In this document: positions 1 to 64,000 of the stretch, in pieces
How the letters are laid out: each line of letters starts with the position of its first letter
Position numbering within the stretch: position 1 is the stretch's first letter
Assembly: GCA_963664305.2 (NCBI GenBank)
Contig: CAXXLV010000002.1
Span: forward strand, 800,001-864,000
Reading direction: 5' to 3'
DNA: 64,000 bases
From: an uncultured Aliarcobacter sp.
GTDB lineage: Bacteria > Campylobacterota > Campylobacteria > Campylobacterales > Arcobacteraceae
Translations under genes and position numbers: made by a program
The notes under the pieces: generated by a model
Seen by the model: only the letters and a program-made list of their open reading frames with translations
What the model was told of the DNA's origin: nothing
Database searches by the model: none

Positions 1-357
1 TAATTGAAAATCCTCTAGAAGTTTATATTAAAGATTAGGAAACACAAAATTTAATAAATATTCATCTTTCTAAATTATGAGTTAATAATTAGTGAAAATA
101 AAGCATAGATATTTTCCTTATTTTCTAAGAAATTTTTTCAGTTTCCATTTTCTTTAATAAATTCAAAAAGTTGTTTATAATCATTAGCTCTTTTACTTTG
201 AATATGTTTCCAAGTATTTAATTAGAATTACTAATAATTATTTATTAATAATCAAAAAACATCTGAAATATTTAAGTTATTAAATTATTTAAATAAAATT
301 TAATAAAGAATAACTATACTTCTAAAAATTATAAATATTTAAATAGGAGGAAATATT

Positions 358-1542
358 TTGAAGTTTTTACTAAAGATATGTTTTATCAATTCTTTGATAA
401 TTTTACTTTTAATTGGTTGTGCTGGTAGTTTAAAAGATGTTGGACCTATAAATGTAGGGAATTCAAATTTAACTAATGATGAACAAGGTGAACTATTAAG
501 TGAAATGATGATTGAAAATTATGGATTTGATATCCCACATAAATATACTTATTATAATTGTCCAGGGAAAAGAAGTTGTGATGTAAAGTTAGCTATGAAT
601 TTTGACATAAAAAATAATGAGTTGATTACAAAAGATGTAAGTTATTGTAGTTTACCTGATGTAAAAAAAGCTTCTGAGTGCTTAACTGGAGATAATTATT
701 CTGATTATGTAAAATTTTTTAATAAAAAAATGGAAATAAAAAAGAACTTAGCTAAAAAATTTCCTGAATATCAAAATGAATATTCAAATGTAAAAATGAA
801 AATAACTAATTGGTTAAATAATGCAAAAAACAAAGATTGTAAATTTGCTTTTAAATATCAAATACCTTTAAATGATGAAATTTTAAATAATATGATTAAA
901 ACGGTTCAGTGTTTAAAAAATGAAGAAATAGAAAATTCATCTCCAATAAAAATTTTTATGGAATATAAACAATCGCTTAAGAATTTAGATGATTTCCTAA
1001 ATAATTATTCAATTGCTAGAAGTAATTATTCTAAAAAGCTAGAGTATGGGCATTATCAATTAGTAGGAGAATTGTCTAATAATAATTATATTGAATTAAC
1101 AAGTAGAGATTTGGATAAAATAATTTTATTAGAACAAAAAGTGCTTGGATATAATTTAACACCTATAGAATTTATTATCAAGGATAAAAATATCATTGCA
1201 AAATTTTTCCGTGGACATGAATCTTTTCGAGTAGAAATAACTAATTTAACAAATGATATTATTGATATTGATTCCTTAGCATATTATCATGATAGTATGG
1301 TGTATGATGATTTTTCTCTTTACACTAATAAATCTGTACCTCCACATTCAACTAAAAATGTAGGAACTATTAAAATTTATGAGTTTGAACATTATCATTT
1401 TTTTATTAAATCAATGGAACATGAAGAAATGTTTGGAGGTGCCATAGGTTATACTACTAAAAATATTAAAAATACATTGTATAAAAAAGAAAAAATAAAA
1501 ATTGGTGATTATGAAAAAAATGCTATAGAATTTGCTAAATAA
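358..1542 (+). CDS. Hypothetical lipoprotein
   Basis: 394-aa ORF with TTG start after an AGGAGG RBS, and a hydrophobic N-terminus ending in lipobox-like LIGC. Confidence 0.7.
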   Translation: MKFLLKICFINSLIILLLIGCAGSLKDVGPINVGNSNLTNDEQGELLSEMMIENYGFDIPHKYTYYNCPGKRSCDVKLAMNFDIKNNELITKDVSYCSLPDVKKASECLTGDNYSDYVKFFNKKMEIKKNLAKKFPEYQNEYSNVKMKITNWLNNAKNKDCKFAFKYQIPLNDEILNNMIKTVQCLKNEEIENSSPIKIFMEYKQSLKNLDDFLNNYSIARSNYSKKLEYGHYQLVGELSNNNYIELTSRDLDKIILLEQKVLGYNLTPIEFIIKDKNIIAKFFRGHESFRVEITNLTNDIIDIDSLAYYHDSMVYDDFSLYTNKSVPPHSTKNVGTIKIYEFEHYHFFIKSMEHEEMFGGAIGYTTKNIKNTLYKKEKIKIGDYEKNAIEFAK

Positions 1543-1581
1543 TATAAAGTAAACTTAGTTGTTAAAAATTTTTCAAAAAAG

Positions 1582-1610
1582 ATATATAGAGAAAACTACT
1601 TCTCTATATA
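1582..1610. terminator. Probable intrinsic terminator hairpin
   Basis: Inverted repeat tatatagagaa...ttctctatata between convergent genes. Confidence 0.5.
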
Positions 1611-1847
1611 CTTAAAATAATAGATTACTTTTTATATTTTTAATATATACCAAAATTAATTACAGTTTCTATCTTTAAATCTTGAACTTTTCTTTTTATA
1701 TCTCAAATTAATATTTTTATCTTAAAACATATTCTTAAGAGATATTCTGATTTGTTAGCATTCCACAACTTCCACAGTCAACAATGAGTCTTAAGTTCAA
1801 TTACTTCTCTTTGAATAAAATGGTCTTCTGCTTCTTCGTTGTTATCT

Positions 1848-2768
1848 TCATTGAATTAAATAATGTTGTGTAATAGAAGCACGATTATGCTTCATTTCAT
1901 AACTTACTTCTTGCAAACACTCTTCGTATGAATATCCAACTTTGCCATATTCAAACATTCTTCTTTTTGCAAAGTTCCATCTAAGACCATGTGATGCTTC
2001 TGGATTCTCATTTGAAAGAAAGCTAGCTTGTTTTAAATCATTATAGTAAGCTTGTCTATTTATTTTAAATACTTTAAATTCTTCTAGATAATTTTCTAAT
2101 TTTTTATATGTATCTAGACTAATTAAAACATCACCCACTTTTCCACCTTTTTCTTTTGTAACAAGTATTCCAACTTCTTTTTGTGTAATAGAATCAATTT
2201 TTCTTCCTTTTAGTTGTTCATATCTTATTAAAGCTATTCCTTCAATTCTTGCTCCTCCTTCAAGTTGAATAGAAGCAGCTAATTGATGTAAAGAATCTTT
2301 TAAATTAGAGATTAAAAGTTCAGGATTTGAATAAGTTCTATTGTGGTAATTATTAGCAACTAGTTTTAAATCTCTTGCATTATCTAAAATAGTTTGTCTA
2401 ATTGAGAAATCATACTCTTTTTCATGTTTACTAATATTTTTAGAAAAAAGTTTTAGAGCAATTTCTAGTTTACCAAGAGATGCAGATATTTTTTCTAAAT
2501 ATTGTTTTGAGGGATAATATTCTACTTTGTATTCCATATATGCTTGTACATGTTCAGATTCAATTTTTTCAAAATCTTTTATGTTCCAATGTTCTAAAAG
2601 ATAGTTAAAAAAATTGTTCCAAATATTTCTATATGATTCCATTGTTTTGAAACTAGCAACTTTTTGATAGTGCTCATGATTTGGATTTATTCTATCTTCT
2701 TTTTTAGCACCAGATTCAAAGATTTGTTTTACTAATTGACTAGATTGATAATATACACTTCCACGCAT
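1848..2768 (-). CDS. Short tyrosine recombinase/integrase-domain protein
   Basis: Catalytic motifs GARIEG, KGGK, HGLR and MKHNRASITQHY; 306 aa with no arm-binding extension. Confidence 0.85.
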   Translation of the reverse strand: MRGSVYYQSSQLVKQIFESGAKKEDRINPNHEHYQKVASFKTMESYRNIWNNFFNYLLEHWNIKDFEKIESEHVQAYMEYKVEYYPSKQYLEKISASLGKLEIALKLFSKNISKHEKEYDFSIRQTILDNARDLKLVANNYHNRTYSNPELLISNLKDSLHQLAASIQLEGGARIEGIALIRYEQLKGRKIDSITQKEVGILVTKEKGGKVGDVLISLDTYKKLENYLEEFKVFKINRQAYYNDLKQASFLSNENPEASHGLRWNFAKRRMFEYGKVGYSYEECLQEVSYEMKHNRASITQHYLIQ

Positions 2769-2780
2769 ATTTTAATACTT

Positions 2781-3533
2781 TTACAGATTTGAATAAATTT
2801 CATTTTCAATTAAAATATATTCATTCTCTGATAATTCATAGTTTATATCATAAGATGCACATATATTTTCTAATAAATTTTTTAAATAAACAATTGTATT
2901 TTTTGCTAAAAAATCATATTTAATATTTGGATTCATCTGTTTTATTTCATGTAAATATAACTCTTTTAATTCTTCTGAATTTGAAATATTTACAAGAGTG
3001 TTATTTAAAGCAATGATTTTTTCTTTTTTTAAAATCATTTTTGAAAATATTACTGGGTCTTCATGGATTGCAATAGCTATATCAAACAAATCTCTAGAGT
3101 TTCCAATATCTCCTCTATAATAAATTTTTTTAGCAATAATTTCTTCAATAGTATCAATTTGTATATCTTTATTCCATATATTAACTTTACAAAATGGTTC
3201 TTTTGATTTTTTCACTACATCAAAAAATTGAATTTTTGAGTCTTTATCGATAACAATTTCAGTATAAATATCGTTATGCCTAAAATTACCAGTAAAACCA
3301 ATAGAACCCATTTTAGATTTAATATTTTCACTCCAATTTGATGGTTTTAGCAAATGAGTTTTATTTTCATTTCCATAAATAAAAATATCAATATCAGTTG
3401 AATATCTATGATTCCAATAATATCCTGCTAATACAGTTCCACCACCTAAGCTTGAAATTTCTAATAGATTATTTTCTTTTAATAGTTCTAATGTAACATC
3501 TAGCATAGCTTTTTGTTTTGAAAAATCATACAT
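2781..3533 (-). CDS. AbiEii/AbiGii-family nucleotidyltransferase toxin
   Basis: LGGGTVL...HRYSTDIDIF, EEIIAKK and SRDLFDI motifs. Confidence 0.85.
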   Translation of the reverse strand: MYDFSKQKAMLDVTLELLKENNLLEISSLGGGTVLAGYYWNHRYSTDIDIFIYGNENKTHLLKPSNWSENIKSKMGSIGFTGNFRHNDIYTEIVIDKDSKIQFFDVVKKSKEPFCKVNIWNKDIQIDTIEEIIAKKIYYRGDIGNSRDLFDIAIAIHEDPVIFSKMILKKEKIIALNNTLVNISNSEELKELYLHEIKQMNPNIKYDFLAKNTIVYLKNLLENICASYDINYELSENEYILIENEIYSNL

Positions 3534-4044
3534 TTAAACTCTTTTTATTTAAAATATTTTGTAAAGCTGATGGAATAGATTTATTTAAATTATTTGTATT
3601 TGATTCAAAGTGTTTTAATCTAAATCTTTTATCCCATTTTTTTGCAATACCATCAATAGTTCTAAATGGACTTGTTATATAAATATTTTTAATATTACGT
3701 TTTGAAAGAGTGAATGTTGAAATAAAATCTTCTAATTCATCAATTTCTATTTCTTTAAAAAATTTCGAGTAAATAGTTTGTTCTTTAATATTTCCATCAT
3801 GATAATCTTGTTTTGAGAAAGCTTTTTTTATATCTTCATAAGTAAACTTTTCATTTTCAATATTTCTATTTAGAATATGAAAAAATCTATGATTTTCTTT
3901 TTTATTTAATATTTTTTCTACAAAATCAATTTCAAGATTTGATAATAATTCATAAAGTTTATTTCTATTACTACTTTCTTGTTTCCAATCATTTAATGTT
4001 GCAAATGGAATATCTAAATATTTACTAATTTCTATTTGTGTCAT
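3526..4044 (-). CDS. HTH protein, probable cognate antitoxin/regulator
   Basis: N-terminal HTH-like segment (QIEISKYLDIPFATLNDWK); overlaps the start of the AbiEii-like gene. Confidence 0.65.
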   Translation of the reverse strand: MTQIEISKYLDIPFATLNDWKQESSNRNKLYELLSNLEIDFVEKILNKKENHRFFHILNRNIENEKFTYEDIKKAFSKQDYHDGNIKEQTIYSKFFKEIEIDELEDFISTFTLSKRNIKNIYITSPFRTIDGIAKKWDKRFRLKHFESNTNNLNKSIPSALQNILNKKSLNV

Positions 4045-4485
4045 TGCAACTCCTTTTTATTTACATTATATATGATAATCGTAATAATGTCAATTAATTT
4101 AGATTTATTATTTTGATAGTTTTAGCCTCTATCTTAGGCAAAATTTGTTAAGTCATTCTGCATTTAATTTATAACTTTTGCATTTAAGTTACTCATTTTT
4201 TGTTTTTAGATATCAAAAAAATCTCTTAAGATTTACACAAAAAATAAGAATACAAAGATTTAGTCTTTGTTAATTGTTAGTTCAAAATTAAAAACTTGTG
4301 AAAATATAACATAGATTTTTGTTTAATTTTTCAAAGAAATTTTTTTATATGGTTTCAAAAATTTTTTCAGTTTCCATTTTTTTAAGGAAAGCCTTTTAGA
4401 AACTAGTAAATAAAGGATTATTATAGTTGTTTACAAATTATGAATAAACATAAAAATAAACAATTTTTAAACATTGAATTAAATA

Positions 4486-5040
4486 TTAATTTCTATTCAA
4501 ACTATCAATTAAAGTACTTCTTTTAACTCCAAATGTTTTACAAACAGCAGCTTTACTCATTCCATCTTCTAAAGCTTTTTTAATAGCAATCATTTTTTCA
4601 TCATCAATGGCTCTAGGACGTCCTCCTCTAATACCTCTTAGTTTTGCAGATTCAAGTCCAGCTTTTACTCTTTCTTGAATTAGACTTCTTTCAAATTGAG
4701 CTAATGCTCCAAAGATATGAAAGAATAATTCACCAGATGCTGTTGTTGTATCCATACCTTCTGTAATAGATACAAAAGAAATATTTCTATTTTTTAAATC
4801 TGTAATAATATTTATTAAATGAGCTAAACTTCTTCCAAGTCTATCTAGTTTCCAAACAACTAAAGTATCACCATCTTTTAAAAACTCTATTGCTTTATCA
4901 AGCCCTACTCTTTTATCTTTTGCACCAGATGTTTTATCTGAAAATATATTTCTTTCATCTACTCCATATTTTATTAATGCATCTTTTTGTAAATTTAGAT
5001 TTTGTTCATCAGTTGAAACTCTAACGTAACCTATTAACAT
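4486..5040 (-). CDS. Serine recombinase (resolvase/invertase family)
   Basis: GYVRVSTDEQ, VVWKLDRLGRS and GGRP motifs plus a C-terminal HTH; 184 aa. Confidence 0.95.
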   Translation of the reverse strand: MLIGYVRVSTDEQNLNLQKDALIKYGVDERNIFSDKTSGAKDKRVGLDKAIEFLKDGDTLVVWKLDRLGRSLAHLINIITDLKNRNISFVSITEGMDTTTASGELFFHIFGALAQFERSLIQERVKAGLESAKLRGIRGGRPRAIDDEKMIAIKKALEDGMSKAAVCKTFGVKRSTLIDSLNRN

Positions 5041-5101
5041 ACGGAAAACCTCTTAGATAAAATTTCCGTATTATATCACAATCCGATAGTATTTATCGTA
5101 T
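5040..5101. promoter_or_regulatory. Probable res site upstream of the resolvase
   Basis: Dyad tacggaaa...tttccgta (5040-5070) followed by cgata...tatcg, directly upstream of the resolvase start. Confidence 0.5.
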
Positions 5102-5304
5102 ATTTATTTTATGGTATCTTGTGCTTTTTCTATGCTTTTTTGATTTAAAGCTAGGGTGTCGGAAAACAGATGTTATAAATAATTTCTTTTTGGAATGCAA
5201 AATAAGAATAAATTTTATAGATTTAAATATTTGAAATATCATATTTTTTATGAATTTTTACCAATTATGTAGTTCATTTAAAAGGGATATTTATTTCTGA
5301 GTAT

Positions 5305-5324
5305 GTTTTAGGGTTGACAGATCA
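5305..5324 (-). mobile_element. Isolated IS3-like terminal repeat
   Basis: gttgacagatca matches the ends of the miniature elements at 9538, 10600, 15951 and 21068. Confidence 0.55.
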
Positions 5325-5362
5325 TTCGTGCCAGTCAACTTTTTTCTAGACTCAATTTTTAC

Positions 5363-5800
5363 CTATTTCACTTTTAGATAATCATATTTATTTGGATTAT
5401 TCAACAAATTTGGATTAATTTCTTTTGTGTAACTTTGAGGTTCTTTTTTTGGGAAACCTCCATTAATGTCTTTAATTATGAGGTATGTTAAGCCCATACT
5501 AGAAATAATCATTCCAAATAAAAATAGAATAAGAATAAAAACACTTCTATTACTATTAAAAAAAATTTTGTATTTAATTTCAACATAAACATGTAATATT
5601 CGTCCTAAAGGAATTGATAATCCAATTAACATAAAATGTGAATATGATACATTATAATTGAATATAAAATAAAAAATACTATAATTCAAGATTATAAATG
5701 GAATAATACATAAGAATAATGCATACCAACTTTTAAGATTTGTATCACTATATTTTATGATTAATTTTTCATACCACTTCCATAATTTACTTAGACTCAT
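5363..5800 (-). CDS. Hypothetical membrane protein (about 3 TM), possible immunity protein
   Basis: Three hydrophobic segments; lies in a run of immunity-like genes. Confidence 0.6.
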   Translation of the reverse strand: MSLSKLWKWYEKLIIKYSDTNLKSWYALFLCIIPFIILNYSIFYFIFNYNVSYSHFMLIGLSIPLGRILHVYVEIKYKIFFNSNRSVFILILFLFGMIISSMGLTYLIIKDINGGFPKKEPQSYTKEINPNLLNNPNKYDYLKVK

Positions 5801-6032
5801 ATTTTATATCCCCTATTTTTATAAGATTTAAATTTAATCCACTATTCTCTATTGTCCATATCGGTCTAGGTTTTATAATATTATTTCGATTAAATATTTT
5901 TATATCTTTTATATTATTATTTTCATAAGATGGTAAATCATTTGATATATTTACTATTTCATTACTATTTGCACTATCTCTTTGTATCTCCAATATTTTT
6001 GCATTTGTATTAAATGTATTTATACTTTGCAT
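5787..6032 (-). CDS. Small hypothetical ORF or gene fragment
   Basis: 81-aa ORF co-oriented with its neighbours and overlapping the next gene; no recognisable motif. Confidence 0.35.
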   Translation of the reverse strand: MQSINTFNTNAKILEIQRDSANSNEIVNISNDLPSYENNNIKDIKIFNRNNIIKPRPIWTIENSGLNLNLIKIGDIKYESK

Positions 6033-6051
6033 TCCTATTTTTTACATTTTT

Positions 6052-6582
6052 CTATATAACTTGAAACTCTATATTTTCTTCCTCTAAAAAATCTTCTGGA
6101 AAAGCATTTGTTTGAATCTCATTTTTAACTAACTTTTCTAAAAAAGTACTCATATTCATCTCAAAAACATCTTCTTTATTGTAATCATTATCATATATCC
6201 CTACTTTCCAATTATTTGGATTTTTATTTTTTTCATAAATCCAAAACAAGTAGTCTCCATTATCAGTAGCCCCCCAAATAATTAGTGAATGGTTCTCAGG
6301 AAAAGGAGGTCTAAGATAATTTTCAGGAAAATCTTTTTTTAATTCATTATAAGCCAAATAAAAGAACTTCATATCATCTAAAAGATTCCCATTTTTTGAG
6401 AATGGATTTAAAACCCATAAAAAATTTCCTATACGACCCATTCCATATCTCATAATAAATTCTTTATAATCAGCAGGAAGTGTTGTACCCATTTTTTCTT
6501 CTACATTTTCCCACTCTTTTGGGTCTCCAGTTTCAACAGGATTCATTGGTGGTTTCATTACTTTTATCAAATTTTCTATCAT
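6052..6582 (-). CDS. SMI1/KNR4 (SUKH) family immunity protein
   Basis: WENVEEKMGTTLPADYKEFIMRYG and WGATDNGDYLFW motifs. Confidence 0.85.
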   Translation of the reverse strand: MIENLIKVMKPPMNPVETGDPKEWENVEEKMGTTLPADYKEFIMRYGMGRIGNFLWVLNPFSKNGNLLDDMKFFYLAYNELKKDFPENYLRPPFPENHSLIIWGATDNGDYLFWIYEKNKNPNNWKVGIYDNDYNKEDVFEMNMSTFLEKLVKNEIQTNAFPEDFLEEENIEFQVI

Positions 6583-6830
6583 TATTTTTTTCCATTTACA
6601 TTTGGTATAGATACATCTAATTTAAAGCCATTGGAACCTGTTGCGCTCATGGTACCTGTTGGCATTGGATTATTGTCAATATATATTGGAACAACTCTAT
6701 AGTTTACTGTTTCTCCATTTTTTACTGCTTGTTGTACTTTAGTTTCAAATGAACGCATTGTTGCTGTATTTACACTTTGTTGATATAAAGTAACAAGGTT
6801 TTTATTATCATTTCCAGAACCACCAAGCCG
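6582..6830 (-). pseudogene. 5'-truncated DNA/RNA non-specific endonuclease toxin tip
   Basis: Hand translation RLGGSGNDNKNLVTLYQQSVNTATMRSFETKVQQAVKNGETVNYRVVPIY...LDVSIPNVNGKK*; its TAA overlaps the ATG of the SUKH gene (TAATG). Confidence 0.75.
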
Positions 6831-6849
6831 GTATTTTTAATATGATAAT

Positions 6850-7338
6850 CTACTCCTCTGTATACTCATATAAAGAATCCATAAATTCTTCAAAGTTATT
6901 GCCTAAAAATGAAATTATTAAATTACCATTTTCATCATCTGCATCATGATGAACCAGTACAATTTTTGGATTATCACTTTTTAAATCATCTCTATAATCA
7001 AAGCATATGTAATCTCCATTTGGTGTCCCTCCAAATGGAATGATTCCTTCTTGAAAATCTTCGTTATCCATTAAAAAGTACACCATAGAACTACTACTAT
7101 CATCTAATTCATACTTATTATTTTCTTTAAAAAAATAAAAATAAATAAAATTACCTTCATTTTTTTGAATAACTTCATCATAATAATCAAATGCACTTTT
7201 TTTAAATCTTAATCCATTATGTTTAGATAATAACTCTTTATATTCTAATGGAAAATTATAATTTACAAGTTTTTCATATTCTTCAATAATTTGACTTCTA
7301 AGTTTTCCACTTTCTCTATAAATTTTTAAATCTTGCAT
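6850..7338 (-). CDS. SMI1/KNR4 (SUKH) family immunity protein
   Basis: IEEYEKLVNYNFPLEYKELLSKHNG, IIPFGGTPNGDYICFDYR and NFEEFMDSL motifs. Confidence 0.9.
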   Translation of the reverse strand: MQDLKIYRESGKLRSQIIEEYEKLVNYNFPLEYKELLSKHNGLRFKKSAFDYYDEVIQKNEGNFIYFYFFKENNKYELDDSSSSMVYFLMDNEDFQEGIIPFGGTPNGDYICFDYRDDLKSDNPKIVLVHHDADDENGNLIISFLGNNFEEFMDSLYEYTEE

Positions 7339-7339
7339 T

Positions 7340-7468
7340 TTAATTTCCTTTCTTCATTGTATTTTCACCTATATGAAGAGTATTTTTATGTACTTGTTCT
7401 GGAACTAACTGCATATTATTACTATCTGCATTATGATGCCAAGTATACCCCTCAATTTTATAATCACC
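7340..7468 (-). pseudogene. 5'-truncated WHH-type HNH/EndoVII nuclease toxin tip
   Basis: Hand translation GDYKIEGYTWHHNADSNNMQLVPEQVHKNTLHIGENTMKKGN*; ends 1 nt before the SUKH start. Confidence 0.8.
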
Positions 7469-7470
7469 AG

Positions 7471-7568
7471 CGGCTGTCATACGAACAACATATTTTATTT
7501 AACAAAGCTCCAAAATAAAGAATTTCTTATAACTTTATTACCAATTTTTAAACTTCGTTTGACAGGCA
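7471..7568. mobile_element. Miniature inverted-repeat element, family A (IS256-like ends), copy 1
   Basis: Terminal IR ctgtcatacgaa / ttcgtttgacag; flanks atcaccag / atcacccag resemble a target duplication; second copy at ~9248-9342. Confidence 0.6.
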
Positions 7569-7628
7569 TCACCCAGTTTCTCTTTTTATGTTGTTTTATC
7601 ATAATAAATAAAAAAGTGCCTATTCCCT

Positions 7629-8069
7629 TTACTTAATTGGAAATTTACTACAATTATCCATTATCCATTCTTGAAATTTATTATCTATTCCATCTTCATC
7701 TGGTGTTGCACTTATAAGTTTTGTTTTTTGTCCTGTTTCTTCATTAACTGCCGTAAGTTCAAAATTTATTCGCTCTCCTATTTCTATATTTTCTCCTTCT
7801 TCTAATCGTTTAAAAAAGTATAGAAAAGCAGTTGATACACTATCTTATATTATTCGTTTTATTAAGTTAATATTCTCTTCATCCATTTGAGAAATTTTTA
7901 ATAAATCATCATATTGTTGCTTATCCCATTTTTTTAATGCCTGAAATGGCTTATCATTATTCTTAGCACCTAGTATTTCTTTATCGAAAATCCATACTCC
8001 TCCATCAATTTCAATTTTTAGAACTCGTTGAAAAAACTCTATAACTTCCTCATATGATCTTTCCTTCAT
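7629..8069 (-). pseudogene. Hypothetical protein (147 codons) interrupted by an in-frame TAA at 7845-7847
   Basis: The reading frame continues past the stop (DSVSTAFLYFFKRLEEG...WIMDNCSKFPIK*); good RBS (AAGGAG). Confidence 0.65.
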
Positions 8070-8199
8070 ATTACCTATTCTCCTTTTTTAAATCCATACT
8101 TTTGTTTATTTAACTATTAATTTAAATTTTTATATAGCCCTTAAAAGTTTGTTTTCATAGGTTATAAATGACTAATTTTCTTTTTCATTTAACACCATT

Positions 8200-8372
8200 A
8201 ATCAACCCCAATTATTTTAATCAAAAAATCAAATATAATAAAACAAATGCTAAAAGTATGAAAAAAAGCCAATCAATTGTTTCAAATTTAGTTAAATTCA
8301 TATTTAACCTTATTATATTTTTTAATAAAATTAAATATTATCAGATAAAATACTCACAAATTACTTTTTTTA
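8200..8372. repeat. Direct repeat of about 170 bp, copy 1 (small hydrophobic ORF plus promoter)
   Basis: Highly similar to 28291-28464; contains the minus-strand ORF 8221-8301 MNLTKFETIDWLFFILLAFVLLYLIF*. Confidence 0.8.
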
Positions 8373-8483
8373 TCGCTCTTCAAATAAAAAGTTTTATATA
8401 TCAATAAAAAAAGTCATTTATGAGTAAATTATTCATTATAATTTTTTAAAAAAAATTTCAATTTAAATGAGAAAATAAATTAT

Positions 8484-9035
8484 ATGAAGTTTGATAAAAA
8501 AAATATTATTTCAATTACTCTTTCAATAATATTTGTAATAGTTTTATTTTGGAGTATGTTTAGTAAAATAATTATAAATGAAGAATTATTCATATATGGG
8601 TGGAATAATTTTTTAGCAGTAATTCTAACAATATTAGCTCTAATATTTTTTAGATATAAATATAAAACTGATGAAAAATTTATAGAGCGTTTAAAAAACC
8701 AAAATCAATCTATTTTAAAAGTATATATTGCCATATTAATTGGTATACCATTGTTCACTAAAATGTTAACAGAAAAAGTATTGTTTACAATTTTACATAA
8801 TATATATAATCAACCTTCAGAAAAAACAGTATTTATTGATAAAGCAATTTCACAAAAACATTGTCGTCATGGAATAAAACTAATTGGTTACAAAAACTTA
8901 GGTAATGGTAAGATATGTGGTATTCCTCAAAATATACTTGATAAATTAAAACATAATCAGAAAATTACATTATATGGTGAAGAATCAATCTTTGGATTTA
9001 TTCCAGAAAGCTTTAGTTATGAAGATGATAAATAA
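8484..9035 (+). CDS. Hypothetical membrane protein
   Basis: 183 aa with three hydrophobic segments and a soluble C-terminal part containing two Cys. Confidence 0.7.
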   Translation: MKFDKKNIISITLSIIFVIVLFWSMFSKIIINEELFIYGWNNFLAVILTILALIFFRYKYKTDEKFIERLKNQNQSILKVYIAILIGIPLFTKMLTEKVLFTILHNIYNQPSEKTVFIDKAISQKHCRHGIKLIGYKNLGNGKICGIPQNILDKLKHNQKITLYGEESIFGFIPESFSYEDDK

Positions 9036-9247
9036 TGTTTTTAATTTTTATCAAATTTAAAAATGAAAATAATTTAAAATATTATTGTTATTACCAGCTC
9101 TCTCTTTTAAAGTTGAAAATATAAGGGGAAATATCTTATTTTAGCTCAAACTCATCTGTACCTATTTTTCGTATGTTGTTAAAGAAGCCACTTACTGCTT
9201 CATTGGTACACTCTCCACCTATATTGAATCCTTCTGAAATATTATAA

Positions 9248-9342
9248 TTATCATACGAACAGCATATTTTATTTAACAAAGCTCCAAAATAAAGAATTTC
9301 TTATAATTTTAATGCCAATTCTTAGACTTCGTTTGACAAGTC
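9248..9342. mobile_element. Miniature element family A, copy 2
   Basis: Near-identical to 7478-7565 (tcatacgaac...cttcgtttgaca). Confidence 0.65.
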
Positions 9343-9433
9343 CAAATGAATTTGAGAAAAGTACAGTGAAAGTATTAATAAGTCTAAGGTATTAACTGAA
9401 TAAAAATCTGTCTACATTCTAGGGGTCATTCCA
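9325..9433 (+). mobile_element. IS3-family right-end remnant; inverted copy at 20822-20930
   Basis: Encodes SPNEFEK..., resembling the IS3 OrfB C-terminus, then ctgtctacattctaggggtcattcca ending in CA. Confidence 0.6.
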
Positions 9434-9538
9434 AACAAGAAATAAGACACAAAATTTTGAACAGCTTTATCCAAAGCTACAGGTTGTTGAACTTGTTTTT
9501 ATAACTCATATTTTGTCTTATTTAGTATGGACAGATCA
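9434..9538. mobile_element. Miniature element family B (IS3-like ends), left end clipped
   Basis: aataagacacaaaa...tacaggttgttgaac...ttttgtcttatttagtatggacagatca; similar to 10435-10600. Confidence 0.65.
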
Positions 9539-9688
9539 GCCTATAGTTTTACCTGCTATACCACCAAATTGTTCTGATATTTCACCAACAAACCCTAAAT
9601 ATCCACCAAATGATGATAATGCGATGTCACTTGATTTATTTTCTGAAACTGTAACCTCATAATCTTCAATTTTAATTAATCCACTCAT
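9536..9688 (-). pseudogene. N-terminal gene fragment truncated at an IS end
   Basis: MSGLIKIEDYEVTVSENKSSDIALSSFGGYLGFVGEISEQFGGIAGKTIG*; the stop is supplied by the IS terminal TGA; overlaps the end of 9672-10178. Confidence 0.6.
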
Positions 9689-10178
9689 ATTCATCTCCTT
9701 TTAGTATTTTTTTATTTATTAAATATTTTTTTAATTGTTCAATAGTTTCATTTGAAATACATAACATATCTATTTTTTCAAATATATTTAAATGTTTTTT
9801 TTCTTTATTGTAAAATGATATTGAACCACCTCCAAATATTGTTCCATTTGATTTAGTTACTTTAAATGATTTATAATCAAAAAATTTGCTCTTTAAAAAA
9901 TATTTATATATTAGACAAGCCCTATCATTTGTAAAAACTAATCTTTCAAATAAAAATATTCCTAGAAAATCTAATATGAAAAATACTATTACAATCATTG
10001 AAATTATTTTTACTATATAATTTTGGAACATTAAAACGAAAAATAATCCTATTAAAATACCAAATATTCTAAAGCCTAAAGCAAATATTCTTCCATAGAA
10101 ACCATATTCAATTTCAAGTAAAATTTCTTTTCCATCTATATATTTTTTTCCATCTTTCTCTTCTATATTTAATGCCAT
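9672..10178 (-). CDS. Hypothetical membrane protein (2 TM plus soluble tail), putative immunity protein
   Basis: Two hydrophobic segments; same layout and context as 20016-20738. Confidence 0.65.
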   Translation of the reverse strand: MALNIEEKDGKKYIDGKEILLEIEYGFYGRIFALGFRIFGILIGLFFVLMFQNYIVKIISMIVIVFFILDFLGIFLFERLVFTNDRACLIYKYFLKSKFFDYKSFKVTKSNGTIFGGGSISFYNKEKKHLNIFEKIDMLCISNETIEQLKKYLINKKILKGDEYEWIN

Positions 10179-10333
10179 ACAATTACCTCTCTAAATCTAT
10201 TCTTCATATTAAATCTTCTCTTATTCATTTCATAACTTTTTTTCTAATTTTTTTATTCTACCAATTAAATATCACATTTTATGTCACAAAAATATCTTTT
10301 TTTTGTTTTTTATTATTTTGTTGTTTTTTCATT

Positions 10334-10435
10334 TTAAGCTACTGATTTTTCAAATTCAAAAATAATATCATCTCCATTTCCAGAAGTTATAACATCATCA
10401 AAGTATGTTCCTGTTATATCATCTGCGTTTATTGT
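10334..10435 (-). pseudogene. Remnant with RTX-like Ca-binding repeats
   Basis: TINADDITGTYFDDVITSGNGDDIIFEFEKSVA*; cut upstream by the element at 10435. Confidence 0.55.
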
Positions 10436-10600
10436 GATCTGTCAACATTAACTAGGACACAAAATTCTGAATAATATTTTCCTAAATCTCTTATATTTGA
10501 AACTCGACTTTATGTTTTGGTTAAAAGTTCCAAAACTACAGGTTATTGAACTTGTTTTTATAATTCATATTTTTGTGTCTTATTTTCTGTTGACAGATTA
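10435..10600. mobile_element. Miniature element family B (IS3-like ends), 166 bp
   Basis: IRs tgatctgtcaaca...aggacacaaaa / ttttgtgtctta...tgttgacagatta; no transposase. Confidence 0.75.
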
Positions 10601-10938
10601 AACCTTTAATTTCATTCACATATATAGAGTTCCACTTGTCAGTGAATTCTATCTGAATAAATAAGTTTACCAATTGCATATAATTATAAAACAGATTATG
10701 AATTTCAAAACTTTAATAATTTGAACACAATTAATGTAAAAAGATAATTAAAATATTTCGTTGTTTATATTTAATATAAATTGAGTTATTTATAAGTTAT
10801 AATTAAATAACTCAAATAAATATATTGTTTAATGAGTATCTTGGTATGAATTCTAAATAAGATTTATTGATGATAGAACAAGTATTTTGAGTTATAAGAT
10901 TTTTTAAAAAAGTTATAAAATATGTCAAAAAAACTAAA

Positions 10939-13900
10939 ATGTTTATAAGAAGAAAATTTCAGAATATTGAAGATGTTAATAATCAAGTTACTTTTGATAT
11001 TATAATTCAGAACACTATATCAGTAATATTAGGTGAACCTGCATCAGGTAAAACATTTCAATTAAAAAACTATTCCTTTGGTAAAGAAAACATTCTTTTT
11101 AAAGAACTTGTTAATATAGAATTAGAAGAAATTAATATAGATAGTATAGAATTAATCTTTTTAGATTCTATAGATGAAGCATTAAGGGATACTTCTTCAA
11201 TATCTATGAAACAACTTCAAGATAAATTAACTAAATATATCAATAAATGTAAAGAAATAAATCCAAGTATTAAATTTGTTCTTACTTGTAGACAACTTGA
11301 ATGGAATGCATATTTTGCAAATAGTATTAAAGAAATTGATAATTCATTAAAAGTTTATAAAATTCTTGATTTAGAAAAAGCACAAATAGATCTTATATTA
11401 ACAGAAAAGCAAATTGATAATTCTGAATTTTGGAGTTTTATTTCATCTAACTATTTAGATTTTTTACTCAAAAATATTCTAGTGATTTTTAGAATTATTA
11501 ATAACTATAATGAATATAAAACAAAAACTGTTAACTATACAGATATTTATATTGATATTATAAAAGAACATTTAACAGTTAAAGGTGATGATAGAGATGA
11601 ATTAGTTACACAAAAGTCATTAACTGAATTAATAGATATATCATCTTCTTTAGCTACTTATATGATTTTAAATAGACAATCAACAATATCGACTGATGAT
11701 AATTTAAGTATATTAACAGATAAATTATATATGGTTAATATGAGTCTTATTAGCATTGATGATTTAAAAATAATACTTAATTCTTCACTATTTGATAAGG
11801 AAGGAAATAGTTTTAGTTTTTTTCATAAATCAATGCAAGAGTTTCTTATGGCTTACTTTATCAATAAAAAAAGTCTTAATTTAGAAACAATAAAAAAAGT
11901 TTTTTCTCATGAAATGAGATTTTATGAAGAATTTGAAGAAATTATTATTTACTTGACAAATTTAAATAACTCTTTTTTTAATGAAATTGTTAACTTTGAT
12001 CCGTTGATTTTTAGAAGACATCCAAATTTAAATGCAGAGCAGCAAGAAAAACTATTAGAAACTATGCTTAATAAACTTAAAATAGAAAAATCAATTATAT
12101 ATGGGAAATGGAATTATTTTGATAATAATTCACTTTTAAATTTTAACAAGCTTTCTAATATATCTCATATTGTAAAAGAAAATATTAATGAAAATCATCT
12201 TGACAAAGTTTTATATACTTATTTAATTAAACTTTTACATTACAACTATCATCAAGAGTTAGAAGAAGTAATATTCAAAATCTTAGAGGACTATAATAAA
12301 TCGCAGAATAATCAGCAGAAAAAAGAACCATCAGAAGATAGTGATGTTATTAAAGGCAATGTAAAAACTCGTGAACTTATAGTTGATACATTTGTCGATA
12401 ACTTTAATATAAATTGTAGATTATATGATTTTATGAATAAAAATGGTTTATTGAATGAAAATATTCATAAAATCTCTATGGTAAGTTTTGAAGCAAAACT
12501 TTTTGAATCACTTTACGGTATAAAATATAGTAATAGATATTCAAATCCTAAAAAAGTAACTGTCAATTCTACAAACTATTCTTTTGAAGAACTTTTACAG
12601 TTATTATTAAGTATTCCATATAGAGATTTACAATATATTGTTCCATTTTTAAAACAAAAGGATAGTCTAAAATGGTTTGAGTTTGTAAAAAGCCAAAAAA
12701 AAGTAAATTATGAAATTAATCTTTGGGCTATTTATGGGTTACTATTACACAATAATTCAAAAGAAGCAGTAAAGTTAGTCTTTGAATATTTATCAAGACC
12801 TATGGTATATCTACACATAGAAAAACAGGATATTGAAGATATGCCTTTTGAATTTAAAAAACTTGCAGATGATTTTTGGGAAGTTTATTTTCAAATGCAT
12901 GTAGATAATGTCTATTCTTTTACTGGTATATTTAAAATACTTCATATTTCTTTAGATGATATAATAAAGGCTACTGAAAAATATCCAATTGAAAAATATA
13001 CTAAATATTATGTACCACTTAGATTAAGTGAGAATATTGATGAATTTTTGATGTCAAATAGTATATTTGAATTATATATTCAGCAGTTAAAAAAAGAGCA
13101 AAAAGAAAGACAAAAAAAATGGGATGAGGAGTATAAAAAGAAAAAAAAAGAGATTGAACCAACTGAGCCCTCTGAATCTTTAAAAAGTATAATAGCAGCT
13201 AAAGAAATATATGATGAAAGTAAAAAATCATTAGAAACATTTCAAGATATTTTTAATGTTTTTTTATATGAAAGAATGTATGAAGAAAAAAATGAGCACT
13301 TAATAGATGAAACATTTAATAAAGAACAAAAAGAACAATTATTCTCTTATGCCCATAATAATTTTAAACAAGATATAGATTATTTGAAATTTAAAGAAAA
13401 TGTTTATTCACATAGAGTAGATTTAACATGTCTTTATATTTGTTATTTAAAAAGACTTGATAATGAAAGCTTATTAAAATATGTAAATACAAAAGAAACA
13501 TACGAAAAAGTATATTGGCATGTATTTAGACTTTCAAAAATGGATGAATCTTTTTTTATATATTTAACTCAAAAATATTTTGATTTTTTTATAGAGTTAT
13601 TTACTGAAACATTTAAGCTTTCACTAGAACAAAGTAATAATACAAGGGCTGTTTCATTACAAGGATTTTTTAACCTAGTAGAAAAATGTGAGAAATTTAA
13701 TAAAAATACTTTATCTGAAGTAATCAAATTAATTAGTTCTCTTGATCCTCACATTTTTATTAATATAGAAACATACAATCAAAATGAACTTTTAAAAGTA
13801 TTAGTATTAGATCAAAGTATGTATGATTATATAGAATCTTTAATGAAGTATGACAATTTTAAGTCAAAAAAATATTTAGATACTTTATTAAAATTAGATA

Positions 13901-14493
13901 CTAAAAAAGCAATTGGCAACTATATGAATTTATATTTAGATGAAGAAAAATATATTAAAAAGTCGTTTTGGGAAAAAATTAAAAGTTTTTTTAAAAAAGA
14001 AGAAATTATAGAAGTGCATAAATATAATAACCCTTTAATTAATCCTATTAAGATTAACTTATTAATGAATCTACTTTTTTCAATAAGTTCATCAAAAAAA
14101 ATAGATTTAATTTCAGATGAATACTTAAATATAATTATTCAAGATTATTATGAATTTTTTAAAGAATATGAATTTCAAGAAGGAATAGTTCAATATCCTG
14201 ATTATGATAGTATGAATAATATTATCTATACTATTTGGTCGATACTTAGTGCTAGTAGTGACCATATCTTGTTATTAAAAGAATTATCATCAAATGAAAA
14301 TGACAGAATATCAAATGCAGCTAAGTTTTATTTGGATAAAGCATATAATCAACAACAAAAAGATAGAACTTTACCAAATAGTTATTATAAAGCAATATTT
14401 GATAGTGAAAAAAAGAATACAAAAAAAGTAGTTAATCAGGGAATATATATAGCAGGTAATGTTCAAGGTAATGTTACTCTTACAAAAAATTAG
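10939..14493 (+). CDS. NACHT/STAND-class NTPase (NLR-like), with no N-terminal effector and a C-terminal RHIM/amyloid-like motif
   Basis: Walker A GEPASGKT near residue 33, Walker B IFLDSIDE, FVLTCR, winged-helix motif FFHKSMQEFLMA, and a long helical C-terminal region. Confidence 0.8.
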   Translation: MFIRRKFQNIEDVNNQVTFDIIIQNTISVILGEPASGKTFQLKNYSFGKENILFKELVNIELEEINIDSIELIFLDSIDEALRDTSSISMKQLQDKLTKYINKCKEINPSIKFVLTCRQLEWNAYFANSIKEIDNSLKVYKILDLEKAQIDLILTEKQIDNSEFWSFISSNYLDFLLKNILVIFRIINNYNEYKTKTVNYTDIYIDIIKEHLTVKGDDRDELVTQKSLTELIDISSSLATYMILNRQSTISTDDNLSILTDKLYMVNMSLISIDDLKIILNSSLFDKEGNSFSFFHKSMQEFLMAYFINKKSLNLETIKKVFSHEMRFYEEFEEIIIYLTNLNNSFFNEIVNFDPLIFRRHPNLNAEQQEKLLETMLNKLKIEKSIIYGKWNYFDNNSLLNFNKLSNISHIVKENINENHLDKVLYTYLIKLLHYNYHQELEEVIFKILEDYNKSQNNQQKKEPSEDSDVIKGNVKTRELIVDTFVDNFNINCRLYDFMNKNGLLNENIHKISMVSFEAKLFESLYGIKYSNRYSNPKKVTVNSTNYSFEELLQLLLSIPYRDLQYIVPFLKQKDSLKWFEFVKSQKKVNYEINLWAIYGLLLHNNSKEAVKLVFEYLSRPMVYLHIEKQDIEDMPFEFKKLADDFWEVYFQMHVDNVYSFTGIFKILHISLDDIIKATEKYPIEKYTKYYVPLRLSENIDEFLMSNSIFELYIQQLKKEQKERQKKWDEEYKKKKKEIEPTEPSESLKSIIAAKEIYDESKKSLETFQDIFNVFLYERMYEEKNEHLIDETFNKEQKEQLFSYAHNNFKQDIDYLKFKENVYSHRVDLTCLYICYLKRLDNESLLKYVNTKETYEKVYWHVFRLSKMDESFFIYLTQKYFDFFIELFTETFKLSLEQSNNTRAVSLQGFFNLVEKCEKFNKNTLSEVIKLISSLDPHIFINIETYNQNELLKVLVLDQSMYDYIESLMKYDNFKSKKYLDTLLKLDTKKAIGNYMNLYLDEEKYIKKSFWEKIKSFFKKEEIIEVHKYNNPLINPIKINLLMNLLFSISSSKKIDLISDEYLNIIIQDYYEFFKEYEFQEGIVQYPDYDSMNNIIYTIWSILSASSDHILLLKELSSNENDRISNAAKFYLDKAYNQQQKDRTLPNSYYKAIFDSEKKNTKKVVNQGIYIAGNVQGNVTLTKN

Positions 14494-14517
14494 AACTTAA
14501 ATTATGGAGAATAAAGT

Positions 14518-15402
14518 TTGGCAAAAAAAGTAGAAAATGATGGTATTTATGTAGGGGGTGATGTCTATGGTGATGTATCTATGAATAAAGGGAATAATGA
14601 TAAACCTATCTGGAATACAATTGGAAAATGGGCTTCTATTGCTACACTAATAGGTTTCCTTTTATCTATTTATTTTTATTTAAATCCTATAGATATTAAT
14701 ACACAAAACAATGATAAGAAAGAAAGTGATTTACAAAGTCAAAATATTCAATCTCAACAAAACATTCATGGAGAGACTATAGTAGTAAATAATAATTATA
14801 AAGAGAATGTTATATCTGAAGAAACAATAACTGTTAATAAAGAAAAAAATCTTGAAAAAATTTTTATTGGAAGTGGACGTAAATTTATAGAAAGTTTATT
14901 TGGTATACCTATTATTGAAATTGATCATAAAGAACTTAATGTGATTGAAGTAAATTATTCATTTGAAAATTTCTATTTACAGTTTCTTTATAATACGATG
15001 GGTGAAGTTCAGTTTTACTCTGTAACATCAAAAAATGTTAACTTTAAACCTACTATACCATTATTTGATATCAAATTAGGCAATTATTCTTTTTATGAAT
15101 TTGGAAAAGATTCAACTTACCTTTATAGTTATTTAACTTCAAAACATTATGGATATGCAGAGTATATTTATGGAGGTAATAGTGGAAATTATCATAATTA
15201 TTACTTTGGCTATAATTCTGCAGGAGTAGATTATGGTGAAATATATCCTTTTACTAATCATGAAAATAAAAATGAATTAGAAAAGTTTCGTAAAACTTGT
15301 ATACCGAATACATTTGGAGTTGGGGATATAGGAAAGATTTCTGATGATAAATTATATTATGAGATGGGTATTGAATATTATACTTCAAGAGATATAAATT
15401 AA
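14518..15402 (+). CDS. Membrane-anchored protein with an N-terminal amyloid-like motif; C-terminal domain resembles the ETEC_3214 family
   Basis: TTG start after GGAG; TM segment WASIATLIGFLLSIYFYL; FG.P, YSVT, GNSGNY and PNTF motifs recalled from that family, not verified by search. Confidence 0.65.
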   Translation: MAKKVENDGIYVGGDVYGDVSMNKGNNDKPIWNTIGKWASIATLIGFLLSIYFYLNPIDINTQNNDKKESDLQSQNIQSQQNIHGETIVVNNNYKENVISEETITVNKEKNLEKIFIGSGRKFIESLFGIPIIEIDHKELNVIEVNYSFENFYLQFLYNTMGEVQFYSVTSKNVNFKPTIPLFDIKLGNYSFYEFGKDSTYLYSYLTSKHYGYAEYIYGGNSGNYHNYYFGYNSAGVDYGEIYPFTNHENKNELEKFRKTCIPNTFGVGDIGKISDDKLYYEMGIEYYTSRDIN

Positions 15403-15758
15403 ATGAGTAAAAGTATTTTCAATTTATTTCAAAATAAGTATCTAATACTTTAATAACTTTGTCTAGAAAGTATAAATTTAAGTTTTCTAATTCAATTTGA
15501 TGAGTATATTTAGCTAATCATTTATTTCTTCATTGAAAATAAAGTGGAATATACTGTAATGTAGACAAGGATAGTTAATTATAAGAGACATTAATTTAAT
15601 TTTTATAAATTTTTCGCTCATTTTACACTTCATTTAAAAAATTTCATTTTTTTAAGATTTAAAATTATAAATTGTTATCAATTTGTTTAAAATGACAAAT
15701 CATATAATTAATACTATTATTTAGGAGATTCAAACAATAAATAATATATTTGTAATAG

Positions 15759-15951
15759 TAATCTGTTAACAAGTAATAGGACGCAAAATTCTGAACAGTC
15801 TTTGCATCAACCTCTTACTTTTTGAGCAGTTTTTGCTAACAAAAAGTTTTTCTCAAAAAGAGTTGACTTATTGAACATGTTCAATAAGTACAGGTTGTGG
15901 AACAAGCATCTTGATAACTCATTTTTTGTCCTATTTAGTGTTGATAAATCA
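15759..15951. mobile_element. Miniature element family B (IS3-like ends), 193 bp
   Basis: IRs taatctgttaaca...ataggacgcaaaa / ttttgtcctatttagtgttgataaatca; shares the internal tacaggttgt. Confidence 0.7.
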
Positions 15952-16115
15952 TATCAAGTTTTCGTATATATTTATAAATGATTGAAAATACATAAGATTA
16001 ATTTTAAATAAAAAATTATAATTTAATTTCTGAATTATAAAAAGAGTAATTTGTGAGTTTTTTATTTGATAATATTATTTCATCTTAAATTCATAGTTGA
16101 ATTAAAAGGAAATAA

Positions 16116-17150
16116 GTGAAATTTCTATTTAGAGAATTATTTAAAAGATTAAAATTTAGATATGTAATATTAATTTTAGTATTGTCAATTCCTCTTAGTT
16201 ATGCTTTTCAATATGTAGTAAATGTAACTTTAATCTCAAAAAATGAATTTCCTTTAGATAAATCTCCAAATCCACAAGCAACAGAACATTTTATAAAAGC
16301 AATGGAATATAGAAATTATATTGCACATGTACATAACTTTGTAGATTATGATAATTTTTTAATCAAACCACTATTAACTAAAATGAATGAAGAATATGAA
16401 AAGGGAAAATCATTGCTTCCAAAAACTTCGGCAGAAGATGTATATTGGTATGTGATACTTTATAGAGGGATATATGGAATAGGAGGAATTCCAGATGATT
16501 ATGATATGTCAATGGCATATAAAACAACCTTGACAAAAGAAGAATATAAAAAACATTATGAAGAAATAGTTGATAAAATAAAAAGATTTGCAATAAATGA
16601 TTTTAATTATGATGTACCAAGAGTAACAAACTATAAATTTGAATTCATGAGTGATTTAGTAAATGAATATGATAAAACAGTAGGTTTATTAAGCAAAGAA
16701 TTTTTTGTTTCAAATAAGTATACACAAGATTTAAATGAGATATATATTTATTATAAGCAATTTAGAGATAAATACTTACCTTTGGCAAATAAACAAGATA
16801 AAAATAATCTTGTAGCACTTCATGACGAAATTTTATTTTTTTTAAAATTTATTACATATAAAGAATATCTTCAAAAAAGACAAATATATTGTAATGATGA
16901 AAAATATAAATTATTACTAACAAAAATGAAAGAACTAAAAAACTTAAAAACAAAAGAAAAACAAATGCTAGATGATTATATAGTAAATGTATTTGAAAAG
17001 AGTATTTGGCTTTATCAATTAACTTTAATGTTACAAGAATGCAAAAATTTAGAAAAAGAACCAAAAGAAATATTAGAGTATTTTCATCCAAAAATAAAAC
17101 AGAGATATGAAGAAGAGTTAAATAATTTTAAAAATAAATTAAAAGGCTAA
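16116..17150 (+). CDS. Hypothetical membrane-anchored protein, putative immunity partner of 17154-18626
   Basis: N-terminal TM/signal segment; ends 3 nt before the next gene. Confidence 0.65.
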   Translation: MKFLFRELFKRLKFRYVILILVLSIPLSYAFQYVVNVTLISKNEFPLDKSPNPQATEHFIKAMEYRNYIAHVHNFVDYDNFLIKPLLTKMNEEYEKGKSLLPKTSAEDVYWYVILYRGIYGIGGIPDDYDMSMAYKTTLTKEEYKKHYEEIVDKIKRFAINDFNYDVPRVTNYKFEFMSDLVNEYDKTVGLLSKEFFVSNKYTQDLNEIYIYYKQFRDKYLPLANKQDKNNLVALHDEILFFLKFITYKEYLQKRQIYCNDEKYKLLLTKMKELKNLKTKEKQMLDDYIVNVFEKSIWLYQLTLMLQECKNLEKEPKEILEYFHPKIKQRYEEELNNFKNKLKG

Positions 17151-17153
17151 AAC

Positions 17154-18626
17154 ATGGATACACAAGAATATCAAATTGGTACAAAAGCTTTTAGTAGTAA
17201 AGAAGAGTATGATAAATACCTCGAAATCTCTAATATGATTGATAAAATTTGTACAGTAGCAGATATCGTAAATACAGTAGCAAGTACAAATAAATATGTA
17301 AAATTGGCAATGAATTTTTGTGATGATAATGGCGAAATTTTAGATGTTATTGAAATTTTTTCTCCTGTTTTAGAAGAAGGACAAACAGAAAGAGAAATAT
17401 TTGCAAGTATTGGTTCAAAAATTGTTAAACTTGAAGTAGAAACAGCTTTTGAATCTATTGGAGAAACAGCAGGAATAAGTGTAGGTACAGGGTTAGTTTC
17501 TATTGGAGTTATAGGTACAGCAGGAATTGGAACTGTTCCTGCATATATAATGGGAGCTGCTACTGGTGGTGCAACATATTTAGGATATAAATTTGTAGGA
17601 GTAGGAGTTGGACATTATGCAGAAAAATACTCTTATGGAGAATTTTTAGAATTATATGATAAATATGTAAAAAATACTGAAGAAAATAATAAACATGCAG
17701 AAAGTGCAGTATTTCTTGATAGTTCAACAAACGAAAAAACTACATTTGAAATAAATCAAGAAACAGTAGTATTAGAACCAATTATTGTACAAGACTTAAC
17801 AACTGGCTCAATAGTTTCTTTAAAATCAGGACAAACAATTTCCCATATAGCAGCAAATACAGAATTTACAACAATGGATTTACTGAAATATAATAATCTT
17901 ACCCTAGAACAAGCAAAAAATTTTCCAATAGGTTTTGAAATACAAATTCCAAAAAGTATAGAGAATTTTGATGGTGGATATGGAAATATAAAATTATATA
18001 CATCATACGATGGAACTCTTACATATTATATTCCAGATGAAAAAGGTAATGTAAATGTAATAAAAATTAATAGTGATGGAGAAATTTTACAGAACGATTT
18101 TGATACAAATGGAACATTGTTAGATGAAATAGTAGTAAATCCAAATGATAATCAATCATATAATGATGCAAAAACAATGGAAGAATTGTTGAAAGACCCA
18201 AATAATCTAGTAAAAATAGATGATGGGATATTGTATGCAGATAGTGGACAAATAAAAACTGATGTAAATTATGATAAAGATAGCCAAACCTTGTTTTATG
18301 AAGATGAAAATGGAAATCTTCAACAAATAACATATGAAGAGAATAGTGACTTACTAATCTATGGAGATACTAGTAACCCAGATAAAATAACCTTCACAGA
18401 TGAAAATGGAGATTATCAAGTATGGGAGAAAGATAATGAGGGTAACTTTGTACAAACAAATAAAGTAGATTATTCAGGAACTCTAAATACAGCAATAAAT
18501 CAAATAGGAAGCTTGATTATAATGAATAATCAAGATTTCTCTAATATAGAGAAAATTGCTGTAAGTACAACAGTATCAACTATCGCTGATTTTGCAACAT
18601 ATAAAACAAAAAGGAAGATATTATGA
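17154..18626 (+). CDS. LysM-containing putative effector with Gly-rich hydrophobic N-terminal helices and an acidic C-terminal region
   Basis: LysM-like LKSGQTISHIAA...LLKYNNL...PIGFEIQIP; Gly/Ala-rich hydrophobic stretch at about aa 105-155; shares an 81-bp repeat with the lysozyme gene. Confidence 0.65.
   Translation: MDTQEYQIGTKAFSSKEEYDKYLEISNMIDKICTVADIVNTVASTNKYVKLAMNFCDDNGEILDVIEIFSPVLEEGQTEREIFASIGSKIVKLEVETAFESIGETAGISVGTGLVSIGVIGTAGIGTVPAYIMGAATGGATYLGYKFVGVGVGHYAEKYSYGEFLELYDKYVKNTEENNKHAESAVFLDSSTNEKTTFEINQETVVLEPIIVQDLTTGSIVSLKSGQTISHIAANTEFTTMDLLKYNNLTLEQAKNFPIGFEIQIPKSIENFDGGYGNIKLYTSYDGTLTYYIPDEKGNVNVIKINSDGEILQNDFDTNGTLLDEIVVNPNDNQSYNDAKTMEELLKDPNNLVKIDDGILYADSGQIKTDVNYDKDSQTLFYEDENGNLQQITYEENSDLLIYGDTSNPDKITFTDENGDYQVWEKDNEGNFVQTNKVDYSGTLNTAINQIGSLIIMNNQDFSNIEKIAVSTTVSTIADFATYKTKRKIL
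18237..18317 (+). repeat. 81-bp perfect direct repeat, copy 1 (copy 2 at 19927-20007)
   Basis: Identical DNA encoding ADSGQIKTDVNYDKDSQTLFYEDENGN in two different ORFs. Confidence 0.95.
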
Positions 18627-19297
18627 AAAAAATATTTTTAATTTTACTATTCTTTAATATATATTTAAATGCAGATGAAAATATAAAGTTTTATAATCCA
18701 AGTTTTAGTTGTGATAAAGTTAAAAAAGATAGTGTGGAATATGAAATTTGTATTGACGAAATACTATCCTTGCAAGATTTAATTTTGACAAATAACTATA
18801 ATTCTTTAATTAAATTAACAAAACTTAATACAAATAAAATAAAAGATGAACAAAAAACTTGGTTAATAAATAGAAAACAGTGTAAAGATTATAAATGTAT
18901 AAAAATATCTTATGAAGAAAGAATAAAACAGCTCAATTATATTTATGAACTATTTATAAAAAATGATTTTCTTCCATTGGAAAAAATAAATATAGCTAAT
19001 CCAGATGAAGAACAAAATAATATTACTTTAAAATATAATTTTGTTTGTAAACCTAATAAAGATTTACCCATAATTGCAAGAGATAAAGACTTTTATTTTA
19101 TAGAAAACTTAAGTAATTATCAAGATAGAAATTTTATTTTTTTTGTAAAAAGTACTTTTATTGATGAAATATCAAATGAACAAATATTAAAAGGAACTCT
19201 TATATTTGATGGTGGACAAACTTACCAACCAACAGCAATAGATTTTTTTACTTATAGTAAAAATTGGGATTGTGAATTAAATACTTCTAAATATTAA
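18623..19297 (+). CDS. LprI-family lysozyme-inhibitor domain protein, secreted
   Basis: Signal peptide; PSFSCDK...EYEICID...LSLQD...EQKTWLINRKQC...CIKISYEERI pattern. Confidence 0.8.
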   Translation: MKKIFLILLFFNIYLNADENIKFYNPSFSCDKVKKDSVEYEICIDEILSLQDLILTNNYNSLIKLTKLNTNKIKDEQKTWLINRKQCKDYKCIKISYEERIKQLNYIYELFIKNDFLPLEKINIANPDEEQNNITLKYNFVCKPNKDLPIIARDKDFYFIENLSNYQDRNFIFFVKSTFIDEISNEQILKGTLIFDGGQTYQPTAIDFFTYSKNWDCELNTSKY

Positions 19298-19302
19298 AGG
19301 AA

Positions 19303-20037
19303 TTGATTATGGATAATATGAAAGTATCAGAGCAACTTAAAGATTTTATAAAAAATTATGAGAAATTAGAACTAAAGACATATCAAGATGAAGCTGGAGT
19401 TTGGACAGTAGGATATGGGCATACTGGTAAAAATATTGTTAAGAATATGACAATAACACAAAGCCAAGCGGATAGTTTCTTATCTAATGATTTAAGTAAA
19501 TTTGAAAGTACAGTTAATCAATATGTGAAAGTTCCACTTTCACAAAATCAATTTGATGCTCTAGTCGCTTTTTCTTATAATATAGGTATGGGTGGATTTA
19601 AAAATTCTACATTATTAAAACTATTAAATAATAGTGATTACGAAGGTGCTAGTTTAGAATTCCAGAAGTGGAATAAAATAACAATTAATGGTGAAAAAAA
19701 AACTTCTGATGGTTTATCTGTTAGAAGATATGATGAAGAAAATATTTTTAAAGATAATATTTATAATAGAACAGATATTGAAACTTATAGGCAAGAATTA
19801 TCTAAAGAAAATAATAATGAATCATCTACTGATACAGGAAATAATGACCAAGCTAATAATGATACAGAATATATGAAAGACCAAGATGGGAAAGATATAC
19901 CAGATATAAAAGATGGGACCTTAGTAGCAGATAGTGGACAAATAAAAACTGATGTAAATTATGATAAAGATAGCCAAACCTTGTTTTATGAAGATGAAAA
20001 TGGAAATTATCAAGTTTGGGAAAAAAAGGTTGCATAA
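19303..20037 (+). CDS. GH24 phage-type lysozyme fused to an acidic repeat tail
   Basis: IKNYE...YQDEAGVWTVGYGHTG, LSQNQFDALVAFSYNIG and GLSVRR motifs. Confidence 0.9.
   Translation: MIMDNMKVSEQLKDFIKNYEKLELKTYQDEAGVWTVGYGHTGKNIVKNMTITQSQADSFLSNDLSKFESTVNQYVKVPLSQNQFDALVAFSYNIGMGGFKNSTLLKLLNNSDYEGASLEFQKWNKITINGEKKTSDGLSVRRYDEENIFKDNIYNRTDIETYRQELSKENNNESSTDTGNNDQANNDTEYMKDQDGKDIPDIKDGTLVADSGQIKTDVNYDKDSQTLFYEDENGNYQVWEKKVA
19927..20007 (+). repeat. 81-bp perfect direct repeat, copy 2
   Basis: Identical to 18237-18317. Confidence 0.95.
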
Positions 20038-20738
20038 TGGAAGTAAATGATAAAAAGAATATTGAATTAGTACCAGATAAAGATGGATTTTTATTTGAAA
20101 TTGAGGACTATAACTATTTATTAAATAGAATTTGTGGATGGATTGGAGTTGTTGTCGGAAGTCTTTTTATTTTATTTTATTATAAAAATGGAGATATTTT
20201 AGCATTAAGAAATGACGGTCATAGAGGATACTTAATAGTAACAATAGGAGGGACATATATTATCTTTGAAGCCATAAAAGTGCTTATGTATGTTTTAAAA
20301 GATAAAAAGGAAAAAATAAAATTTTATATAGACTATATTTATAGAACAAACAATAATCTAAAAGTTCCTCTTACAAATATTGAAGAAGGATATATCGCAA
20401 AATATAATACATTTTCAAATAAAATTCCATGGAGAATTAGTGTTTTATCAACAATCATAGCTTTTGTATTAGGAGGGTGTATCGTTTTATTTCTTTTTTT
20501 AATAGGTCGATTTATTTACTCTATATTTAAAGGAAAAAAATATACTTTAGAGACCAATAATTTAATTTTGCTTCAAGATAATTATAATAGATATTGTATC
20601 TCTATTTCATTAAATATTGCTACACAAGATGAAATAGAAAAATTAAATCAATATCTCAATCAATATCTTCACACAGATATAAATAAAATGGAAAAGATTC
20701 TTTATAAAATACCTGAATTTAAAAGGAGTAACTTATGA
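20016..20738 (+). CDS. Hypothetical membrane protein, putative immunity protein (likely start ATG 20037)
   Basis: Three hydrophobic segments; its stop overlaps the next ATG (ATGA). Confidence 0.65.
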   Translation: MGKKGCIMEVNDKKNIELVPDKDGFLFEIEDYNYLLNRICGWIGVVVGSLFILFYYKNGDILALRNDGHRGYLIVTIGGTYIIFEAIKVLMYVLKDKKEKIKFYIDYIYRTNNNLKVPLTNIEEGYIAKYNTFSNKIPWRISVLSTIIAFVLGGCIVLFLFLIGRFIYSIFKGKKYTLETNNLILLQDNYNRYCISISLNIATQDEIEKLNQYLNQYLHTDINKMEKILYKIPEFKRSNL

Positions 20739-20821
20739 GTAGTGTACAAGACAATAATTCACAAGAAGTTTTAAATCAAACATATAGTTCAAAAGATTTT
20801 GTAAAAGATGCAATAGAATTA
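20735..20821 (+). pseudogene. N-terminal gene fragment truncated at an IS end
   Basis: AAGGAG RBS, then MSSVQDNNSQEVLNQTYSSKDFVKDAIEL runs into the IS3-like end at 20822. Confidence 0.6.
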
Positions 20822-21068
20822 TGGAATGACCCGGAGAAGGTAGACAGATTTTTATTAAGTTAATACCTTAGACTTATTAACACTTTCACTGTACTTTTCT
20901 CAAATTCATTTGGACTTGTTAAACGAAGTCTTACTTTTGGAGCAGTTTTTACTAACGGAAAGTTTGTTTCAAATAAAGTTGAATTGGTGAACATATTCCC
21001 ATAAGGTACAGGTTGTTGAACTTATATTTTTAAAGCTCATATGTGTCTTATTTTATGTTGACAAATCA
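20822..21068. mobile_element. Composite IS remnant: inverted IS3-like end plus family A end plus partial family B element
   Basis: 20822-20930 is the reverse complement of 9325-9433; 20931-21068 matches 15815-15951. Confidence 0.75.
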
Positions 21069-21098
21069 ACTATCTTAAATAAACTGAAATTATTTTCA

Positions 21099-24000
21099 TT
21101 AATCATGAATTATTTTATAATAATTTCTATATTCAGTTTTTTCACGTTCACCACTATAACTTAATTTTTTTACGCCATTTGGAAAATATCTTTTTTCAGT
21201 CCATACTAACCAAATTAATCGTTTGTTTTTTTCTTCAAGGTACTTTTCTAAATAATCTTTTCTGATATAAGTAAATGTAGATTTGTTATCAAAATCTTCT
21301 CCAAATTTAAAAGATGTTGATATTATTCCTCCATTTTGATTATATAAATTTGAACTTTGAGGTTTTAAATATATTCCAAGATTATTAGAAATATTTTTTG
21401 AAGGAACAATTGTCTCTCCTCTTGAAATAATTTCACTATGATAACTTTCCCAAGAATTTTTAAAAATTGTTGTTTCTAAATTTATTTCAATACTATCATT
21501 TTCTCGTTCAAAATATGTAATATCAATATATTTAGTTCTAAAACCCATTGATTCTGCAATTTTTTTTGTTCGTTCCTCATCATTATTATGTAGAAGAGAA
21601 ATATTTAATTTAAAATCATCGTTATTGATTTTATCCCAAACATCTTCTAAATATTCTTTTTCTTTTTTTTCTAATTCAACAAACTCAACTTCCGATAATT
21701 CTATGCCATTATTGAAAATTTTCAATTCTTTTTTTATTCTTTCCACATCATGATGATTATAAGAAATTTGAAAATTTTTTGAATAATTATAAGGTATTAA
21801 ATCACACCAAGGGATTTCACCGTCATATATATAATGTTCTTCTAAATTTTCTAAATAATCAAAACTATAATCATTATATGTAGCTGTTAAGTTTTTGATT
21901 TTTTTATATTCTTCTTCGTCCAGCAAAACTGCATTTATAGAAATATGAACATCTCTAGTTTGGTCTTCTTTATCCTTTTGAGATATAGAACCCTTTAAAA
22001 GAAGCCAATCATTTTTTTCGTTAGTTCCTAAATGACTATTTAATTTAATATAATCACTAATATCTAAGTCCTTATCATTTGAATACCATGTTACAGCTTC
22101 TTTTTCTAAATCTCCTAAAAAGTTATTCTTATTTATTTCTTCAAATAAATTATATTTTCTTAATTCAATAGGAAAACTCGGGTCAATATCTGTATCTGAG
22201 ATTCTTAATTCATCTTCATTTTCCCACTTTTTTAGTAAACCTAAATCACTTCTATATCCTGCCATTTCATAAAATGCAATCCAAGAATATTTTTTGCCAT
22301 ATCTATCTATTTTACCAGCACTTTCATTATTTGAATAACGCCAACTATCATCTCCAATTTGTTTATCAATTTTTCCAAATTTTGTAAATAAATATCCTAA
22401 ATTATACATTTTCCAATAAATTTGAGATAACATGAGTTTATATTCTTTATGTCCACTATCATAATTACTTCTTCCCTCTATCAATCTACCAATAGTATAA
22501 TTTTCAAAATCCATATGAATAGGTGTACCAAATCTATATTTTAATTCTTTGTAGTTTGGTATTATCCCCCATTCTTTGTGATAGTAGTTCTTTAAAGGAT
22601 ATTTAATTAACTCCTTTTCTGAATCAGTTAATAAACTAGAATGATGAATTAGTGCTATATCTATAGTTCTTTTTGCATAATCTCTAGTTAAAATATGTGT
22701 TGTAGGATATTTTGCTTTACTTGAAAACATATTATCAAAAAGAAAATTCCCATATAATGGTAAATATTCTTTTCTATATCTTTCATCATCGAAATCATTT
22801 TGTCTAGCCATTGCTAGCCCATAAGTTACAGCTAACATTCTTTCAACTACATAAGGGTCATTAATATCAATTGAATATTTTAATAAGTCTAAAAATTCTT
22901 TTGGGTATTTTCTTGCATAATAATATAATCCTCTTGTTGCTTCATCTCTAAGTCTTCTTATATTTGTAGTAAAAACCCACATAACTTTTTTAGCACCTAT
23001 GTGAATTCTATTAGATATTTGTTCTTGTTCTCTACATGCCTTTTCAAAATTATTAATAAATCCTGTAAAATATGAATTATCATACCAAGAATGATTTTTT
23101 CTTATATATTCACTCCAAAACAAATCTCTTTCCAACATTGATAAGTTTTTAAGTAAATTAGACCAGAAATTAAAATTTAAAGGATGATTAATATCAAATT
23201 CTACATTTGTAGACAGACTAAATAAATGATTTTTATTAGATAAAAATTCATTTTCTAAAAAGTTTTTTATTAACTTTTCATTTTTTTTAATAAACTTAGA
23301 GTTGATTTCAAAAAGAGACTCAATTGAATATTTTTTTGCTCTTTCATTCTCTAGTGTGTTAAATAAAAAAATATTAGCCTTTTTTATAATTAAAATAGTA
23401 ATCGTCCTAAGAATATCATCGTACAAAGGATGTTCTGTATTTTTTTCTAAAAGTTTTTTTCTAAAATCTTTTGATTTTACAAATTTTAATAAAGGTTCTT
23501 TTTTCCCTATTCTTTTATTTATATTATTTAGCCCATTTTCAATTAGCTCAGTCCCTCTCTCTGGTATGAAGAATTCAAGCCCTGTTTTTATTGAGTTAAT
23601 AAACCAATTATTTGATTTATATTTTAAGTATGGATAATATTCTTCATATGCTTGAATAAGATACTTAGAAATGAGATAACCACCTAATAAATCGTAGGTA
23701 AATTGTATTTCCTCTTTATCGTTCTTTGTATTCCAATCTCTATAGATAAGTAGGTTTTCTCCTTCAAAAACTCTTAACTCATCATCACTAAACAGTTTTT
23801 TAGAACGAGGCATTCCTCTAGTATTATTTTCCCAAAAATATTTAGAAAGTTGCAATAACTTGCTTTGTGTAAAGTCATTATTATACTTTGGGTCAAGTTC
23901 TTTTAATAAAGTTGTTATATTTTCATTACTTAATTGGATATATTCATCAAAAACATCAAATAAATCTTCCTTCTGAAATGATACTTTAACTACTTTATTA

Positions 24001-25739
24001 CGATTAGGATTTTTTGTTTCACAAAAGATTTTTAAGTGTAATGGATGTTTAAAATAACCTATTGCATTTGAACGATTTTCTAATTTTATTTTATAAAATT
24101 TAAAATAAGTTTCTATAGCTTTCCAATTTAACCCCTCAAAACCGTGAATAAACTCTTTTAATCTCCATCTATCATCATAGTTAAAATATTTCTTTGGAAA
24201 TAATTGGTCTTCATAAGAGTTACGATATGTTGTTATTAAAACTATATGGGGATATTGTTTTAATTTTAAAATAAATTTTTCTAAACCATTTTTCCATACA
24301 GAATTCCAATGTGTAGATTCATTTAATCCATCTATAATAATTGGTATTTTTACTTTATATACTCTTGCACTAATTTCTAAAGCACCTAAAAAATCATCAA
24401 ATGTCCAATCAACTGGTATAGAAAAGTTATCTTTTAATTGATTTTCTAAATTTTGGTCTGTATATATTTCCTTAGCTAAAATAAAAATAGCAGGCTCTTT
24501 TTGATTTAGAATTTGATTTTCAAAAATATTAAAAGAGACATGAGTTTTTCCCATACCAGCTTCACCTGAAATATGAAGTTCATTTTGCTCTAATAAATCA
24601 AATACTCTAAAAACTCCTTCTAGTGAAGAAATTGCATATTCACTTAAATCATATAAAGGAGAAAAAAGAATATCCCTAATTTTTTTTCTTTTTCTATTTT
24701 CAGTTTCAATTTTATCTTTTTCTTTTTTTTCTAAATCTGCACTATTTTCTTTTTCTACCCTAAGATGTTTAATAGGTTCACATAAGTCTGATTCTGATAA
24801 ATCATCATATTTTTTATAAAATTCTTTTAAAGAATTTATATATTTGTCAAGTTCTTTTATTTTAAGTTTTAGTTTTTGTTCATCTTTTATTAAAATGATT
24901 TGTTTTATTTCTTCTATCTTATTGATTGCAATATCAATAATATTCTCTTTTTCTTCTAAAAACTTCCTAAAATATGTTTGTATATCTTTATATTCATCTT
25001 TTACATCTTCAGAAAACAGTTTTATTAAAGATTGTTTATATTCCTCGGCATAAATTAATACTTGATGTTGTTCCATTTCTTTTTCAATAACTTCTATAAA
25101 TTTATTTCCACCTAGTATTTTGTAAATTGTCATATCAATATTTGTTTGAATATGAATTTCAGATATATATTTAGTTTTTATTTGTGTTTTAGCAATATCT
25201 ATTTTATACCTATTTTCAAACCATTCCTGTGTAAGGAATTTTTCTGAAAAGAAAAATCTATGGATTGATGGATAATCTTTCAAATAATTAAGTAATTCAC
25301 TTTCTCCCCAATGTATAAGCTCTACATTATGATTAGTTGGTAAAACGGTTCTTCCATTTTTAGTTGAGTTTGCTAAATCATCGTCAAACCAGTTTTTTTC
25401 ATCAGGTGTAAAGTTACATTTACTACAAAGAAACCATTTTTTTATGTTAGGATGTTTATCATATGTAGTTTGTAGAGATTTTTTAATTTGCTCTTTTCTT
25501 CCTCCCTCATTTAAACGACAAAAATATTTAGCTTGCCAACCATAAACATCACCATTTTCATAAGTTAGATAAAATTCAACTCCATCTCCACCACCACTAT
25601 CATCAATAGAAGTTAAAATTGCACCATTTAAAATATCATCTTTAAGTTTTTCTGATACTATTTGATAGCATAATTCCTCAAAACTTTTTTTAGTATCACC
25701 TGAATATGGTTGTAACTTATCCCAATTTATATTTTGCAT
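21099..25739 (-). CDS. Avs (AVAST)-like antiviral STAND protein with an N-terminal PD-(D/E)xK nuclease
   Basis: FEELCYQI...DGVE...GWQAKYF nuclease motif, Walker A GEAGMGKT, Walker B IIIDGLNE, NDPYVVERMLA and RYGKKYSWIA motifs; 1546 aa. Confidence 0.8.
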   Translation of the reverse strand: MQNINWDKLQPYSGDTKKSFEELCYQIVSEKLKDDILNGAILTSIDDSGGGDGVEFYLTYENGDVYGWQAKYFCRLNEGGRKEQIKKSLQTTYDKHPNIKKWFLCSKCNFTPDEKNWFDDDLANSTKNGRTVLPTNHNVELIHWGESELLNYLKDYPSIHRFFFSEKFLTQEWFENRYKIDIAKTQIKTKYISEIHIQTNIDMTIYKILGGNKFIEVIEKEMEQHQVLIYAEEYKQSLIKLFSEDVKDEYKDIQTYFRKFLEEKENIIDIAINKIEEIKQIILIKDEQKLKLKIKELDKYINSLKEFYKKYDDLSESDLCEPIKHLRVEKENSADLEKKEKDKIETENRKRKKIRDILFSPLYDLSEYAISSLEGVFRVFDLLEQNELHISGEAGMGKTHVSFNIFENQILNQKEPAIFILAKEIYTDQNLENQLKDNFSIPVDWTFDDFLGALEISARVYKVKIPIIIDGLNESTHWNSVWKNGLEKFILKLKQYPHIVLITTYRNSYEDQLFPKKYFNYDDRWRLKEFIHGFEGLNWKAIETYFKFYKIKLENRSNAIGYFKHPLHLKIFCETKNPNRNKVVKVSFQKEDLFDVFDEYIQLSNENITTLLKELDPKYNNDFTQSKLLQLSKYFWENNTRGMPRSKKLFSDDELRVFEGENLLIYRDWNTKNDKEEIQFTYDLLGGYLISKYLIQAYEEYYPYLKYKSNNWFINSIKTGLEFFIPERGTELIENGLNNINKRIGKKEPLLKFVKSKDFRKKLLEKNTEHPLYDDILRTITILIIKKANIFLFNTLENERAKKYSIESLFEINSKFIKKNEKLIKNFLENEFLSNKNHLFSLSTNVEFDINHPLNFNFWSNLLKNLSMLERDLFWSEYIRKNHSWYDNSYFTGFINNFEKACREQEQISNRIHIGAKKVMWVFTTNIRRLRDEATRGLYYYARKYPKEFLDLLKYSIDINDPYVVERMLAVTYGLAMARQNDFDDERYRKEYLPLYGNFLFDNMFSSKAKYPTTHILTRDYAKRTIDIALIHHSSLLTDSEKELIKYPLKNYYHKEWGIIPNYKELKYRFGTPIHMDFENYTIGRLIEGRSNYDSGHKEYKLMLSQIYWKMYNLGYLFTKFGKIDKQIGDDSWRYSNNESAGKIDRYGKKYSWIAFYEMAGYRSDLGLLKKWENEDELRISDTDIDPSFPIELRKYNLFEEINKNNFLGDLEKEAVTWYSNDKDLDISDYIKLNSHLGTNEKNDWLLLKGSISQKDKEDQTRDVHISINAVLLDEEEYKKIKNLTATYNDYSFDYLENLEEHYIYDGEIPWCDLIPYNYSKNFQISYNHHDVERIKKELKIFNNGIELSEVEFVELEKKEKEYLEDVWDKINNDDFKLNISLLHNNDEERTKKIAESMGFRTKYIDITYFERENDSIEINLETTIFKNSWESYHSEIISRGETIVPSKNISNNLGIYLKPQSSNLYNQNGGIISTSFKFGEDFDNKSTFTYIRKDYLEKYLEEKNKRLIWLVWTEKRYFPNGVKKLSYSGEREKTEYRNYYKIIHD

Positions 25740-26354
25740 TAAAAATCTTTTTATTGTAATTTTATTTATTATACAAAAATAATGATTTAATAAAAAAATA
25801 CTTAAAGTTCTATCTAACTTTTGAAACTAAAACAGTTTACTATAAATTTTTAAAGCATATAATTTTATGTGCTTTATTATATCTAAGTAATCAAATTCAT
25901 TATAATATCTTTATCAGTTGGCTAAATATAAGAAAAGACAACAGTTTAACTATATCCTTGTCCACAACCTCTAGGTTTTAGAACACGAAACATTCAAATT
26001 GGTTTTACGTGTTCCATAAAGTGCTCAAAAAGTATAAACTGTAAAGTTCCACAAACCTTAAGGGATTATTGAACGAAAAAAGTGAATTTTTAAATTATAA
26101 ATTTAAAGCTTCATTTAATTTTCCTAAAAAAATGTTAAACTCCAATTCTAAATAGTCATTGAGTACTTTTAACTTGTGTTTTCGATATATATGTAGAGAG
26201 ATTTTACTGAATTTTAAACTCTTATTTTCTGTAAATTTATTACCAAATTTTACACTTCGTTTGACAAAAATGAAGACAAAAAGTAAAAATTAATAAAAAG
26301 AGTCATTTATGAGACATTTATTTTGTAAAATAAAAATAAATAAGGAAAATTAAA

Positions 26355-26762
26355 TTGACAAGAATAAATCCATCAAATTACGGAAATACTCCATTTGAAA
26401 AGTTAATTGGACATAATAAAAATATCTTAGATAAATGGAATGAATTAGAAGTCACATTATTTCAAAATAGCTCTTTAGATAATAATTTGTTAGAACAAGT
26501 TAGAAGAGCTTTAGCTTTTAAGAATGAATGTGAATATTGTATGACAAAAGCAGGTAATGTAGATAAATATATTGATGAAAAAACAAAAATTGCTGTTGCA
26601 TTTGCACAATTTTTTGCAATGGATTATAAAAGTATTAATGATGAACATTTTGATTTATTGAAAAAAGAATTTAGTGAAAATGAGATTTCTGAACTTTGTT
26701 CATTTATAGCATTTATAACTTCTTGCCAAAAACTTGGAAAAATCTATAATTTAAGTATATAA
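26355..26762 (+). CDS. Carboxymuconolactone decarboxylase/AhpD-like protein
   Basis: CEYC motif in EQVRRALAFKNECEYC; LKKEFSENEISEL. Confidence 0.75.
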   Translation: MTRINPSNYGNTPFEKLIGHNKNILDKWNELEVTLFQNSSLDNNLLEQVRRALAFKNECEYCMTKAGNVDKYIDEKTKIAVAFAQFFAMDYKSINDEHFDLLKKEFSENEISELCSFIAFITSCQKLGKIYNLSI

Positions 26763-26964
26763 TTAAAAAAGCTCAGGGGACAACTATAATATCAATTCTC
26801 TTTTTCTTTCAACTTATCAGGGTATTTTTAGATAATATTGTTCTCTTTTTTTAATACTTAAAATCTATTTCTTAAGTTTTTGTCTTTTCTTCCATTCCTC
26901 TCCAGGAATATTATATTTCTTAGTCTCATCAAGTTGATCCGGCTACACTCGTATAATAACATCA

Positions 26965-28230
26965 GAGATATATTGTAATATATTTCAAAGAGTTTGTTGT
27001 TGATATATCGGTGCTACACAAAGCAGTAAATCTACTAGCTTGTTATTTAGTCAGATAGTTATACTTCAAATTTGAGTGGCGACAAGATAAGTTTAAAACT
27101 ATTTCGAATTCACGAGTAAAAGTTATGTATAACCATTCAGCTAGGAGTAAATACTCCTAACCTAACGAACTCTTCATGCTTTAATACGGAGGTTCTTTAA
27201 ATGTATTCTATCGGATTAGATGTAAGCAAGTCAACAATTAATTGTTATATTCCCAATGGAGAAATTAATTTAGTAATAGATAATAATGAAAAATCATTAA
27301 ATCAATTTTATTTAAAACTTAAAAAGATTTATAAAAAAGATATTAATAAAATAGTTTTTATTTTTGAACCTACAGGAAGCTATTCTAGTTTATTAAAAAG
27401 TTTTTGTACCAAAAAAAGTATCAAAGCTTTTATCGTAAATCCAAAACAAAGTCATAACTTTGCAAAAGCTATAGCTCAAAGAAATAAATCAGATAAAATT
27501 GATGCACAAGTTTTATCAAAGATGATTTCTATTGCAACAAATAGTGATATTAAAGTTCCTGTATATGATGAAAATATAGAAAATATAAAAGATTATATGA
27601 GTTATTATAAGTTTGTTGTAAAGGAACTTGTACAAGCAAAAAATGTTCTTGAAGCAATGAGTAATAGCCAAACAAATAAGTATATTTTAAATTCACTAGA
27701 AAAGAAAATTGATGCTTTGCAAAAAGAGTCTTTGAAAATAATTGAAAAAATAAAAGAAATCATTTCACAAGATCCTTTTTTATTACAATCTTTTAATAAT
27801 ATTAAAACTATTAAAGGTGTTGGAGATATAACTGCTATTGTACTTTTACATCTATTTTTAAAGCAAATAATATCTTTAACAGGATTAGAACCAATAGCAA
27901 AATCTTCGGATAGTTCTATTAAATCAAAACCTAAAATATCAAAAGCTGGTTTAAATTATATAGAGGAACCATATTTATGAGTGCATTAAGTATAATAAGA
28001 TTTAATCCTAAGATTAAAGAATTTTATAATCGTTTAAAAGAGAATGGTAAACAATCAACCTTGGCTCAAGTTGTAGTTATGAGAAAATTAATTATTATTG
28101 CCCATTCCTTGTATAAAAATAATCAGGAATATATTAATTAAAATCATCAATAAAAGATTTTAATTTTTAAGGTGGCGACTAAATAGATCTTAGAAACAAA
28201 ACAACCTCTTGACTCAATATTAAAACTAAC
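26965..28230 (+). mobile_element. IS110-family element, degenerate (ends approximate)
   Basis: Transposase pseudogene with a structured 5' noncoding region of about 215 bp and imperfect subterminal inverted repeats aagagtttgttgtt / aacaaaacaacctctt. Confidence 0.7.
27201..28141 (+). pseudogene. IS110 transposase, frameshifted
   Basis: IGLDVSK, FEPTG and KSDKIDA (DEDD) motifs; the C-terminus continues in another frame (RGTIFMSAL...VMRKLIIIAHSLYKNNQEYIN*). Confidence 0.85.
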
Positions 28231-28290
28231 ACCTTTTAGACCATAATACTAGATAATATTTTTACTAATTTTCTAAATCTTAATGTCATA

Positions 28291-28464
28291 TATTAACTCC
28301 AATTATTTTAATTAAAAAATCAAATATAATAAAATAAATGCTAAAAGTATTAAAAAAAGCCAATCAATTATTTCAAATTTAGTTTGATTCATAATTAACC
28401 TTATCAAATTTTTTTATAAGATTAAATATTATCAGATAAAATACTCACTATTTACTTTTTTTAT
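28291..28464. repeat. Direct repeat of about 170 bp, copy 2
   Basis: Contains the minus-strand ORF 28312-28392 MNQTKFEIIDWLFLILLAFILLYLIF*. Confidence 0.8.
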
Positions 28465-28578
28465 TAATTAAAAAATAAATATAATTTTCTACAACTTACA
28501 AAACTGCAAAACTTATCAAAGATTGATATCGAAGAGCTTTCTTAATTATTTTGAAGAAAATTTAATAATCTCTTTAAA

Positions 28579-29904
28579 TTAATCTAAAATATTTAAAACT
28601 TCAAGAAGCTCTTTTTCTGTTTTAGTTGGAAATAAAATCTTTAATTGATTTAATTTTTCACTATCAATAGGCTTAGTTATTTGTTCATCAAAAATTTCAT
28701 CAAGCATAGCATCAATTACTTTACCAAAAGAATAATAATTAATTTTTCCATACCTAGTAGTAATAGTTTTATTTTGCTTATGTCCTAAAATTGCGCCAGT
28801 AATATCATCTCCTATTCCCATCCCATTTTTTAAATATGTTGCTATGCAATTTCTTATCTGATGTATTACTATTGATTTATAATTCCAATGATTTCTAATT
28901 GTTCCAATACTATAAGGTTCATTTTTATTATTAATTTTTGTAAAAATATATCCATTATCTTTAATTCCTATTGATTCTAAAACTTCTTTTAATCTATTAG
29001 ATAAATAATAAATCATATCAATTCTTGCTTTATTATTTATGGCTCTTACAGTATAAGTGTTTTCCTCAAAATTTATATCATTCCACTCTAAAGTTACAAT
29101 TTCACCGAATCTTCTACCATGCATCAAAAACATAAAAATTTCTCTAACAGGAGATAATGGATAATTTTTTAATTCTTTGAAAAGTTCTTTTATTTCATTT
29201 AAAGATAATGCTAAACCTCTTTCATTATTTAACGGTGGTAAATCTTTTTGAAGTGCAGGAGATGGAATATTAATTCCAAATTTTGCAGCTTTCATGTTAA
29301 AATATTTAAAAACTGGATTAACTGATTGATAAACACTTCGAGAAGTTCTCTCGGATAATCCTTCTTTTTTAATATTTAATACGATTTTATGTATGTCTTC
29401 TTCATCTATCATAGCAATAGGTTTATTCATTATTGATTTCAACCATTTATTGTGAAATTGTTCCAATCTTTTTTTGGGAAATTCTTTTTTATCATCTCTA
29501 GCTTGATATTGAGATACTTTATATTCTAAATAAAGCTCGAAAACTTTTGCATAAATCATATCTAATGTAAATTCTTGTTTTGAATATCTATTAATACTTA
29601 ATTCATTCATTAACATCTCATATTCTTTTGAAGCTTTCTTAATCGCATCTAATAATGTAATATCAGGATCAAAAATCATAGTCTTTTTACTTTGTATTCT
29701 TTTACCATTTATCATTTTTGATGCTCTTACTTGTATCTTGTAAGGCTTTGAAAATGTTATATTTGAATTTATTATAGTATTATCTTTAATTTTACTAGAT
29801 GGAATTTGTCCATCATCTTTATATGTTAAACCACTTGTATTAACTTTTTTTAAATCAAATTTTAAAAACATTATAAATACTCCTAAGAACACAAAATAGT
29901 ACAC
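28579..29904 (-). CDS. Tyrosine integrase of the island (likely start ATG 29871)
   Basis: HGRRFGEIVTLEW, HQIR, ILGH and TTRY motifs; adjacent to the tRNA fragment. Confidence 0.85.
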   Translation of the reverse strand: MYYFVFLGVFIMFLKFDLKKVNTSGLTYKDDGQIPSSKIKDNTIINSNITFSKPYKIQVRASKMINGKRIQSKKTMIFDPDITLLDAIKKASKEYEMLMNELSINRYSKQEFTLDMIYAKVFELYLEYKVSQYQARDDKKEFPKKRLEQFHNKWLKSIMNKPIAMIDEEDIHKIVLNIKKEGLSERTSRSVYQSVNPVFKYFNMKAAKFGINIPSPALQKDLPPLNNERGLALSLNEIKELFKELKNYPLSPVREIFMFLMHGRRFGEIVTLEWNDINFEENTYTVRAINNKARIDMIYYLSNRLKEVLESIGIKDNGYIFTKINNKNEPYSIGTIRNHWNYKSIVIHQIRNCIATYLKNGMGIGDDITGAILGHKQNKTITTRYGKINYYSFGKVIDAMLDEIFDEQITKPIDSEKLNQLKILFPTKTEKELLEVLNILD

Positions 29905-30023
29905 AAATAACTGTGTATTTATATATTCTATTGTATCTATTTATAGTTTACAAATCTTATAAGAACATCTATTTATTGGTATTTTTATAATATTTATATT
30001 CAGTTATATCTTTTTATAAATGT

Positions 30024-30076
30024 GATTCAAAATCCCTCGCTTCGGCGTGTCGGTTCGACTCCGACTAGCGGTACCA
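30024..30076 (+). tRNA. 3' half of tRNA-Leu(CAA), att remnant, not a complete gene
   Basis: gattCAAaatc anticodon region, long variable arm, gtcggTTCGActccgac T arm and CCA end; the 5' acceptor strand and D arm are absent. Confidence 0.85.
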
Positions 30077-30085
30077 TTTTAGTTA

Positions 30086-30676
30086 TTATTCAAATATCTT
30101 TTTTATTTCATTTAAACTTTTTTCAAGTTCATCATTTGATAAACCTTTTTCAAGTGCTCCTTCTTTAACACTACCTTCAAATGTTTTTCTAATTTCTCCA
30201 TTTGCAAATAACTTATAAACAAAATATTTATTTTGTTTGTTATCATTTATTCCTAACATGTTTATAAAAGCGCCATCAGAATCATTGATTAGAGGTATTT
30301 TAGAATCTTTATACATTTTTTCTAATTCACCATTTACAGCTATTTGTTTTATTATCCAAGGAGTATTTGATATATTTGCAATTAAAACTATATTATTTTT
30401 ATCAATTTTTTTATAAAGTTCTTTAAATACAGCCAAAGAATCATGATTTAGAACAACTAAATACTTTTCTTCTCCTTCTTTAAACAAATCTTGCATTTTT
30501 GTATATGGATTTTTTCCAAGTACATCAAAATATCTAGGAATTGATTCTATTGTCATATTTTGATTTTCATTAATTCTATTTACATTTTTTGGAGCAGTTA
30601 AATAAACTAAAATTCCAAATCCAACTATTCCTAAAATAACAATTTTTACTATATTTTTCATATTTCCTCTTATCAT
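30086..30676 (-). CDS. Hypothetical membrane-anchored protein
   Basis: N-terminal TM; in an operon with the upstream oxidoreductase. Confidence 0.7.
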   Translation of the reverse strand: MIRGNMKNIVKIVILGIVGFGILVYLTAPKNVNRINENQNMTIESIPRYFDVLGKNPYTKMQDLFKEGEEKYLVVLNHDSLAVFKELYKKIDKNNIVLIANISNTPWIIKQIAVNGELEKMYKDSKIPLINDSDGAFINMLGINDNKQNKYFVYKLFANGEIRKTFEGSVKEGALEKGLSNDELEKSLNEIKKIFE

Positions 30677-31833
30677 TTTTGTTTCTTAGCCCATCTTGAA
30701 AAAAGTCGATAATTTGTAATCTCATCATCCAACTTTTTATCTTTAAATATATTTTCTACTAATTCATTTGCTAGATATAAAGATAAAACAAATCCTCTTC
30801 CACCAACACCATTTAAAACAAAAAAATTATCTTTCATTATTAAATTCTCATTTTTTATATGTGTTCCATTTTTTATATGTGGAAATTTTTCTATACTTTT
30901 ATTTGAATCAACTAACTTTCCAACCATTGGAAAATAATCAACACTTGAAGCACGTGCACCAATTTTCACATCAATAACTTCAATATCTTTTAATTCTTTA
31001 ATATCATTTGCTTTTTTTAATAACTTTTCTATATCAGCTTCAATAATAATTTTTGTTTCATCATTATGTTCAATTTTATTTATATTTGCTAATTCTAAAT
31101 TGTAACTACTATTTTTCATATCTTTATCAAATCGATTATGAGTAGCACCAATTGAGACTAAATATCTTTTTTCATCAATTTTTTTACTTTTTGATAATGA
31201 ACACTCTTTATGATAATTTATATCTATTTTAGAAGAAGTTAAAATATCTATTTTTTGTCCCCAAACTGCTCTTATATCGAAATATTTTTCATCTATTAAA
31301 GATATATTTGCACCTGTTGTTAAAAAAAGATTTTTTGTTTTTATTTCATTATTTATAAACCAAAAATCTTCAATTCTTTCAATTTTTGTAACATTAAAAT
31401 TAAAAAGTTTATCTACATTTTCAGACAATCTTTTACAAACTTCATAAGGTTTTACTACACTTCCTATTGGAAAAAAATAACCTTCTTCAAATTTTTCATA
31501 TTCAAAATCCATATAAGGAACATAACTTTGAAACTTATCATCATCTTCTTTATTTTTTGGAATTCTACAAGTCCCACAATTTATCAATGTATCAGGAAAT
31601 TCTTTTTTATAATAATCTACAGAAAAGTTTAAAGCTTTTGTTACTAAATCTTTAAATTTATTTGGTTTTCCTAAAAGTGGAGATAAAAATGCTCCAGCAG
31701 CACCACTTGCACCAAATGCTACATCTTCATTTTTATCAATCAACAAAATCGAATTTGAATAATTTTTTAAAAAATGAACTAAAGAACAACCAGCAATTCC
31801 AGCACCTATAACTACATTATCAAATACTTTCAC
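30673..31833 (-). CDS. FAD-dependent oxidoreductase (similar to the MnmC oxidase domain)
   Basis: VIGAGIAG, GASG, IGATH, ARASSVDYFPMVG and GVGGRGF motifs. Confidence 0.8.
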   Translation of the reverse strand: MKVFDNVVIGAGIAGCSLVHFLKNYSNSILLIDKNEDVAFGASGAAGAFLSPLLGKPNKFKDLVTKALNFSVDYYKKEFPDTLINCGTCRIPKNKEDDDKFQSYVPYMDFEYEKFEEGYFFPIGSVVKPYEVCKRLSENVDKLFNFNVTKIERIEDFWFINNEIKTKNLFLTTGANISLIDEKYFDIRAVWGQKIDILTSSKIDINYHKECSLSKSKKIDEKRYLVSIGATHNRFDKDMKNSSYNLELANINKIEHNDETKIIIEADIEKLLKKANDIKELKDIEVIDVKIGARASSVDYFPMVGKLVDSNKSIEKFPHIKNGTHIKNENLIMKDNFFVLNGVGGRGFVLSLYLANELVENIFKDKKLDDEITNYRLFSRWAKKQK

Positions 31834-32144
31834 TTGTCATCCAAAAGTTGGTAGTTTGGTCGAAAATATGCTCTTCCACCTTTTAAGCTAATACATCTAT
31901 ATTTTGGAAACTTTTTTTTATAATACTCTAATCTCTCTTTTGTAGACTTTCCCGTATCACAATAAAAGACAAAAACAGTACCCTCTTCGTATAAATCCAT
32001 TTCATAAGGATTATAAGTTATTGTTTCGATAGTTTCTAAAGGTTTTAATATTGTATCAACAACTACAACTTTAACACCCTCTTTTTCTAATATTTTTTTA
32101 TTTTTATATAACTCAACTTGAGTCCATTCATCTTTAGAAAACAT
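31830..32144 (-). CDS. Small rhodanese-like protein
   Basis: FVFYCDTGKS...SLKGG pattern. Confidence 0.55.
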   Translation of the reverse strand: MFSKDEWTQVELYKNKKILEKEGVKVVVVDTILKPLETIETITYNPYEMDLYEEGTVFVFYCDTGKSTKERLEYYKKKFPKYRCISLKGGRAYFRPNYQLLDDK

Positions 32145-32258
32145 TTTAATAATTTCCTTTTTGTAAAAACTAATCTTAGTATATTCCCTATTAAATAAAA
32201 GTAATTCTTATTCTATTTTAGATAAAATAACGAACAATAAGATAATAGGAAATAATTA

Positions 32259-32639
32259 ATGAAAATATTGGTTACTGATGATTCAAAAATGGCAAGAAAA
32301 ATGGTTATTAAAACTTTAAAAGATTCAACGAAAAAAGAGTTGGAAATATTTGAAGCCCAAAATGGTCAAGAAGCACTTGATTTATACAAAGAATTATCTC
32401 CCAAAATTGTTTTTCTTGATTTAACTATGCCTATAATGGATGGATTTACAGCCTTAGAAAAAATTAAAGAATTTGATAAAAATGCAAAAGTAGTAATAGT
32501 TTCTGCAGATATACAAAAAATTTCAATGGATAGAGTTTTAGCTCTTGGTGCGTTTAATTTTGTAAAAAAACCTATTGATATATCAAAAATGCAACAAATT
32601 CTTAAAAAACTAGATGAATTGGAACATGATGGAATCTAA
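32259..32639 (+). CDS. Single-domain response regulator (CheY-like)
   Basis: ILVTDD, FLDLTMP.MDG and KKP motifs. Confidence 0.9.
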   Translation: MKILVTDDSKMARKMVIKTLKDSTKKELEIFEAQNGQEALDLYKELSPKIVFLDLTMPIMDGFTALEKIKEFDKNAKVVIVSADIQKISMDRVLALGAFNFVKKPIDISKMQQILKKLDELEHDGI

Positions 32640-33246
32640 AATAAATTTAACAGAAGATGAAAAAGATTGTCTACAAGAACTTATGAATGTAGCATATGGT
32701 AGTGCAACAGCTGCAATAACTGAGATATTAAATGCATTTGCAAAATTATCTATTCCGAAAATTCAAATAATAAATGCTAGTGAATTAAAATCATATTTAT
32801 CAAAAGAGTTAAATCTTGAAGAAGCTCACTTGGTAGCACTTCAACAAATAAATGGAACAATTAGTGGCGAAAATATGTTTGTTATTGATAAAAAATCAGC
32901 AAGAAACATTGCCTGTAAATTTGGTTTAGATGAAGATGAAATAGATGATGATGAAGTTGCTGATATCGTTTTAGAAATCACAAATATTTTATCATCATCA
33001 ACTATTAGTAAATTAGCTGAAGATATTGATACAAATGTATCTTTTTCAGCACCATCTATAAAAACTTTAACATCAATAAATCAATTAAATAATTTATTTA
33101 TTAGCAAATATGAAAAAGTAATCATTATTTCAACTCAACTAATTTTTGAAGACTTAAATATTCAAGCTGAATTATTTATTTTTACAACTGATAATTCAAT
33201 TTTATATATAAAAGAAAAACTAAATAAAATATTGGATGAACTTTGA
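32629..33246 (+). CDS. CheC-family phosphatase
   Basis: DCLQELMNVAYG and LEITNIL repeats. Confidence 0.8.
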   Translation: MESKINLTEDEKDCLQELMNVAYGSATAAITEILNAFAKLSIPKIQIINASELKSYLSKELNLEEAHLVALQQINGTISGENMFVIDKKSARNIACKFGLDEDEIDDDEVADIVLEITNILSSSTISKLAEDIDTNVSFSAPSIKTLTSINQLNNLFISKYEKVIIISTQLIFEDLNIQAELFIFTTDNSILYIKEKLNKILDEL

Positions 33247-34736
33247 AATTAGATAGTAGTAAATTTGATATTATTTGTAATACTGTAGATAATGGAATTA
33301 TTTTAATAAATAAAAATTTGGAAGTTCAATTTTGGAATAAATGGTTAGAAATTAGAACAGGTATTAGTTCTAATGAAATTATTAATAAAAAACTTATTGA
33401 TTTTTATCCAAATATTGATGAAAAAAAATTGGCAAGAAAAATTTCTACAGCTTTAAAATTAAATTCATCAACATTTTATACTCCTCAAATTAGTAAATTT
33501 TTAGTAAATATTGAATTAGGGAAAGTTACAGATAAAGTTTTTGATAATATGCAACAAAGTATTACAATAACTCCTTTAGATATTGAAAATGAGCTTGTAA
33601 TTATCTATATTTATGATGTTACGATGCTTTGTGAAATCAACTTTAAATTAAAAGAAATAAAAGAAAAAGTTGAAGAAAAAAATGAAGAATTAAATCTTTT
33701 ATTTGATACAACAATGGAAGCAATAATCTTATTTAAAGATGATAAAGTTGTTGATTGTAACAAAGTTGCTGTTGAACTACTAAACTATTCAACAAAATAT
33801 GATTTAATAAATAAAAATTTTCATGATTTAATTCATAGTAAAAGAATATTAGACAAAATACATGATAGACCACTTGAAACAACTATTTTAAGAAATAATC
33901 ATGATTCATTTAAGGCTTTAATTAATATAAAAGATACAATTATAAATTCTCAAATATTTAAAATTTTAACAATTGTAGATATAAGTGAAATAAAAAGAAA
34001 AGAGAATCTTCTAGCTGAACAATCAAAACTTGCTGCAATGGGAGAGATGATTGGAAATATTGCCCATCAATGGAGACAACCTTTAAATATTATTTCAATT
34101 ACTGCATCTAGTACTAAATTAAAAAAAGAGATTGGTTTATTAACTGATAAAATTTTATTGGATTCATTAAAATTAATTTCTGACACAACTGAACATTTAT
34201 CTAATACAATAGATGTATTTAAAGATTTCCTAAAAGAAGATAAAGAAAAATCTTTATTTAATTTGACTCAAAATATTCAAAATAATATTGCTTTAATTGA
34301 AACTATTTTGAATGAAAATAAAATTAGAATAGATTTAGATTTAGATGATGAAATATATTTATTTAACTTCTCAAATGAGTTTAGCCAAGCTTTAATTAAT
34401 ATTTTAAATAATGCTAGTGATGCAATTAGTTCTAAACTAAAACAAGATGAATTAAGACTAATAAAAATTTCAACAAAACAAATCAAAGATTCTGTTGAAA
34501 TAACTATTTTAGATAATGCTGGTGGAATAGAAAAAGATATAATTGAAAAAATATTTGAGCCTTATTTTACTACAAAACATAAGTTCCAAGGTACAGGTTT
34601 AGGTTTATATATGACTCATAAAATTATAAAAATGAGTATGAAAGGTAAAATTTCTGTTTCTAATAAAGAATTTATTTATGAAGATAAACAATATATTGGT
34701 GCAGAATTTAAAATCACTCTTCAAAGTAATACTTGA
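33243..34736 (+). CDS. PAS-domain sensor histidine kinase
   Basis: IAHQWRQPL H-box, N box, DNAGG and GTGLGL. Confidence 0.92.
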   Translation: MKLDSSKFDIICNTVDNGIILINKNLEVQFWNKWLEIRTGISSNEIINKKLIDFYPNIDEKKLARKISTALKLNSSTFYTPQISKFLVNIELGKVTDKVFDNMQQSITITPLDIENELVIIYIYDVTMLCEINFKLKEIKEKVEEKNEELNLLFDTTMEAIILFKDDKVVDCNKVAVELLNYSTKYDLINKNFHDLIHSKRILDKIHDRPLETTILRNNHDSFKALINIKDTIINSQIFKILTIVDISEIKRKENLLAEQSKLAAMGEMIGNIAHQWRQPLNIISITASSTKLKKEIGLLTDKILLDSLKLISDTTEHLSNTIDVFKDFLKEDKEKSLFNLTQNIQNNIALIETILNENKIRIDLDLDDEIYLFNFSNEFSQALINILNNASDAISSKLKQDELRLIKISTKQIKDSVEITILDNAGGIEKDIIEKIFEPYFTTKHKFQGTGLGLYMTHKIIKMSMKGKISVSNKEFIYEDKQYIGAEFKITLQSNT

Positions 34737-34766
34737 TTGACATTGACTCAACCTTTGTGATATAAT
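34732..34766 (+). promoter_or_regulatory. HspR operator (HAIR) and extended -10 promoter of cbpA-hspR
   Basis: CTTGATT-N7-ACTCAAC against consensus CTTGAGT-N7-ACTCAAG, followed by TGaTATAAT. Confidence 0.75.
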
Positions 34767-34812
34767 TCTATTCTAAAAATAAAATTTTTAATAAATATGA
34801 ATAGGATATAAA

Positions 34813-35682
34813 ATGGCAAAAAGTTTATATGAAACATTAGAAGTAAATGAAAATGCTAGTGCTGAAGAGATAAAAAAAGCATATAGAAAACTAGCAAGAA
34901 AATACCATCCCGATGTAAATAAAGATCCTGGAGCAGAAGAAAAATTTAAAGAAATCAATGCTGCTTATGAAGTTTTAAGTAATCCAGAGAAAAAACAACA
35001 ATACGACCAATATGGTGATTCTATGTTTGGTGGACAAAATTTCCAAGATTTTGCAAGAGCTCAAGGTTCAAATGTAGATTTAGATGAAATTTTGAGACAA
35101 ATGTTTGGTGGAGCTGGAGGTTTTGGAGGTTCTGGATTCTCAAGAGGAGGATTTGGTGGATTTGGAGGTTTTAGTGAACCTGACTTAGATACAAATGCAC
35201 AAATTACTATTCCTTTTGATGTTGCTATTCTTGGAGGAAAACAACATATCAGTTTAAATAATGATTCTTTTGATGTGAAAATTCCTGAAGGAATTGAAGA
35301 TGGTCAAAAAATTAGAGCAAAAGGAAGAGGAAAATCATATCAAGGTCAAAAAGGTGATTTAATCCTAAAAATAAATGTTGCTCAAAGTCCTGAATATACA
35401 AGAGAAGGTGATACTTTAACTAAATATTTTGATTTACCTTTAAAAACTGCATTATTTGGTGGAAAAATTGAAATAAAAACTATACACAAAAATATTACAT
35501 TAAAAGTTCCAGAAAATACAAAACAAAATCAAAGATTTAGAGTAAAAGAACTTGGGGCTTTAAATAGAAAAACAGGAAATAAAGGTGATTTATATCTAAA
35601 AGCAAACATAGTTTTACCAAGAATTGAAGATTTAGATTCAGAATTAGTAAAAATGTTGGAAGCAAAGCTTCCTGAAAAATAA
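34813..35682 (+). CDS. cbpA: DnaJ-class co-chaperone CbpA
   Basis: J domain with HPD, G/F-rich region, no zinc finger; directly upstream of hspR. Confidence 0.9.
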
Positions 35683-35694
35683 AAAGGATTTTTC

Positions 35695-36075
35695 ATGGAA
35701 ACAAATAGCTATATTGAACCTGTATATTTAATTTCAGCAGTTGCTGAAATATTAAATATTCATCCTCAAACATTAAGACAATATGAAAGAGAAGGTCTTA
35801 TAAAACCTTCAAGAACAAATGGGAAAATAAGACTATATTCACAAAAAGATATTGACCATATAAAATATGTTCTTACTCTTACAAGAGAACTTGGTGTAAA
35901 TCTAGCTGGTGTTGATATTATTTTACAATTAAATAAAAAAATTGAAGAGTTAGAAAAAGATGTTTATGTCTATAAAAGTAAAATAAAAAGCATAAATTCT
36001 CTTTCTGTCGTACCTGACACAAAAGCTTTAGTAGTTCAAAAAACCACTTTTGATATGGTTATTGTTAAGAAATAG
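35695..36075 (+). CDS. hspR: Heat-shock repressor HspR (MerR family)
   Basis: PVYLISAVAEILNIHPQTLRQYEREGL and LGVNLAGV motifs. Confidence 0.93.
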   Translation: METNSYIEPVYLISAVAEILNIHPQTLRQYEREGLIKPSRTNGKIRLYSQKDIDHIKYVLTLTRELGVNLAGVDIILQLNKKIEELEKDVYVYKSKIKSINSLSVVPDTKALVVQKTTFDMVIVKK

Positions 36076-36095
36076 CTATCAATAGCTATTTCTTA
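36068..36095. terminator. Bidirectional terminator hairpin
   Basis: aagaaatagcta-tcaa-tagctatttctt between convergent genes. Confidence 0.65.
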
Positions 36096-36686
36096 TGAAA
36101 ATCTTAATATGAATGCCAATCGATTAGAAACATTAAATTTTTCATAAATACTCTTTGTATGAGCCTTTACAGTACGAATAGAAATATTTAATTTTTCTGA
36201 AATAAAAGAATAAGGTAATTTTTCTAAAACAAGTAAAGCAACCTCTTTTTCTCTATCTGTTAGTATATTTAATCTTTCATCAACATTTTTTAACTCTTTT
36301 GGTAAAGTCATATTTGATACTAATATATTTATAAATTCAGGATATAACCATATATTACCTGCTTTTACACTATCAATTACATCTTTTAAATGTATATCGT
36401 TTATCATCATATTTGCATATGCTTTTATTCCCATCGAAATAAAATTTCTTCCTTTTTCAAAGGTAGGAACAGGATCTAAAATAATGATATTTACATCTTT
36501 TTGATTAACTTCATCAATCAATTTTAAATTAGATTCTTTTTCAAAATTTATATTTGAAATAATCATTATATCACCACTTTTTATCAAAAAAAACTGACTA
36601 TTATCAATGATTTTATAATCATAATTTTTCAATGAATTATTATATCTATCAATTAAATTTAAATCATTTCCGTAAATATAGATCAT
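36093..36686 (-). CDS. LuxR-family regulator with a degenerate receiver domain
   Basis: LTDREKEV...ISIRTVKAH HTH. Confidence 0.85.
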   Translation of the reverse strand: MIYIYGNDLNLIDRYNNSLKNYDYKIIDNSQFFLIKSGDIMIISNINFEKESNLKLIDEVNQKDVNIIILDPVPTFEKGRNFISMGIKAYANMMINDIHLKDVIDSVKAGNIWLYPEFINILVSNMTLPKELKNVDERLNILTDREKEVALLVLEKLPYSFISEKLNISIRTVKAHTKSIYEKFNVSNRLAFILRFS

Positions 36687-36690
36687 TTTG

Positions 36691-38025
36691 TCACCTTTCT
36701 GTAAAAGTGTATTGTTTTGCCCTAAATATTGGTTTCATTATGTAGTCAAATACTGTTTTCTTTCCTGTTAAAATATCTACATTTACAACCATTCCAGGAA
36801 TAATTGGTAATTTTTGATTACCCTTTTCAAGATGACTATTTTGAGTTTGAATATTTATATTATAAAAACTCTCTTTTTTATTTTCATCCATTTCAGTATC
36901 TGGACTAATTTTTATAACTCGTCCTTCAAGTCCACCATAAATAGCATAATCATAAGCAGTAAATTTAACTTGAGCTTTTTGATCATAATGAATAAATGCT
37001 ATATCTGATGGTTTTATTTTTGTTTGAATCAATAAATTTTCACCTGTTGGTACAAGTTCAACTAAATTGTCACCAGGCTTGATTACCCCTCCAATTGTAT
37101 TAAAAAATACTTTTTGAATAATCCCATCATTTGGTGAATAAACATTTGTTCTAAAAACTTTATCTTTTAGATTATTTATATTAGCATTTATTCTTTCCAA
37201 TTCTGCACTTGATTCATTTAATTGTTCTTGTGCAGTTTTTTTAAAATTTTCTTTTGATTCAGAAATTTTATTTTTTGTCTCTTCAATTAATGATTCAATT
37301 TTAGGAATTGAAATTTTTGCTTCTGCTAATTGCATTGAAATATTATTAGCATCTCTTTTTATTTTTAATAATTCTGCTTGAGATTTTAATTTTTTAGCAA
37401 CTAATGGCTCTGCAATTCTTAACTCTTGAATAACTAAAGAGTATTCACTACTTAAATAATTTATACTACTTTTTGTAGAGTTCAAATCATTTATTTTTTG
37501 TTTAAGTTGTTCTTCTAAACCACTTATTTCTGAATTTAATCTATTTCTATTTAATTCAAATAGATTAATTTCTAATCGTTCATAATGTTTAAACTCTTCA
37601 GGTGCTTTATCATCTACAATAAATTCTGTTCCATCAATTTCAGCTATTAATCTTTTAACTTTTGCTTTTAATTCTAATGATTTTAAATTTGTTGCTTCAT
37701 AATCAGCTATAGATTTTTGATTATCAATTCTTAATAAGATATCACCTTTTTTTACAATATCACCTTCTTTAACAAAAATCTGTTCAAGAATTCCTCCCTC
37801 AAGATTTTGAATCATTTTATTTTCATCAAAAGAGATAACTTTACCCTCTCCTCTTACAATTTCATCGACTTCTGAAAAATATGCCCAAACAATAAATAAA
37901 AAAACTGTTACAATCCAAACCCAAAGAATAATTTTCAATTTTTTAGGACTTTTTTCTAAAATTGCTGAATTTAAACTATTCATAAATTCATAATCAGCTT
38001 CTGTGTAATTAAATTTATTTTTCAA
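36691..38025 (-). CDS. T1SS membrane fusion protein (HlyD/LapC-like)
   Basis: IQNLEGG, SPNDG, TIGGVI and PGM motifs. Confidence 0.92.
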   Translation of the reverse strand: MKNKFNYTEADYEFMNSLNSAILEKSPKKLKIILWVWIVTVFLFIVWAYFSEVDEIVRGEGKVISFDENKMIQNLEGGILEQIFVKEGDIVKKGDILLRIDNQKSIADYEATNLKSLELKAKVKRLIAEIDGTEFIVDDKAPEEFKHYERLEINLFELNRNRLNSEISGLEEQLKQKINDLNSTKSSINYLSSEYSLVIQELRIAEPLVAKKLKSQAELLKIKRDANNISMQLAEAKISIPKIESLIEETKNKISESKENFKKTAQEQLNESSAELERINANINNLKDKVFRTNVYSPNDGIIQKVFFNTIGGVIKPGDNLVELVPTGENLLIQTKIKPSDIAFIHYDQKAQVKFTAYDYAIYGGLEGRVIKISPDTEMDENKKESFYNINIQTQNSHLEKGNQKLPIIPGMVVNVDILTGKKTVFDYIMKPIFRAKQYTFTER

Positions 38026-40186
38026 TGTTATCTCCTTGAGATAAAGCCTTAATTACAGCATCTTTATCACCATATAGATATATTGTATTATTATTTAATA
38101 CTATAATTTTCTCAACAATTTGAAGAATAGGCATTTTTTGAGTAACAATAAGTAGTGTTTTATTTTTCATAAATTTATTTAAGTTACTTAAGACATTATC
38201 TTCTGTTTGCTTATCCATTGAGCTTGTTGGCTCATCAAAAAGATTAATTGGATAATCAAATAAACAGGCTCTTGAAATACCAACTGATTGAATTTGTCCA
38301 CCAGATAAGCCTTCTCCTTTTTCACCTATTTCCATATCATATCCTCTTGGATGTGCATTTGCAAAACTATCAACGCCTGCTATTTTTGCAGCCTTTAACA
38401 TTGTTTCATCATTAACAAAAGAAGCTCTAAATGTAATATTATCTCTCAATGTTCCATTAAATAAAGAAACATGCTGAGAAAGATAACTCATATTTCTTCT
38501 TATATCTGCTGGGTCTAATTGTGTGATATCAATATCATCAATTAAAATTGATCCATTCGTTGGTTCATAAAGTTTTAAAATTAATTTTAAAATTGTACTT
38601 TTACCAGTTCCTATTTTCCCTAAAATAGCAACTCTTTCTCCTGGATTTATCGTAAATGAAACATTTTTTAAAATTTCCACTTCAGTATTTGGATATTTAA
38701 AAGTAACATTTCTAAACTCAATTTTTCCATCAAAACTTTTTTTAGAAACAAAATCACTCTCTTTTGGTCTCTCTTCTGGTTTATGCATTAAATCATTCAA
38801 AATTCTATAAGAATTTGAAGCGTCTTCATAATTAGTGATTAATCCTGCTGCTTGTCCCATAGGAGCAACTGCTCTTGATGATAAAATAACAATAGCAATT
38901 AATGCTCCCATTGTTAATTCAAAATCTTTAATTAAATATACACCTGTAATAACTATTGCAATAGTATTAAATTGTATTAATAATGCTGTAAAAGATGGAA
39001 TAAATGCTGATAACATTCTAGATAAAAGACCTGTTTGAGCAATATTACCATTACTCTCTTCCCAATTCCATCTTATGTTATTATTTCCACCTAAGCTTTT
39101 TAAAGTTTCAATATTATTTAATACTTCAATTAATATTGCATTCTTTTTTGAAACTATTTCATTTATTTTTTTTATATTTCTTTGAATTGGAATTTTTAAA
39201 ATTATTGCCATAAGTAAAATTAACAATATTACAATAATAGGTATAATAACAATAATTCCTCCTAGATAATATATTACAATCAAAAAGATTATAGAAAAAG
39301 GAAGATCTATAAAAGCAACTAATGTTGCATTCGTTAAAAATCCTCTAATTACATCAAAGTTTTTTAAATTATTTGCAAAAGAACCAATTGGTTTTGGAAT
39401 TTGTTCTAACTTTAATCCTAAAACTTTTTCAAAAATTATTGATGACATAATTATGTCACTCTTTTTTGCAGCTATTTCTAGAAAATAACTTCTTATTAAT
39501 TTTAAAGAAATATCTAAAAAGTAAACTAATAATACTCCAAATGCAAAAAACCATAAAGTTTCTACAGCATTATTTGGTATAACCCTATCATAAACACTCA
39601 TTGTAAATAAAGGTGTAGCTAAAACAAAAAGGTTTATTAATATTGAAGCAAAAATAACATCAATATAAATTCCTCTTGAAATTTTTAGTGTACTCCAAAA
39701 CCAATGTTTAACAACAAAATCAGACTGATTTCTTTTATCAGAATCTACAAAATTAAAATTCTTTTTAATTAAAATTGCAAAACCTAAATATTCTTGTTTA
39801 ATAGCATCAATATCAAACCATTCTTCAACAATATCTCCAGATAATTCTGAAATAATCTTAACTTTTTTTCTATCTTCTGAAAATGAATCTACAATACAAC
39901 TATTTGAATTATTCATCAATAAAATAATTGGTAACTGTAAATTTGAGATATCATCTAAATCTTTTTTTATAAATTTAGTTTTTAATCCAGCATTTGCTGC
40001 TGCTCTTGAGAAAAGTCCTTTTGAACTATTCAAGGAGAATAATTCAGGACTTTCTTTACCTTTTTCAATAGGCAAATCATGAATTAAAGACTCCTTGGAA
40101 TAAGCCTTATTATAAAATTTTGTATATGTTACTAATGAATCAAGAAGAGAATCTAAAGTCTCTTCTTCACTTATATATTCTTTCAT
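38015..40186 (-). CDS. T1SS ABC transporter (HlyB/LapB-like)
   Basis: N-terminal C39-like region, VYDRVIP, GKIGTGKST and LSGGQ motifs. Confidence 0.92.
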   Translation of the reverse strand: MKEYISEEETLDSLLDSLVTYTKFYNKAYSKESLIHDLPIEKGKESPELFSLNSSKGLFSRAAANAGLKTKFIKKDLDDISNLQLPIILLMNNSNSCIVDSFSEDRKKVKIISELSGDIVEEWFDIDAIKQEYLGFAILIKKNFNFVDSDKRNQSDFVVKHWFWSTLKISRGIYIDVIFASILINLFVLATPLFTMSVYDRVIPNNAVETLWFFAFGVLLVYFLDISLKLIRSYFLEIAAKKSDIIMSSIIFEKVLGLKLEQIPKPIGSFANNLKNFDVIRGFLTNATLVAFIDLPFSIIFLIVIYYLGGIIVIIPIIVILLILLMAIILKIPIQRNIKKINEIVSKKNAILIEVLNNIETLKSLGGNNNIRWNWEESNGNIAQTGLLSRMLSAFIPSFTALLIQFNTIAIVITGVYLIKDFELTMGALIAIVILSSRAVAPMGQAAGLITNYEDASNSYRILNDLMHKPEERPKESDFVSKKSFDGKIEFRNVTFKYPNTEVEILKNVSFTINPGERVAILGKIGTGKSTILKLILKLYEPTNGSILIDDIDITQLDPADIRRNMSYLSQHVSLFNGTLRDNITFRASFVNDETMLKAAKIAGVDSFANAHPRGYDMEIGEKGEGLSGGQIQSVGISRACLFDYPINLFDEPTSSMDKQTEDNVLSNLNKFMKNKTLLIVTQKMPILQIVEKIIVLNNNTIYLYGDKDAVIKALSQGDNIEK

Positions 40187-40200
40187 TTAGCTCCTAATTA

Positions 40201-42045
40201 TTATAAAACATATTGTTCTTTTACACTTTTTACATTTTCAACATAAGGTTTATTTATTTTTACAACATTAGGTAATTTTGCTAACTCTTCATAAGCTTCT
40301 TTTTTTGTATCAAAAGCACCATAAACAACTTTATATAACTCTTTTTTAGAATCTTTTGTCAGATATTTTATAGTATATACATTCTCACTATTTAAATGAC
40401 TTTCAGATAAAAACTGATTTAAACTATCTTTTGAAGCAAATGTAGCTACATTAATTGTAAATCCATTTTCTGCTTTCATAAATGAATTTGTTGAATTTTC
40501 ATTTGATGGAGTCACTACTTCATTAGTTGACGTTTCATTTTGTAATAAATCTTTTTCCGAAGAAATTTCATTTGTTTTTACAGGTTCAATAACTTTTTTT
40601 TCTTCTACAGCACAACCAAACATATCAACTTTCATTCCTAAAGAAGTATTATCACATAAGTCCATGCTATCATCAACTTTATCTTTATCTAAATCACTTC
40701 TATCTTGTAATTCATAATCTGTTGTATTTTCATGATTTGCAAGTACTGGTTTGTAATATTTAACTGCATCACCTTTATATAAAGAGTTTACTAATTCTCC
40801 CATTGCATCTAAAACTCTATATTTTGCAAATATTAAATCATAATTTGCAGTAATTAATTTATTTCTAGCTGATATATAATCATCTTGAGCTGTTAATAAA
40901 TCAATTAAAGTTCTAGTACCAGCTTCAAACTCTTCTTTATATAAATCTAAAGTTGCTTTACTTTGTTGTTGATATGATTGTAAAAATATAATTTGTTTTT
41001 GAAGCATTGTATATGCTGACCATGATAAATCCAATCCTTCAATAATTTGTCTTTTTATATCTCTTTGAGTTTCATACTCTTGTTTTATATTCATTTTGCT
41101 TTTTCTAACAGCATTAATATCAGCTTGTCCATTATATAAATTTTGTCTATAAACAATTAAAGCTGAATAATTTCTTTCATGACCTTGATCTCCACCAGTA
41201 TTTCTATCGTAGTTATATGCTAATTCAAAATCTACAGTTGGTGAGAATTTACTTCTACTTTGAACTAATTGAGCTTTTGCCGTTTCAATATTATAATTTG
41301 TAACAAGCATCGAAGGATTAAATTTAACCGCATGACTTAATGCTTCTTCTTTTGTTTTTGGTAAATCTAGATTTGAAGCAGGAAGAGTCAATTCATCTTT
41401 TGGAATTCTTTTACCAGTTAATTTTGCTAAATTAAACTGTGCATCCATTAAATTATTTTCTTGTGTTAAAAGATTAAATTCTGCTAATTGTAAACTAGAA
41501 TCAACTTTTTTTACATCAGAGATTAATCCAGAACCACCATCAGCTAAATTTTGAGTTTTTTCTAATATATCTCTTGTTAAAAGAACATTTTCTTTCTCTA
41601 ATTCATGTAATTCATTAAATTTTAATACATTTATATATTGTCTAATTAAATTGAAAGCAACATCATTTGTTTGTTCAACATAATTATAAGCTGCAGCCAT
41701 TACTCTTGCTTCTTCAAATTTAACTCTATATGTTGTATTTAAACCATTAAACAAATTTTGAGTTAATACTAAAGAGTTTCTATATGTGTGATAACCTACA
41801 TCATTTACTCCACCAACTTGTTCTAAAGTTTTTTCATAACCAAACTTTCCAACATAATCAAGTGTAGGTTGATACTCTGATTTTGCGATTTTTAAATCAT
41901 AAACTGTTTTTTCATAATTATTAAGTCTTTCTTGAATTAATGGGTTATTAACCAACACATCATCCAACACCTGATTTAGTTCAACTGCCGATAAAGTCGA
42001 AGCTAAAATAATTGATGAGAAAACTGATATACATACCTTTTTCAT
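40201..42045 (-). CDS. T1SS TolC/LapE-like outer membrane protein with a C-terminal SPOR-like domain
   Basis: OEP repeats (QNLFNG, GTRTLIDLL); DxDxD...C...GC linker; YKVVYGAFDTKKEA SPOR-like motif. Confidence 0.88.
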   Translation of the reverse strand: MKKVCISVFSSIILASTLSAVELNQVLDDVLVNNPLIQERLNNYEKTVYDLKIAKSEYQPTLDYVGKFGYEKTLEQVGGVNDVGYHTYRNSLVLTQNLFNGLNTTYRVKFEEARVMAAAYNYVEQTNDVAFNLIRQYINVLKFNELHELEKENVLLTRDILEKTQNLADGGSGLISDVKKVDSSLQLAEFNLLTQENNLMDAQFNLAKLTGKRIPKDELTLPASNLDLPKTKEEALSHAVKFNPSMLVTNYNIETAKAQLVQSRSKFSPTVDFELAYNYDRNTGGDQGHERNYSALIVYRQNLYNGQADINAVRKSKMNIKQEYETQRDIKRQIIEGLDLSWSAYTMLQKQIIFLQSYQQQSKATLDLYKEEFEAGTRTLIDLLTAQDDYISARNKLITANYDLIFAKYRVLDAMGELVNSLYKGDAVKYYKPVLANHENTTDYELQDRSDLDKDKVDDSMDLCDNTSLGMKVDMFGCAVEEKKVIEPVKTNEISSEKDLLQNETSTNEVVTPSNENSTNSFMKAENGFTINVATFASKDSLNQFLSESHLNSENVYTIKYLTKDSKKELYKVVYGAFDTKKEAYEELAKLPNVVKINKPYVENVKSVKEQYVL

Positions 42046-42279
42046 GACGTTCTCCTTTGTGTCTATAAAGCTATCATTACATAAGAATTATTAAACTAAT
42101 CTTATAAAAATAACTCAATATTACACTATTCTTACACTTTTTTTACATTTTTTAGTTATTTAATAAGATATTTAATTATTATATAAATTATTTATTTAAT
42201 AAGTTCTATTTAATAAAGTTTGTAATATAAATATAATTTATAATTTATTATTAAATATAATCTATACTTATAAGGTTTT

Positions 42280-43281
42280 TTGATGAAAAAGATTATTGTT
42301 ATTATTTCAAGCATCATTATTATTTTTCTAATTTTTCTAATTCTTTTTAATTATAAAAATTTTTTCAATAATTCACAAAATGAGTCAAAATACTATGGAA
42401 ATATAGATACAAGAACTGTAAAAGTTGGATTTAGATTTATAGGAAAAATAGAAAATATCACAAAAGATGAAGGTCAAAGTGTAAAAAAAGATGAAATTTT
42501 AGTTCAATTAGATAACTCAAGCTTAAAAAAATCACTTGAAGAAGTTGAAATAAATATAAATGCTTCAAATATTGAATTATCAAAATTAAAATCAGGTTAT
42601 AGATATGAAGAGATTTTAGAAGCAAAAGCTTCTGTTGATGAAGCACTTGCGAATCTAAATAAAGCAAATGATAATTTCATTAGACAAAAAAATCTATATA
42701 AAACAAAATCTACATCCCAAGAGAGTTATACTATTTCTGAATTAAACTATAATCTTGCACTTGCTTCTTTAAATAAAGCAAAAGCTGCTTATGAACTGAT
42801 GAAAAACGGTTATAGAAATGAAGATATAAAAATCCAAGAAGAAAAAATAAAAGCGTTAAAAGCTCAAAAAGAAAAATTAGAGATAGATATAAAAGATTCT
42901 ATTATAACTTCACCTATTAATGGTGTCATTCTTACAAGATATAAAGAAATTGGTTCAATTGCAACTGCTGGGGAAGCTATTTTAGAAATTGCCAAAAATG
43001 ATGAATTTTGGGTAAGAGCATATATAGATGAAAAAAGTTTAGGTGATATAAAACCAGGACTTAAAATGAAAGTTTTTAGTGATTCTAGAAAAGAACCTTA
43101 TGAAGGTTATATTGGATTTATTTCACCTGTTGCTGAATTTACTCCAAAAAATATAGAAACAGAAGAGTTAAGGGCTGATTTAGTTTATAGTTTTAGAGTT
43201 ATTGTTAAAAATATTGATGATAAACTAAGACAAGGAATGCCTGTAACTTTGGAAATAGCTGAAAATAATGCAAATAATTAA
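42280..43281 (+). CDS. HlyD-family adaptor (YbhG-like)
   Basis: YGNIDTR and ISPVAEFTPKNIET motifs. Confidence 0.85.
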   Translation: MMKKIIVIISSIIIIFLIFLILFNYKNFFNNSQNESKYYGNIDTRTVKVGFRFIGKIENITKDEGQSVKKDEILVQLDNSSLKKSLEEVEININASNIELSKLKSGYRYEEILEAKASVDEALANLNKANDNFIRQKNLYKTKSTSQESYTISELNYNLALASLNKAKAAYELMKNGYRNEDIKIQEEKIKALKAQKEKLEIDIKDSIITSPINGVILTRYKEIGSIATAGEAILEIAKNDEFWVRAYIDEKSLGDIKPGLKMKVFSDSRKEPYEGYIGFISPVAEFTPKNIETEELRADLVYSFRVIVKNIDDKLRQGMPVTLEIAENNANN

Positions 43282-44965
43282 TGCTATAGATTTAGAAAAA
43301 GAGTTTGAAAATACAAAGGCTATCAAAAAAATTAGTTTTTCTATAAAAAGTGGAAAAATCACGGGACTAGTTGGACCAGATGGTGCAGGAAAAACTACAC
43401 TTATTAGAATGCTTACGGGTCTTTTAACTCCAAGTTTTGGAAAACTTGATGTTTTAGAGTATCAAATGCCAAATACTTCAAGTGAATTTTTACAACAAAT
43501 TGGTTATATGCCACAAAAATTTGGTTTATATGAAGATTTAAGTGTTTATGAAAATTTAGAACTATATGCAAATTTACAAGCAATTGAAAATCATTCTTCA
43601 AGAATTGAAGAACTTTTGGAGTTTACAACTTTAAAAAAATTCAAAGATAGACTTGCTGGAAATTTATCTGGTGGAATGAAACAAAAACTTGGACTTGCAT
43701 GTGCACTAATTAAAAAACCGAAAATTCTTCTTTTAGATGAACCAGGAGTTGGTGTTGATCCAATATCTAGAATTGAACTTTGGCAAATGGTTCAAGAACT
43801 TTTAAAAGATGATATAGCTGTTGTTTGGAGCACATCTTATCTTGATGAAGCAGATATTTGTGATGAAATAATTTTACTAAATGAAGGAAGTTGTCTATAT
43901 CAAGGAACACCTAAAGATTTTAGAGAAACAATGAATGGAAGAGTTTTTTTAATAAGTGGAGAGTTTTTAAAAAAAAGAGAAGCTCTTACTACTATTTTGG
44001 AACAAGATGAGATTTTAGATGCTGTATTAGTTGGTTCAAAAATTAGAATAAATTTACAAAAAGATAAATTATTAAAAAAAGATATTTATTTTTCTTTAGG
44101 AAAAAATATAAAAATCGAACCAATAAATCCAATTTTTGAGGATGCATTTGTTGATATTTTAAATGAAAAAACAAAAGCTCACTCAAAACTTGTAAGAAAT
44201 ATGAAAAATATCGAACCATCAGATAAAAAACTTATAGAAGCAAAAAATCTAACAAAAAAATTTGGAGATTTTATTGCAACTAATAATATAGATTTTGAAA
44301 TAGGACAAGGTGAAATTTTTGGTTTTTTAGGACCAAATGGTGCAGGAAAATCTACAACTTTTAAAATGCTTTGTGGTTTATTAACCCCAACTTTTGGAAC
44401 TGCAAAAGTTTTAGATGAAGACTTATATAACTCAAAGGCAACTGTTAGAAATTCTATTGGATATATGGCACAAAAATTTTCTTTATATGGTAATTTAAAT
44501 ATCAAAGATAATTTAGAATTCTTTTCAGGAATTTACGGTTTAAAAGGTGAAAAAAGAAAAGAAAAAATAAAAGAGATGATAGAAATTTTTGATTTTAAAA
44601 ACTATTTACAAACAACTACTAACTCTTTACCACTTGGAATAAAACAAAGACTTGCCCTTGCATGTTCAGTGATGCATGAACCTAAAGTTTTATTTTTAGA
44701 TGAACCAACATCAGGAGTTGATCCAATTACAAGAAAAGAGTTTTGGATACATATAAATAGTTTGGTTAAAAAAGGTGTTTCTGTTATGGTAACAACTCAT
44801 TTTATGGATGAAGCAGAATATTGCGATAAAATTATGCTTATATATAAAGGAAAAGCCATTGCAAATGGAACTCCTGATGAACTAAAAAACTTAGTTGGTT
44901 CACAAGCTTCCATGCAAGATACTTTTATCTCTTTAATCAAACAATATGATGAAGAAGAAAAATGA
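43268..44965 (+). CDS. ABC transporter with two ATPase domains (YbhF-like)
   Basis: GPDGAGKT and GPNGAGKS Walker A motifs; LSGGM. Confidence 0.9.
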   Translation: MQIINAIDLEKEFENTKAIKKISFSIKSGKITGLVGPDGAGKTTLIRMLTGLLTPSFGKLDVLEYQMPNTSSEFLQQIGYMPQKFGLYEDLSVYENLELYANLQAIENHSSRIEELLEFTTLKKFKDRLAGNLSGGMKQKLGLACALIKKPKILLLDEPGVGVDPISRIELWQMVQELLKDDIAVVWSTSYLDEADICDEIILLNEGSCLYQGTPKDFRETMNGRVFLISGEFLKKREALTTILEQDEILDAVLVGSKIRINLQKDKLLKKDIYFSLGKNIKIEPINPIFEDAFVDILNEKTKAHSKLVRNMKNIEPSDKKLIEAKNLTKKFGDFIATNNIDFEIGQGEIFGFLGPNGAGKSTTFKMLCGLLTPTFGTAKVLDEDLYNSKATVRNSIGYMAQKFSLYGNLNIKDNLEFFSGIYGLKGEKRKEKIKEMIEIFDFKNYLQTTTNSLPLGIKQRLALACSVMHEPKVLFLDEPTSGVDPITRKEFWIHINSLVKKGVSVMVTTHFMDEAEYCDKIMLIYKGKAIANGTPDELKNLVGSQASMQDTFISLIKQYDEEEK

Positions 44966-46050
44966 ATTTAAAAAGATTAAAAGCATTATTTAAAAAAGAG
45001 GCTTTACAAATATTTCGAGATCCAAGCTCTATTTTAATAGCTTTTATTTTACCACTTATTCTACTTTTTTTGATGGGTTATGCAGTTTCTTTAGATGCTA
45101 GAAAAATTCCTATTGCAATAATTTCAAAAAGTAATAGTGAACTATCACAAAAGTTAATCTCTTCTTTTATTAGCTCTCGTTATTTTGAAGTTGATTTAGA
45201 TAAAAATAAAGATAAATATATTCAAGCTATGCAAGAAGGAAAAATCAAAGCAATTCTTAGTTTAAATAATGATTTTGGGAAAAACAACAATTTTGATATA
45301 CAAGTAATAACTGATGGAACTGAACCAAATAGTGCTGGTCTTGTACAAAACTATGTAAATGGTGTTGTAAAACTTTGGGCTAAAAATAATAATATAGTAA
45401 ATAAAGAAAATATTCAACTACAAACTCGTTTTTGGTTTAATGCTCCTGTTTCTAGTAGATATTTTTTACTTCCTGGTTCTATTGCTGTTATTATGACTTT
45501 GATAGGAACACTTCTTACTGCTCTTGTGATTGCTAGAGAATGGGAAAGAGGAACTATGGAAGCACTTATGGCAACACCTGCAACTATGAGTGAAATTATT
45601 GTTGGTAAATTAATCCCCTATTTTATCCTTGGAATGTTTTCTATGCTTTTATGTTTTGTTGTTGCATATTTTTGGTATAAAATACCATTTATGGGAAGTT
45701 TTTGGATACTATTAATACTAAGTGCAATTTATCTGTTTTCATCTTTAAGTATTGGTTTACTTATTTCAACAACTGCAAAAAATCAATTTGTTGCAGCTCA
45801 AATATCTATAATTGCTGGTTTTTTACCAGCATTTTTATTATCAGGATTTTTATTTGAAATAGGAAATATGCCATCATGGCTTCAAACTTTAACTTTGATT
45901 GTTCCAGCTAGATATTTTGTAGAATCTTTGCAAACTATATTTTTAGCAGGAAATATTTATGAGATATTTATTTCAAATATTATTTCTATGATTTTAATAG
46001 GTGCTTTTTTCTTTTTATTAGTTTTGAAAAAGTCAAAAAAAGGTTTATAA
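44962..46050 (+). CDS. ABC-2 permease (YbhS-like)
   Basis: AREWERGTME motif and multiple TM segments. Confidence 0.88.
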   Translation: MNLKRLKALFKKEALQIFRDPSSILIAFILPLILLFLMGYAVSLDARKIPIAIISKSNSELSQKLISSFISSRYFEVDLDKNKDKYIQAMQEGKIKAILSLNNDFGKNNNFDIQVITDGTEPNSAGLVQNYVNGVVKLWAKNNNIVNKENIQLQTRFWFNAPVSSRYFLLPGSIAVIMTLIGTLLTALVIAREWERGTMEALMATPATMSEIIVGKLIPYFILGMFSMLLCFVVAYFWYKIPFMGSFWILLILSAIYLFSSLSIGLLISTTAKNQFVAAQISIIAGFLPAFLLSGFLFEIGNMPSWLQTLTLIVPARYFVESLQTIFLAGNIYEIFISNIISMILIGAFFFLLVLKKSKKGL

Positions 46051-47142
46051 ATGTTACAAAGATTATTGGCTTTGATAAAAAAAGAGATTTTAGCCATAAA
46101 AAATGATAAAAAAAGTCTAATGGTTGTTATTCTTCCACCACTTGTTCAAGTGGTTATTTTTTCTTTTGCTGCAACTTTAGAAGTAAAAAATATAGATTTA
46201 GTTTTATTAAATCAAGATGGAAGTCAAAAAAGTCAAGAATTAATAAGAAATTTTCAAGGCTCATCATATATAAAATCATTAAATTTTGTAAAAAGTTATG
46301 AAGAAGGAAAAGAAAAAATAGATATTCAAGATGCTATAGGATTTTTAGTAATCCCAAGTGATTTTGCAAAAGATTTACAAAATGGAAGCTCAAATATACA
46401 ACTTATTCTTGATGGAAGACGCTCAAATACTTCACAAATAGTTGAAGGTTATATAAATCAAATAATTTTAAATAGCTTTAAAAAAGATGAAAATATTTCA
46501 AAAATAAATATTATCTCAAGAAACTTTTACAATCCAAATTTAGATAATTTTTGGTGGATAGTTCCCTCTTTATTTGGTTCTATTTCTATGGTTGTTGCGA
46601 TGCTTTTAACTGCATTATCAATTGCAAGAGAAAAAGAGTTAGGAACTTTTGAACAAATTTTAGTTTCTCCTTTAAACTCTTTTGAAATTCTTTTGGGAAA
46701 ACTTTTACCTGCACTTCTTATTAGTATAGTTGAATCTAGTTTTATTTTATTTATAGCTATTTTTTTATTTGGTGTTCCATTAAATGGCTCAATTTGGCTT
46801 TTATATTTAAGTGTTGTTGTATTTTTATTTTCTATGTCAGGTGTTGGATTATTTATCTCTTCAATTTCAAAGACTCAACAGCAAGCTATTTTAGGAAGTT
46901 TTGTGGTGATGTTACCCTCTTTTTTACTTTCAGGTTTTGCAACACCAATTTCAAATATGCCTTCATGGTTACAACCTTTTACAAATATAATTCCTTTAAA
47001 ATATTATCTTGAACTTATAAAAGGTGTATTTCTAAAAGATATTAGTTTTTCTATTGCTTTAAATAGTTTAACTCCAATGTTTTTCTTTGGTGTAATTTCT
47101 TTATATGGAACTATACTTTTTTTCAAAAATAAAAGGTCATAA
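46051..47142 (+). CDS. ABC-2 permease (YbhR-like)
   Basis: AREKELGTFEQ motif and multiple TM segments. Confidence 0.88.
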   Translation: MLQRLLALIKKEILAIKNDKKSLMVVILPPLVQVVIFSFAATLEVKNIDLVLLNQDGSQKSQELIRNFQGSSYIKSLNFVKSYEEGKEKIDIQDAIGFLVIPSDFAKDLQNGSSNIQLILDGRRSNTSQIVEGYINQIILNSFKKDENISKINIISRNFYNPNLDNFWWIVPSLFGSISMVVAMLLTALSIAREKELGTFEQILVSPLNSFEILLGKLLPALLISIVESSFILFIAIFLFGVPLNGSIWLLYLSVVVFLFSMSGVGLFISSISKTQQQAILGSFVVMLPSFLLSGFATPISNMPSWLQPFTNIIPLKYYLELIKGVFLKDISFSIALNSLTPMFFFGVISLYGTILFFKNKRS

Positions 47143-47148
47143 GACCTT

Positions 47149-48285
47149 TTATTTAACTCTAAATAATTGAAGAGTTCCAGCTCCTACATCTCCATCAGGA
47201 AGTGTAATAGTTGTAATTTTTTCTAAAGTATCTGGATTATAAACCGCTATATCATTAAAAGTTCCACCTAAATAGATTTTAGAACCATCTGTTGCAAAAT
47301 TTATACAATAGTATGAATGGTCTAATAAAACTCTTTTAATAACTTTTTGATTTTTTCTATCAAATTTTGTTAAATCAGTTAATACTCCATATAAAATATT
47401 TGTATCTTTTGGATGTGTCATACCTGTAAACATAACTGTTTCAAGTGGTGCAAAATCTTCTTGAACAATTTCATTTGTTTTTAAATCAACTCTTGTTGCA
47501 CCCCAAACAAACTCGGTTTCATCCATATTCATTTTATCATTTGGGAATTTTGCAGCTGTATACATAAGTAAAAACTCTTTTGATACATTTCCAATTGGCC
47601 ACATTGCTAAAACATCAGCAGAAGAATAATTTGCTCTATCCCAATTTCTTAATTTTGCAGCAATTGAAAACTCTTTTTTCTCTGGATTTATTTTATATAC
47701 ATTTGAACCAGATGCATATAAAGTCCCATCATCAGCAGTTGCCATAACTGTGATTTGTCTTGGTGCTTTAAAACTATCTATTGGTTTAGCATCTATTCCA
47801 TCACTTGTATTAAACGTTTTAAATACTGGGTCAAGAACTTTATATCTATCATTTAACATTTGTGTTGGATTTGAAATAGTATAAAGTTTTTTCCCATCTG
47901 GACTTAAAGTAAATGAGAAAATAGACATTGCTCTTACATTATCATGAGAGAATTTTGCTCTAAATGTATTTTCACAACTATTTAAATCATATCCGTAAAC
48001 TGCTCCCCAATTATCTTGTAAAATATAAGCTGTATCACCTTTAGGAGAAATCATCATTCCTCCACTCATATAATCACCTTGTAATTTACAAGTTTTGTAA
48101 AGTTTATTTGTAGTTGAATCTACAATATGTAACTCATTTTTTCTACTAACTGTTGCTAAATAATCTCTATCTTTTTCTAATTTTAAATTTTGAGTATCAC
48201 TTGTTGGAGTATTTGGTTGTGTTAAACTACAACCTGTTATGAACATACTTAAAACAAATGAACTAAATAGTGAAACTTTTTTCAT
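47149..48285 (-). CDS. qhpB: Quinohemoprotein amine dehydrogenase beta subunit
   Basis: Beta-propeller-like protein with HSYYCINF...IYLGGT; operon position; lipobox-like ITGC. Confidence 0.85.
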   Translation of the reverse strand: MKKVSLFSSFVLSMFITGCSLTQPNTPTSDTQNLKLEKDRDYLATVSRKNELHIVDSTTNKLYKTCKLQGDYMSGGMMISPKGDTAYILQDNWGAVYGYDLNSCENTFRAKFSHDNVRAMSIFSFTLSPDGKKLYTISNPTQMLNDRYKVLDPVFKTFNTSDGIDAKPIDSFKAPRQITVMATADDGTLYASGSNVYKINPEKKEFSIAAKLRNWDRANYSSADVLAMWPIGNVSKEFLLMYTAAKFPNDKMNMDETEFVWGATRVDLKTNEIVQEDFAPLETVMFTGMTHPKDTNILYGVLTDLTKFDRKNQKVIKRVLLDHSYYCINFATDGSKIYLGGTFNDIAVYNPDTLEKITTITLPDGDVGAGTLQLFRVK

Positions 48286-48296
48286 TTTAAAACCTC

Positions 48297-48620
48297 TTAT
48301 TTATCATCTATTGGAAAAACTGAACTTAAATTTCTCCAATCTTTTGAACTTGCTGGTGATTTTGAACTCCATCCTGGATTATTCATAGTATCTGGAACTT
48401 GTGTTGGCCACCAACAAGGATCTGAACAACCATATAAATCTGCTTCCATTGGCTGACAAAGTCCCGCTACTCCACCAAATGCATCAACTTCCCAACCTGG
48501 GTCAAAAGTACTTGTACATCCAACAATACTTTGCATTGCAACAACTTCTTTTTCTCTTCCATCTTTTATAGATTTATTTAATAAATCTGCTTTTGGATTT
48601 AAAGGTTTAAATAAGCCCAT
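48297..48620 (-). CDS. qhpC: Quinohemoprotein amine dehydrogenase gamma subunit (CTQ precursor)
   Basis: [11 protein letters not shown]...[24 protein letters not shown]. Confidence 0.95.
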
Positions 48621-50007
48621 TTACATCTCCTTTTTCTTCTTTAAAATACAAATCAAAAAACTTTGGATTATTATTTCTAATTTTTGAATAAGCATATAAT
48701 CCAAAATCTATCCAGTCTCTCATAATATCGCAGTAATGAAGCACCGCTTTTGTAGGGTCGTTGTATCTAATATAACTTTCATGATAACAACCTCCCGCAC
48801 ATAAATTTCTAATATGACAAGTTGAACAATCCCCATCATTTTTATTTAATCTTTTTTCAATAAAGTTTGATAGTTTTGGTTTATCTAATCCTGTTTTTAT
48901 ATTTCCAAAATTACCAAAATCACTTCCAGTAAATCTATGGCATAAATCAAAATTTCCATCATAACTAACTGATAATAACCCAACACCTGCACCACAAGGA
49001 AGTTTTTTCTTTCTTCCTGCATGAATATCGCCAAGTAATCTATGTAGATTTGAGAAACCATTAAATTCATCTTTTAAAGCTGAATCTATATATTTTTCTC
49101 CCATCTCTTTGAAACCCTCAAATACTTTTAAAAGTTCAAATTCACTTAGATTAAACATAGCGTTATCACTTGCAGTTGCTGGTGCAAATCCAACTTCTGT
49201 AAATTTTAGTTCATTATATAGATGGTCCCAAATTTCTTCAATCTGAGTAACTCCGCGCGTTAGTGTTACTCTTGCACCTATTGGTCTATCGTTATATAAA
49301 CTTAAAAGCATTTCTACTTTTTTTCTAACTGTTTCATAACTTCCAGTTCCAGCATTTGTAAGTCTAGTTTTATTGTGTATTGCTTTTGGTCCATCAATAC
49401 TAATTGTAATTCCAAACTTATAATCTTTTAAAAACTCTATTATCTCTTTTGTTAATAAAGTTGCATTTGTTGTCATTGTAAAATCAACAAGTGCATTTTT
49501 CTCTTTGAAAAATTTAACCGCAAAAGTTGTAACTTCTTTAATCAAAGCAAAATTGCTCAAAGGCTCTCCACCAAAAAAAGTTACATTATAAACTTTTTGA
49601 TTAGCTGCCCCTGCATAAAGCTGTTCAATTGCAGCAGTTGCAGTTTCAAAACTCATATTTCCACTATTTTTCAAAGTAGTTAAATCTGCTTTATAACAAT
49701 AAGTACAACTAAGATTACAACCTGATGCTACATTTAAAATAAGTGTAGTTGCAGGAAAGTTTTTAACTTCTATATACTCTTGTTTTTCGATATTTCCAAT
49801 GATATTTAGTTTTTCTAACTCAACTAATTCTTCTTTGGAAAAATCAGTTATTTTAGACTCTTTATTATCTAATCTATTTAACAACTTCTCATTTGTTTCA
49901 TCAATTTCAAAAAGTGAAGTTGTTGGTACATGAAAAAGTAAATTCTCATTATCTTTTTTAACAATTCTAAAATTTTGTCTATTTACTTTAAACTCATTAT
50001 TACTCAT
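48607..50007 (-). CDS. qhpD: Radical SAM/SPASM thioether-forming maturase
   Basis: [18 protein letters not shown] and CxxCxxxxxCxxxC motifs. Confidence 0.92.
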
Positions 50008-50016
50008 AATTAACTC

Positions 50017-51597
50017 CTAATTAATTGGAGGATTTACCCATTTTTGAACTGTAACCATCATATGAGAATCTGCTTTATATGTTTCAACACCATCTTTATA
50101 AGTTGCTACAACTTTTATATTTCCAGCATTATTTGTACTAAATTTTCGCAAACTATTTGGTCCAGCAAATGATGGAGTAAATTTCCCACTAAATGCATCA
50201 ATTTTTCCTACATATTTAACATCTTCATCTTCAATAGCTCTTTCATCAAAAGCCTCTATATTCCATTTTGCGTTTACTTTTCCAATACTTATATCATCAG
50301 TTGTTCCAATTTTTCCATCAGTACCTGCTAATAATCCAATTGCTTCAAAGTTTGCATATTGTTTTGGCATAGCTCCACCACCATCACCAACTCTTGAGAT
50401 TGCATAATCTGGAACTATTTTTAAAGCATCAATTTTTTTATAAACTACTAACTCTTTTTCAAATGTTTTAGAATCAAAAGTCAAATCAATTTGTTTTACA
50501 TCATATTTTGAACTAGCAGTTACATCTAAAACTACTTTAGTTGATGATTTTTCAATTACTTTATTGATTTTTAAACCATTTGATAATTTAATATTTTTAT
50601 CTAAATTATTTCCAATTATTGTTATTGTCTCACTAGTACCAGCTTTTACTGAAATTGGTGAAACACCTAAAACTGAAGTTTCTTTATCACTATTTTTTGC
50701 ACCTTTTACAAAAGAGTATTCTTCAGGATGTAAAGTTTCAAACATACTTCCAGCTAAAGCTAAAGTTTGTGGATTTACTGCAAATATTTGATTATATGAA
50801 ATACCATTTACATCTAATTTTGCTCTAAATTCATATCCACTATAAACAATCGCACTTCCAGTTGCTTTTAGCTCTCTACCATCAACAAAATTTCCATCTA
50901 ATGTTAAACTATAATTATCTTTAGATGTTTTTGTCAATTTTAAAGTTGCACTAAAATCACCATCACCAAGTTTATGTCCAAATAGAGTCCAACTACCTTC
51001 AAAATCAATTGCTTTTAGTTCAAATTTTTTGTCATTTCCAAAATTTTCTGATAAATATGGAACAATTTGTTTTTGTGCAATATCTAACCAATCTCTATCT
51101 CTTGCAAGTGCTTGATACTCTAAAGTTGGGAATTTTCCTAAATGGAAATTAACTAAATTATCCCACTCACCTTGCGTTCTTCTTTGTAAACCAACTCTTG
51201 CTCCACTATGACATCTTGCACACATTTCTACAAATAATGAATCATTTATGTTTTCTTGAAAGTTTGGAGTTTTTTCTAGAATATATCTAAAATTTTCACT
51301 CTCATTATAATTTAACCCCTGTGTATCTGAAAGATATTTCACAACACTTTGCTCTTGTTCTTTTGTTAGAATCAATCCATGGTCTTTTTGCATTCTATTA
51401 ACTGTCATAAACCATCCCTCAGGTGTTTTTCTTTGATCAGAAATCCTACTAAAACCTTGAGGAGTTAATGTATGACATGCAGTACATTTTGTTTCTATTA
51501 TTGTTTTTGCATCAATATCTTGCGCATTTAAACCTATTGTCCCTACCAAAAGACCAATACTAACTTTTAGCATTGAATTTAAACTTTTAGTCTTCAA
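50017..51597 (-). CDS. qhpA: Quinohemoprotein amine dehydrogenase alpha subunit (diheme)
   Basis: CTACH and CARCH heme motifs, RKTPEGW; TTG start at 51597 after AAGGAG is preferred over 51624. Confidence 0.92.
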   Translation of the reverse strand: MKTKSLNSMLKVSIGLLVGTIGLNAQDIDAKTIIETKCTACHTLTPQGFSRISDQRKTPEGWFMTVNRMQKDHGLILTKEQEQSVVKYLSDTQGLNYNESENFRYILEKTPNFQENINDSLFVEMCARCHSGARVGLQRRTQGEWDNLVNFHLGKFPTLEYQALARDRDWLDIAQKQIVPYLSENFGNDKKFELKAIDFEGSWTLFGHKLGDGDFSATLKLTKTSKDNYSLTLDGNFVDGRELKATGSAIVYSGYEFRAKLDVNGISYNQIFAVNPQTLALAGSMFETLHPEEYSFVKGAKNSDKETSVLGVSPISVKAGTSETITIIGNNLDKNIKLSNGLKINKVIEKSSTKVVLDVTASSKYDVKQIDLTFDSKTFEKELVVYKKIDALKIVPDYAISRVGDGGGAMPKQYANFEAIGLLAGTDGKIGTTDDISIGKVNAKWNIEAFDERAIEDEDVKYVGKIDAFSGKFTPSFAGPNSLRKFSTNNAGNIKVVATYKDGVETYKADSHMMVTVQKWVNPPIN

Positions 51598-51899
51598 GTT
51601 ATCTCCTTTATTTCTTTTTATCAACCCAAATTGATAAACGAATTATAAAAACTTAGAAAAATAAAGTATAGAAAGAAAACGACATTTTTGTATATTTTTT
51701 ATACATATAATATATTTACATTTTAAATAATTTTTTAGAACATATTTTGCTCATTTTTTTCTTGTTTTTGTAAAAAAACGACAGATTAGGAAGAATTGCT
51801 AAAATAAGGCTCTTTTTTTGAACTTTTTTTAAACATTGAACATCTTTAAAATATTTTTTAGCCAAGTTATACTTTGCTCATCTAAAACAAAGGAAGAGA

Positions 51900-52574
51900 A
51901 TGAAAAGAATGAAATCACTAGTTGTAAGTTCAGCACTTTTAATGTCAACAATTACAACTATAAATGCAAATGAAATAGATACTGTTTTTAATATAACAGG
52001 TGCAAGTAACTATTTAGTAAGAGGAATTACACAAACAAATGACAAAGCTGCACTATTTTTAGATGGAACTGTTATTTACAATGGTTTTTTTGCAGGAGCT
52101 TGGACTTCAAACATAGAATTTGAAGGAGCAGATGGACATAGAGAAATAGATGTTTATGCTGGTTATGGAAGGGAAATATATGGATTTGAAACTACTTTAA
52201 CTTATACAAAGTTTTTATATCCTGATTCAAAAGATATTGCAAATTTAGATGAACTTGAAGTTAAAGTTGTTTATCCAATAGATAAATTCTCTGTTGGAGG
52301 AAAATATATTTTTGGAACTTATGTAGAAAATGATGGAAAAAAATTAGATTATTATGAAGGTTTTGCTTCTTATGATTTTGATGTTCTAACATTAAGTGGA
52401 AGTACAGGTTCATTTGAAGATACGGGAGATAATTTTGAAATAGGAGTTTCAAAAACATTTGATTTAGAAAAAGGTTCATTAAAATTAGAATTATTATACA
52501 ATGAATTCTATTCTGACAACAGTTCTAGTGAAGATCAAGATAATCTTTATGCTAAAATTGTATATTCGTTTTAG
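51900..52574 (+). CDS. TorF/Gcw_chp-like outer-membrane beta-barrel
   Basis: Signal peptide, SNYLVRGITQT, GAWTSN, EIDVYAGY and a terminal Phe. Confidence 0.8.
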   Translation: MKRMKSLVVSSALLMSTITTINANEIDTVFNITGASNYLVRGITQTNDKAALFLDGTVIYNGFFAGAWTSNIEFEGADGHREIDVYAGYGREIYGFETTLTYTKFLYPDSKDIANLDELEVKVVYPIDKFSVGGKYIFGTYVENDGKKLDYYEGFASYDFDVLTLSGSTGSFEDTGDNFEIGVSKTFDLEKGSLKLELLYNEFYSDNSSSEDQDNLYAKIVYSF

Positions 52575-52586
52575 TTAGGATTTTAA

Positions 52587-53420
52587 ATGTTTACATCAAA
52601 AATGTATATACCTAATGAAAAACTAAAAGATTGGATAAAAGTTTTTTGGTTTTTAGAAGGGTGTGGTAATGGAAATTTATCATATACAAGAAATATATTA
52701 CCTGATGGTTGTGCAACAATAACTTTTGTACTCCAAGGAAATATGGATTTAAGCATTTATGACAATGGAAAAATAAAAAGAGGAATTTATGTTATTCCTC
52801 CCGTTGTTAGTGGACACAATGATTTAATTAGTGATGATATATTTCTAATTGATATTCAATTAAATCCTAGTATTTTTTATAAACTTTTTAATCTACCTAT
52901 AAATAAACTAAAAAATAGAATTTATACTCTTGATGAACTCTCATTAGACTTTGACAAATCAATATTAGATAAAATTACAGAAGTAAAAGATAATAAAAAT
53001 GCTATTTACTTTTTATTAAATGAATTTTTTACCAATTTATTTGCTAAACAAAATTTTTATTCAGATGAACTTGTATTAAATATAAATCAACTATTTAATA
53101 GTGGTAATTTAAATGAATTTTTTAATTCTCAAAATTTATCTATTAGACAAATAGAAAGAAAAGTAAAAAACTATACAGGACTTACTCCACAAAATATAAG
53201 TAGATTAGGAAGATTTTATTCGGTTTTAGAGTATATGAAATTTAGACAATATAATCTTGAATATTGTGAACTTGCGTTAGAATATAACTTCTCTGACCAA
53301 TCGCATTTTATTAGAGAATTTAAATCATTTTGCAATCAAACTCCAAGCAAATTTTTAAAAGATATAGATTTATATCCTCAATATAAAGGTTTATGTAACA
53401 AATCAAAGATAATTTATTGA
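52587..53420 (+). CDS. AraC-family regulator
   Basis: LSIRQIER and FSDQSHFIREFK motifs. Confidence 0.88.
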   Translation: MFTSKMYIPNEKLKDWIKVFWFLEGCGNGNLSYTRNILPDGCATITFVLQGNMDLSIYDNGKIKRGIYVIPPVVSGHNDLISDDIFLIDIQLNPSIFYKLFNLPINKLKNRIYTLDELSLDFDKSILDKITEVKDNKNAIYFLLNEFFTNLFAKQNFYSDELVLNINQLFNSGNLNEFFNSQNLSIRQIERKVKNYTGLTPQNISRLGRFYSVLEYMKFRQYNLEYCELALEYNFSDQSHFIREFKSFCNQTPSKFLKDIDLYPQYKGLCNKSKIIY

Positions 53421-53490
53421 TTTTAATCAATGAAAAAAATCAGAAAAAAGATAAAATAATACATTAACTTTTATTTTAGGACTAAATCTG

Positions 53491-54603
53491 ATGTTAAATG
53501 TTTTTTTATTAACCTATTTTACTAAAAAATTAGATTTAGTAATAATTGAAAAAAATGGCTCAATTACAACAAAATATGGTGAATATCTTCAATCTATTTT
53601 TAAAGAAGTTAGAAACTATGATTCACAGGAAAATTTTTTATTAGATTTAAGTGTAAACAACTTTGATATCTTGTTATTTGATAATGATATACATGATATT
53701 GAATCTACTTTTTTATTTATAAAAGATGTACACAAAATAAATCCTCTAATTAAAATCATACTTTTTTCAAAATATGTTGATTATCATATCTTAGTTAAAT
53801 GCTTTAAATACAATGTAACAGGTTTTATGTGTTGTAATAGCAATGAACAAGATTTAAAAGATTTTTTAAAAATATCAGTTAGAAAACTCCTTCTCAATAA
53901 TAGCAATAAATTTAATGAAAATAAAAATAAATTTGATGTAATCGACTGTCTTAATTTCTTAAAGAATGAAGAAAAAGATATAAATTTGGTTAATCATTTT
54001 AAAGGAATTGCAATTATAAGGTCTGCTGAGATTTTAGATTTTGATAATCAAACAATTAAAATAAAAGCAGATAATACTCAATTAAAAACCATAAAAAAAG
54101 ATACACATGTTGTTATTTCATCTATTCATTTAGGTGTTGAAATATTAACATCAGCACAATTTGTAAACCTTGAAGAAAACGAACTACATTTAAAATATAA
54201 CAATCTAATTGATTCTTATGTTCATCATAGAAAAACACCAAGAGTTGACCCTAAAAAAGGTTCAAATGTTATGATTGATATGAACAATAGAACTCTAAAA
54301 GTTGATATTATGAATATCTCTATTGACCATGTTTTATGTATAGCAAAAGAAACAGCAACTGAATTAAAAATTCATTCAAATGTAAGGATTTTGATAAATT
54401 GTAATATCAATCAAAGAATATCAGATAATCCAAATTATATTATTAAAGCCACAGCTTTTGTAAAAGAGATATTTTCGACAGTTGATGGAGAAAAAATACT
54501 TTTAAAATTTAAGCTTTCAAAAGAAGATCATAAGATTTTAGATAAATATATATCATTTAGAATTAAAGAGATTATAAAAGAATTAAAAGATAAATCTAAC
54601 TAA
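53491..54603 (+). CDS. Receiver-like plus PilZ-like domain protein
   Basis: Degenerate receiver N-terminus; RKTPR...MNIS PilZ-like motif. Confidence 0.6.
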   Translation: MLNVFLLTYFTKKLDLVIIEKNGSITTKYGEYLQSIFKEVRNYDSQENFLLDLSVNNFDILLFDNDIHDIESTFLFIKDVHKINPLIKIILFSKYVDYHILVKCFKYNVTGFMCCNSNEQDLKDFLKISVRKLLLNNSNKFNENKNKFDVIDCLNFLKNEEKDINLVNHFKGIAIIRSAEILDFDNQTIKIKADNTQLKTIKKDTHVVISSIHLGVEILTSAQFVNLEENELHLKYNNLIDSYVHHRKTPRVDPKKGSNVMIDMNNRTLKVDIMNISIDHVLCIAKETATELKIHSNVRILINCNINQRISDNPNYIIKATAFVKEIFSTVDGEKILLKFKLSKEDHKILDKYISFRIKEIIKELKDKSN

Positions 54604-54674
54604 ATTTTTAATACATATTTACTTAACAAATTTTTAGTTATTATTCCAAAAAATTTTTTAAAAATCGGAGTAAT

Positions 54675-55478
54675 ATGTATCAAAACATTAAAACTTTCAT
54701 AGAAAGTGGATTTTTTACAAAATTCATTACCTATTTAATCATTATAAATGGTATTACAATGGGGTTAGAAACTTCAAAAGATTTTATGACTAGTTTTGGA
54801 AGTTTTGCAACTCTATTTAATCAAGTTGTAATTACAATTTTTACAATTGAAATAATTCTTAGAATTTATGTTCATAGAAGTTCTTTTTTTAAAGACCCAT
54901 GGAGTCTTTTTGACTTTACAATAGTTGCTATTTCATTAGTTCCTTTAAATCCAGGATTTGAAATATTAAGGGTATTAAGAGTTCTACGATTATTTAGATT
55001 AATTACTGTTGTTCCTCAAATGAGAAAGATTGTTTCTGCTTTAATTAGTGTAATTCCAGGAATGTTAAGTGTAGTAGCTTTAATGATTTTATTCTTTTAT
55101 GTTTTTGCGATTATGTCAACACATCTTTTTGCGCAAGCATTCCCTGAATGGTTTGGAACATTAGGAGAGTCTTTTTATAGTTTATTCCAAATTATGACTT
55201 TAGAATCTTGGTCAATGGGAATTGTAAGACCTATCATGGAAGTTTATCCATATGCTTGGATTTTCTTTGTACCTTTTATTTTTATTACAACATTTGTAAT
55301 GATTAATTTAGTTGTTGCTATTATCGTTGATGCAATGGCTATTTTAAATGCAAAAGAGGAAGAAAATATTATAAATGAAGTACATACAAATGAAACTCAT
55401 ATTCATGAAGAAGTAAAAAAATTAAGAGAAGAGATAGTTGAATTAAAAGTTTTATTAAAAGAGAGTTTGAGTAAATAA
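54675..55478 (+). CDS. Bacterial voltage-gated sodium channel (NavAb homolog)
   Basis: S4 [11 protein letters not shown], selectivity filter TLESWSM; 267 aa. Confidence 0.95.
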
Positions 55479-55509
55479 AAGATATAGTTAAAAACTATAT
55501 CTTTTATTA

Positions 55510-56895
55510 TTAAACGTGACTTATTTGTAAAATCTCGTATTGTAAATACCAAATAGCAACAGAAACTACATATCCAATAAATACTGTCCAAGCATATTTC
55601 ATATGACTTGAGAAAGTATAAATTCCATGCATTTTTCCCATAACTCCAACACCAGCTGCACTTCCAAAAGAGATTAAAGAACCTCCAATTCCTGCTGTCA
55701 TAGTTACAAGCATCCATTGGTCAAGTCCCATATTTGGATTTGCTTTTAAAACAGCACTCATAACAGGAACGTTATCAACAACTGCTGATAAAAGTCCTAC
55801 AGCAATATTTGACCAAGTTGCTCCTAACATTTCAGGCTCATAAACAACTACAGCTAAACCTAACCAACCAATAAAATATAAAGCTCCAACAGCAGCTAAG
55901 ATACCAAAGAAAAATAATAAAGTATTATTCTCTATTTTTGCAATTGCATGGAAGATATTAAATGGACTGTTATATTTTTTTATTATTCTTACATTGTAAA
56001 GTTTTAATAATGCTAAACCGAATAACATTCCCCACATTGCTGGAAAATGGAAAACTTGATGAGAAATAACTGCAAGAATAATTGTAAGAATACCTAATCC
56101 AATTACAATATTTGCTCCTGTCATTAATTCAGGTTTTGTTTCTTTTGTCATATCAAAATCAGGTTTTGTATTTGGAACAAATTTAGATAATAAAAATGCA
56201 GTTACTACATATCCAATAAATGAAGCTGGGAATAAATAGAAGAAATCAGTAAATACTCCTTTTCCTGCTGTCCAAACCATAAGTGTTGTAATATCACCAA
56301 ATGGAGACCAAGCACCTCCAGCATTTGCTGCAACTACAATATTAATCGCACCTGGAACTAAAAATTCTTTTTTATCTTTATTAATTGTAATTAAAACTGT
56401 TGATAAAATAAGTGCAGTTGTTAAGTTATCAGCAACAGGAGAGATAAAAAATGCTAAGAATCCAGTAACCCAAAATAGTTTTCTATATGTATAACCTTTT
56501 GAGATTAGATTATATTTTAATCTATCAAATACTCCCATATGAATTAATGTTTCAATATAAGTCATAGCAACATATAAGAAGAAGAATATTCCTGCAATTT
56601 CTAAAATTAAATGATTCATATCATTACTTAAAATATTTATATCTAAATCATTTAATACATAATACACACCAATTAACATAAACATAAATGTTCCAATAAA
56701 TAAAGCTGGTTTTGCTTTATCAACATGATATTTATCTTCAGCAGCAATAAAATAATAACCTACAACAAATATGATTAAAGAGCTTATACCAACCCATGTC
56801 ATTGTAATATCTGGGAATGACTCACTTCCACTTTGAGAACTACTTGCAAATAGATGCAACATAGTTAAAAATAATCCTAAAAAGACTTTTAGCAT
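55510..56895 (-). CDS. nhaD: Na+/H+ antiporter NhaD
   Basis: SPVADNLTTAL, ANAGGAWSPFGDITT and SAVVDNVP motifs. Confidence 0.9.
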   Translation of the reverse strand: MLKVFLGLFLTMLHLFASSSQSGSESFPDITMTWVGISSLIIFVVGYYFIAAEDKYHVDKAKPALFIGTFMFMLIGVYYVLNDLDINILSNDMNHLILEIAGIFFFLYVAMTYIETLIHMGVFDRLKYNLISKGYTYRKLFWVTGFLAFFISPVADNLTTALILSTVLITINKDKKEFLVPGAINIVVAANAGGAWSPFGDITTLMVWTAGKGVFTDFFYLFPASFIGYVVTAFLLSKFVPNTKPDFDMTKETKPELMTGANIVIGLGILTIILAVISHQVFHFPAMWGMLFGLALLKLYNVRIIKKYNSPFNIFHAIAKIENNTLLFFFGILAAVGALYFIGWLGLAVVVYEPEMLGATWSNIAVGLLSAVVDNVPVMSAVLKANPNMGLDQWMLVTMTAGIGGSLISFGSAAGVGVMGKMHGIYTFSSHMKYAWTVFIGYVVSVAIWYLQYEILQISHV

Positions 56896-57175
56896 TTGTT
56901 TCCTTTTTATTTTTTATATGCAAATTCCTTAAATTTATCCCCTAAAATAAACAATTTAAAGACTTCACAAAATAAGATTCTTCCTAAAGAATTCTAAAAC
57001 GTATTGTATTTTAATTTAGCAAATAGGTCTTTTTATTTTGTGCTAAAATTATTGTTATTTAGTGCTATATTTTTAATTCATTTATGCTTAATAATTTTTA
57101 AGAAGAAATAAAAAATTTTTGATTAAAAAATTTTAAAATGAGCTATAATTCTGGAAATATCTTTAGGAGAAAAAA

Positions 57176-57379
57176 ATGTTTCATATGCCAAGTGGAATGC
57201 AATTAGTTGTTATTATGATAGTTATACTTTTGCTTTTTGGTGGAAAGAAAATACCAGAACTTGCAAAAGGTTTAGGAAGTGGAATTAAAAATTTCAAAAA
57301 AGCAATTAATGAAGATGATACTGAATTACAAGCAGATGTAAAAACAGCTCAATCAAAAAACGAAGAAAGAAAAATATAA
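57176..57379 (+). CDS. tatA: Twin-arginine translocase TatA/E
   Basis: [25 protein letters not shown]. Confidence 0.92.
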
Positions 57380-57406
57380 AATATTTGGTTTTTAACCAAA
57401 TATTTT
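57377..57406. terminator. Bidirectional terminator hairpin
   Basis: aaaatatttggtt...aaccaaatatttt between convergent genes. Confidence 0.6.
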
Positions 57407-58478
57407 AATCCTGATGTTTACTATCTAAAATAAACTCTCTATTTTTATAAATAGATTGAATAAAAGCAAATGAAATAGGAACAATTGCCAAAGTTGTAAC
57501 AAACATAGAAGGTAAGTGGTGAAAAATTTGTATTATCATAGAAAAAGATAAAAATCCAATTGACCACATAGCACCATGTTCAAGGTAAATATATTTTGCT
57601 ACTACATCTTTTTCAACCATATATATAGTCAAAGACCTAACTGCCATAGCACCAATTCCAAGACCTAACATAATAATTATAATATTCTGTGTAACAGCAA
57701 ATGCCCCTAAAACTCCATCTAGAGAAAAAGACATATCAATAACTTCAAGATAAATAAAAGAGATAAATCCACCACTTAATTGAGTGATTTTAGAATCTTT
57801 TTCTTCTTTATTTTTTTCCATAAAATCTTTAAAAAACTCTATTAAATAAAATGCAATCATTCCAATAAGCATAGGTGCTAATATTTCTATTTTATTTACA
57901 GAAACCATTTCATCACCCATTACCACTTCATTTGGAGCATAATATGTTATTCCTAACATTAAAAATAGAATAAATATGATTTTAATATCACCCTTTTTTG
58001 ATATTTTTGTTGCAAATCTTTCTATCGACTTTATCCAGTATAAATCTTTATTAGCATCAAATAAAAATTTCAAAAATAACATCAATAAAAACATTCCACC
58101 AAAAGACATAATCACATGATGAGAACTTTCTATTATTTTTTCATATTCATTGGGATTTGTAATTGCTAGATTAAAGGAATCAATTAAACTCATTGATGTT
58201 GAAAAATAAACTATAAATATTGGAAATATAAATCTCACTCCAAAAACAGCAATAATCATACCCCAAATAAGAAATCTCTTTCTCCAAACAACTGCCATTG
58301 TCGCTAAAATTGTTGCATTAACAACTGCATTGTCAAAAGAGAGAGATAATTCTAAAACAGATAAAATTGTACCTTGATAAACAGCAAATATTCCACCATA
58401 AAAATATAATAAAAAACTAGCTACGAACCAAACTGCAAAAAATCCATAAAAATATGAAACTATAGATTTTTCTTTCAA
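57405..58478 (-). CDS. DUF475 (TerC-like) membrane protein
   Basis: LELSLSFDNAVVNA, YLEVIDMSFSLDGV and YLEHGA motifs. Confidence 0.88.
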   Translation of the reverse strand: MKEKSIVSYFYGFFAVWFVASFLLYFYGGIFAVYQGTILSVLELSLSFDNAVVNATILATMAVVWRKRFLIWGMIIAVFGVRFIFPIFIVYFSTSMSLIDSFNLAITNPNEYEKIIESSHHVIMSFGGMFLLMLFLKFLFDANKDLYWIKSIERFATKISKKGDIKIIFILFLMLGITYYAPNEVVMGDEMVSVNKIEILAPMLIGMIAFYLIEFFKDFMEKNKEEKDSKITQLSGGFISFIYLEVIDMSFSLDGVLGAFAVTQNIIIIMLGLGIGAMAVRSLTIYMVEKDVVAKYIYLEHGAMWSIGFLSFSMIIQIFHHLPSMFVTTLAIVPISFAFIQSIYKNREFILDSKHQD

Positions 58479-58501
58479 AATAAATCCCTTGTAAAAAACA
58501 A

Positions 58502-59239
58502 CTAATTATCTTTTAATAAATCATCAATTGTTTTTTCTTTAACATACTCTTTAGAAGCTTTAAATTCAAATTCAACAGACTTTTTATCTTTAATTTCAGA
58601 AGGTCTTGTTGAACCAAAACCACTTGAATACAACTTATCAGAAGGGACATTATATTTTAATAATTCTCTAATAACATTATTTGCTCTTGCAGTTGATAAA
58701 TCTAAAGCATCTCTATATTTTGAACCTTTAATCTCATAATCTTCTGCAAAACCTTTTACATTTATTTGTGTATCTTTAGGTAAAATAGAGATAATTTTTG
58801 CCAAACTTGAGAAAAATACTGTTGCATCTTTGCTTTTAATATCTGCTTTTCCATCTTCAAATAGTAATTGTGCAGGTATTGACATCAATGCTGCGTTTAT
58901 TCTTTCTTGGAAATCACCATCATTTGCATTTTTAGTTTCTAAATCATTTAATTTTGATTTTATTTCAGCAAAAGTCTCTTTTGCATCATCCATATTAGCA
59001 TCTCTATCGGCAATAGCTTGAGAAATTTTTTCTCTATCAACCATGGAACTTGTATCTACATGTAAATTAAAGATTTTAAAAAACTCTTCTTTTAAAGCTT
59101 TTTGTTTTTCAACATTTACAGAAGCTAAAGCATAAAGAGCAATAAATAAAGCAAGTAATAAACTTAGAAAATCTGCATAAGGAACTGCCCATTTTTCTCC
59201 AGCTGGACATTCACATTTTTTTCGTCTTCTTCTTGCCAT
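58502..59239 (-). CDS. motB: Flagellar stator MotB
   Basis: WAVPYADFLSLLLALFIALYA and an OmpA-like C-terminus. Confidence 0.92.
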   Translation of the reverse strand: MARRRRKKCECPAGEKWAVPYADFLSLLLALFIALYALASVNVEKQKALKEEFFKIFNLHVDTSSMVDREKISQAIADRDANMDDAKETFAEIKSKLNDLETKNANDGDFQERINAALMSIPAQLLFEDGKADIKSKDATVFFSSLAKIISILPKDTQINVKGFAEDYEIKGSKYRDALDLSTARANNVIRELLKYNVPSDKLYSSGFGSTRPSEIKDKKSVEFEFKASKEYVKEKTIDDLLKDN

Positions 59240-59242
59240 TTT

Positions 59243-60001
59243 TTAGCTTCTTAAAGGCATAACTGTAGTCATTTTTGATAATTTAAGTTTTAACTCACCA
59301 GGTGCATCACCTCTTACAATAGCTTTTGCTGCATATAAAATTATCTCTTTTTCTTTTATAATTGTTCTAGCTTTTGCTCTCATTTTATTTCCCCAAGGAC
59401 CAAAGAAAACATAAGATGCAGCAATACCTGTAACAGTTGCAGTAAATGCACCAGCAATTCCAGCTGCCATTTCTGCTGGATTATCTAATCTTTGTAAAGC
59501 TAAAATTAGTCCAAGAACTGCCCCAATTAATCCAATAGTAGGTGAAGTTTCTGCTGCTAATATCCAATAATGAGATGCACTATGATAATAATGTTCTGTT
59601 TCTTCAATAATTGCATCTAAAGATTCTTCTATTTGCTCCTCTTTAGAACCATCAACTACCATATTCATTGCTTCTTTTAAAAATTCATCATCTATTTCTT
59701 CAAGATATTTTTCTAAAGCTAAAACACCATTTTTTTTAACTAAAATTGAATATTCTACCAACTCATCAATTCTTGAATCAAAATCAATTGGTAACTGTTT
59801 AAAAACCATTTTTAACTCAATAAATGCTGCTTTTATTGCACTAAATTCTGATGCTGCAGCTGCTGCGAACATTGATGTTGGAATAACGATTATTAATGAA
59901 GTGATATGAACAACATGGACAGGATTACCGCCTTCTAATATATCACCTATTGAAATAGATGCAATTGCCCCAATTATTCCTATCAGTACAGTTAAATCCA
60001 T
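59243..60001 (-). CDS. motA: Flagellar stator MotA
   Basis: GVLALE, PTIGLIGAVLGLI and AFTATVTGI motifs. Confidence 0.92.
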   Translation of the reverse strand: MDLTVLIGIIGAIASISIGDILEGGNPVHVVHITSLIIVIPTSMFAAAAASEFSAIKAAFIELKMVFKQLPIDFDSRIDELVEYSILVKKNGVLALEKYLEEIDDEFLKEAMNMVVDGSKEEQIEESLDAIIEETEHYYHSASHYWILAAETSPTIGLIGAVLGLILALQRLDNPAEMAAGIAGAFTATVTGIAASYVFFGPWGNKMRAKARTIIKEKEIILYAAKAIVRGDAPGELKLKLSKMTTVMPLRS

Positions 60002-60123
60002 ATTTAGTCCTATAAATTCTTTAAATTGTTATAATACTATCCTAAAATTCATTTCTTAATTATTAAATGATAACTCAATTTCTGTATTGATTTTATGGTA
60101 TTTTATAAAATTATTTTTTTAAA

Positions 60124-61914
60124 CTAATCGTGAAGATTATTCATTATCTCTAAAAATTCATCTAAATTTTCAATAAATATTTCTACTAATCTTGGATCGA
60201 AATGTTTACCTTTTTCATTTTTTAAAAGTTCTAAAATTCTATCTAATTCCCAAGCTTTTTTATAAGGTCTTTCATGTGCAAGTGCATCAAAAACATCAGC
60301 TATTGCAGTGATTCTTCCATAAATATGAATCTCTTCACCTTTTAATCCTCTTGGATATCCACTTCCATCCCATTTTTCATGATGTTCATAAGCCACAATA
60401 GATGATGCTCTTAAAATCTCTCTTGAAGATTTTTTTAATAAGTCATGGCCAATGTCTGCATGAGTTTTCATTTGTGCATACTCTTCAACAGTCAATTTTC
60501 CTGGTTTATTTAAAATAGAATCAGGAATACCAACTTTTCCAATATCATGCATTGGTGATGCCATTTTTAAAAGTTCTGCTGATTCTATAGATAATCCTGC
60601 TTTTATAGCTAATAATTTAGAATATTCTGCAACTCTTTTTACATGATGACCTGTTTCTAAAGAACGTGTTTCACCTATTTCACCCATTGTGTAGATTATT
60701 TCACGTTGAGTTTCTTCTAGTTCAGTATGTAGATTTATAATTTTTGTAATATCTAATCTCACACCTAAATATTCAATCAAATTACCTTTTTTATCTTTTA
60801 TACTAGAAATATTAGCTATGAAAAAAATCTCTTTTCCATCTTTAGTTAAACCTTTTAACTCACCTCTCCAAATTCCAACATTTTTTGCATATTCAAAAGC
60901 TTCACGTATTTGTTCTTCTGTTATATCTGGATGTTTGATAATAGAATAAGATTGGTCAACTAATTCATCTTTTGAAAAACCAGTTAAATCACAAAATTGC
61001 TCATTTACATATTTTATAGTCATATCTGGTCTAATTCTTATGATAATACTACTTTTGTCAAATGTCTCTTCATAGATTTTTGATAAATAGGAAATATCTT
61101 CAAATTTTGCAGAAGTGATTGAATACTCTTTTTTAATATCCTCTTTCATTTGCTCTAATTCTGTAATATCAGAACGTACAGCAATAAACTCAAGAATTTC
61201 GCCATTTTCATCTAAAATTGGATTTATTGTAGTTTTTACAAAATATGCACTTCCATCTTTTCTTCTATTTTTAATATTTCCAAACCAAGGTTTTTTTTCT
61301 TCTTTAATTGTTTTCCACAAATCTGAAAAAACTTCTTTAGGAGTATCTGGATGTCTAATTATGTTATGATTTTTTCCAATTAATTCATCTTTTTTATATC
61401 CAGAAATATTTTCAAATTGCTCATTTACAAATGTAATTACGCCTTTTACATCACTTTTTGAAATAATTGAACTTAAATCAACTGCATTTTGATACTGTTT
61501 TAATAGTGAATTTAAACTATGATTTTCTCTTTCTAAAAGAATAGTTTCTGAAACTTTTTCTATTTGAGTAAATAAATCTAATAGGTTAATAGGTTTAAAT
61601 ATATAATTGTTTACATTTATTTTTATAGCTTCTAATAAATATTCAGAATCATTAAAAGCTGAAATAAATATGATTTTTGCATTAGAGTTTATCTCTTTAA
61701 TTCTTTTTGCCATTTCTATACCATTACAAATTGGCATATGAATATCACTTAGGATTAAATCTGGTTTCTCTTTTTTAAATAAGTCAAAACCTTCTTCACC
61801 ATCTTTAGCTACAAAAAGTTTTGAAACTTTTCTTTCTAATGTGTAAGTTAATTCTTCTCTAATTGACTTATCATCTTCCACATATAAAACTGAAATATCA
61901 TATTTTCTTACCAT
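60124..61914 (-). CDS. Receiver-PAS-PAS-HD-GYP phosphodiesterase
   Basis: Receiver domain, two PAS domains, HDIGK and HHEKWDGSGYP motifs. Confidence 0.92.
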   Translation of the reverse strand: MVRKYDISVLYVEDDKSIREELTYTLERKVSKLFVAKDGEEGFDLFKKEKPDLILSDIHMPICNGIEMAKRIKEINSNAKIIFISAFNDSEYLLEAIKINVNNYIFKPINLLDLFTQIEKVSETILLERENHSLNSLLKQYQNAVDLSSIISKSDVKGVITFVNEQFENISGYKKDELIGKNHNIIRHPDTPKEVFSDLWKTIKEEKKPWFGNIKNRRKDGSAYFVKTTINPILDENGEILEFIAVRSDITELEQMKEDIKKEYSITSAKFEDISYLSKIYEETFDKSSIIIRIRPDMTIKYVNEQFCDLTGFSKDELVDQSYSIIKHPDITEEQIREAFEYAKNVGIWRGELKGLTKDGKEIFFIANISSIKDKKGNLIEYLGVRLDITKIINLHTELEETQREIIYTMGEIGETRSLETGHHVKRVAEYSKLLAIKAGLSIESAELLKMASPMHDIGKVGIPDSILNKPGKLTVEEYAQMKTHADIGHDLLKKSSREILRASSIVAYEHHEKWDGSGYPRGLKGEEIHIYGRITAIADVFDALAHERPYKKAWELDRILELLKNEKGKHFDPRLVEIFIENLDEFLEIMNNLHD

Positions 61915-62011
61915 AAACTTAATATCCTATTTAAATTATTCATTTTTTCTTCTAAGTGTACTGAATGTTTACTAAAAGTTATTTAGAAGATTCCTTATCT
62001 TATTTTTCTAT

Positions 62012-63307
62012 TTATTTCTCACTAAAAGCATATTGTTTTGTTTTTATAATTGGCTTCAATAAATAAGTTAAAATAGATTTTTGTCCTGTAATAATATCTG
62101 CACTTCCTCTCATCCCTGGAATTATATTTAAAATTTTATTTTTTGATTTTAAATAATTTTGTTCACTTTTTACGTATATTAAATAGTATGTTTTATCTTC
62201 TTCCGTTGTAGAATCTGGAGAGATTTTTTCTATTGTACCTTTTAAAGAACCATAAATTGTAAAATCATAAGCCGTAAATTTTATAGATACTTCTAAACCT
62301 GGCGTTAAAAAGGCTATATCTTCTGGATTGATTTTTGTTTCAATCAACAATTTATCTTCACTTGGAACTATTTCAACTAAATCCATTCCAGGTTGTACAC
62401 TTCCACCAATAGTATTTACAAACATCTTTTTTATATATCCAGTAACTGGTGCTTTTATTGCTGTTCTTTTTACTTGGTCTTCTAAAGCATTGTTCTCTTT
62501 TGATATTGAGTTAAGTTTTGAACTAATTTCACTATAATCTTTTTGAGCTTCATTTATAAACTCATTTTTTGCTTCTGAGATTCTATTTTCAGCCTCTTTT
62601 ATCATAGAACTAACTCTTGATAAACTTAATTTTGCTGATTCTAGATTGTCTCTTATTGAATTAACTTCTCTTTCTAATTTCAAATATTCAACTTGAGAAA
62701 CAATACCCTTTTCAGATAAAGGTTTTATCATTTCTCTCTCTTTTGAAATCAAAGATAAACTATTTTGTAAATATTTTACATTTGAATTTATTTCATCTTT
62801 CTCTTTTACTTTTTGTTGAACTTGCTCTTCTAAAACCTTTATTTTTGATTTAAACTGTTCTTTGTTTGTAAGGTATAAGTTATACTCTTTTTGAGAAATT
62901 GCATCATTTTTTTCTATTTCAAAATCTATTTGATTTACTTCAGCATACAATCTTTTTTGTCTAAGTTTTAATTCATCAATTGTACCAACATTTTTATCGT
63001 AAATTGAAGCACTTTGAACATTTTCAATTCTTAAAATCACATCACCTTTTTGTACTAAATCACCCTCTTCTGCAACTATTTCTTTTATAATCCCACCATC
63101 AAAATTTTGAACTATTTTATTTTGCCCATAAGGAATTACTTTTGCTTCTCCTCTTACTAGCTCATTTACTTTAGTAAAATATGCCCAAATAAAAAAAACA
63201 ACTAATAAACCTAAAATGATATATAAAACTATTCGACCACTTTTAGGTGTGTCATCAATTAAAGCTTGAGAAATAGAATTTGAATACTCTTTTTCATTAT
63301 TTTTCAT
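62012..63307 (-). CDS. T1SS membrane fusion protein (second locus)
   Basis: VQNFDGG, APVTG and TIGGSVQPG motifs; paralog of 36691-38025. Confidence 0.9.
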   Translation of the reverse strand: MKNNEKEYSNSISQALIDDTPKSGRIVLYIILGLLVVFFIWAYFTKVNELVRGEAKVIPYGQNKIVQNFDGGIIKEIVAEEGDLVQKGDVILRIENVQSASIYDKNVGTIDELKLRQKRLYAEVNQIDFEIEKNDAISQKEYNLYLTNKEQFKSKIKVLEEQVQQKVKEKDEINSNVKYLQNSLSLISKEREMIKPLSEKGIVSQVEYLKLEREVNSIRDNLESAKLSLSRVSSMIKEAENRISEAKNEFINEAQKDYSEISSKLNSISKENNALEDQVKRTAIKAPVTGYIKKMFVNTIGGSVQPGMDLVEIVPSEDKLLIETKINPEDIAFLTPGLEVSIKFTAYDFTIYGSLKGTIEKISPDSTTEEDKTYYLIYVKSEQNYLKSKNKILNIIPGMRGSADIITGQKSILTYLLKPIIKTKQYAFSEK

Positions 63308-64000
63308 TCTTTTTTCCTATTAATTGATTTAAAACTTCTTCTTTTGGTCCATCTATTAAAATATTTCCTTCATCAATTACAATAATTCTATCTACTAATT
63401 GAAGCATTGAGTTTTTATGAGTTATTAAAATCAAAGTTTTATCCAAAATTTCATTTTTTAAATCATTTATCATTTTAATCTCTGTTGTAGAATCCATACT
63501 ATCAGTTGGTTCATCTAAAAGTAAAGTTGAATATTTTCCAACTATTGCTCTTGCTAAACTTACAGCCTTTTTTTGCCCACCTGAAAGAGTATCTCCTCTT
63601 TCACCAATATTCAAATCAAAACCTAAAGGATGAGAATTTACAAAATCAAGCAATTGTGCTTTTTTTGTAGCTTTTAATAAAGTTCTATCATCTGCATTTG
63701 GATGTTTATATAAAATGTTTTCTTTCAGTGTTCCATTAAATAAAATTGCTTCTTGAGAAACATATGCAAAGTTTTTTCTCACATCTGCTGTTTCAATCTG
63801 TTTTAACTCAACACTATCAACTATTATTTCGCCCTCATTTGCTTCATATAATTTCATCAAAAGTTTTAAAATTGTTGATTTTCCAGAACCCATTTTTCCG
63901 ATAATTGCAACTTTTTCACCCTGTTTTATTTCAAAGGAAATATTGTTTAAGATTTTTTTATTTTCATTATAAAAGAAAGTTACATTTTTAAATTTTATAT
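63297..64000 (-). CDS. T1SS ABC transporter, C-terminal part (5' end beyond the window)
   Basis: GKMGSGKST, LSGGQ and LLLDEPT motifs; the frame stays open to the window edge. Confidence 0.88.
   Translation of the reverse strand, partial: IKFKNVTFFYNENKKILNNISFEIKQGEKVAIIGKMGSGKSTILKLLMKLYEANEGEIIVDSVELKQIETADVRKNFAYVSQEAILFNGTLKENILYKHPNADDRTLLKATKKAQLLDFVNSHPLGFDLNIGERGDTLSGGQKKAVSLARAIVGKYSTLLLDEPTDSMDSTTEIKMINDLKNEILDKTLILITHKNSMLQLVDRIIVIDEGNILIDGPKEEVLNQLIGKKNEK

Follow-up and report, generated by a model that had tools for sequence, protein, structure and literature searches.

Do the two adjacent genes of this locus, whose products carry the same short motif at facing ends, encode a sensor and an effector that are coupled by the motif? 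The genes are found in a 64,000-nt stretch of Aliarcobacter DNA (here called the window), and the features of the locus are listed in Table 1. An earlier note had read them as an amyloid-signalling defence system with reversed motif positions. This interpretation as a whole is partly supported by the analysis below.

Table 1. Features of the two-gene locus (nucleotide positions in the window).
Feature	Position	Strand	Basis
STAND (NACHT-like) NTPase, 1184 aa	10939-14493	+	ORF
Walker A GEPASGKT, STAND residues 32-39	11032-11055	+	invariant in an alignment of 18 family members
Walker B region of STAND, D76-S-I-D-E80	11164-11178	+	invariant in alignment A3
C-terminal coupling motif of STAND, KKVVNQGIYIAGNVQGNVTLTKN, Asn-rich version	14422-14490	+	
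Spacer, 27 nt: stop TAG, in-frame TAA, RBS GGAG at 14506-14509	14491-14517	+	
Partner, 294 aa, TTG start: motif, TM helix, Q/N-rich linker, ETEC_3214 domain	14518-15402	+	ORF
N-terminal coupling motif of partner, KKVENDGIYVGGDVYGDVSMNKG, Asp-rich version	14524-14592	+	
Single TM helix of partner, residues 32-55	14611-14682	+	AF2 helix, hydropathy
Q/N-rich low-confidence linker of partner, residues 56-100	14683-14817	+	pLDDT, sequence
Globular alpha/beta ETEC_3214 domain of partner	14818-15399	+	AF2 pLDDT >90

The shared tag is 22 residues long, rich in G/N/V, and it ends the sensor and opens the partner. As claimed earlier, an ungapped alignment pairs the last 23 residues of the STAND protein with residues 3–25 of the partner, and 12 of the 23 are identical. 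BLASTP gives 12/24 identical residues and 17/24 positives (E 2e-4 for this single comparison). The best ungapped BLOSUM62 score between the last 40 aa of the STAND protein and the first 40 aa of the partner is 67, a value reached by 0 of 5000 shuffles (mean 20.9, maximum 49). The 2.78-Mb genome has 1622 pairs of adjacent ORFs on the same strand, and this pair ranks first among them, ahead of a runner-up with 40 and a median of 18. When all six frames of the genome were searched with a regular expression for the motif, it matched at the STAND tail and the partner start alone. Different codons are used at 4 of the 12 identical residues, in agreement with the synonymous differences pointed out in the earlier note. 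The tag match is thus confirmed as real, beyond chance. The two in-frame stops (TAG and TAA) and the partner's own RBS had also been read correctly, and 8 nt lie between GGAG and the TTG start. That the two window genes share a reading frame is coincidental, since the loci L125, L126, and L127 have frame offsets of 2, 1, and 1, respectively.

Five gene pairs share a tag in this way (the window, L125, L126, L127, and L130), and they represent four lineages, L126 and L127 being one. The four lineages all come from one bacterial family or from related metagenome contigs. All five pairs are collinear with the genes 8–31 nt apart, and a purine run resembling an RBS is seen in the other pairs as well. 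A DNA pattern for the tag matched exactly three metagenome loci, each with two same-strand matches 43–63 nt apart, at the STAND C-terminus and at the N-terminus of the next gene. A family-wide search found the STAND protein in 7 of 184 genomes, L130 among them as a further pair. The L130 tag is divergent, yet it is common to both L130 genes (score 79, 0/2000 shuffles), scores 17–32 against non-cognate tags, and shows synonymous differences at 4 of its 14 identical residues. The cognate assignment of tags is the single best of the 24 permutations across the four lineages, whose STAND proteins are 36–59% identical. The comparative check that the earlier note proposed therefore came out positive: adjacent pairs keep terminal motifs, and these co-vary. 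In L126 and L127, a near-identical run of ~33 nt with at most one mismatch is present between the two tag copies of the locus, and gene conversion between adjacent repeats could account for part of the tag co-variation. Homologs with names come from Aliarcobacter and Malaciobacter, which fits the Campylobacterota host that had been assumed.

The large protein had been called a STAND protein, and profile matches bear this out. Its residues 13–314 match NCBIfam NF058535 (EruA NACHT) with E 1.2e-19, and the homologs P0049 and P0051 match Pfam nSTAND3 with 40–43 bits against a gathering cut-off of 27.2. With 70 bits against a cut-off of 1000, it is not an EruA equivalog. The closest Atlas clusters are nSTAND3, NACHT, and nSTAND_NTPase4, and NCBI labels the homologs as 'NACHT domain-containing protein'. 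The NTPase is located at the extreme N-terminus and is followed by a long helical region with no enzymatic output domain. Because the Walker A motif is already reached at residues 32–39, there is no N-terminal effector domain, as had been noticed before. PADLOC models match neither the STAND protein nor the window partner.

The terminal tag ends 7 of the 45 family proteins listed, and the motif core begins 16–19 aa from the C-terminus in five aligned STAND proteins. By our own reading, the remaining tails among the 45 are fused TM + Q/N (24), fused 4-TM (5), other extensions (6), or truncated (3). Over 138 aa, the split 4-TM protein and the C-terminus of P0026, a fused STAND protein, have 41% identity (E 7e-27). 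Fusions at this end, be it of a 4-TM domain or of a TM module, indicate that the C-terminus is the output end of the family. Fused 4-TM relatives retain one tag-like G/N-rich segment between STAND and effector, which could be just a docking strand or a linker. As an adverse finding, the earlier note had named a fused protein with the motif duplicated internally; all-in-one forms exist, and none of them has this duplication.

Domain search and AF2 model (mean pLDDT 80.8) identify the partner as a bitopic membrane protein, with the order of parts proposed earlier: a disordered N-terminal stretch, one TM helix (32–55), a weakly modelled Q/N-rich linker, and a globular domain of high confidence (101–294). 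The motif is disordered in the monomer model (pLDDT <50), and it starts at residue 9–10 in all eight motif-bearing partners listed. Block pLDDT is 85–92 over residues 41–60 and 40–57 over residues 61–100 of the linker (<50 at 63–84), and the hydropathy maximum (1.59) is at residues 40–58. The globular domain matches NCBIfam NF043066 (ETEC_3214_dom; residues 108–269, 131.6 bits against a cut-off of 35) and is probably extracytoplasmic. Its fold is BLIP/BamE/DUF4309-like: VIA-align gives Z 9.2 to 4ifa_A and 4ygt_A, 9.1 to 4h0a_B, 7.8 to 2qzb_B, 7.6 to 3d4e_A, and 7.1 to BamE 7txx. Foldseek returned no match for this domain at E <=1e-3.

Three effector bodies are found behind the tag: TM + ETEC_3214 (window), TM + DUF3298 (L125; Pfam 30 bits, cut-off 24.1), and 4-TM (L126, L127, and L130). 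The window and L125 partners are homologous only in the motif and TM (residues 1–60, E 5e-19). For the 4-TM domain there are weak matches to the TM part of the PADLOC effector model PDLC00730 (description: TIR; E 5.5e-5), which we take as a CBASS effector model, and to SLATT_1 (E 0.03). A scan of 12 longer relatives shows TIR_2 fused to the ETEC_3214 domain in 2 of them. The ETEC_3214 and DUF3298 ectodomains are not known to be toxic. An effector role of the tag-bearing partners is plausible.

To which class of motifs does the tag belong? Together, G, N, V, and I account for 55% of its residues, against 0% proline and 0.7% leucine. This agrees with the BASS bias as published, except for low Q and undepleted K. 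Against the Streptomyces Bell-protein tails of the published BASS cluster C02 set, which we infer to be BASS2, ungapped alignments score 34–42 (0–4 of 2000 shuffles reach these scores), and a subgroup of this cluster contains the nearest published motifs. The RHIM label of the earlier note is not retained. The I/V-Q-I/V-G core is absent, and Pfam gives neither RHIM nor another amyloid-motif family at E <=1. Asn and Asp are distributed asymmetrically over the two copies: in the four GxY-type pairs, 7 of 8 positions are N in the STAND tags, while the partner tags have D at 7 of 8. An Asp-rich effector-side tag and Lys-rich flanks argue against open-ended, in-register growth of a homopolymer.

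BASS1–10 Bell/NLR pairs, as described by Dyrka et al. (10.1101/2020.01.06.895854), also have a motif of ~20–25 aa in common between adjacent collinear gene products, one of which is a STAND protein. The motif is G/N/V/I-rich and P/L-poor there as here, all-in-one fused counterparts exist, and motif-coding stretches are located at the gene junction. The window type differs in having its motif at the sensor C-terminus and the effector N-terminus, and TM + ETEC_3214, TM + DUF3298, or 4-TM effectors instead of Bell effectors. Unlike in BASS pairs, no Bell domain and no TPR or WD repeats were detected in the window system. Its host is a unicellular campylobacterote, while the pairs in that account are chiefly from filamentous Actinobacteria and Cyanobacteria. 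Bab/Agp (BASS11) of E. coli ECOR25 demonstrates that a common amyloid motif of ~20 aa can drive an antiphage Abi system (10.1101/2024.11.07.622273). According to that report, it resembles the window system as a two-gene system inside a defence island, in a unicellular, proteobacterium-like host, with a ~20-aa motif linking a sensor with a membrane-targeting executioner. The differences are that its motif is at the sensor N-terminus and the Bab C-terminus, that Bab is a small Bell-like helical domain, and that its amyloid state has been shown experimentally, whereas that of the window tag is putative.

In fungal NWD2/HET-S-type pairs, the NLR templates the cognate motif of a membrane-targeting effector, and all-in-one architectures occur beside two-component ones as in the window family (summarised in PMC12261475 and in both preprints on BASS cited here). 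Compared with that description, the polarity in the window is opposite, the domains are different, and the effector has no motif pseudo-repeat. The bNACHT proteins and the NCBIfam EruA/HyoA NACHT proteins share with the window protein an antiphage-type NACHT-like NTPase, and some bNACHT proteins carry effectors at the extreme C-terminus or C-terminal TM segments (Kibby et al., 10.1101/2022.07.19.500537); a two-gene, shared-tag form is not part of the account given there. Since the alignment begins at position 11 of the EruA profile, EruA has its NTPase at the N-terminus too. Effector-associated domains (EADs) are likewise homotypic adaptors, terminally biased, on core NTPases and separately encoded effectors (Kaur et al. 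2021, PMC8195603). They are described as folded, mostly alpha-helical, and Death-like; the window tag is a disordered, beta-prone stretch of 22 residues and matches no Pfam family.

The tags might be a stoichiometric docking device rather than an amyloid. The pair would form a small, constitutive hetero beta-sheet like a mini effector-associated adaptor and stand in for the covalent connection seen in fused relatives; effectors already bound would then be activated by ordinary oligomerisation of the STAND protein, without templating or prion-like growth. The one tag-like segment kept as a linker in fused 4-TM relatives and the Asn/Asp asymmetry, which favours hetero-pairing over homo-stacking, suit this idea, and the 'EAD principle' of homotypic adaptors is described as established in bacterial conflict systems (PMC8195603). 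However, stable 1:1 complexes are rare for two disordered peptides of this length, fused relatives of the TM + Q/N type lack a tag altogether, and length, composition, and alignment to cluster C02 tails point to the amyloid-signalling class. Docking of this kind is possible, though we doubt it.

It is unlikely that signalling runs in the opposite direction, with the membrane protein as an envelope sensor or anchor that recruits or activates the STAND protein through the tag. The sensing part would be the extracytoplasmic BLIP/BamE-like or RsiV-like domain. The ectodomains do look like binding modules rather than enzymes (Z 7–9 to BLIP-like, DUF4309, and BamE folds), a DUF3298/RsiV-like domain is present in the L125 partner, and the STAND protein lacks a recognisable output domain. 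But 4-TM partners have no ectodomain at all, a sensing partner would leave the system without an output, and in related STAND proteins the C-terminus is fused to domains of varied kind (4-TM, TM, or soluble), a swappable-effector pattern. Least probable is a relic of gene fission, in which the splitting of a fused ancestral gene duplicated a short piece at the break, leaving a functionless repeat or a mere substrate for re-fusion by recombination. Every pair has its repeats at the gene junction, and they are codon-aligned, so that recombination between them would join the genes in frame and leave a single tag, as in P0026-type proteins. Against it, both genes keep the tag across the four diverged lineages with synonymous differences, the L130 variant is altered on both sides, and contigs from three metagenome runs span both genes with no joined form seen.

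We lean towards a two-gene NLR-type defence module with amyloid-type coupling of STAND and effector and reversed tag polarity. The setting in a defence island, proposed earlier, is borne out by a mobile island around the locus, with Avs2 (E 8.5e-132), AbiEii, a resolvase, IS110, and an integrase within 20 kb; the antiphage role rests on this context and on distant family names. In such a module, the cytoplasmic STAND NTPase would be the sensor, its C-terminal output end being here the beta-prone tag alone, and the downstream bitopic protein, with the matching tag at its cytoplasmic N-terminus, would be the effector. Binding of a trigger may oligomerise the STAND protein and gather its Asn-rich tags into a small cross-beta (amyloid-like) nucleus. 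Nucleation by the tags is suggested by analogy. The Asp-rich tags of the partner might dock or stack on this nucleus, if signalling runs in this direction. It can be speculated that the TM helices of the partner would thereby be clustered and the envelope damaged or re-wired, which would result in abortive infection.

The last 23 residues of the STAND protein align without gaps to residues 3–25 of the membrane protein encoded next to it (the partner), and 12 of the 23 are identical. BLASTP of the shared tag gives 12/24 identities and 17/24 positives at E 2e-4. When the last 40 aa of the STAND are compared with the first 40 aa of the partner, the ungapped score is 67. The gapless terminal match claimed in the earlier note is thereby reproduced, and chance shuffles reach this score in 0/5000 cases (maximum 49). 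Across the 2.78-Mb genome, with its 1622 pairs of neighbouring ORFs on one strand, this pair ranks first and the runner-up scores 40. The motif regular expression has no other occurrence in the six-frame translation of the genome.

Further tagged pairs were found with the DNA pattern K-x5-G[IV][YF][IV]xG[ND]VxG[ND][IV]. In the JGI metagenome collection, exactly three loci (L125, L126 and L127) contain the pattern, each with two same-strand matches 43–63 nt apart. At all three loci, a STAND homolog has the first match at its C-terminus, and the gene that follows has the second at its N-terminus. The scan of viral contigs for the tag returned 0 loci. A fifth pair, L130, comes from a species genome. 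Its STAND ends with ..TIHNYGNYAETNIGKMSLK, and its partner, a 138-aa 4-TM protein located 8 nt downstream, starts with MENKTIHNYGNYAEENNGEM. The L130 tag is unlike the window type, yet it is common to both L130 genes: the pair scores 79 (0/2000 shuffles), and non-cognate scores are 17–32. When the tags are permuted across the four lineages (the window, L125, L126/L127 and L130), the cognate assignment outscores every other one of the 24 permutations. The expectation that adjacent pairs keep co-varying terminal motifs is thus borne out by four further pairs.

The tag is strictly terminal. It starts from residue 9–10 in every tagged partner and lies 16–19 aa before the end of the aligned STANDs. 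The polarity is therefore reversed in 5/5 pairs, as had been proposed from the window alone against the published N/C rule.

The spacer between the two window genes contains the two in-frame stops and the partner's own GGAG ribosome-binding site described earlier. The shared reading frame of these genes is accidental; L125, L126 and L127, the loci covered by the reading-frame comparison among the four further pairs, show other frame offsets. Read-through or fusion of both genes is ruled out by the differing frames at these three loci, together with the lack of joined contigs. A copy of about 99% identity spans both genes in contigs from wastewater, abattoir and seawater runs. The sole change in its tag is synonymous, and no joined form of the two genes is seen in those contigs. 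One possibly-RNA run contains two pieces of the partner gene only, which is no evidence on expression. Promoter and terminator scans performed no better than shuffles.

Features of the window around the tagged gene pair
Feature	Position	Strand	Details
AbiEii nucleotidyltransferase toxin and overlapping upstream 172-aa ORF	2784–4044	−	Pfam E 1.7e-7
Serine resolvase	4489–5040	−	
Two tandem SUKH-1/SMI1-KNR4 immunity-type proteins	6055–7338	−	
STAND NTPase	10939–14493	+	ORF, 1184 aa
Spacer	14491–14517 (27 nt, stop codon included)	+	in-frame TAG..TAA; GGAG 8 nt before TTG
Partner	14518–15402	+	294-aa ORF, TTG start
Co-oriented cluster downstream of the pair	16116–20735	+	
Avs2-type STAND defence gene	21102–25739	−	full-length, 1546 aa; PADLOC Avs2 E 8.5e-132; 6 kb from the pair
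IS110-family transposase and tyrosine integrase	27201–29904	+ (transposase), − (integrase)	

The tag spans 22 aa and has Lys at either end, and its core is G-I-Y-[IV]-x-G-[ND]-V. Gly (14%), Asn (15%), Val (16%) and Ile (10%) together account for 55% of its residues, Pro is absent (0%) and Leu is at 0.7%. Bacterial amyloid signalling sequences (BASS) are described in the BASS preprint as enriched in G, N, Q, V and I and depleted in P, L and K (bioRxiv 10.1101/2020.01.06.895854). Two values of the tag fall outside this bias, namely Gln (1%) and Lys (12%, located in the flanks). The earlier note also labelled the motif as RHIM-like. The RHIM core is an I/V-Q-I/V-G tetrad. This core is absent from the tag, and the Pfam scan of both proteins at E <= 1, in which HMMER filters drop weak matches, lists no RHIM. 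The RHIM label is not supported.

The bare motif has at least 120 matches in a scan of genome contigs. Among the matches listed, most are a conserved ~410-aa enzyme of Bacillota with an internal NGI[FY]V.GNV.GDVMF, which we take to be homoserine dehydrogenase. The matches listed also include at least seven Streptomyces loci (L034, L052, L053, L073, L092, L101 and L109). In 7/7 of these (for example L052:4409-5645), a small upstream ORF has a tail matching the tag at the N-terminus of the following ORF, which contains a TM segment (scores 57–65). The upstream Streptomyces proteins are small and helical. No NLR is present within the L052 locus. Directly upstream at L034 there is another motif pair that runs from C-terminus to N-terminus, of the GDNNAPIQNVAG type, suggesting that tagged proteins act in a relay. 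Two of the seven tails, those of L052 and L034, are near-identical to entries of the Bell-side set on which BASS detection was trained (PMC8086366, supplement 1), namely C02_s168 and C02_s065. We equate cluster C02 with BASS2 by inference, since its numbering exceeds 300 and only BASS2 has 329 members. The window tags align to the Streptomyces tails without gaps over 14–17 residues with scores of 34–42 (0–4/2000 shuffles), at loci which were reached via the window-derived pattern. With this restriction on how the loci were obtained, the alignment to C02 tails suggests a link between the window tag and the amyloid-signalling class.

The sensor protein is, judged by its Walker A and B motifs and by profile similarity over the NTPase module, a STAND NTPase of the NACHT-like type. 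Walker A (GEPASGKT, residues 32–39) and the Walker B region (D-S-I-D-E, residues 76–80) are invariant in an alignment of 18 family members. Residues 13–314 match the EruA NACHT region (NCBIfam NF058535) at E 1.2e-19. The score of 70 bits against a curated cut-off of 1000, over these residues only, does not make the protein an EruA equivalog; relatives score 73–99 bits. Two homologs (P0049 and P0051) match Pfam nSTAND3 above the gathering score, Aliarcobacter homologs carry the NCBI name "NACHT domain-containing protein", and the closest Atlas clusters are nSTAND3, NACHT and nSTAND_NTPase4. For the window STAND itself there is no significant Pfam or PADLOC match, and Pfam NACHT gives nothing. 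Pfam detects no repeats of the TPR/WD/LRR sensor type, a PDB sequence search with the family profile returns 0 matches, and hhalign of the family against the neighbouring Avs2 gives nothing significant (E 0.11). The absence of an N-terminal effector, noticed earlier, is upheld, since the NTPase occupies the extreme N-terminus and Walker A is already reached at residues 32–39.

The tails of 45 listed STAND relatives were read after a conserved SYYKxIFD anchor. The tag is the C-terminal end, 28–41 aa past the anchor, in 7/45. A TM helix with a Q/N-rich stretch and a helical tail is fused in 24/45 (18 by the anchored rule and 6 by eye), and a 4-TM domain in 5/45 (3 by the anchored rule and 2 by eye). 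The others have a short basic extension (2/45), a larger soluble domain with no family assigned (4/45), or are truncated (3/45). These tails place the output end of the STAND family at its C-terminus. All-in-one relatives, with the effector fused to the NLR, thus occur as 4-TM, TM and other forms. The fused 4-TM forms retain one tag-like, more degenerate G/N-rich segment, and the fused TM and Q/N forms contain no tag-like segment. One 1180-aa relative from JGI (P0048) has another kind of G/N/V tag at its terminus (..ISGTVHGAVVNNGNVTINKK..).

Three bodies are found behind the partner tags: TM with an ETEC_3214 domain (window), TM with a DUF3298/RsiV-like domain (L125), and 4-TM (L126, L127 and L130). 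Residues 1–60 of the L125 partner, comprising tag and TM, share homology with the window partner (E 5e-19); the DUF3298/RsiV-like domain of L125 scores 30 bits in Pfam against a cut-off of 24.1. Between the split 4-TM domain and the fused C-terminus of the STAND relative P0026, identity is 41% over 138 aa (E 7e-27), and the alignment begins inside the tag. This homology indicates that the same effector exists both fused and split. The 4-TM domain weakly matches the TM part of PDLC00730 (description: TIR; E 5.5e-5), a PADLOC effector model that we take as one for CBASS, and its match to SLATT_1 is weak (E 0.03). The window partner shows no significant similarity to the TM and Q/N tail of the fused relative P0024 (E 0.26), and homology is not claimed for this reason.

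The window partner belongs to the ETEC_3214 domain family (NF043066) with 131.6 bits and E 2e-38, against a curated cut-off of 35. The founding gene is described as of unknown function, also with an N-terminal TM segment (PMC5554520). The AF2 model of the partner, built on a 60-sequence alignment, has a mean pLDDT of 80.8. Residues 1–30 are disordered in it, residues 32–55 form a predicted TM helix, the Q/N-rich linker that follows is poorly predicted, and residues 101–294 are a confident alpha/beta domain. This agrees with the layout read earlier from the sequence: motif, TM, Q/N-rich stretch and globular domain. The globular domain is likened to the extracytoplasmic BLIP-like, DUF4309, YfeY and BamE folds with Z 7–9, values that are borderline by the tool's note. 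Foldseek with the model finds nothing at E <= 1e-3, and a PDB search with the partner profile yields BamE-like matches only (E 0.14–1). Pfam and PADLOC give nothing significant for the window partner, and neither Bell nor HeLo appears among its library-scan matches, although the presence of a Bell model in those libraries is not established. tblastn against plasmids and phages returns no match, and an Atlas search with the first 60 residues gives scores of <= 0.79.

There are 136 representatives of ETEC_3214 relatives at E <= 1e-3. Most of their N-termini fit a layout in which a TM helix precedes the domain. The N-terminal tag is seen among them in the window type and the L125 type only, and the L125-type entries matched via residues 1–70 alone. 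TIR_2 is fused N-terminally to the TM helix and ETEC_3214 domain in 2/12 longer relatives scanned (P0069 and P0110), and these fusions link the domain to immune-type architectures.

Directly after the TM helix, another short Q/N-rich element recurs, of the type (N)QSPIIQ-x-N-x-GN-h. It is seen in the tag-less ETEC_3214 proteins P0065, P0067, P0059 and P0145, as well as in the tails of the fused STANDs P0024 and L002:1420-5448. At this position the window partner carries QNIQSQQNIHGETIVVNNNY. The element would lie on the far side of the membrane. TTG is the start codon of all four GxY-type partners (window 14518, L125:2037, L126:1868 and L127:624), each preceded by a purine-rich ribosome-binding site, and ATG that of the L130 partner. 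Weak TTG initiation may keep the effector scarce.

On balance, and by analogy, we lean towards a sensor–effector pair coupled by amyloid-like co-assembly of the tags upon oligomerisation of the STAND, where the cross-beta step is an inference. Oligomerisation would lead to cooperative beta (amyloid-like) co-assembly of the tags, and this would cluster the TM segments of the effector. It can be speculated, more tentatively and with some doubt, that the pair represents mirror-image prion-like amyloid signalling in a unicellular Campylobacterota lineage. Once oligomerised, the NLR would nucleate a cross-beta fold with its Asn-rich C-terminal tags, and this fold would template the Asp-rich tags at the N-termini of bitopic or polytopic membrane effectors. 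At the two G[ND] positions of the four GxY-type pairs, Asn is found in 7/8 on the STAND and Asp in 7/8 on the partner. This asymmetry could be a safety catch that keeps the effector from self-nucleating.

The same Asn/Asp asymmetry between STAND and partner tags also fits a constitutive hetero-docking tag (mini-EAD), and so does the tag-like linker in fused forms; we consider this explanation unlikely, but worth keeping in mind. It is improbable that information flows the other way, from the membrane protein as envelope sensor to the STAND. The tag could further be a functionless relic of fission or a recombination substrate, which we regard as very improbable. As counted earlier, codons differ at 4/12 identical residues of the window tags, and synonymous differences are found at 4/14 identical residues in L130; these differences disfavour a fresh duplication. 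Gene conversion can contribute, because in L126 and L127 a run of about 33 nt is nearly identical between the tag copies, with at most one mismatch.

Among species genomes, the STAND family is rare and patchy, found in 3/401 genomes of the class and 7/184 genomes of the family. Where flanks were inspected, its members are inserted singly between housekeeping genes. The window pair resides in the defence-island neighbourhood recognized before, with Avs2, AbiEii, a resolvase, IS110 and an integrase within about 20 kb. The IS110 transposase and integrase probably mark the island edge. There is no tRNA in positions 1–40000 of the window. A 172-aa ORF upstream, overlapping the AbiEii gene, is an antitoxin candidate. 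One SUKH-1 protein also matches the PADLOC candidate PDC-M40A (E 9e-7). The cluster downstream of the pair encodes 344-aa and 490-aa proteins of no family, a phage-type lysozyme (Pfam E 5e-45), an LprI-like protein that weakly matches the fold of lysozyme inhibitors, and a 240-aa ORF. This cluster may form a toxin/immunity or lysis module of its own.

In the accessible texts of published work, amyloid signalling motifs are located at NLR N-termini and effector C-termini, and screens are built on this rule (bioRxiv 10.1101/2020.01.06.895854; PMC12261475). The NLR/effector amyloid pairs described there follow it, whereas the window pair and its four sister pairs carry the motif at the opposite termini. 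Bab/Agp, the BASS11 pair of E. coli ECOR25, has the standard polarity, unlike the window pair (bioRxiv 10.1101/2024.11.07.622273). Like BASS pairs, the window pair has a motif of about 20–25 aa common to adjacent collinear sensor and effector genes. BASS pairs are reported mainly from Actinobacteria and Cyanobacteria, whereas the window lineage is unicellular and outside those phyla; published pairs also employ TIR2, CHAT, hydrolase and cyclase effectors (bioRxiv 10.1101/2020.01.06.895854). Bacterial NACHT proteins with C-terminal effectors or TM segments (bioRxiv 10.1101/2022.07.19.500537) and the homotypic-adaptor principle (PMC8195603) are known. Our literature searches found nothing on the antiphage proteins EruA or HyoA, on amyloid signalling in Campylobacterota, or on reversed-polarity amyloid motif pairs; Table S2 of the BASS preprint, with motif pairs that might bear on polarity, is outside this coverage.

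The five pairs display the same logic at opposite termini, together with new membrane effectors and a STAND clade with a C-terminal output end. The system is small and easy to test: it consists of two genes and a 22-residue tag, tag variants found in nature allow specificity swaps, and fused forms serve as natural controls. The systematic difference between Asn on the sensor and Asp on the effector offers a hypothesis on how spontaneous firing is avoided. The pairs suggest that motif screens can be extended to any C-terminus against the N-terminus of the next gene. If the mirror-image reading is true, amyloid signalling motifs are orientation-independent junction modules, and screens confined to the N-termini of NLRs and the C-termini of effectors would have overlooked an entire class, including the Streptomyces pairs of a Bell protein (BASS cluster C02) and an N-tagged TM protein.
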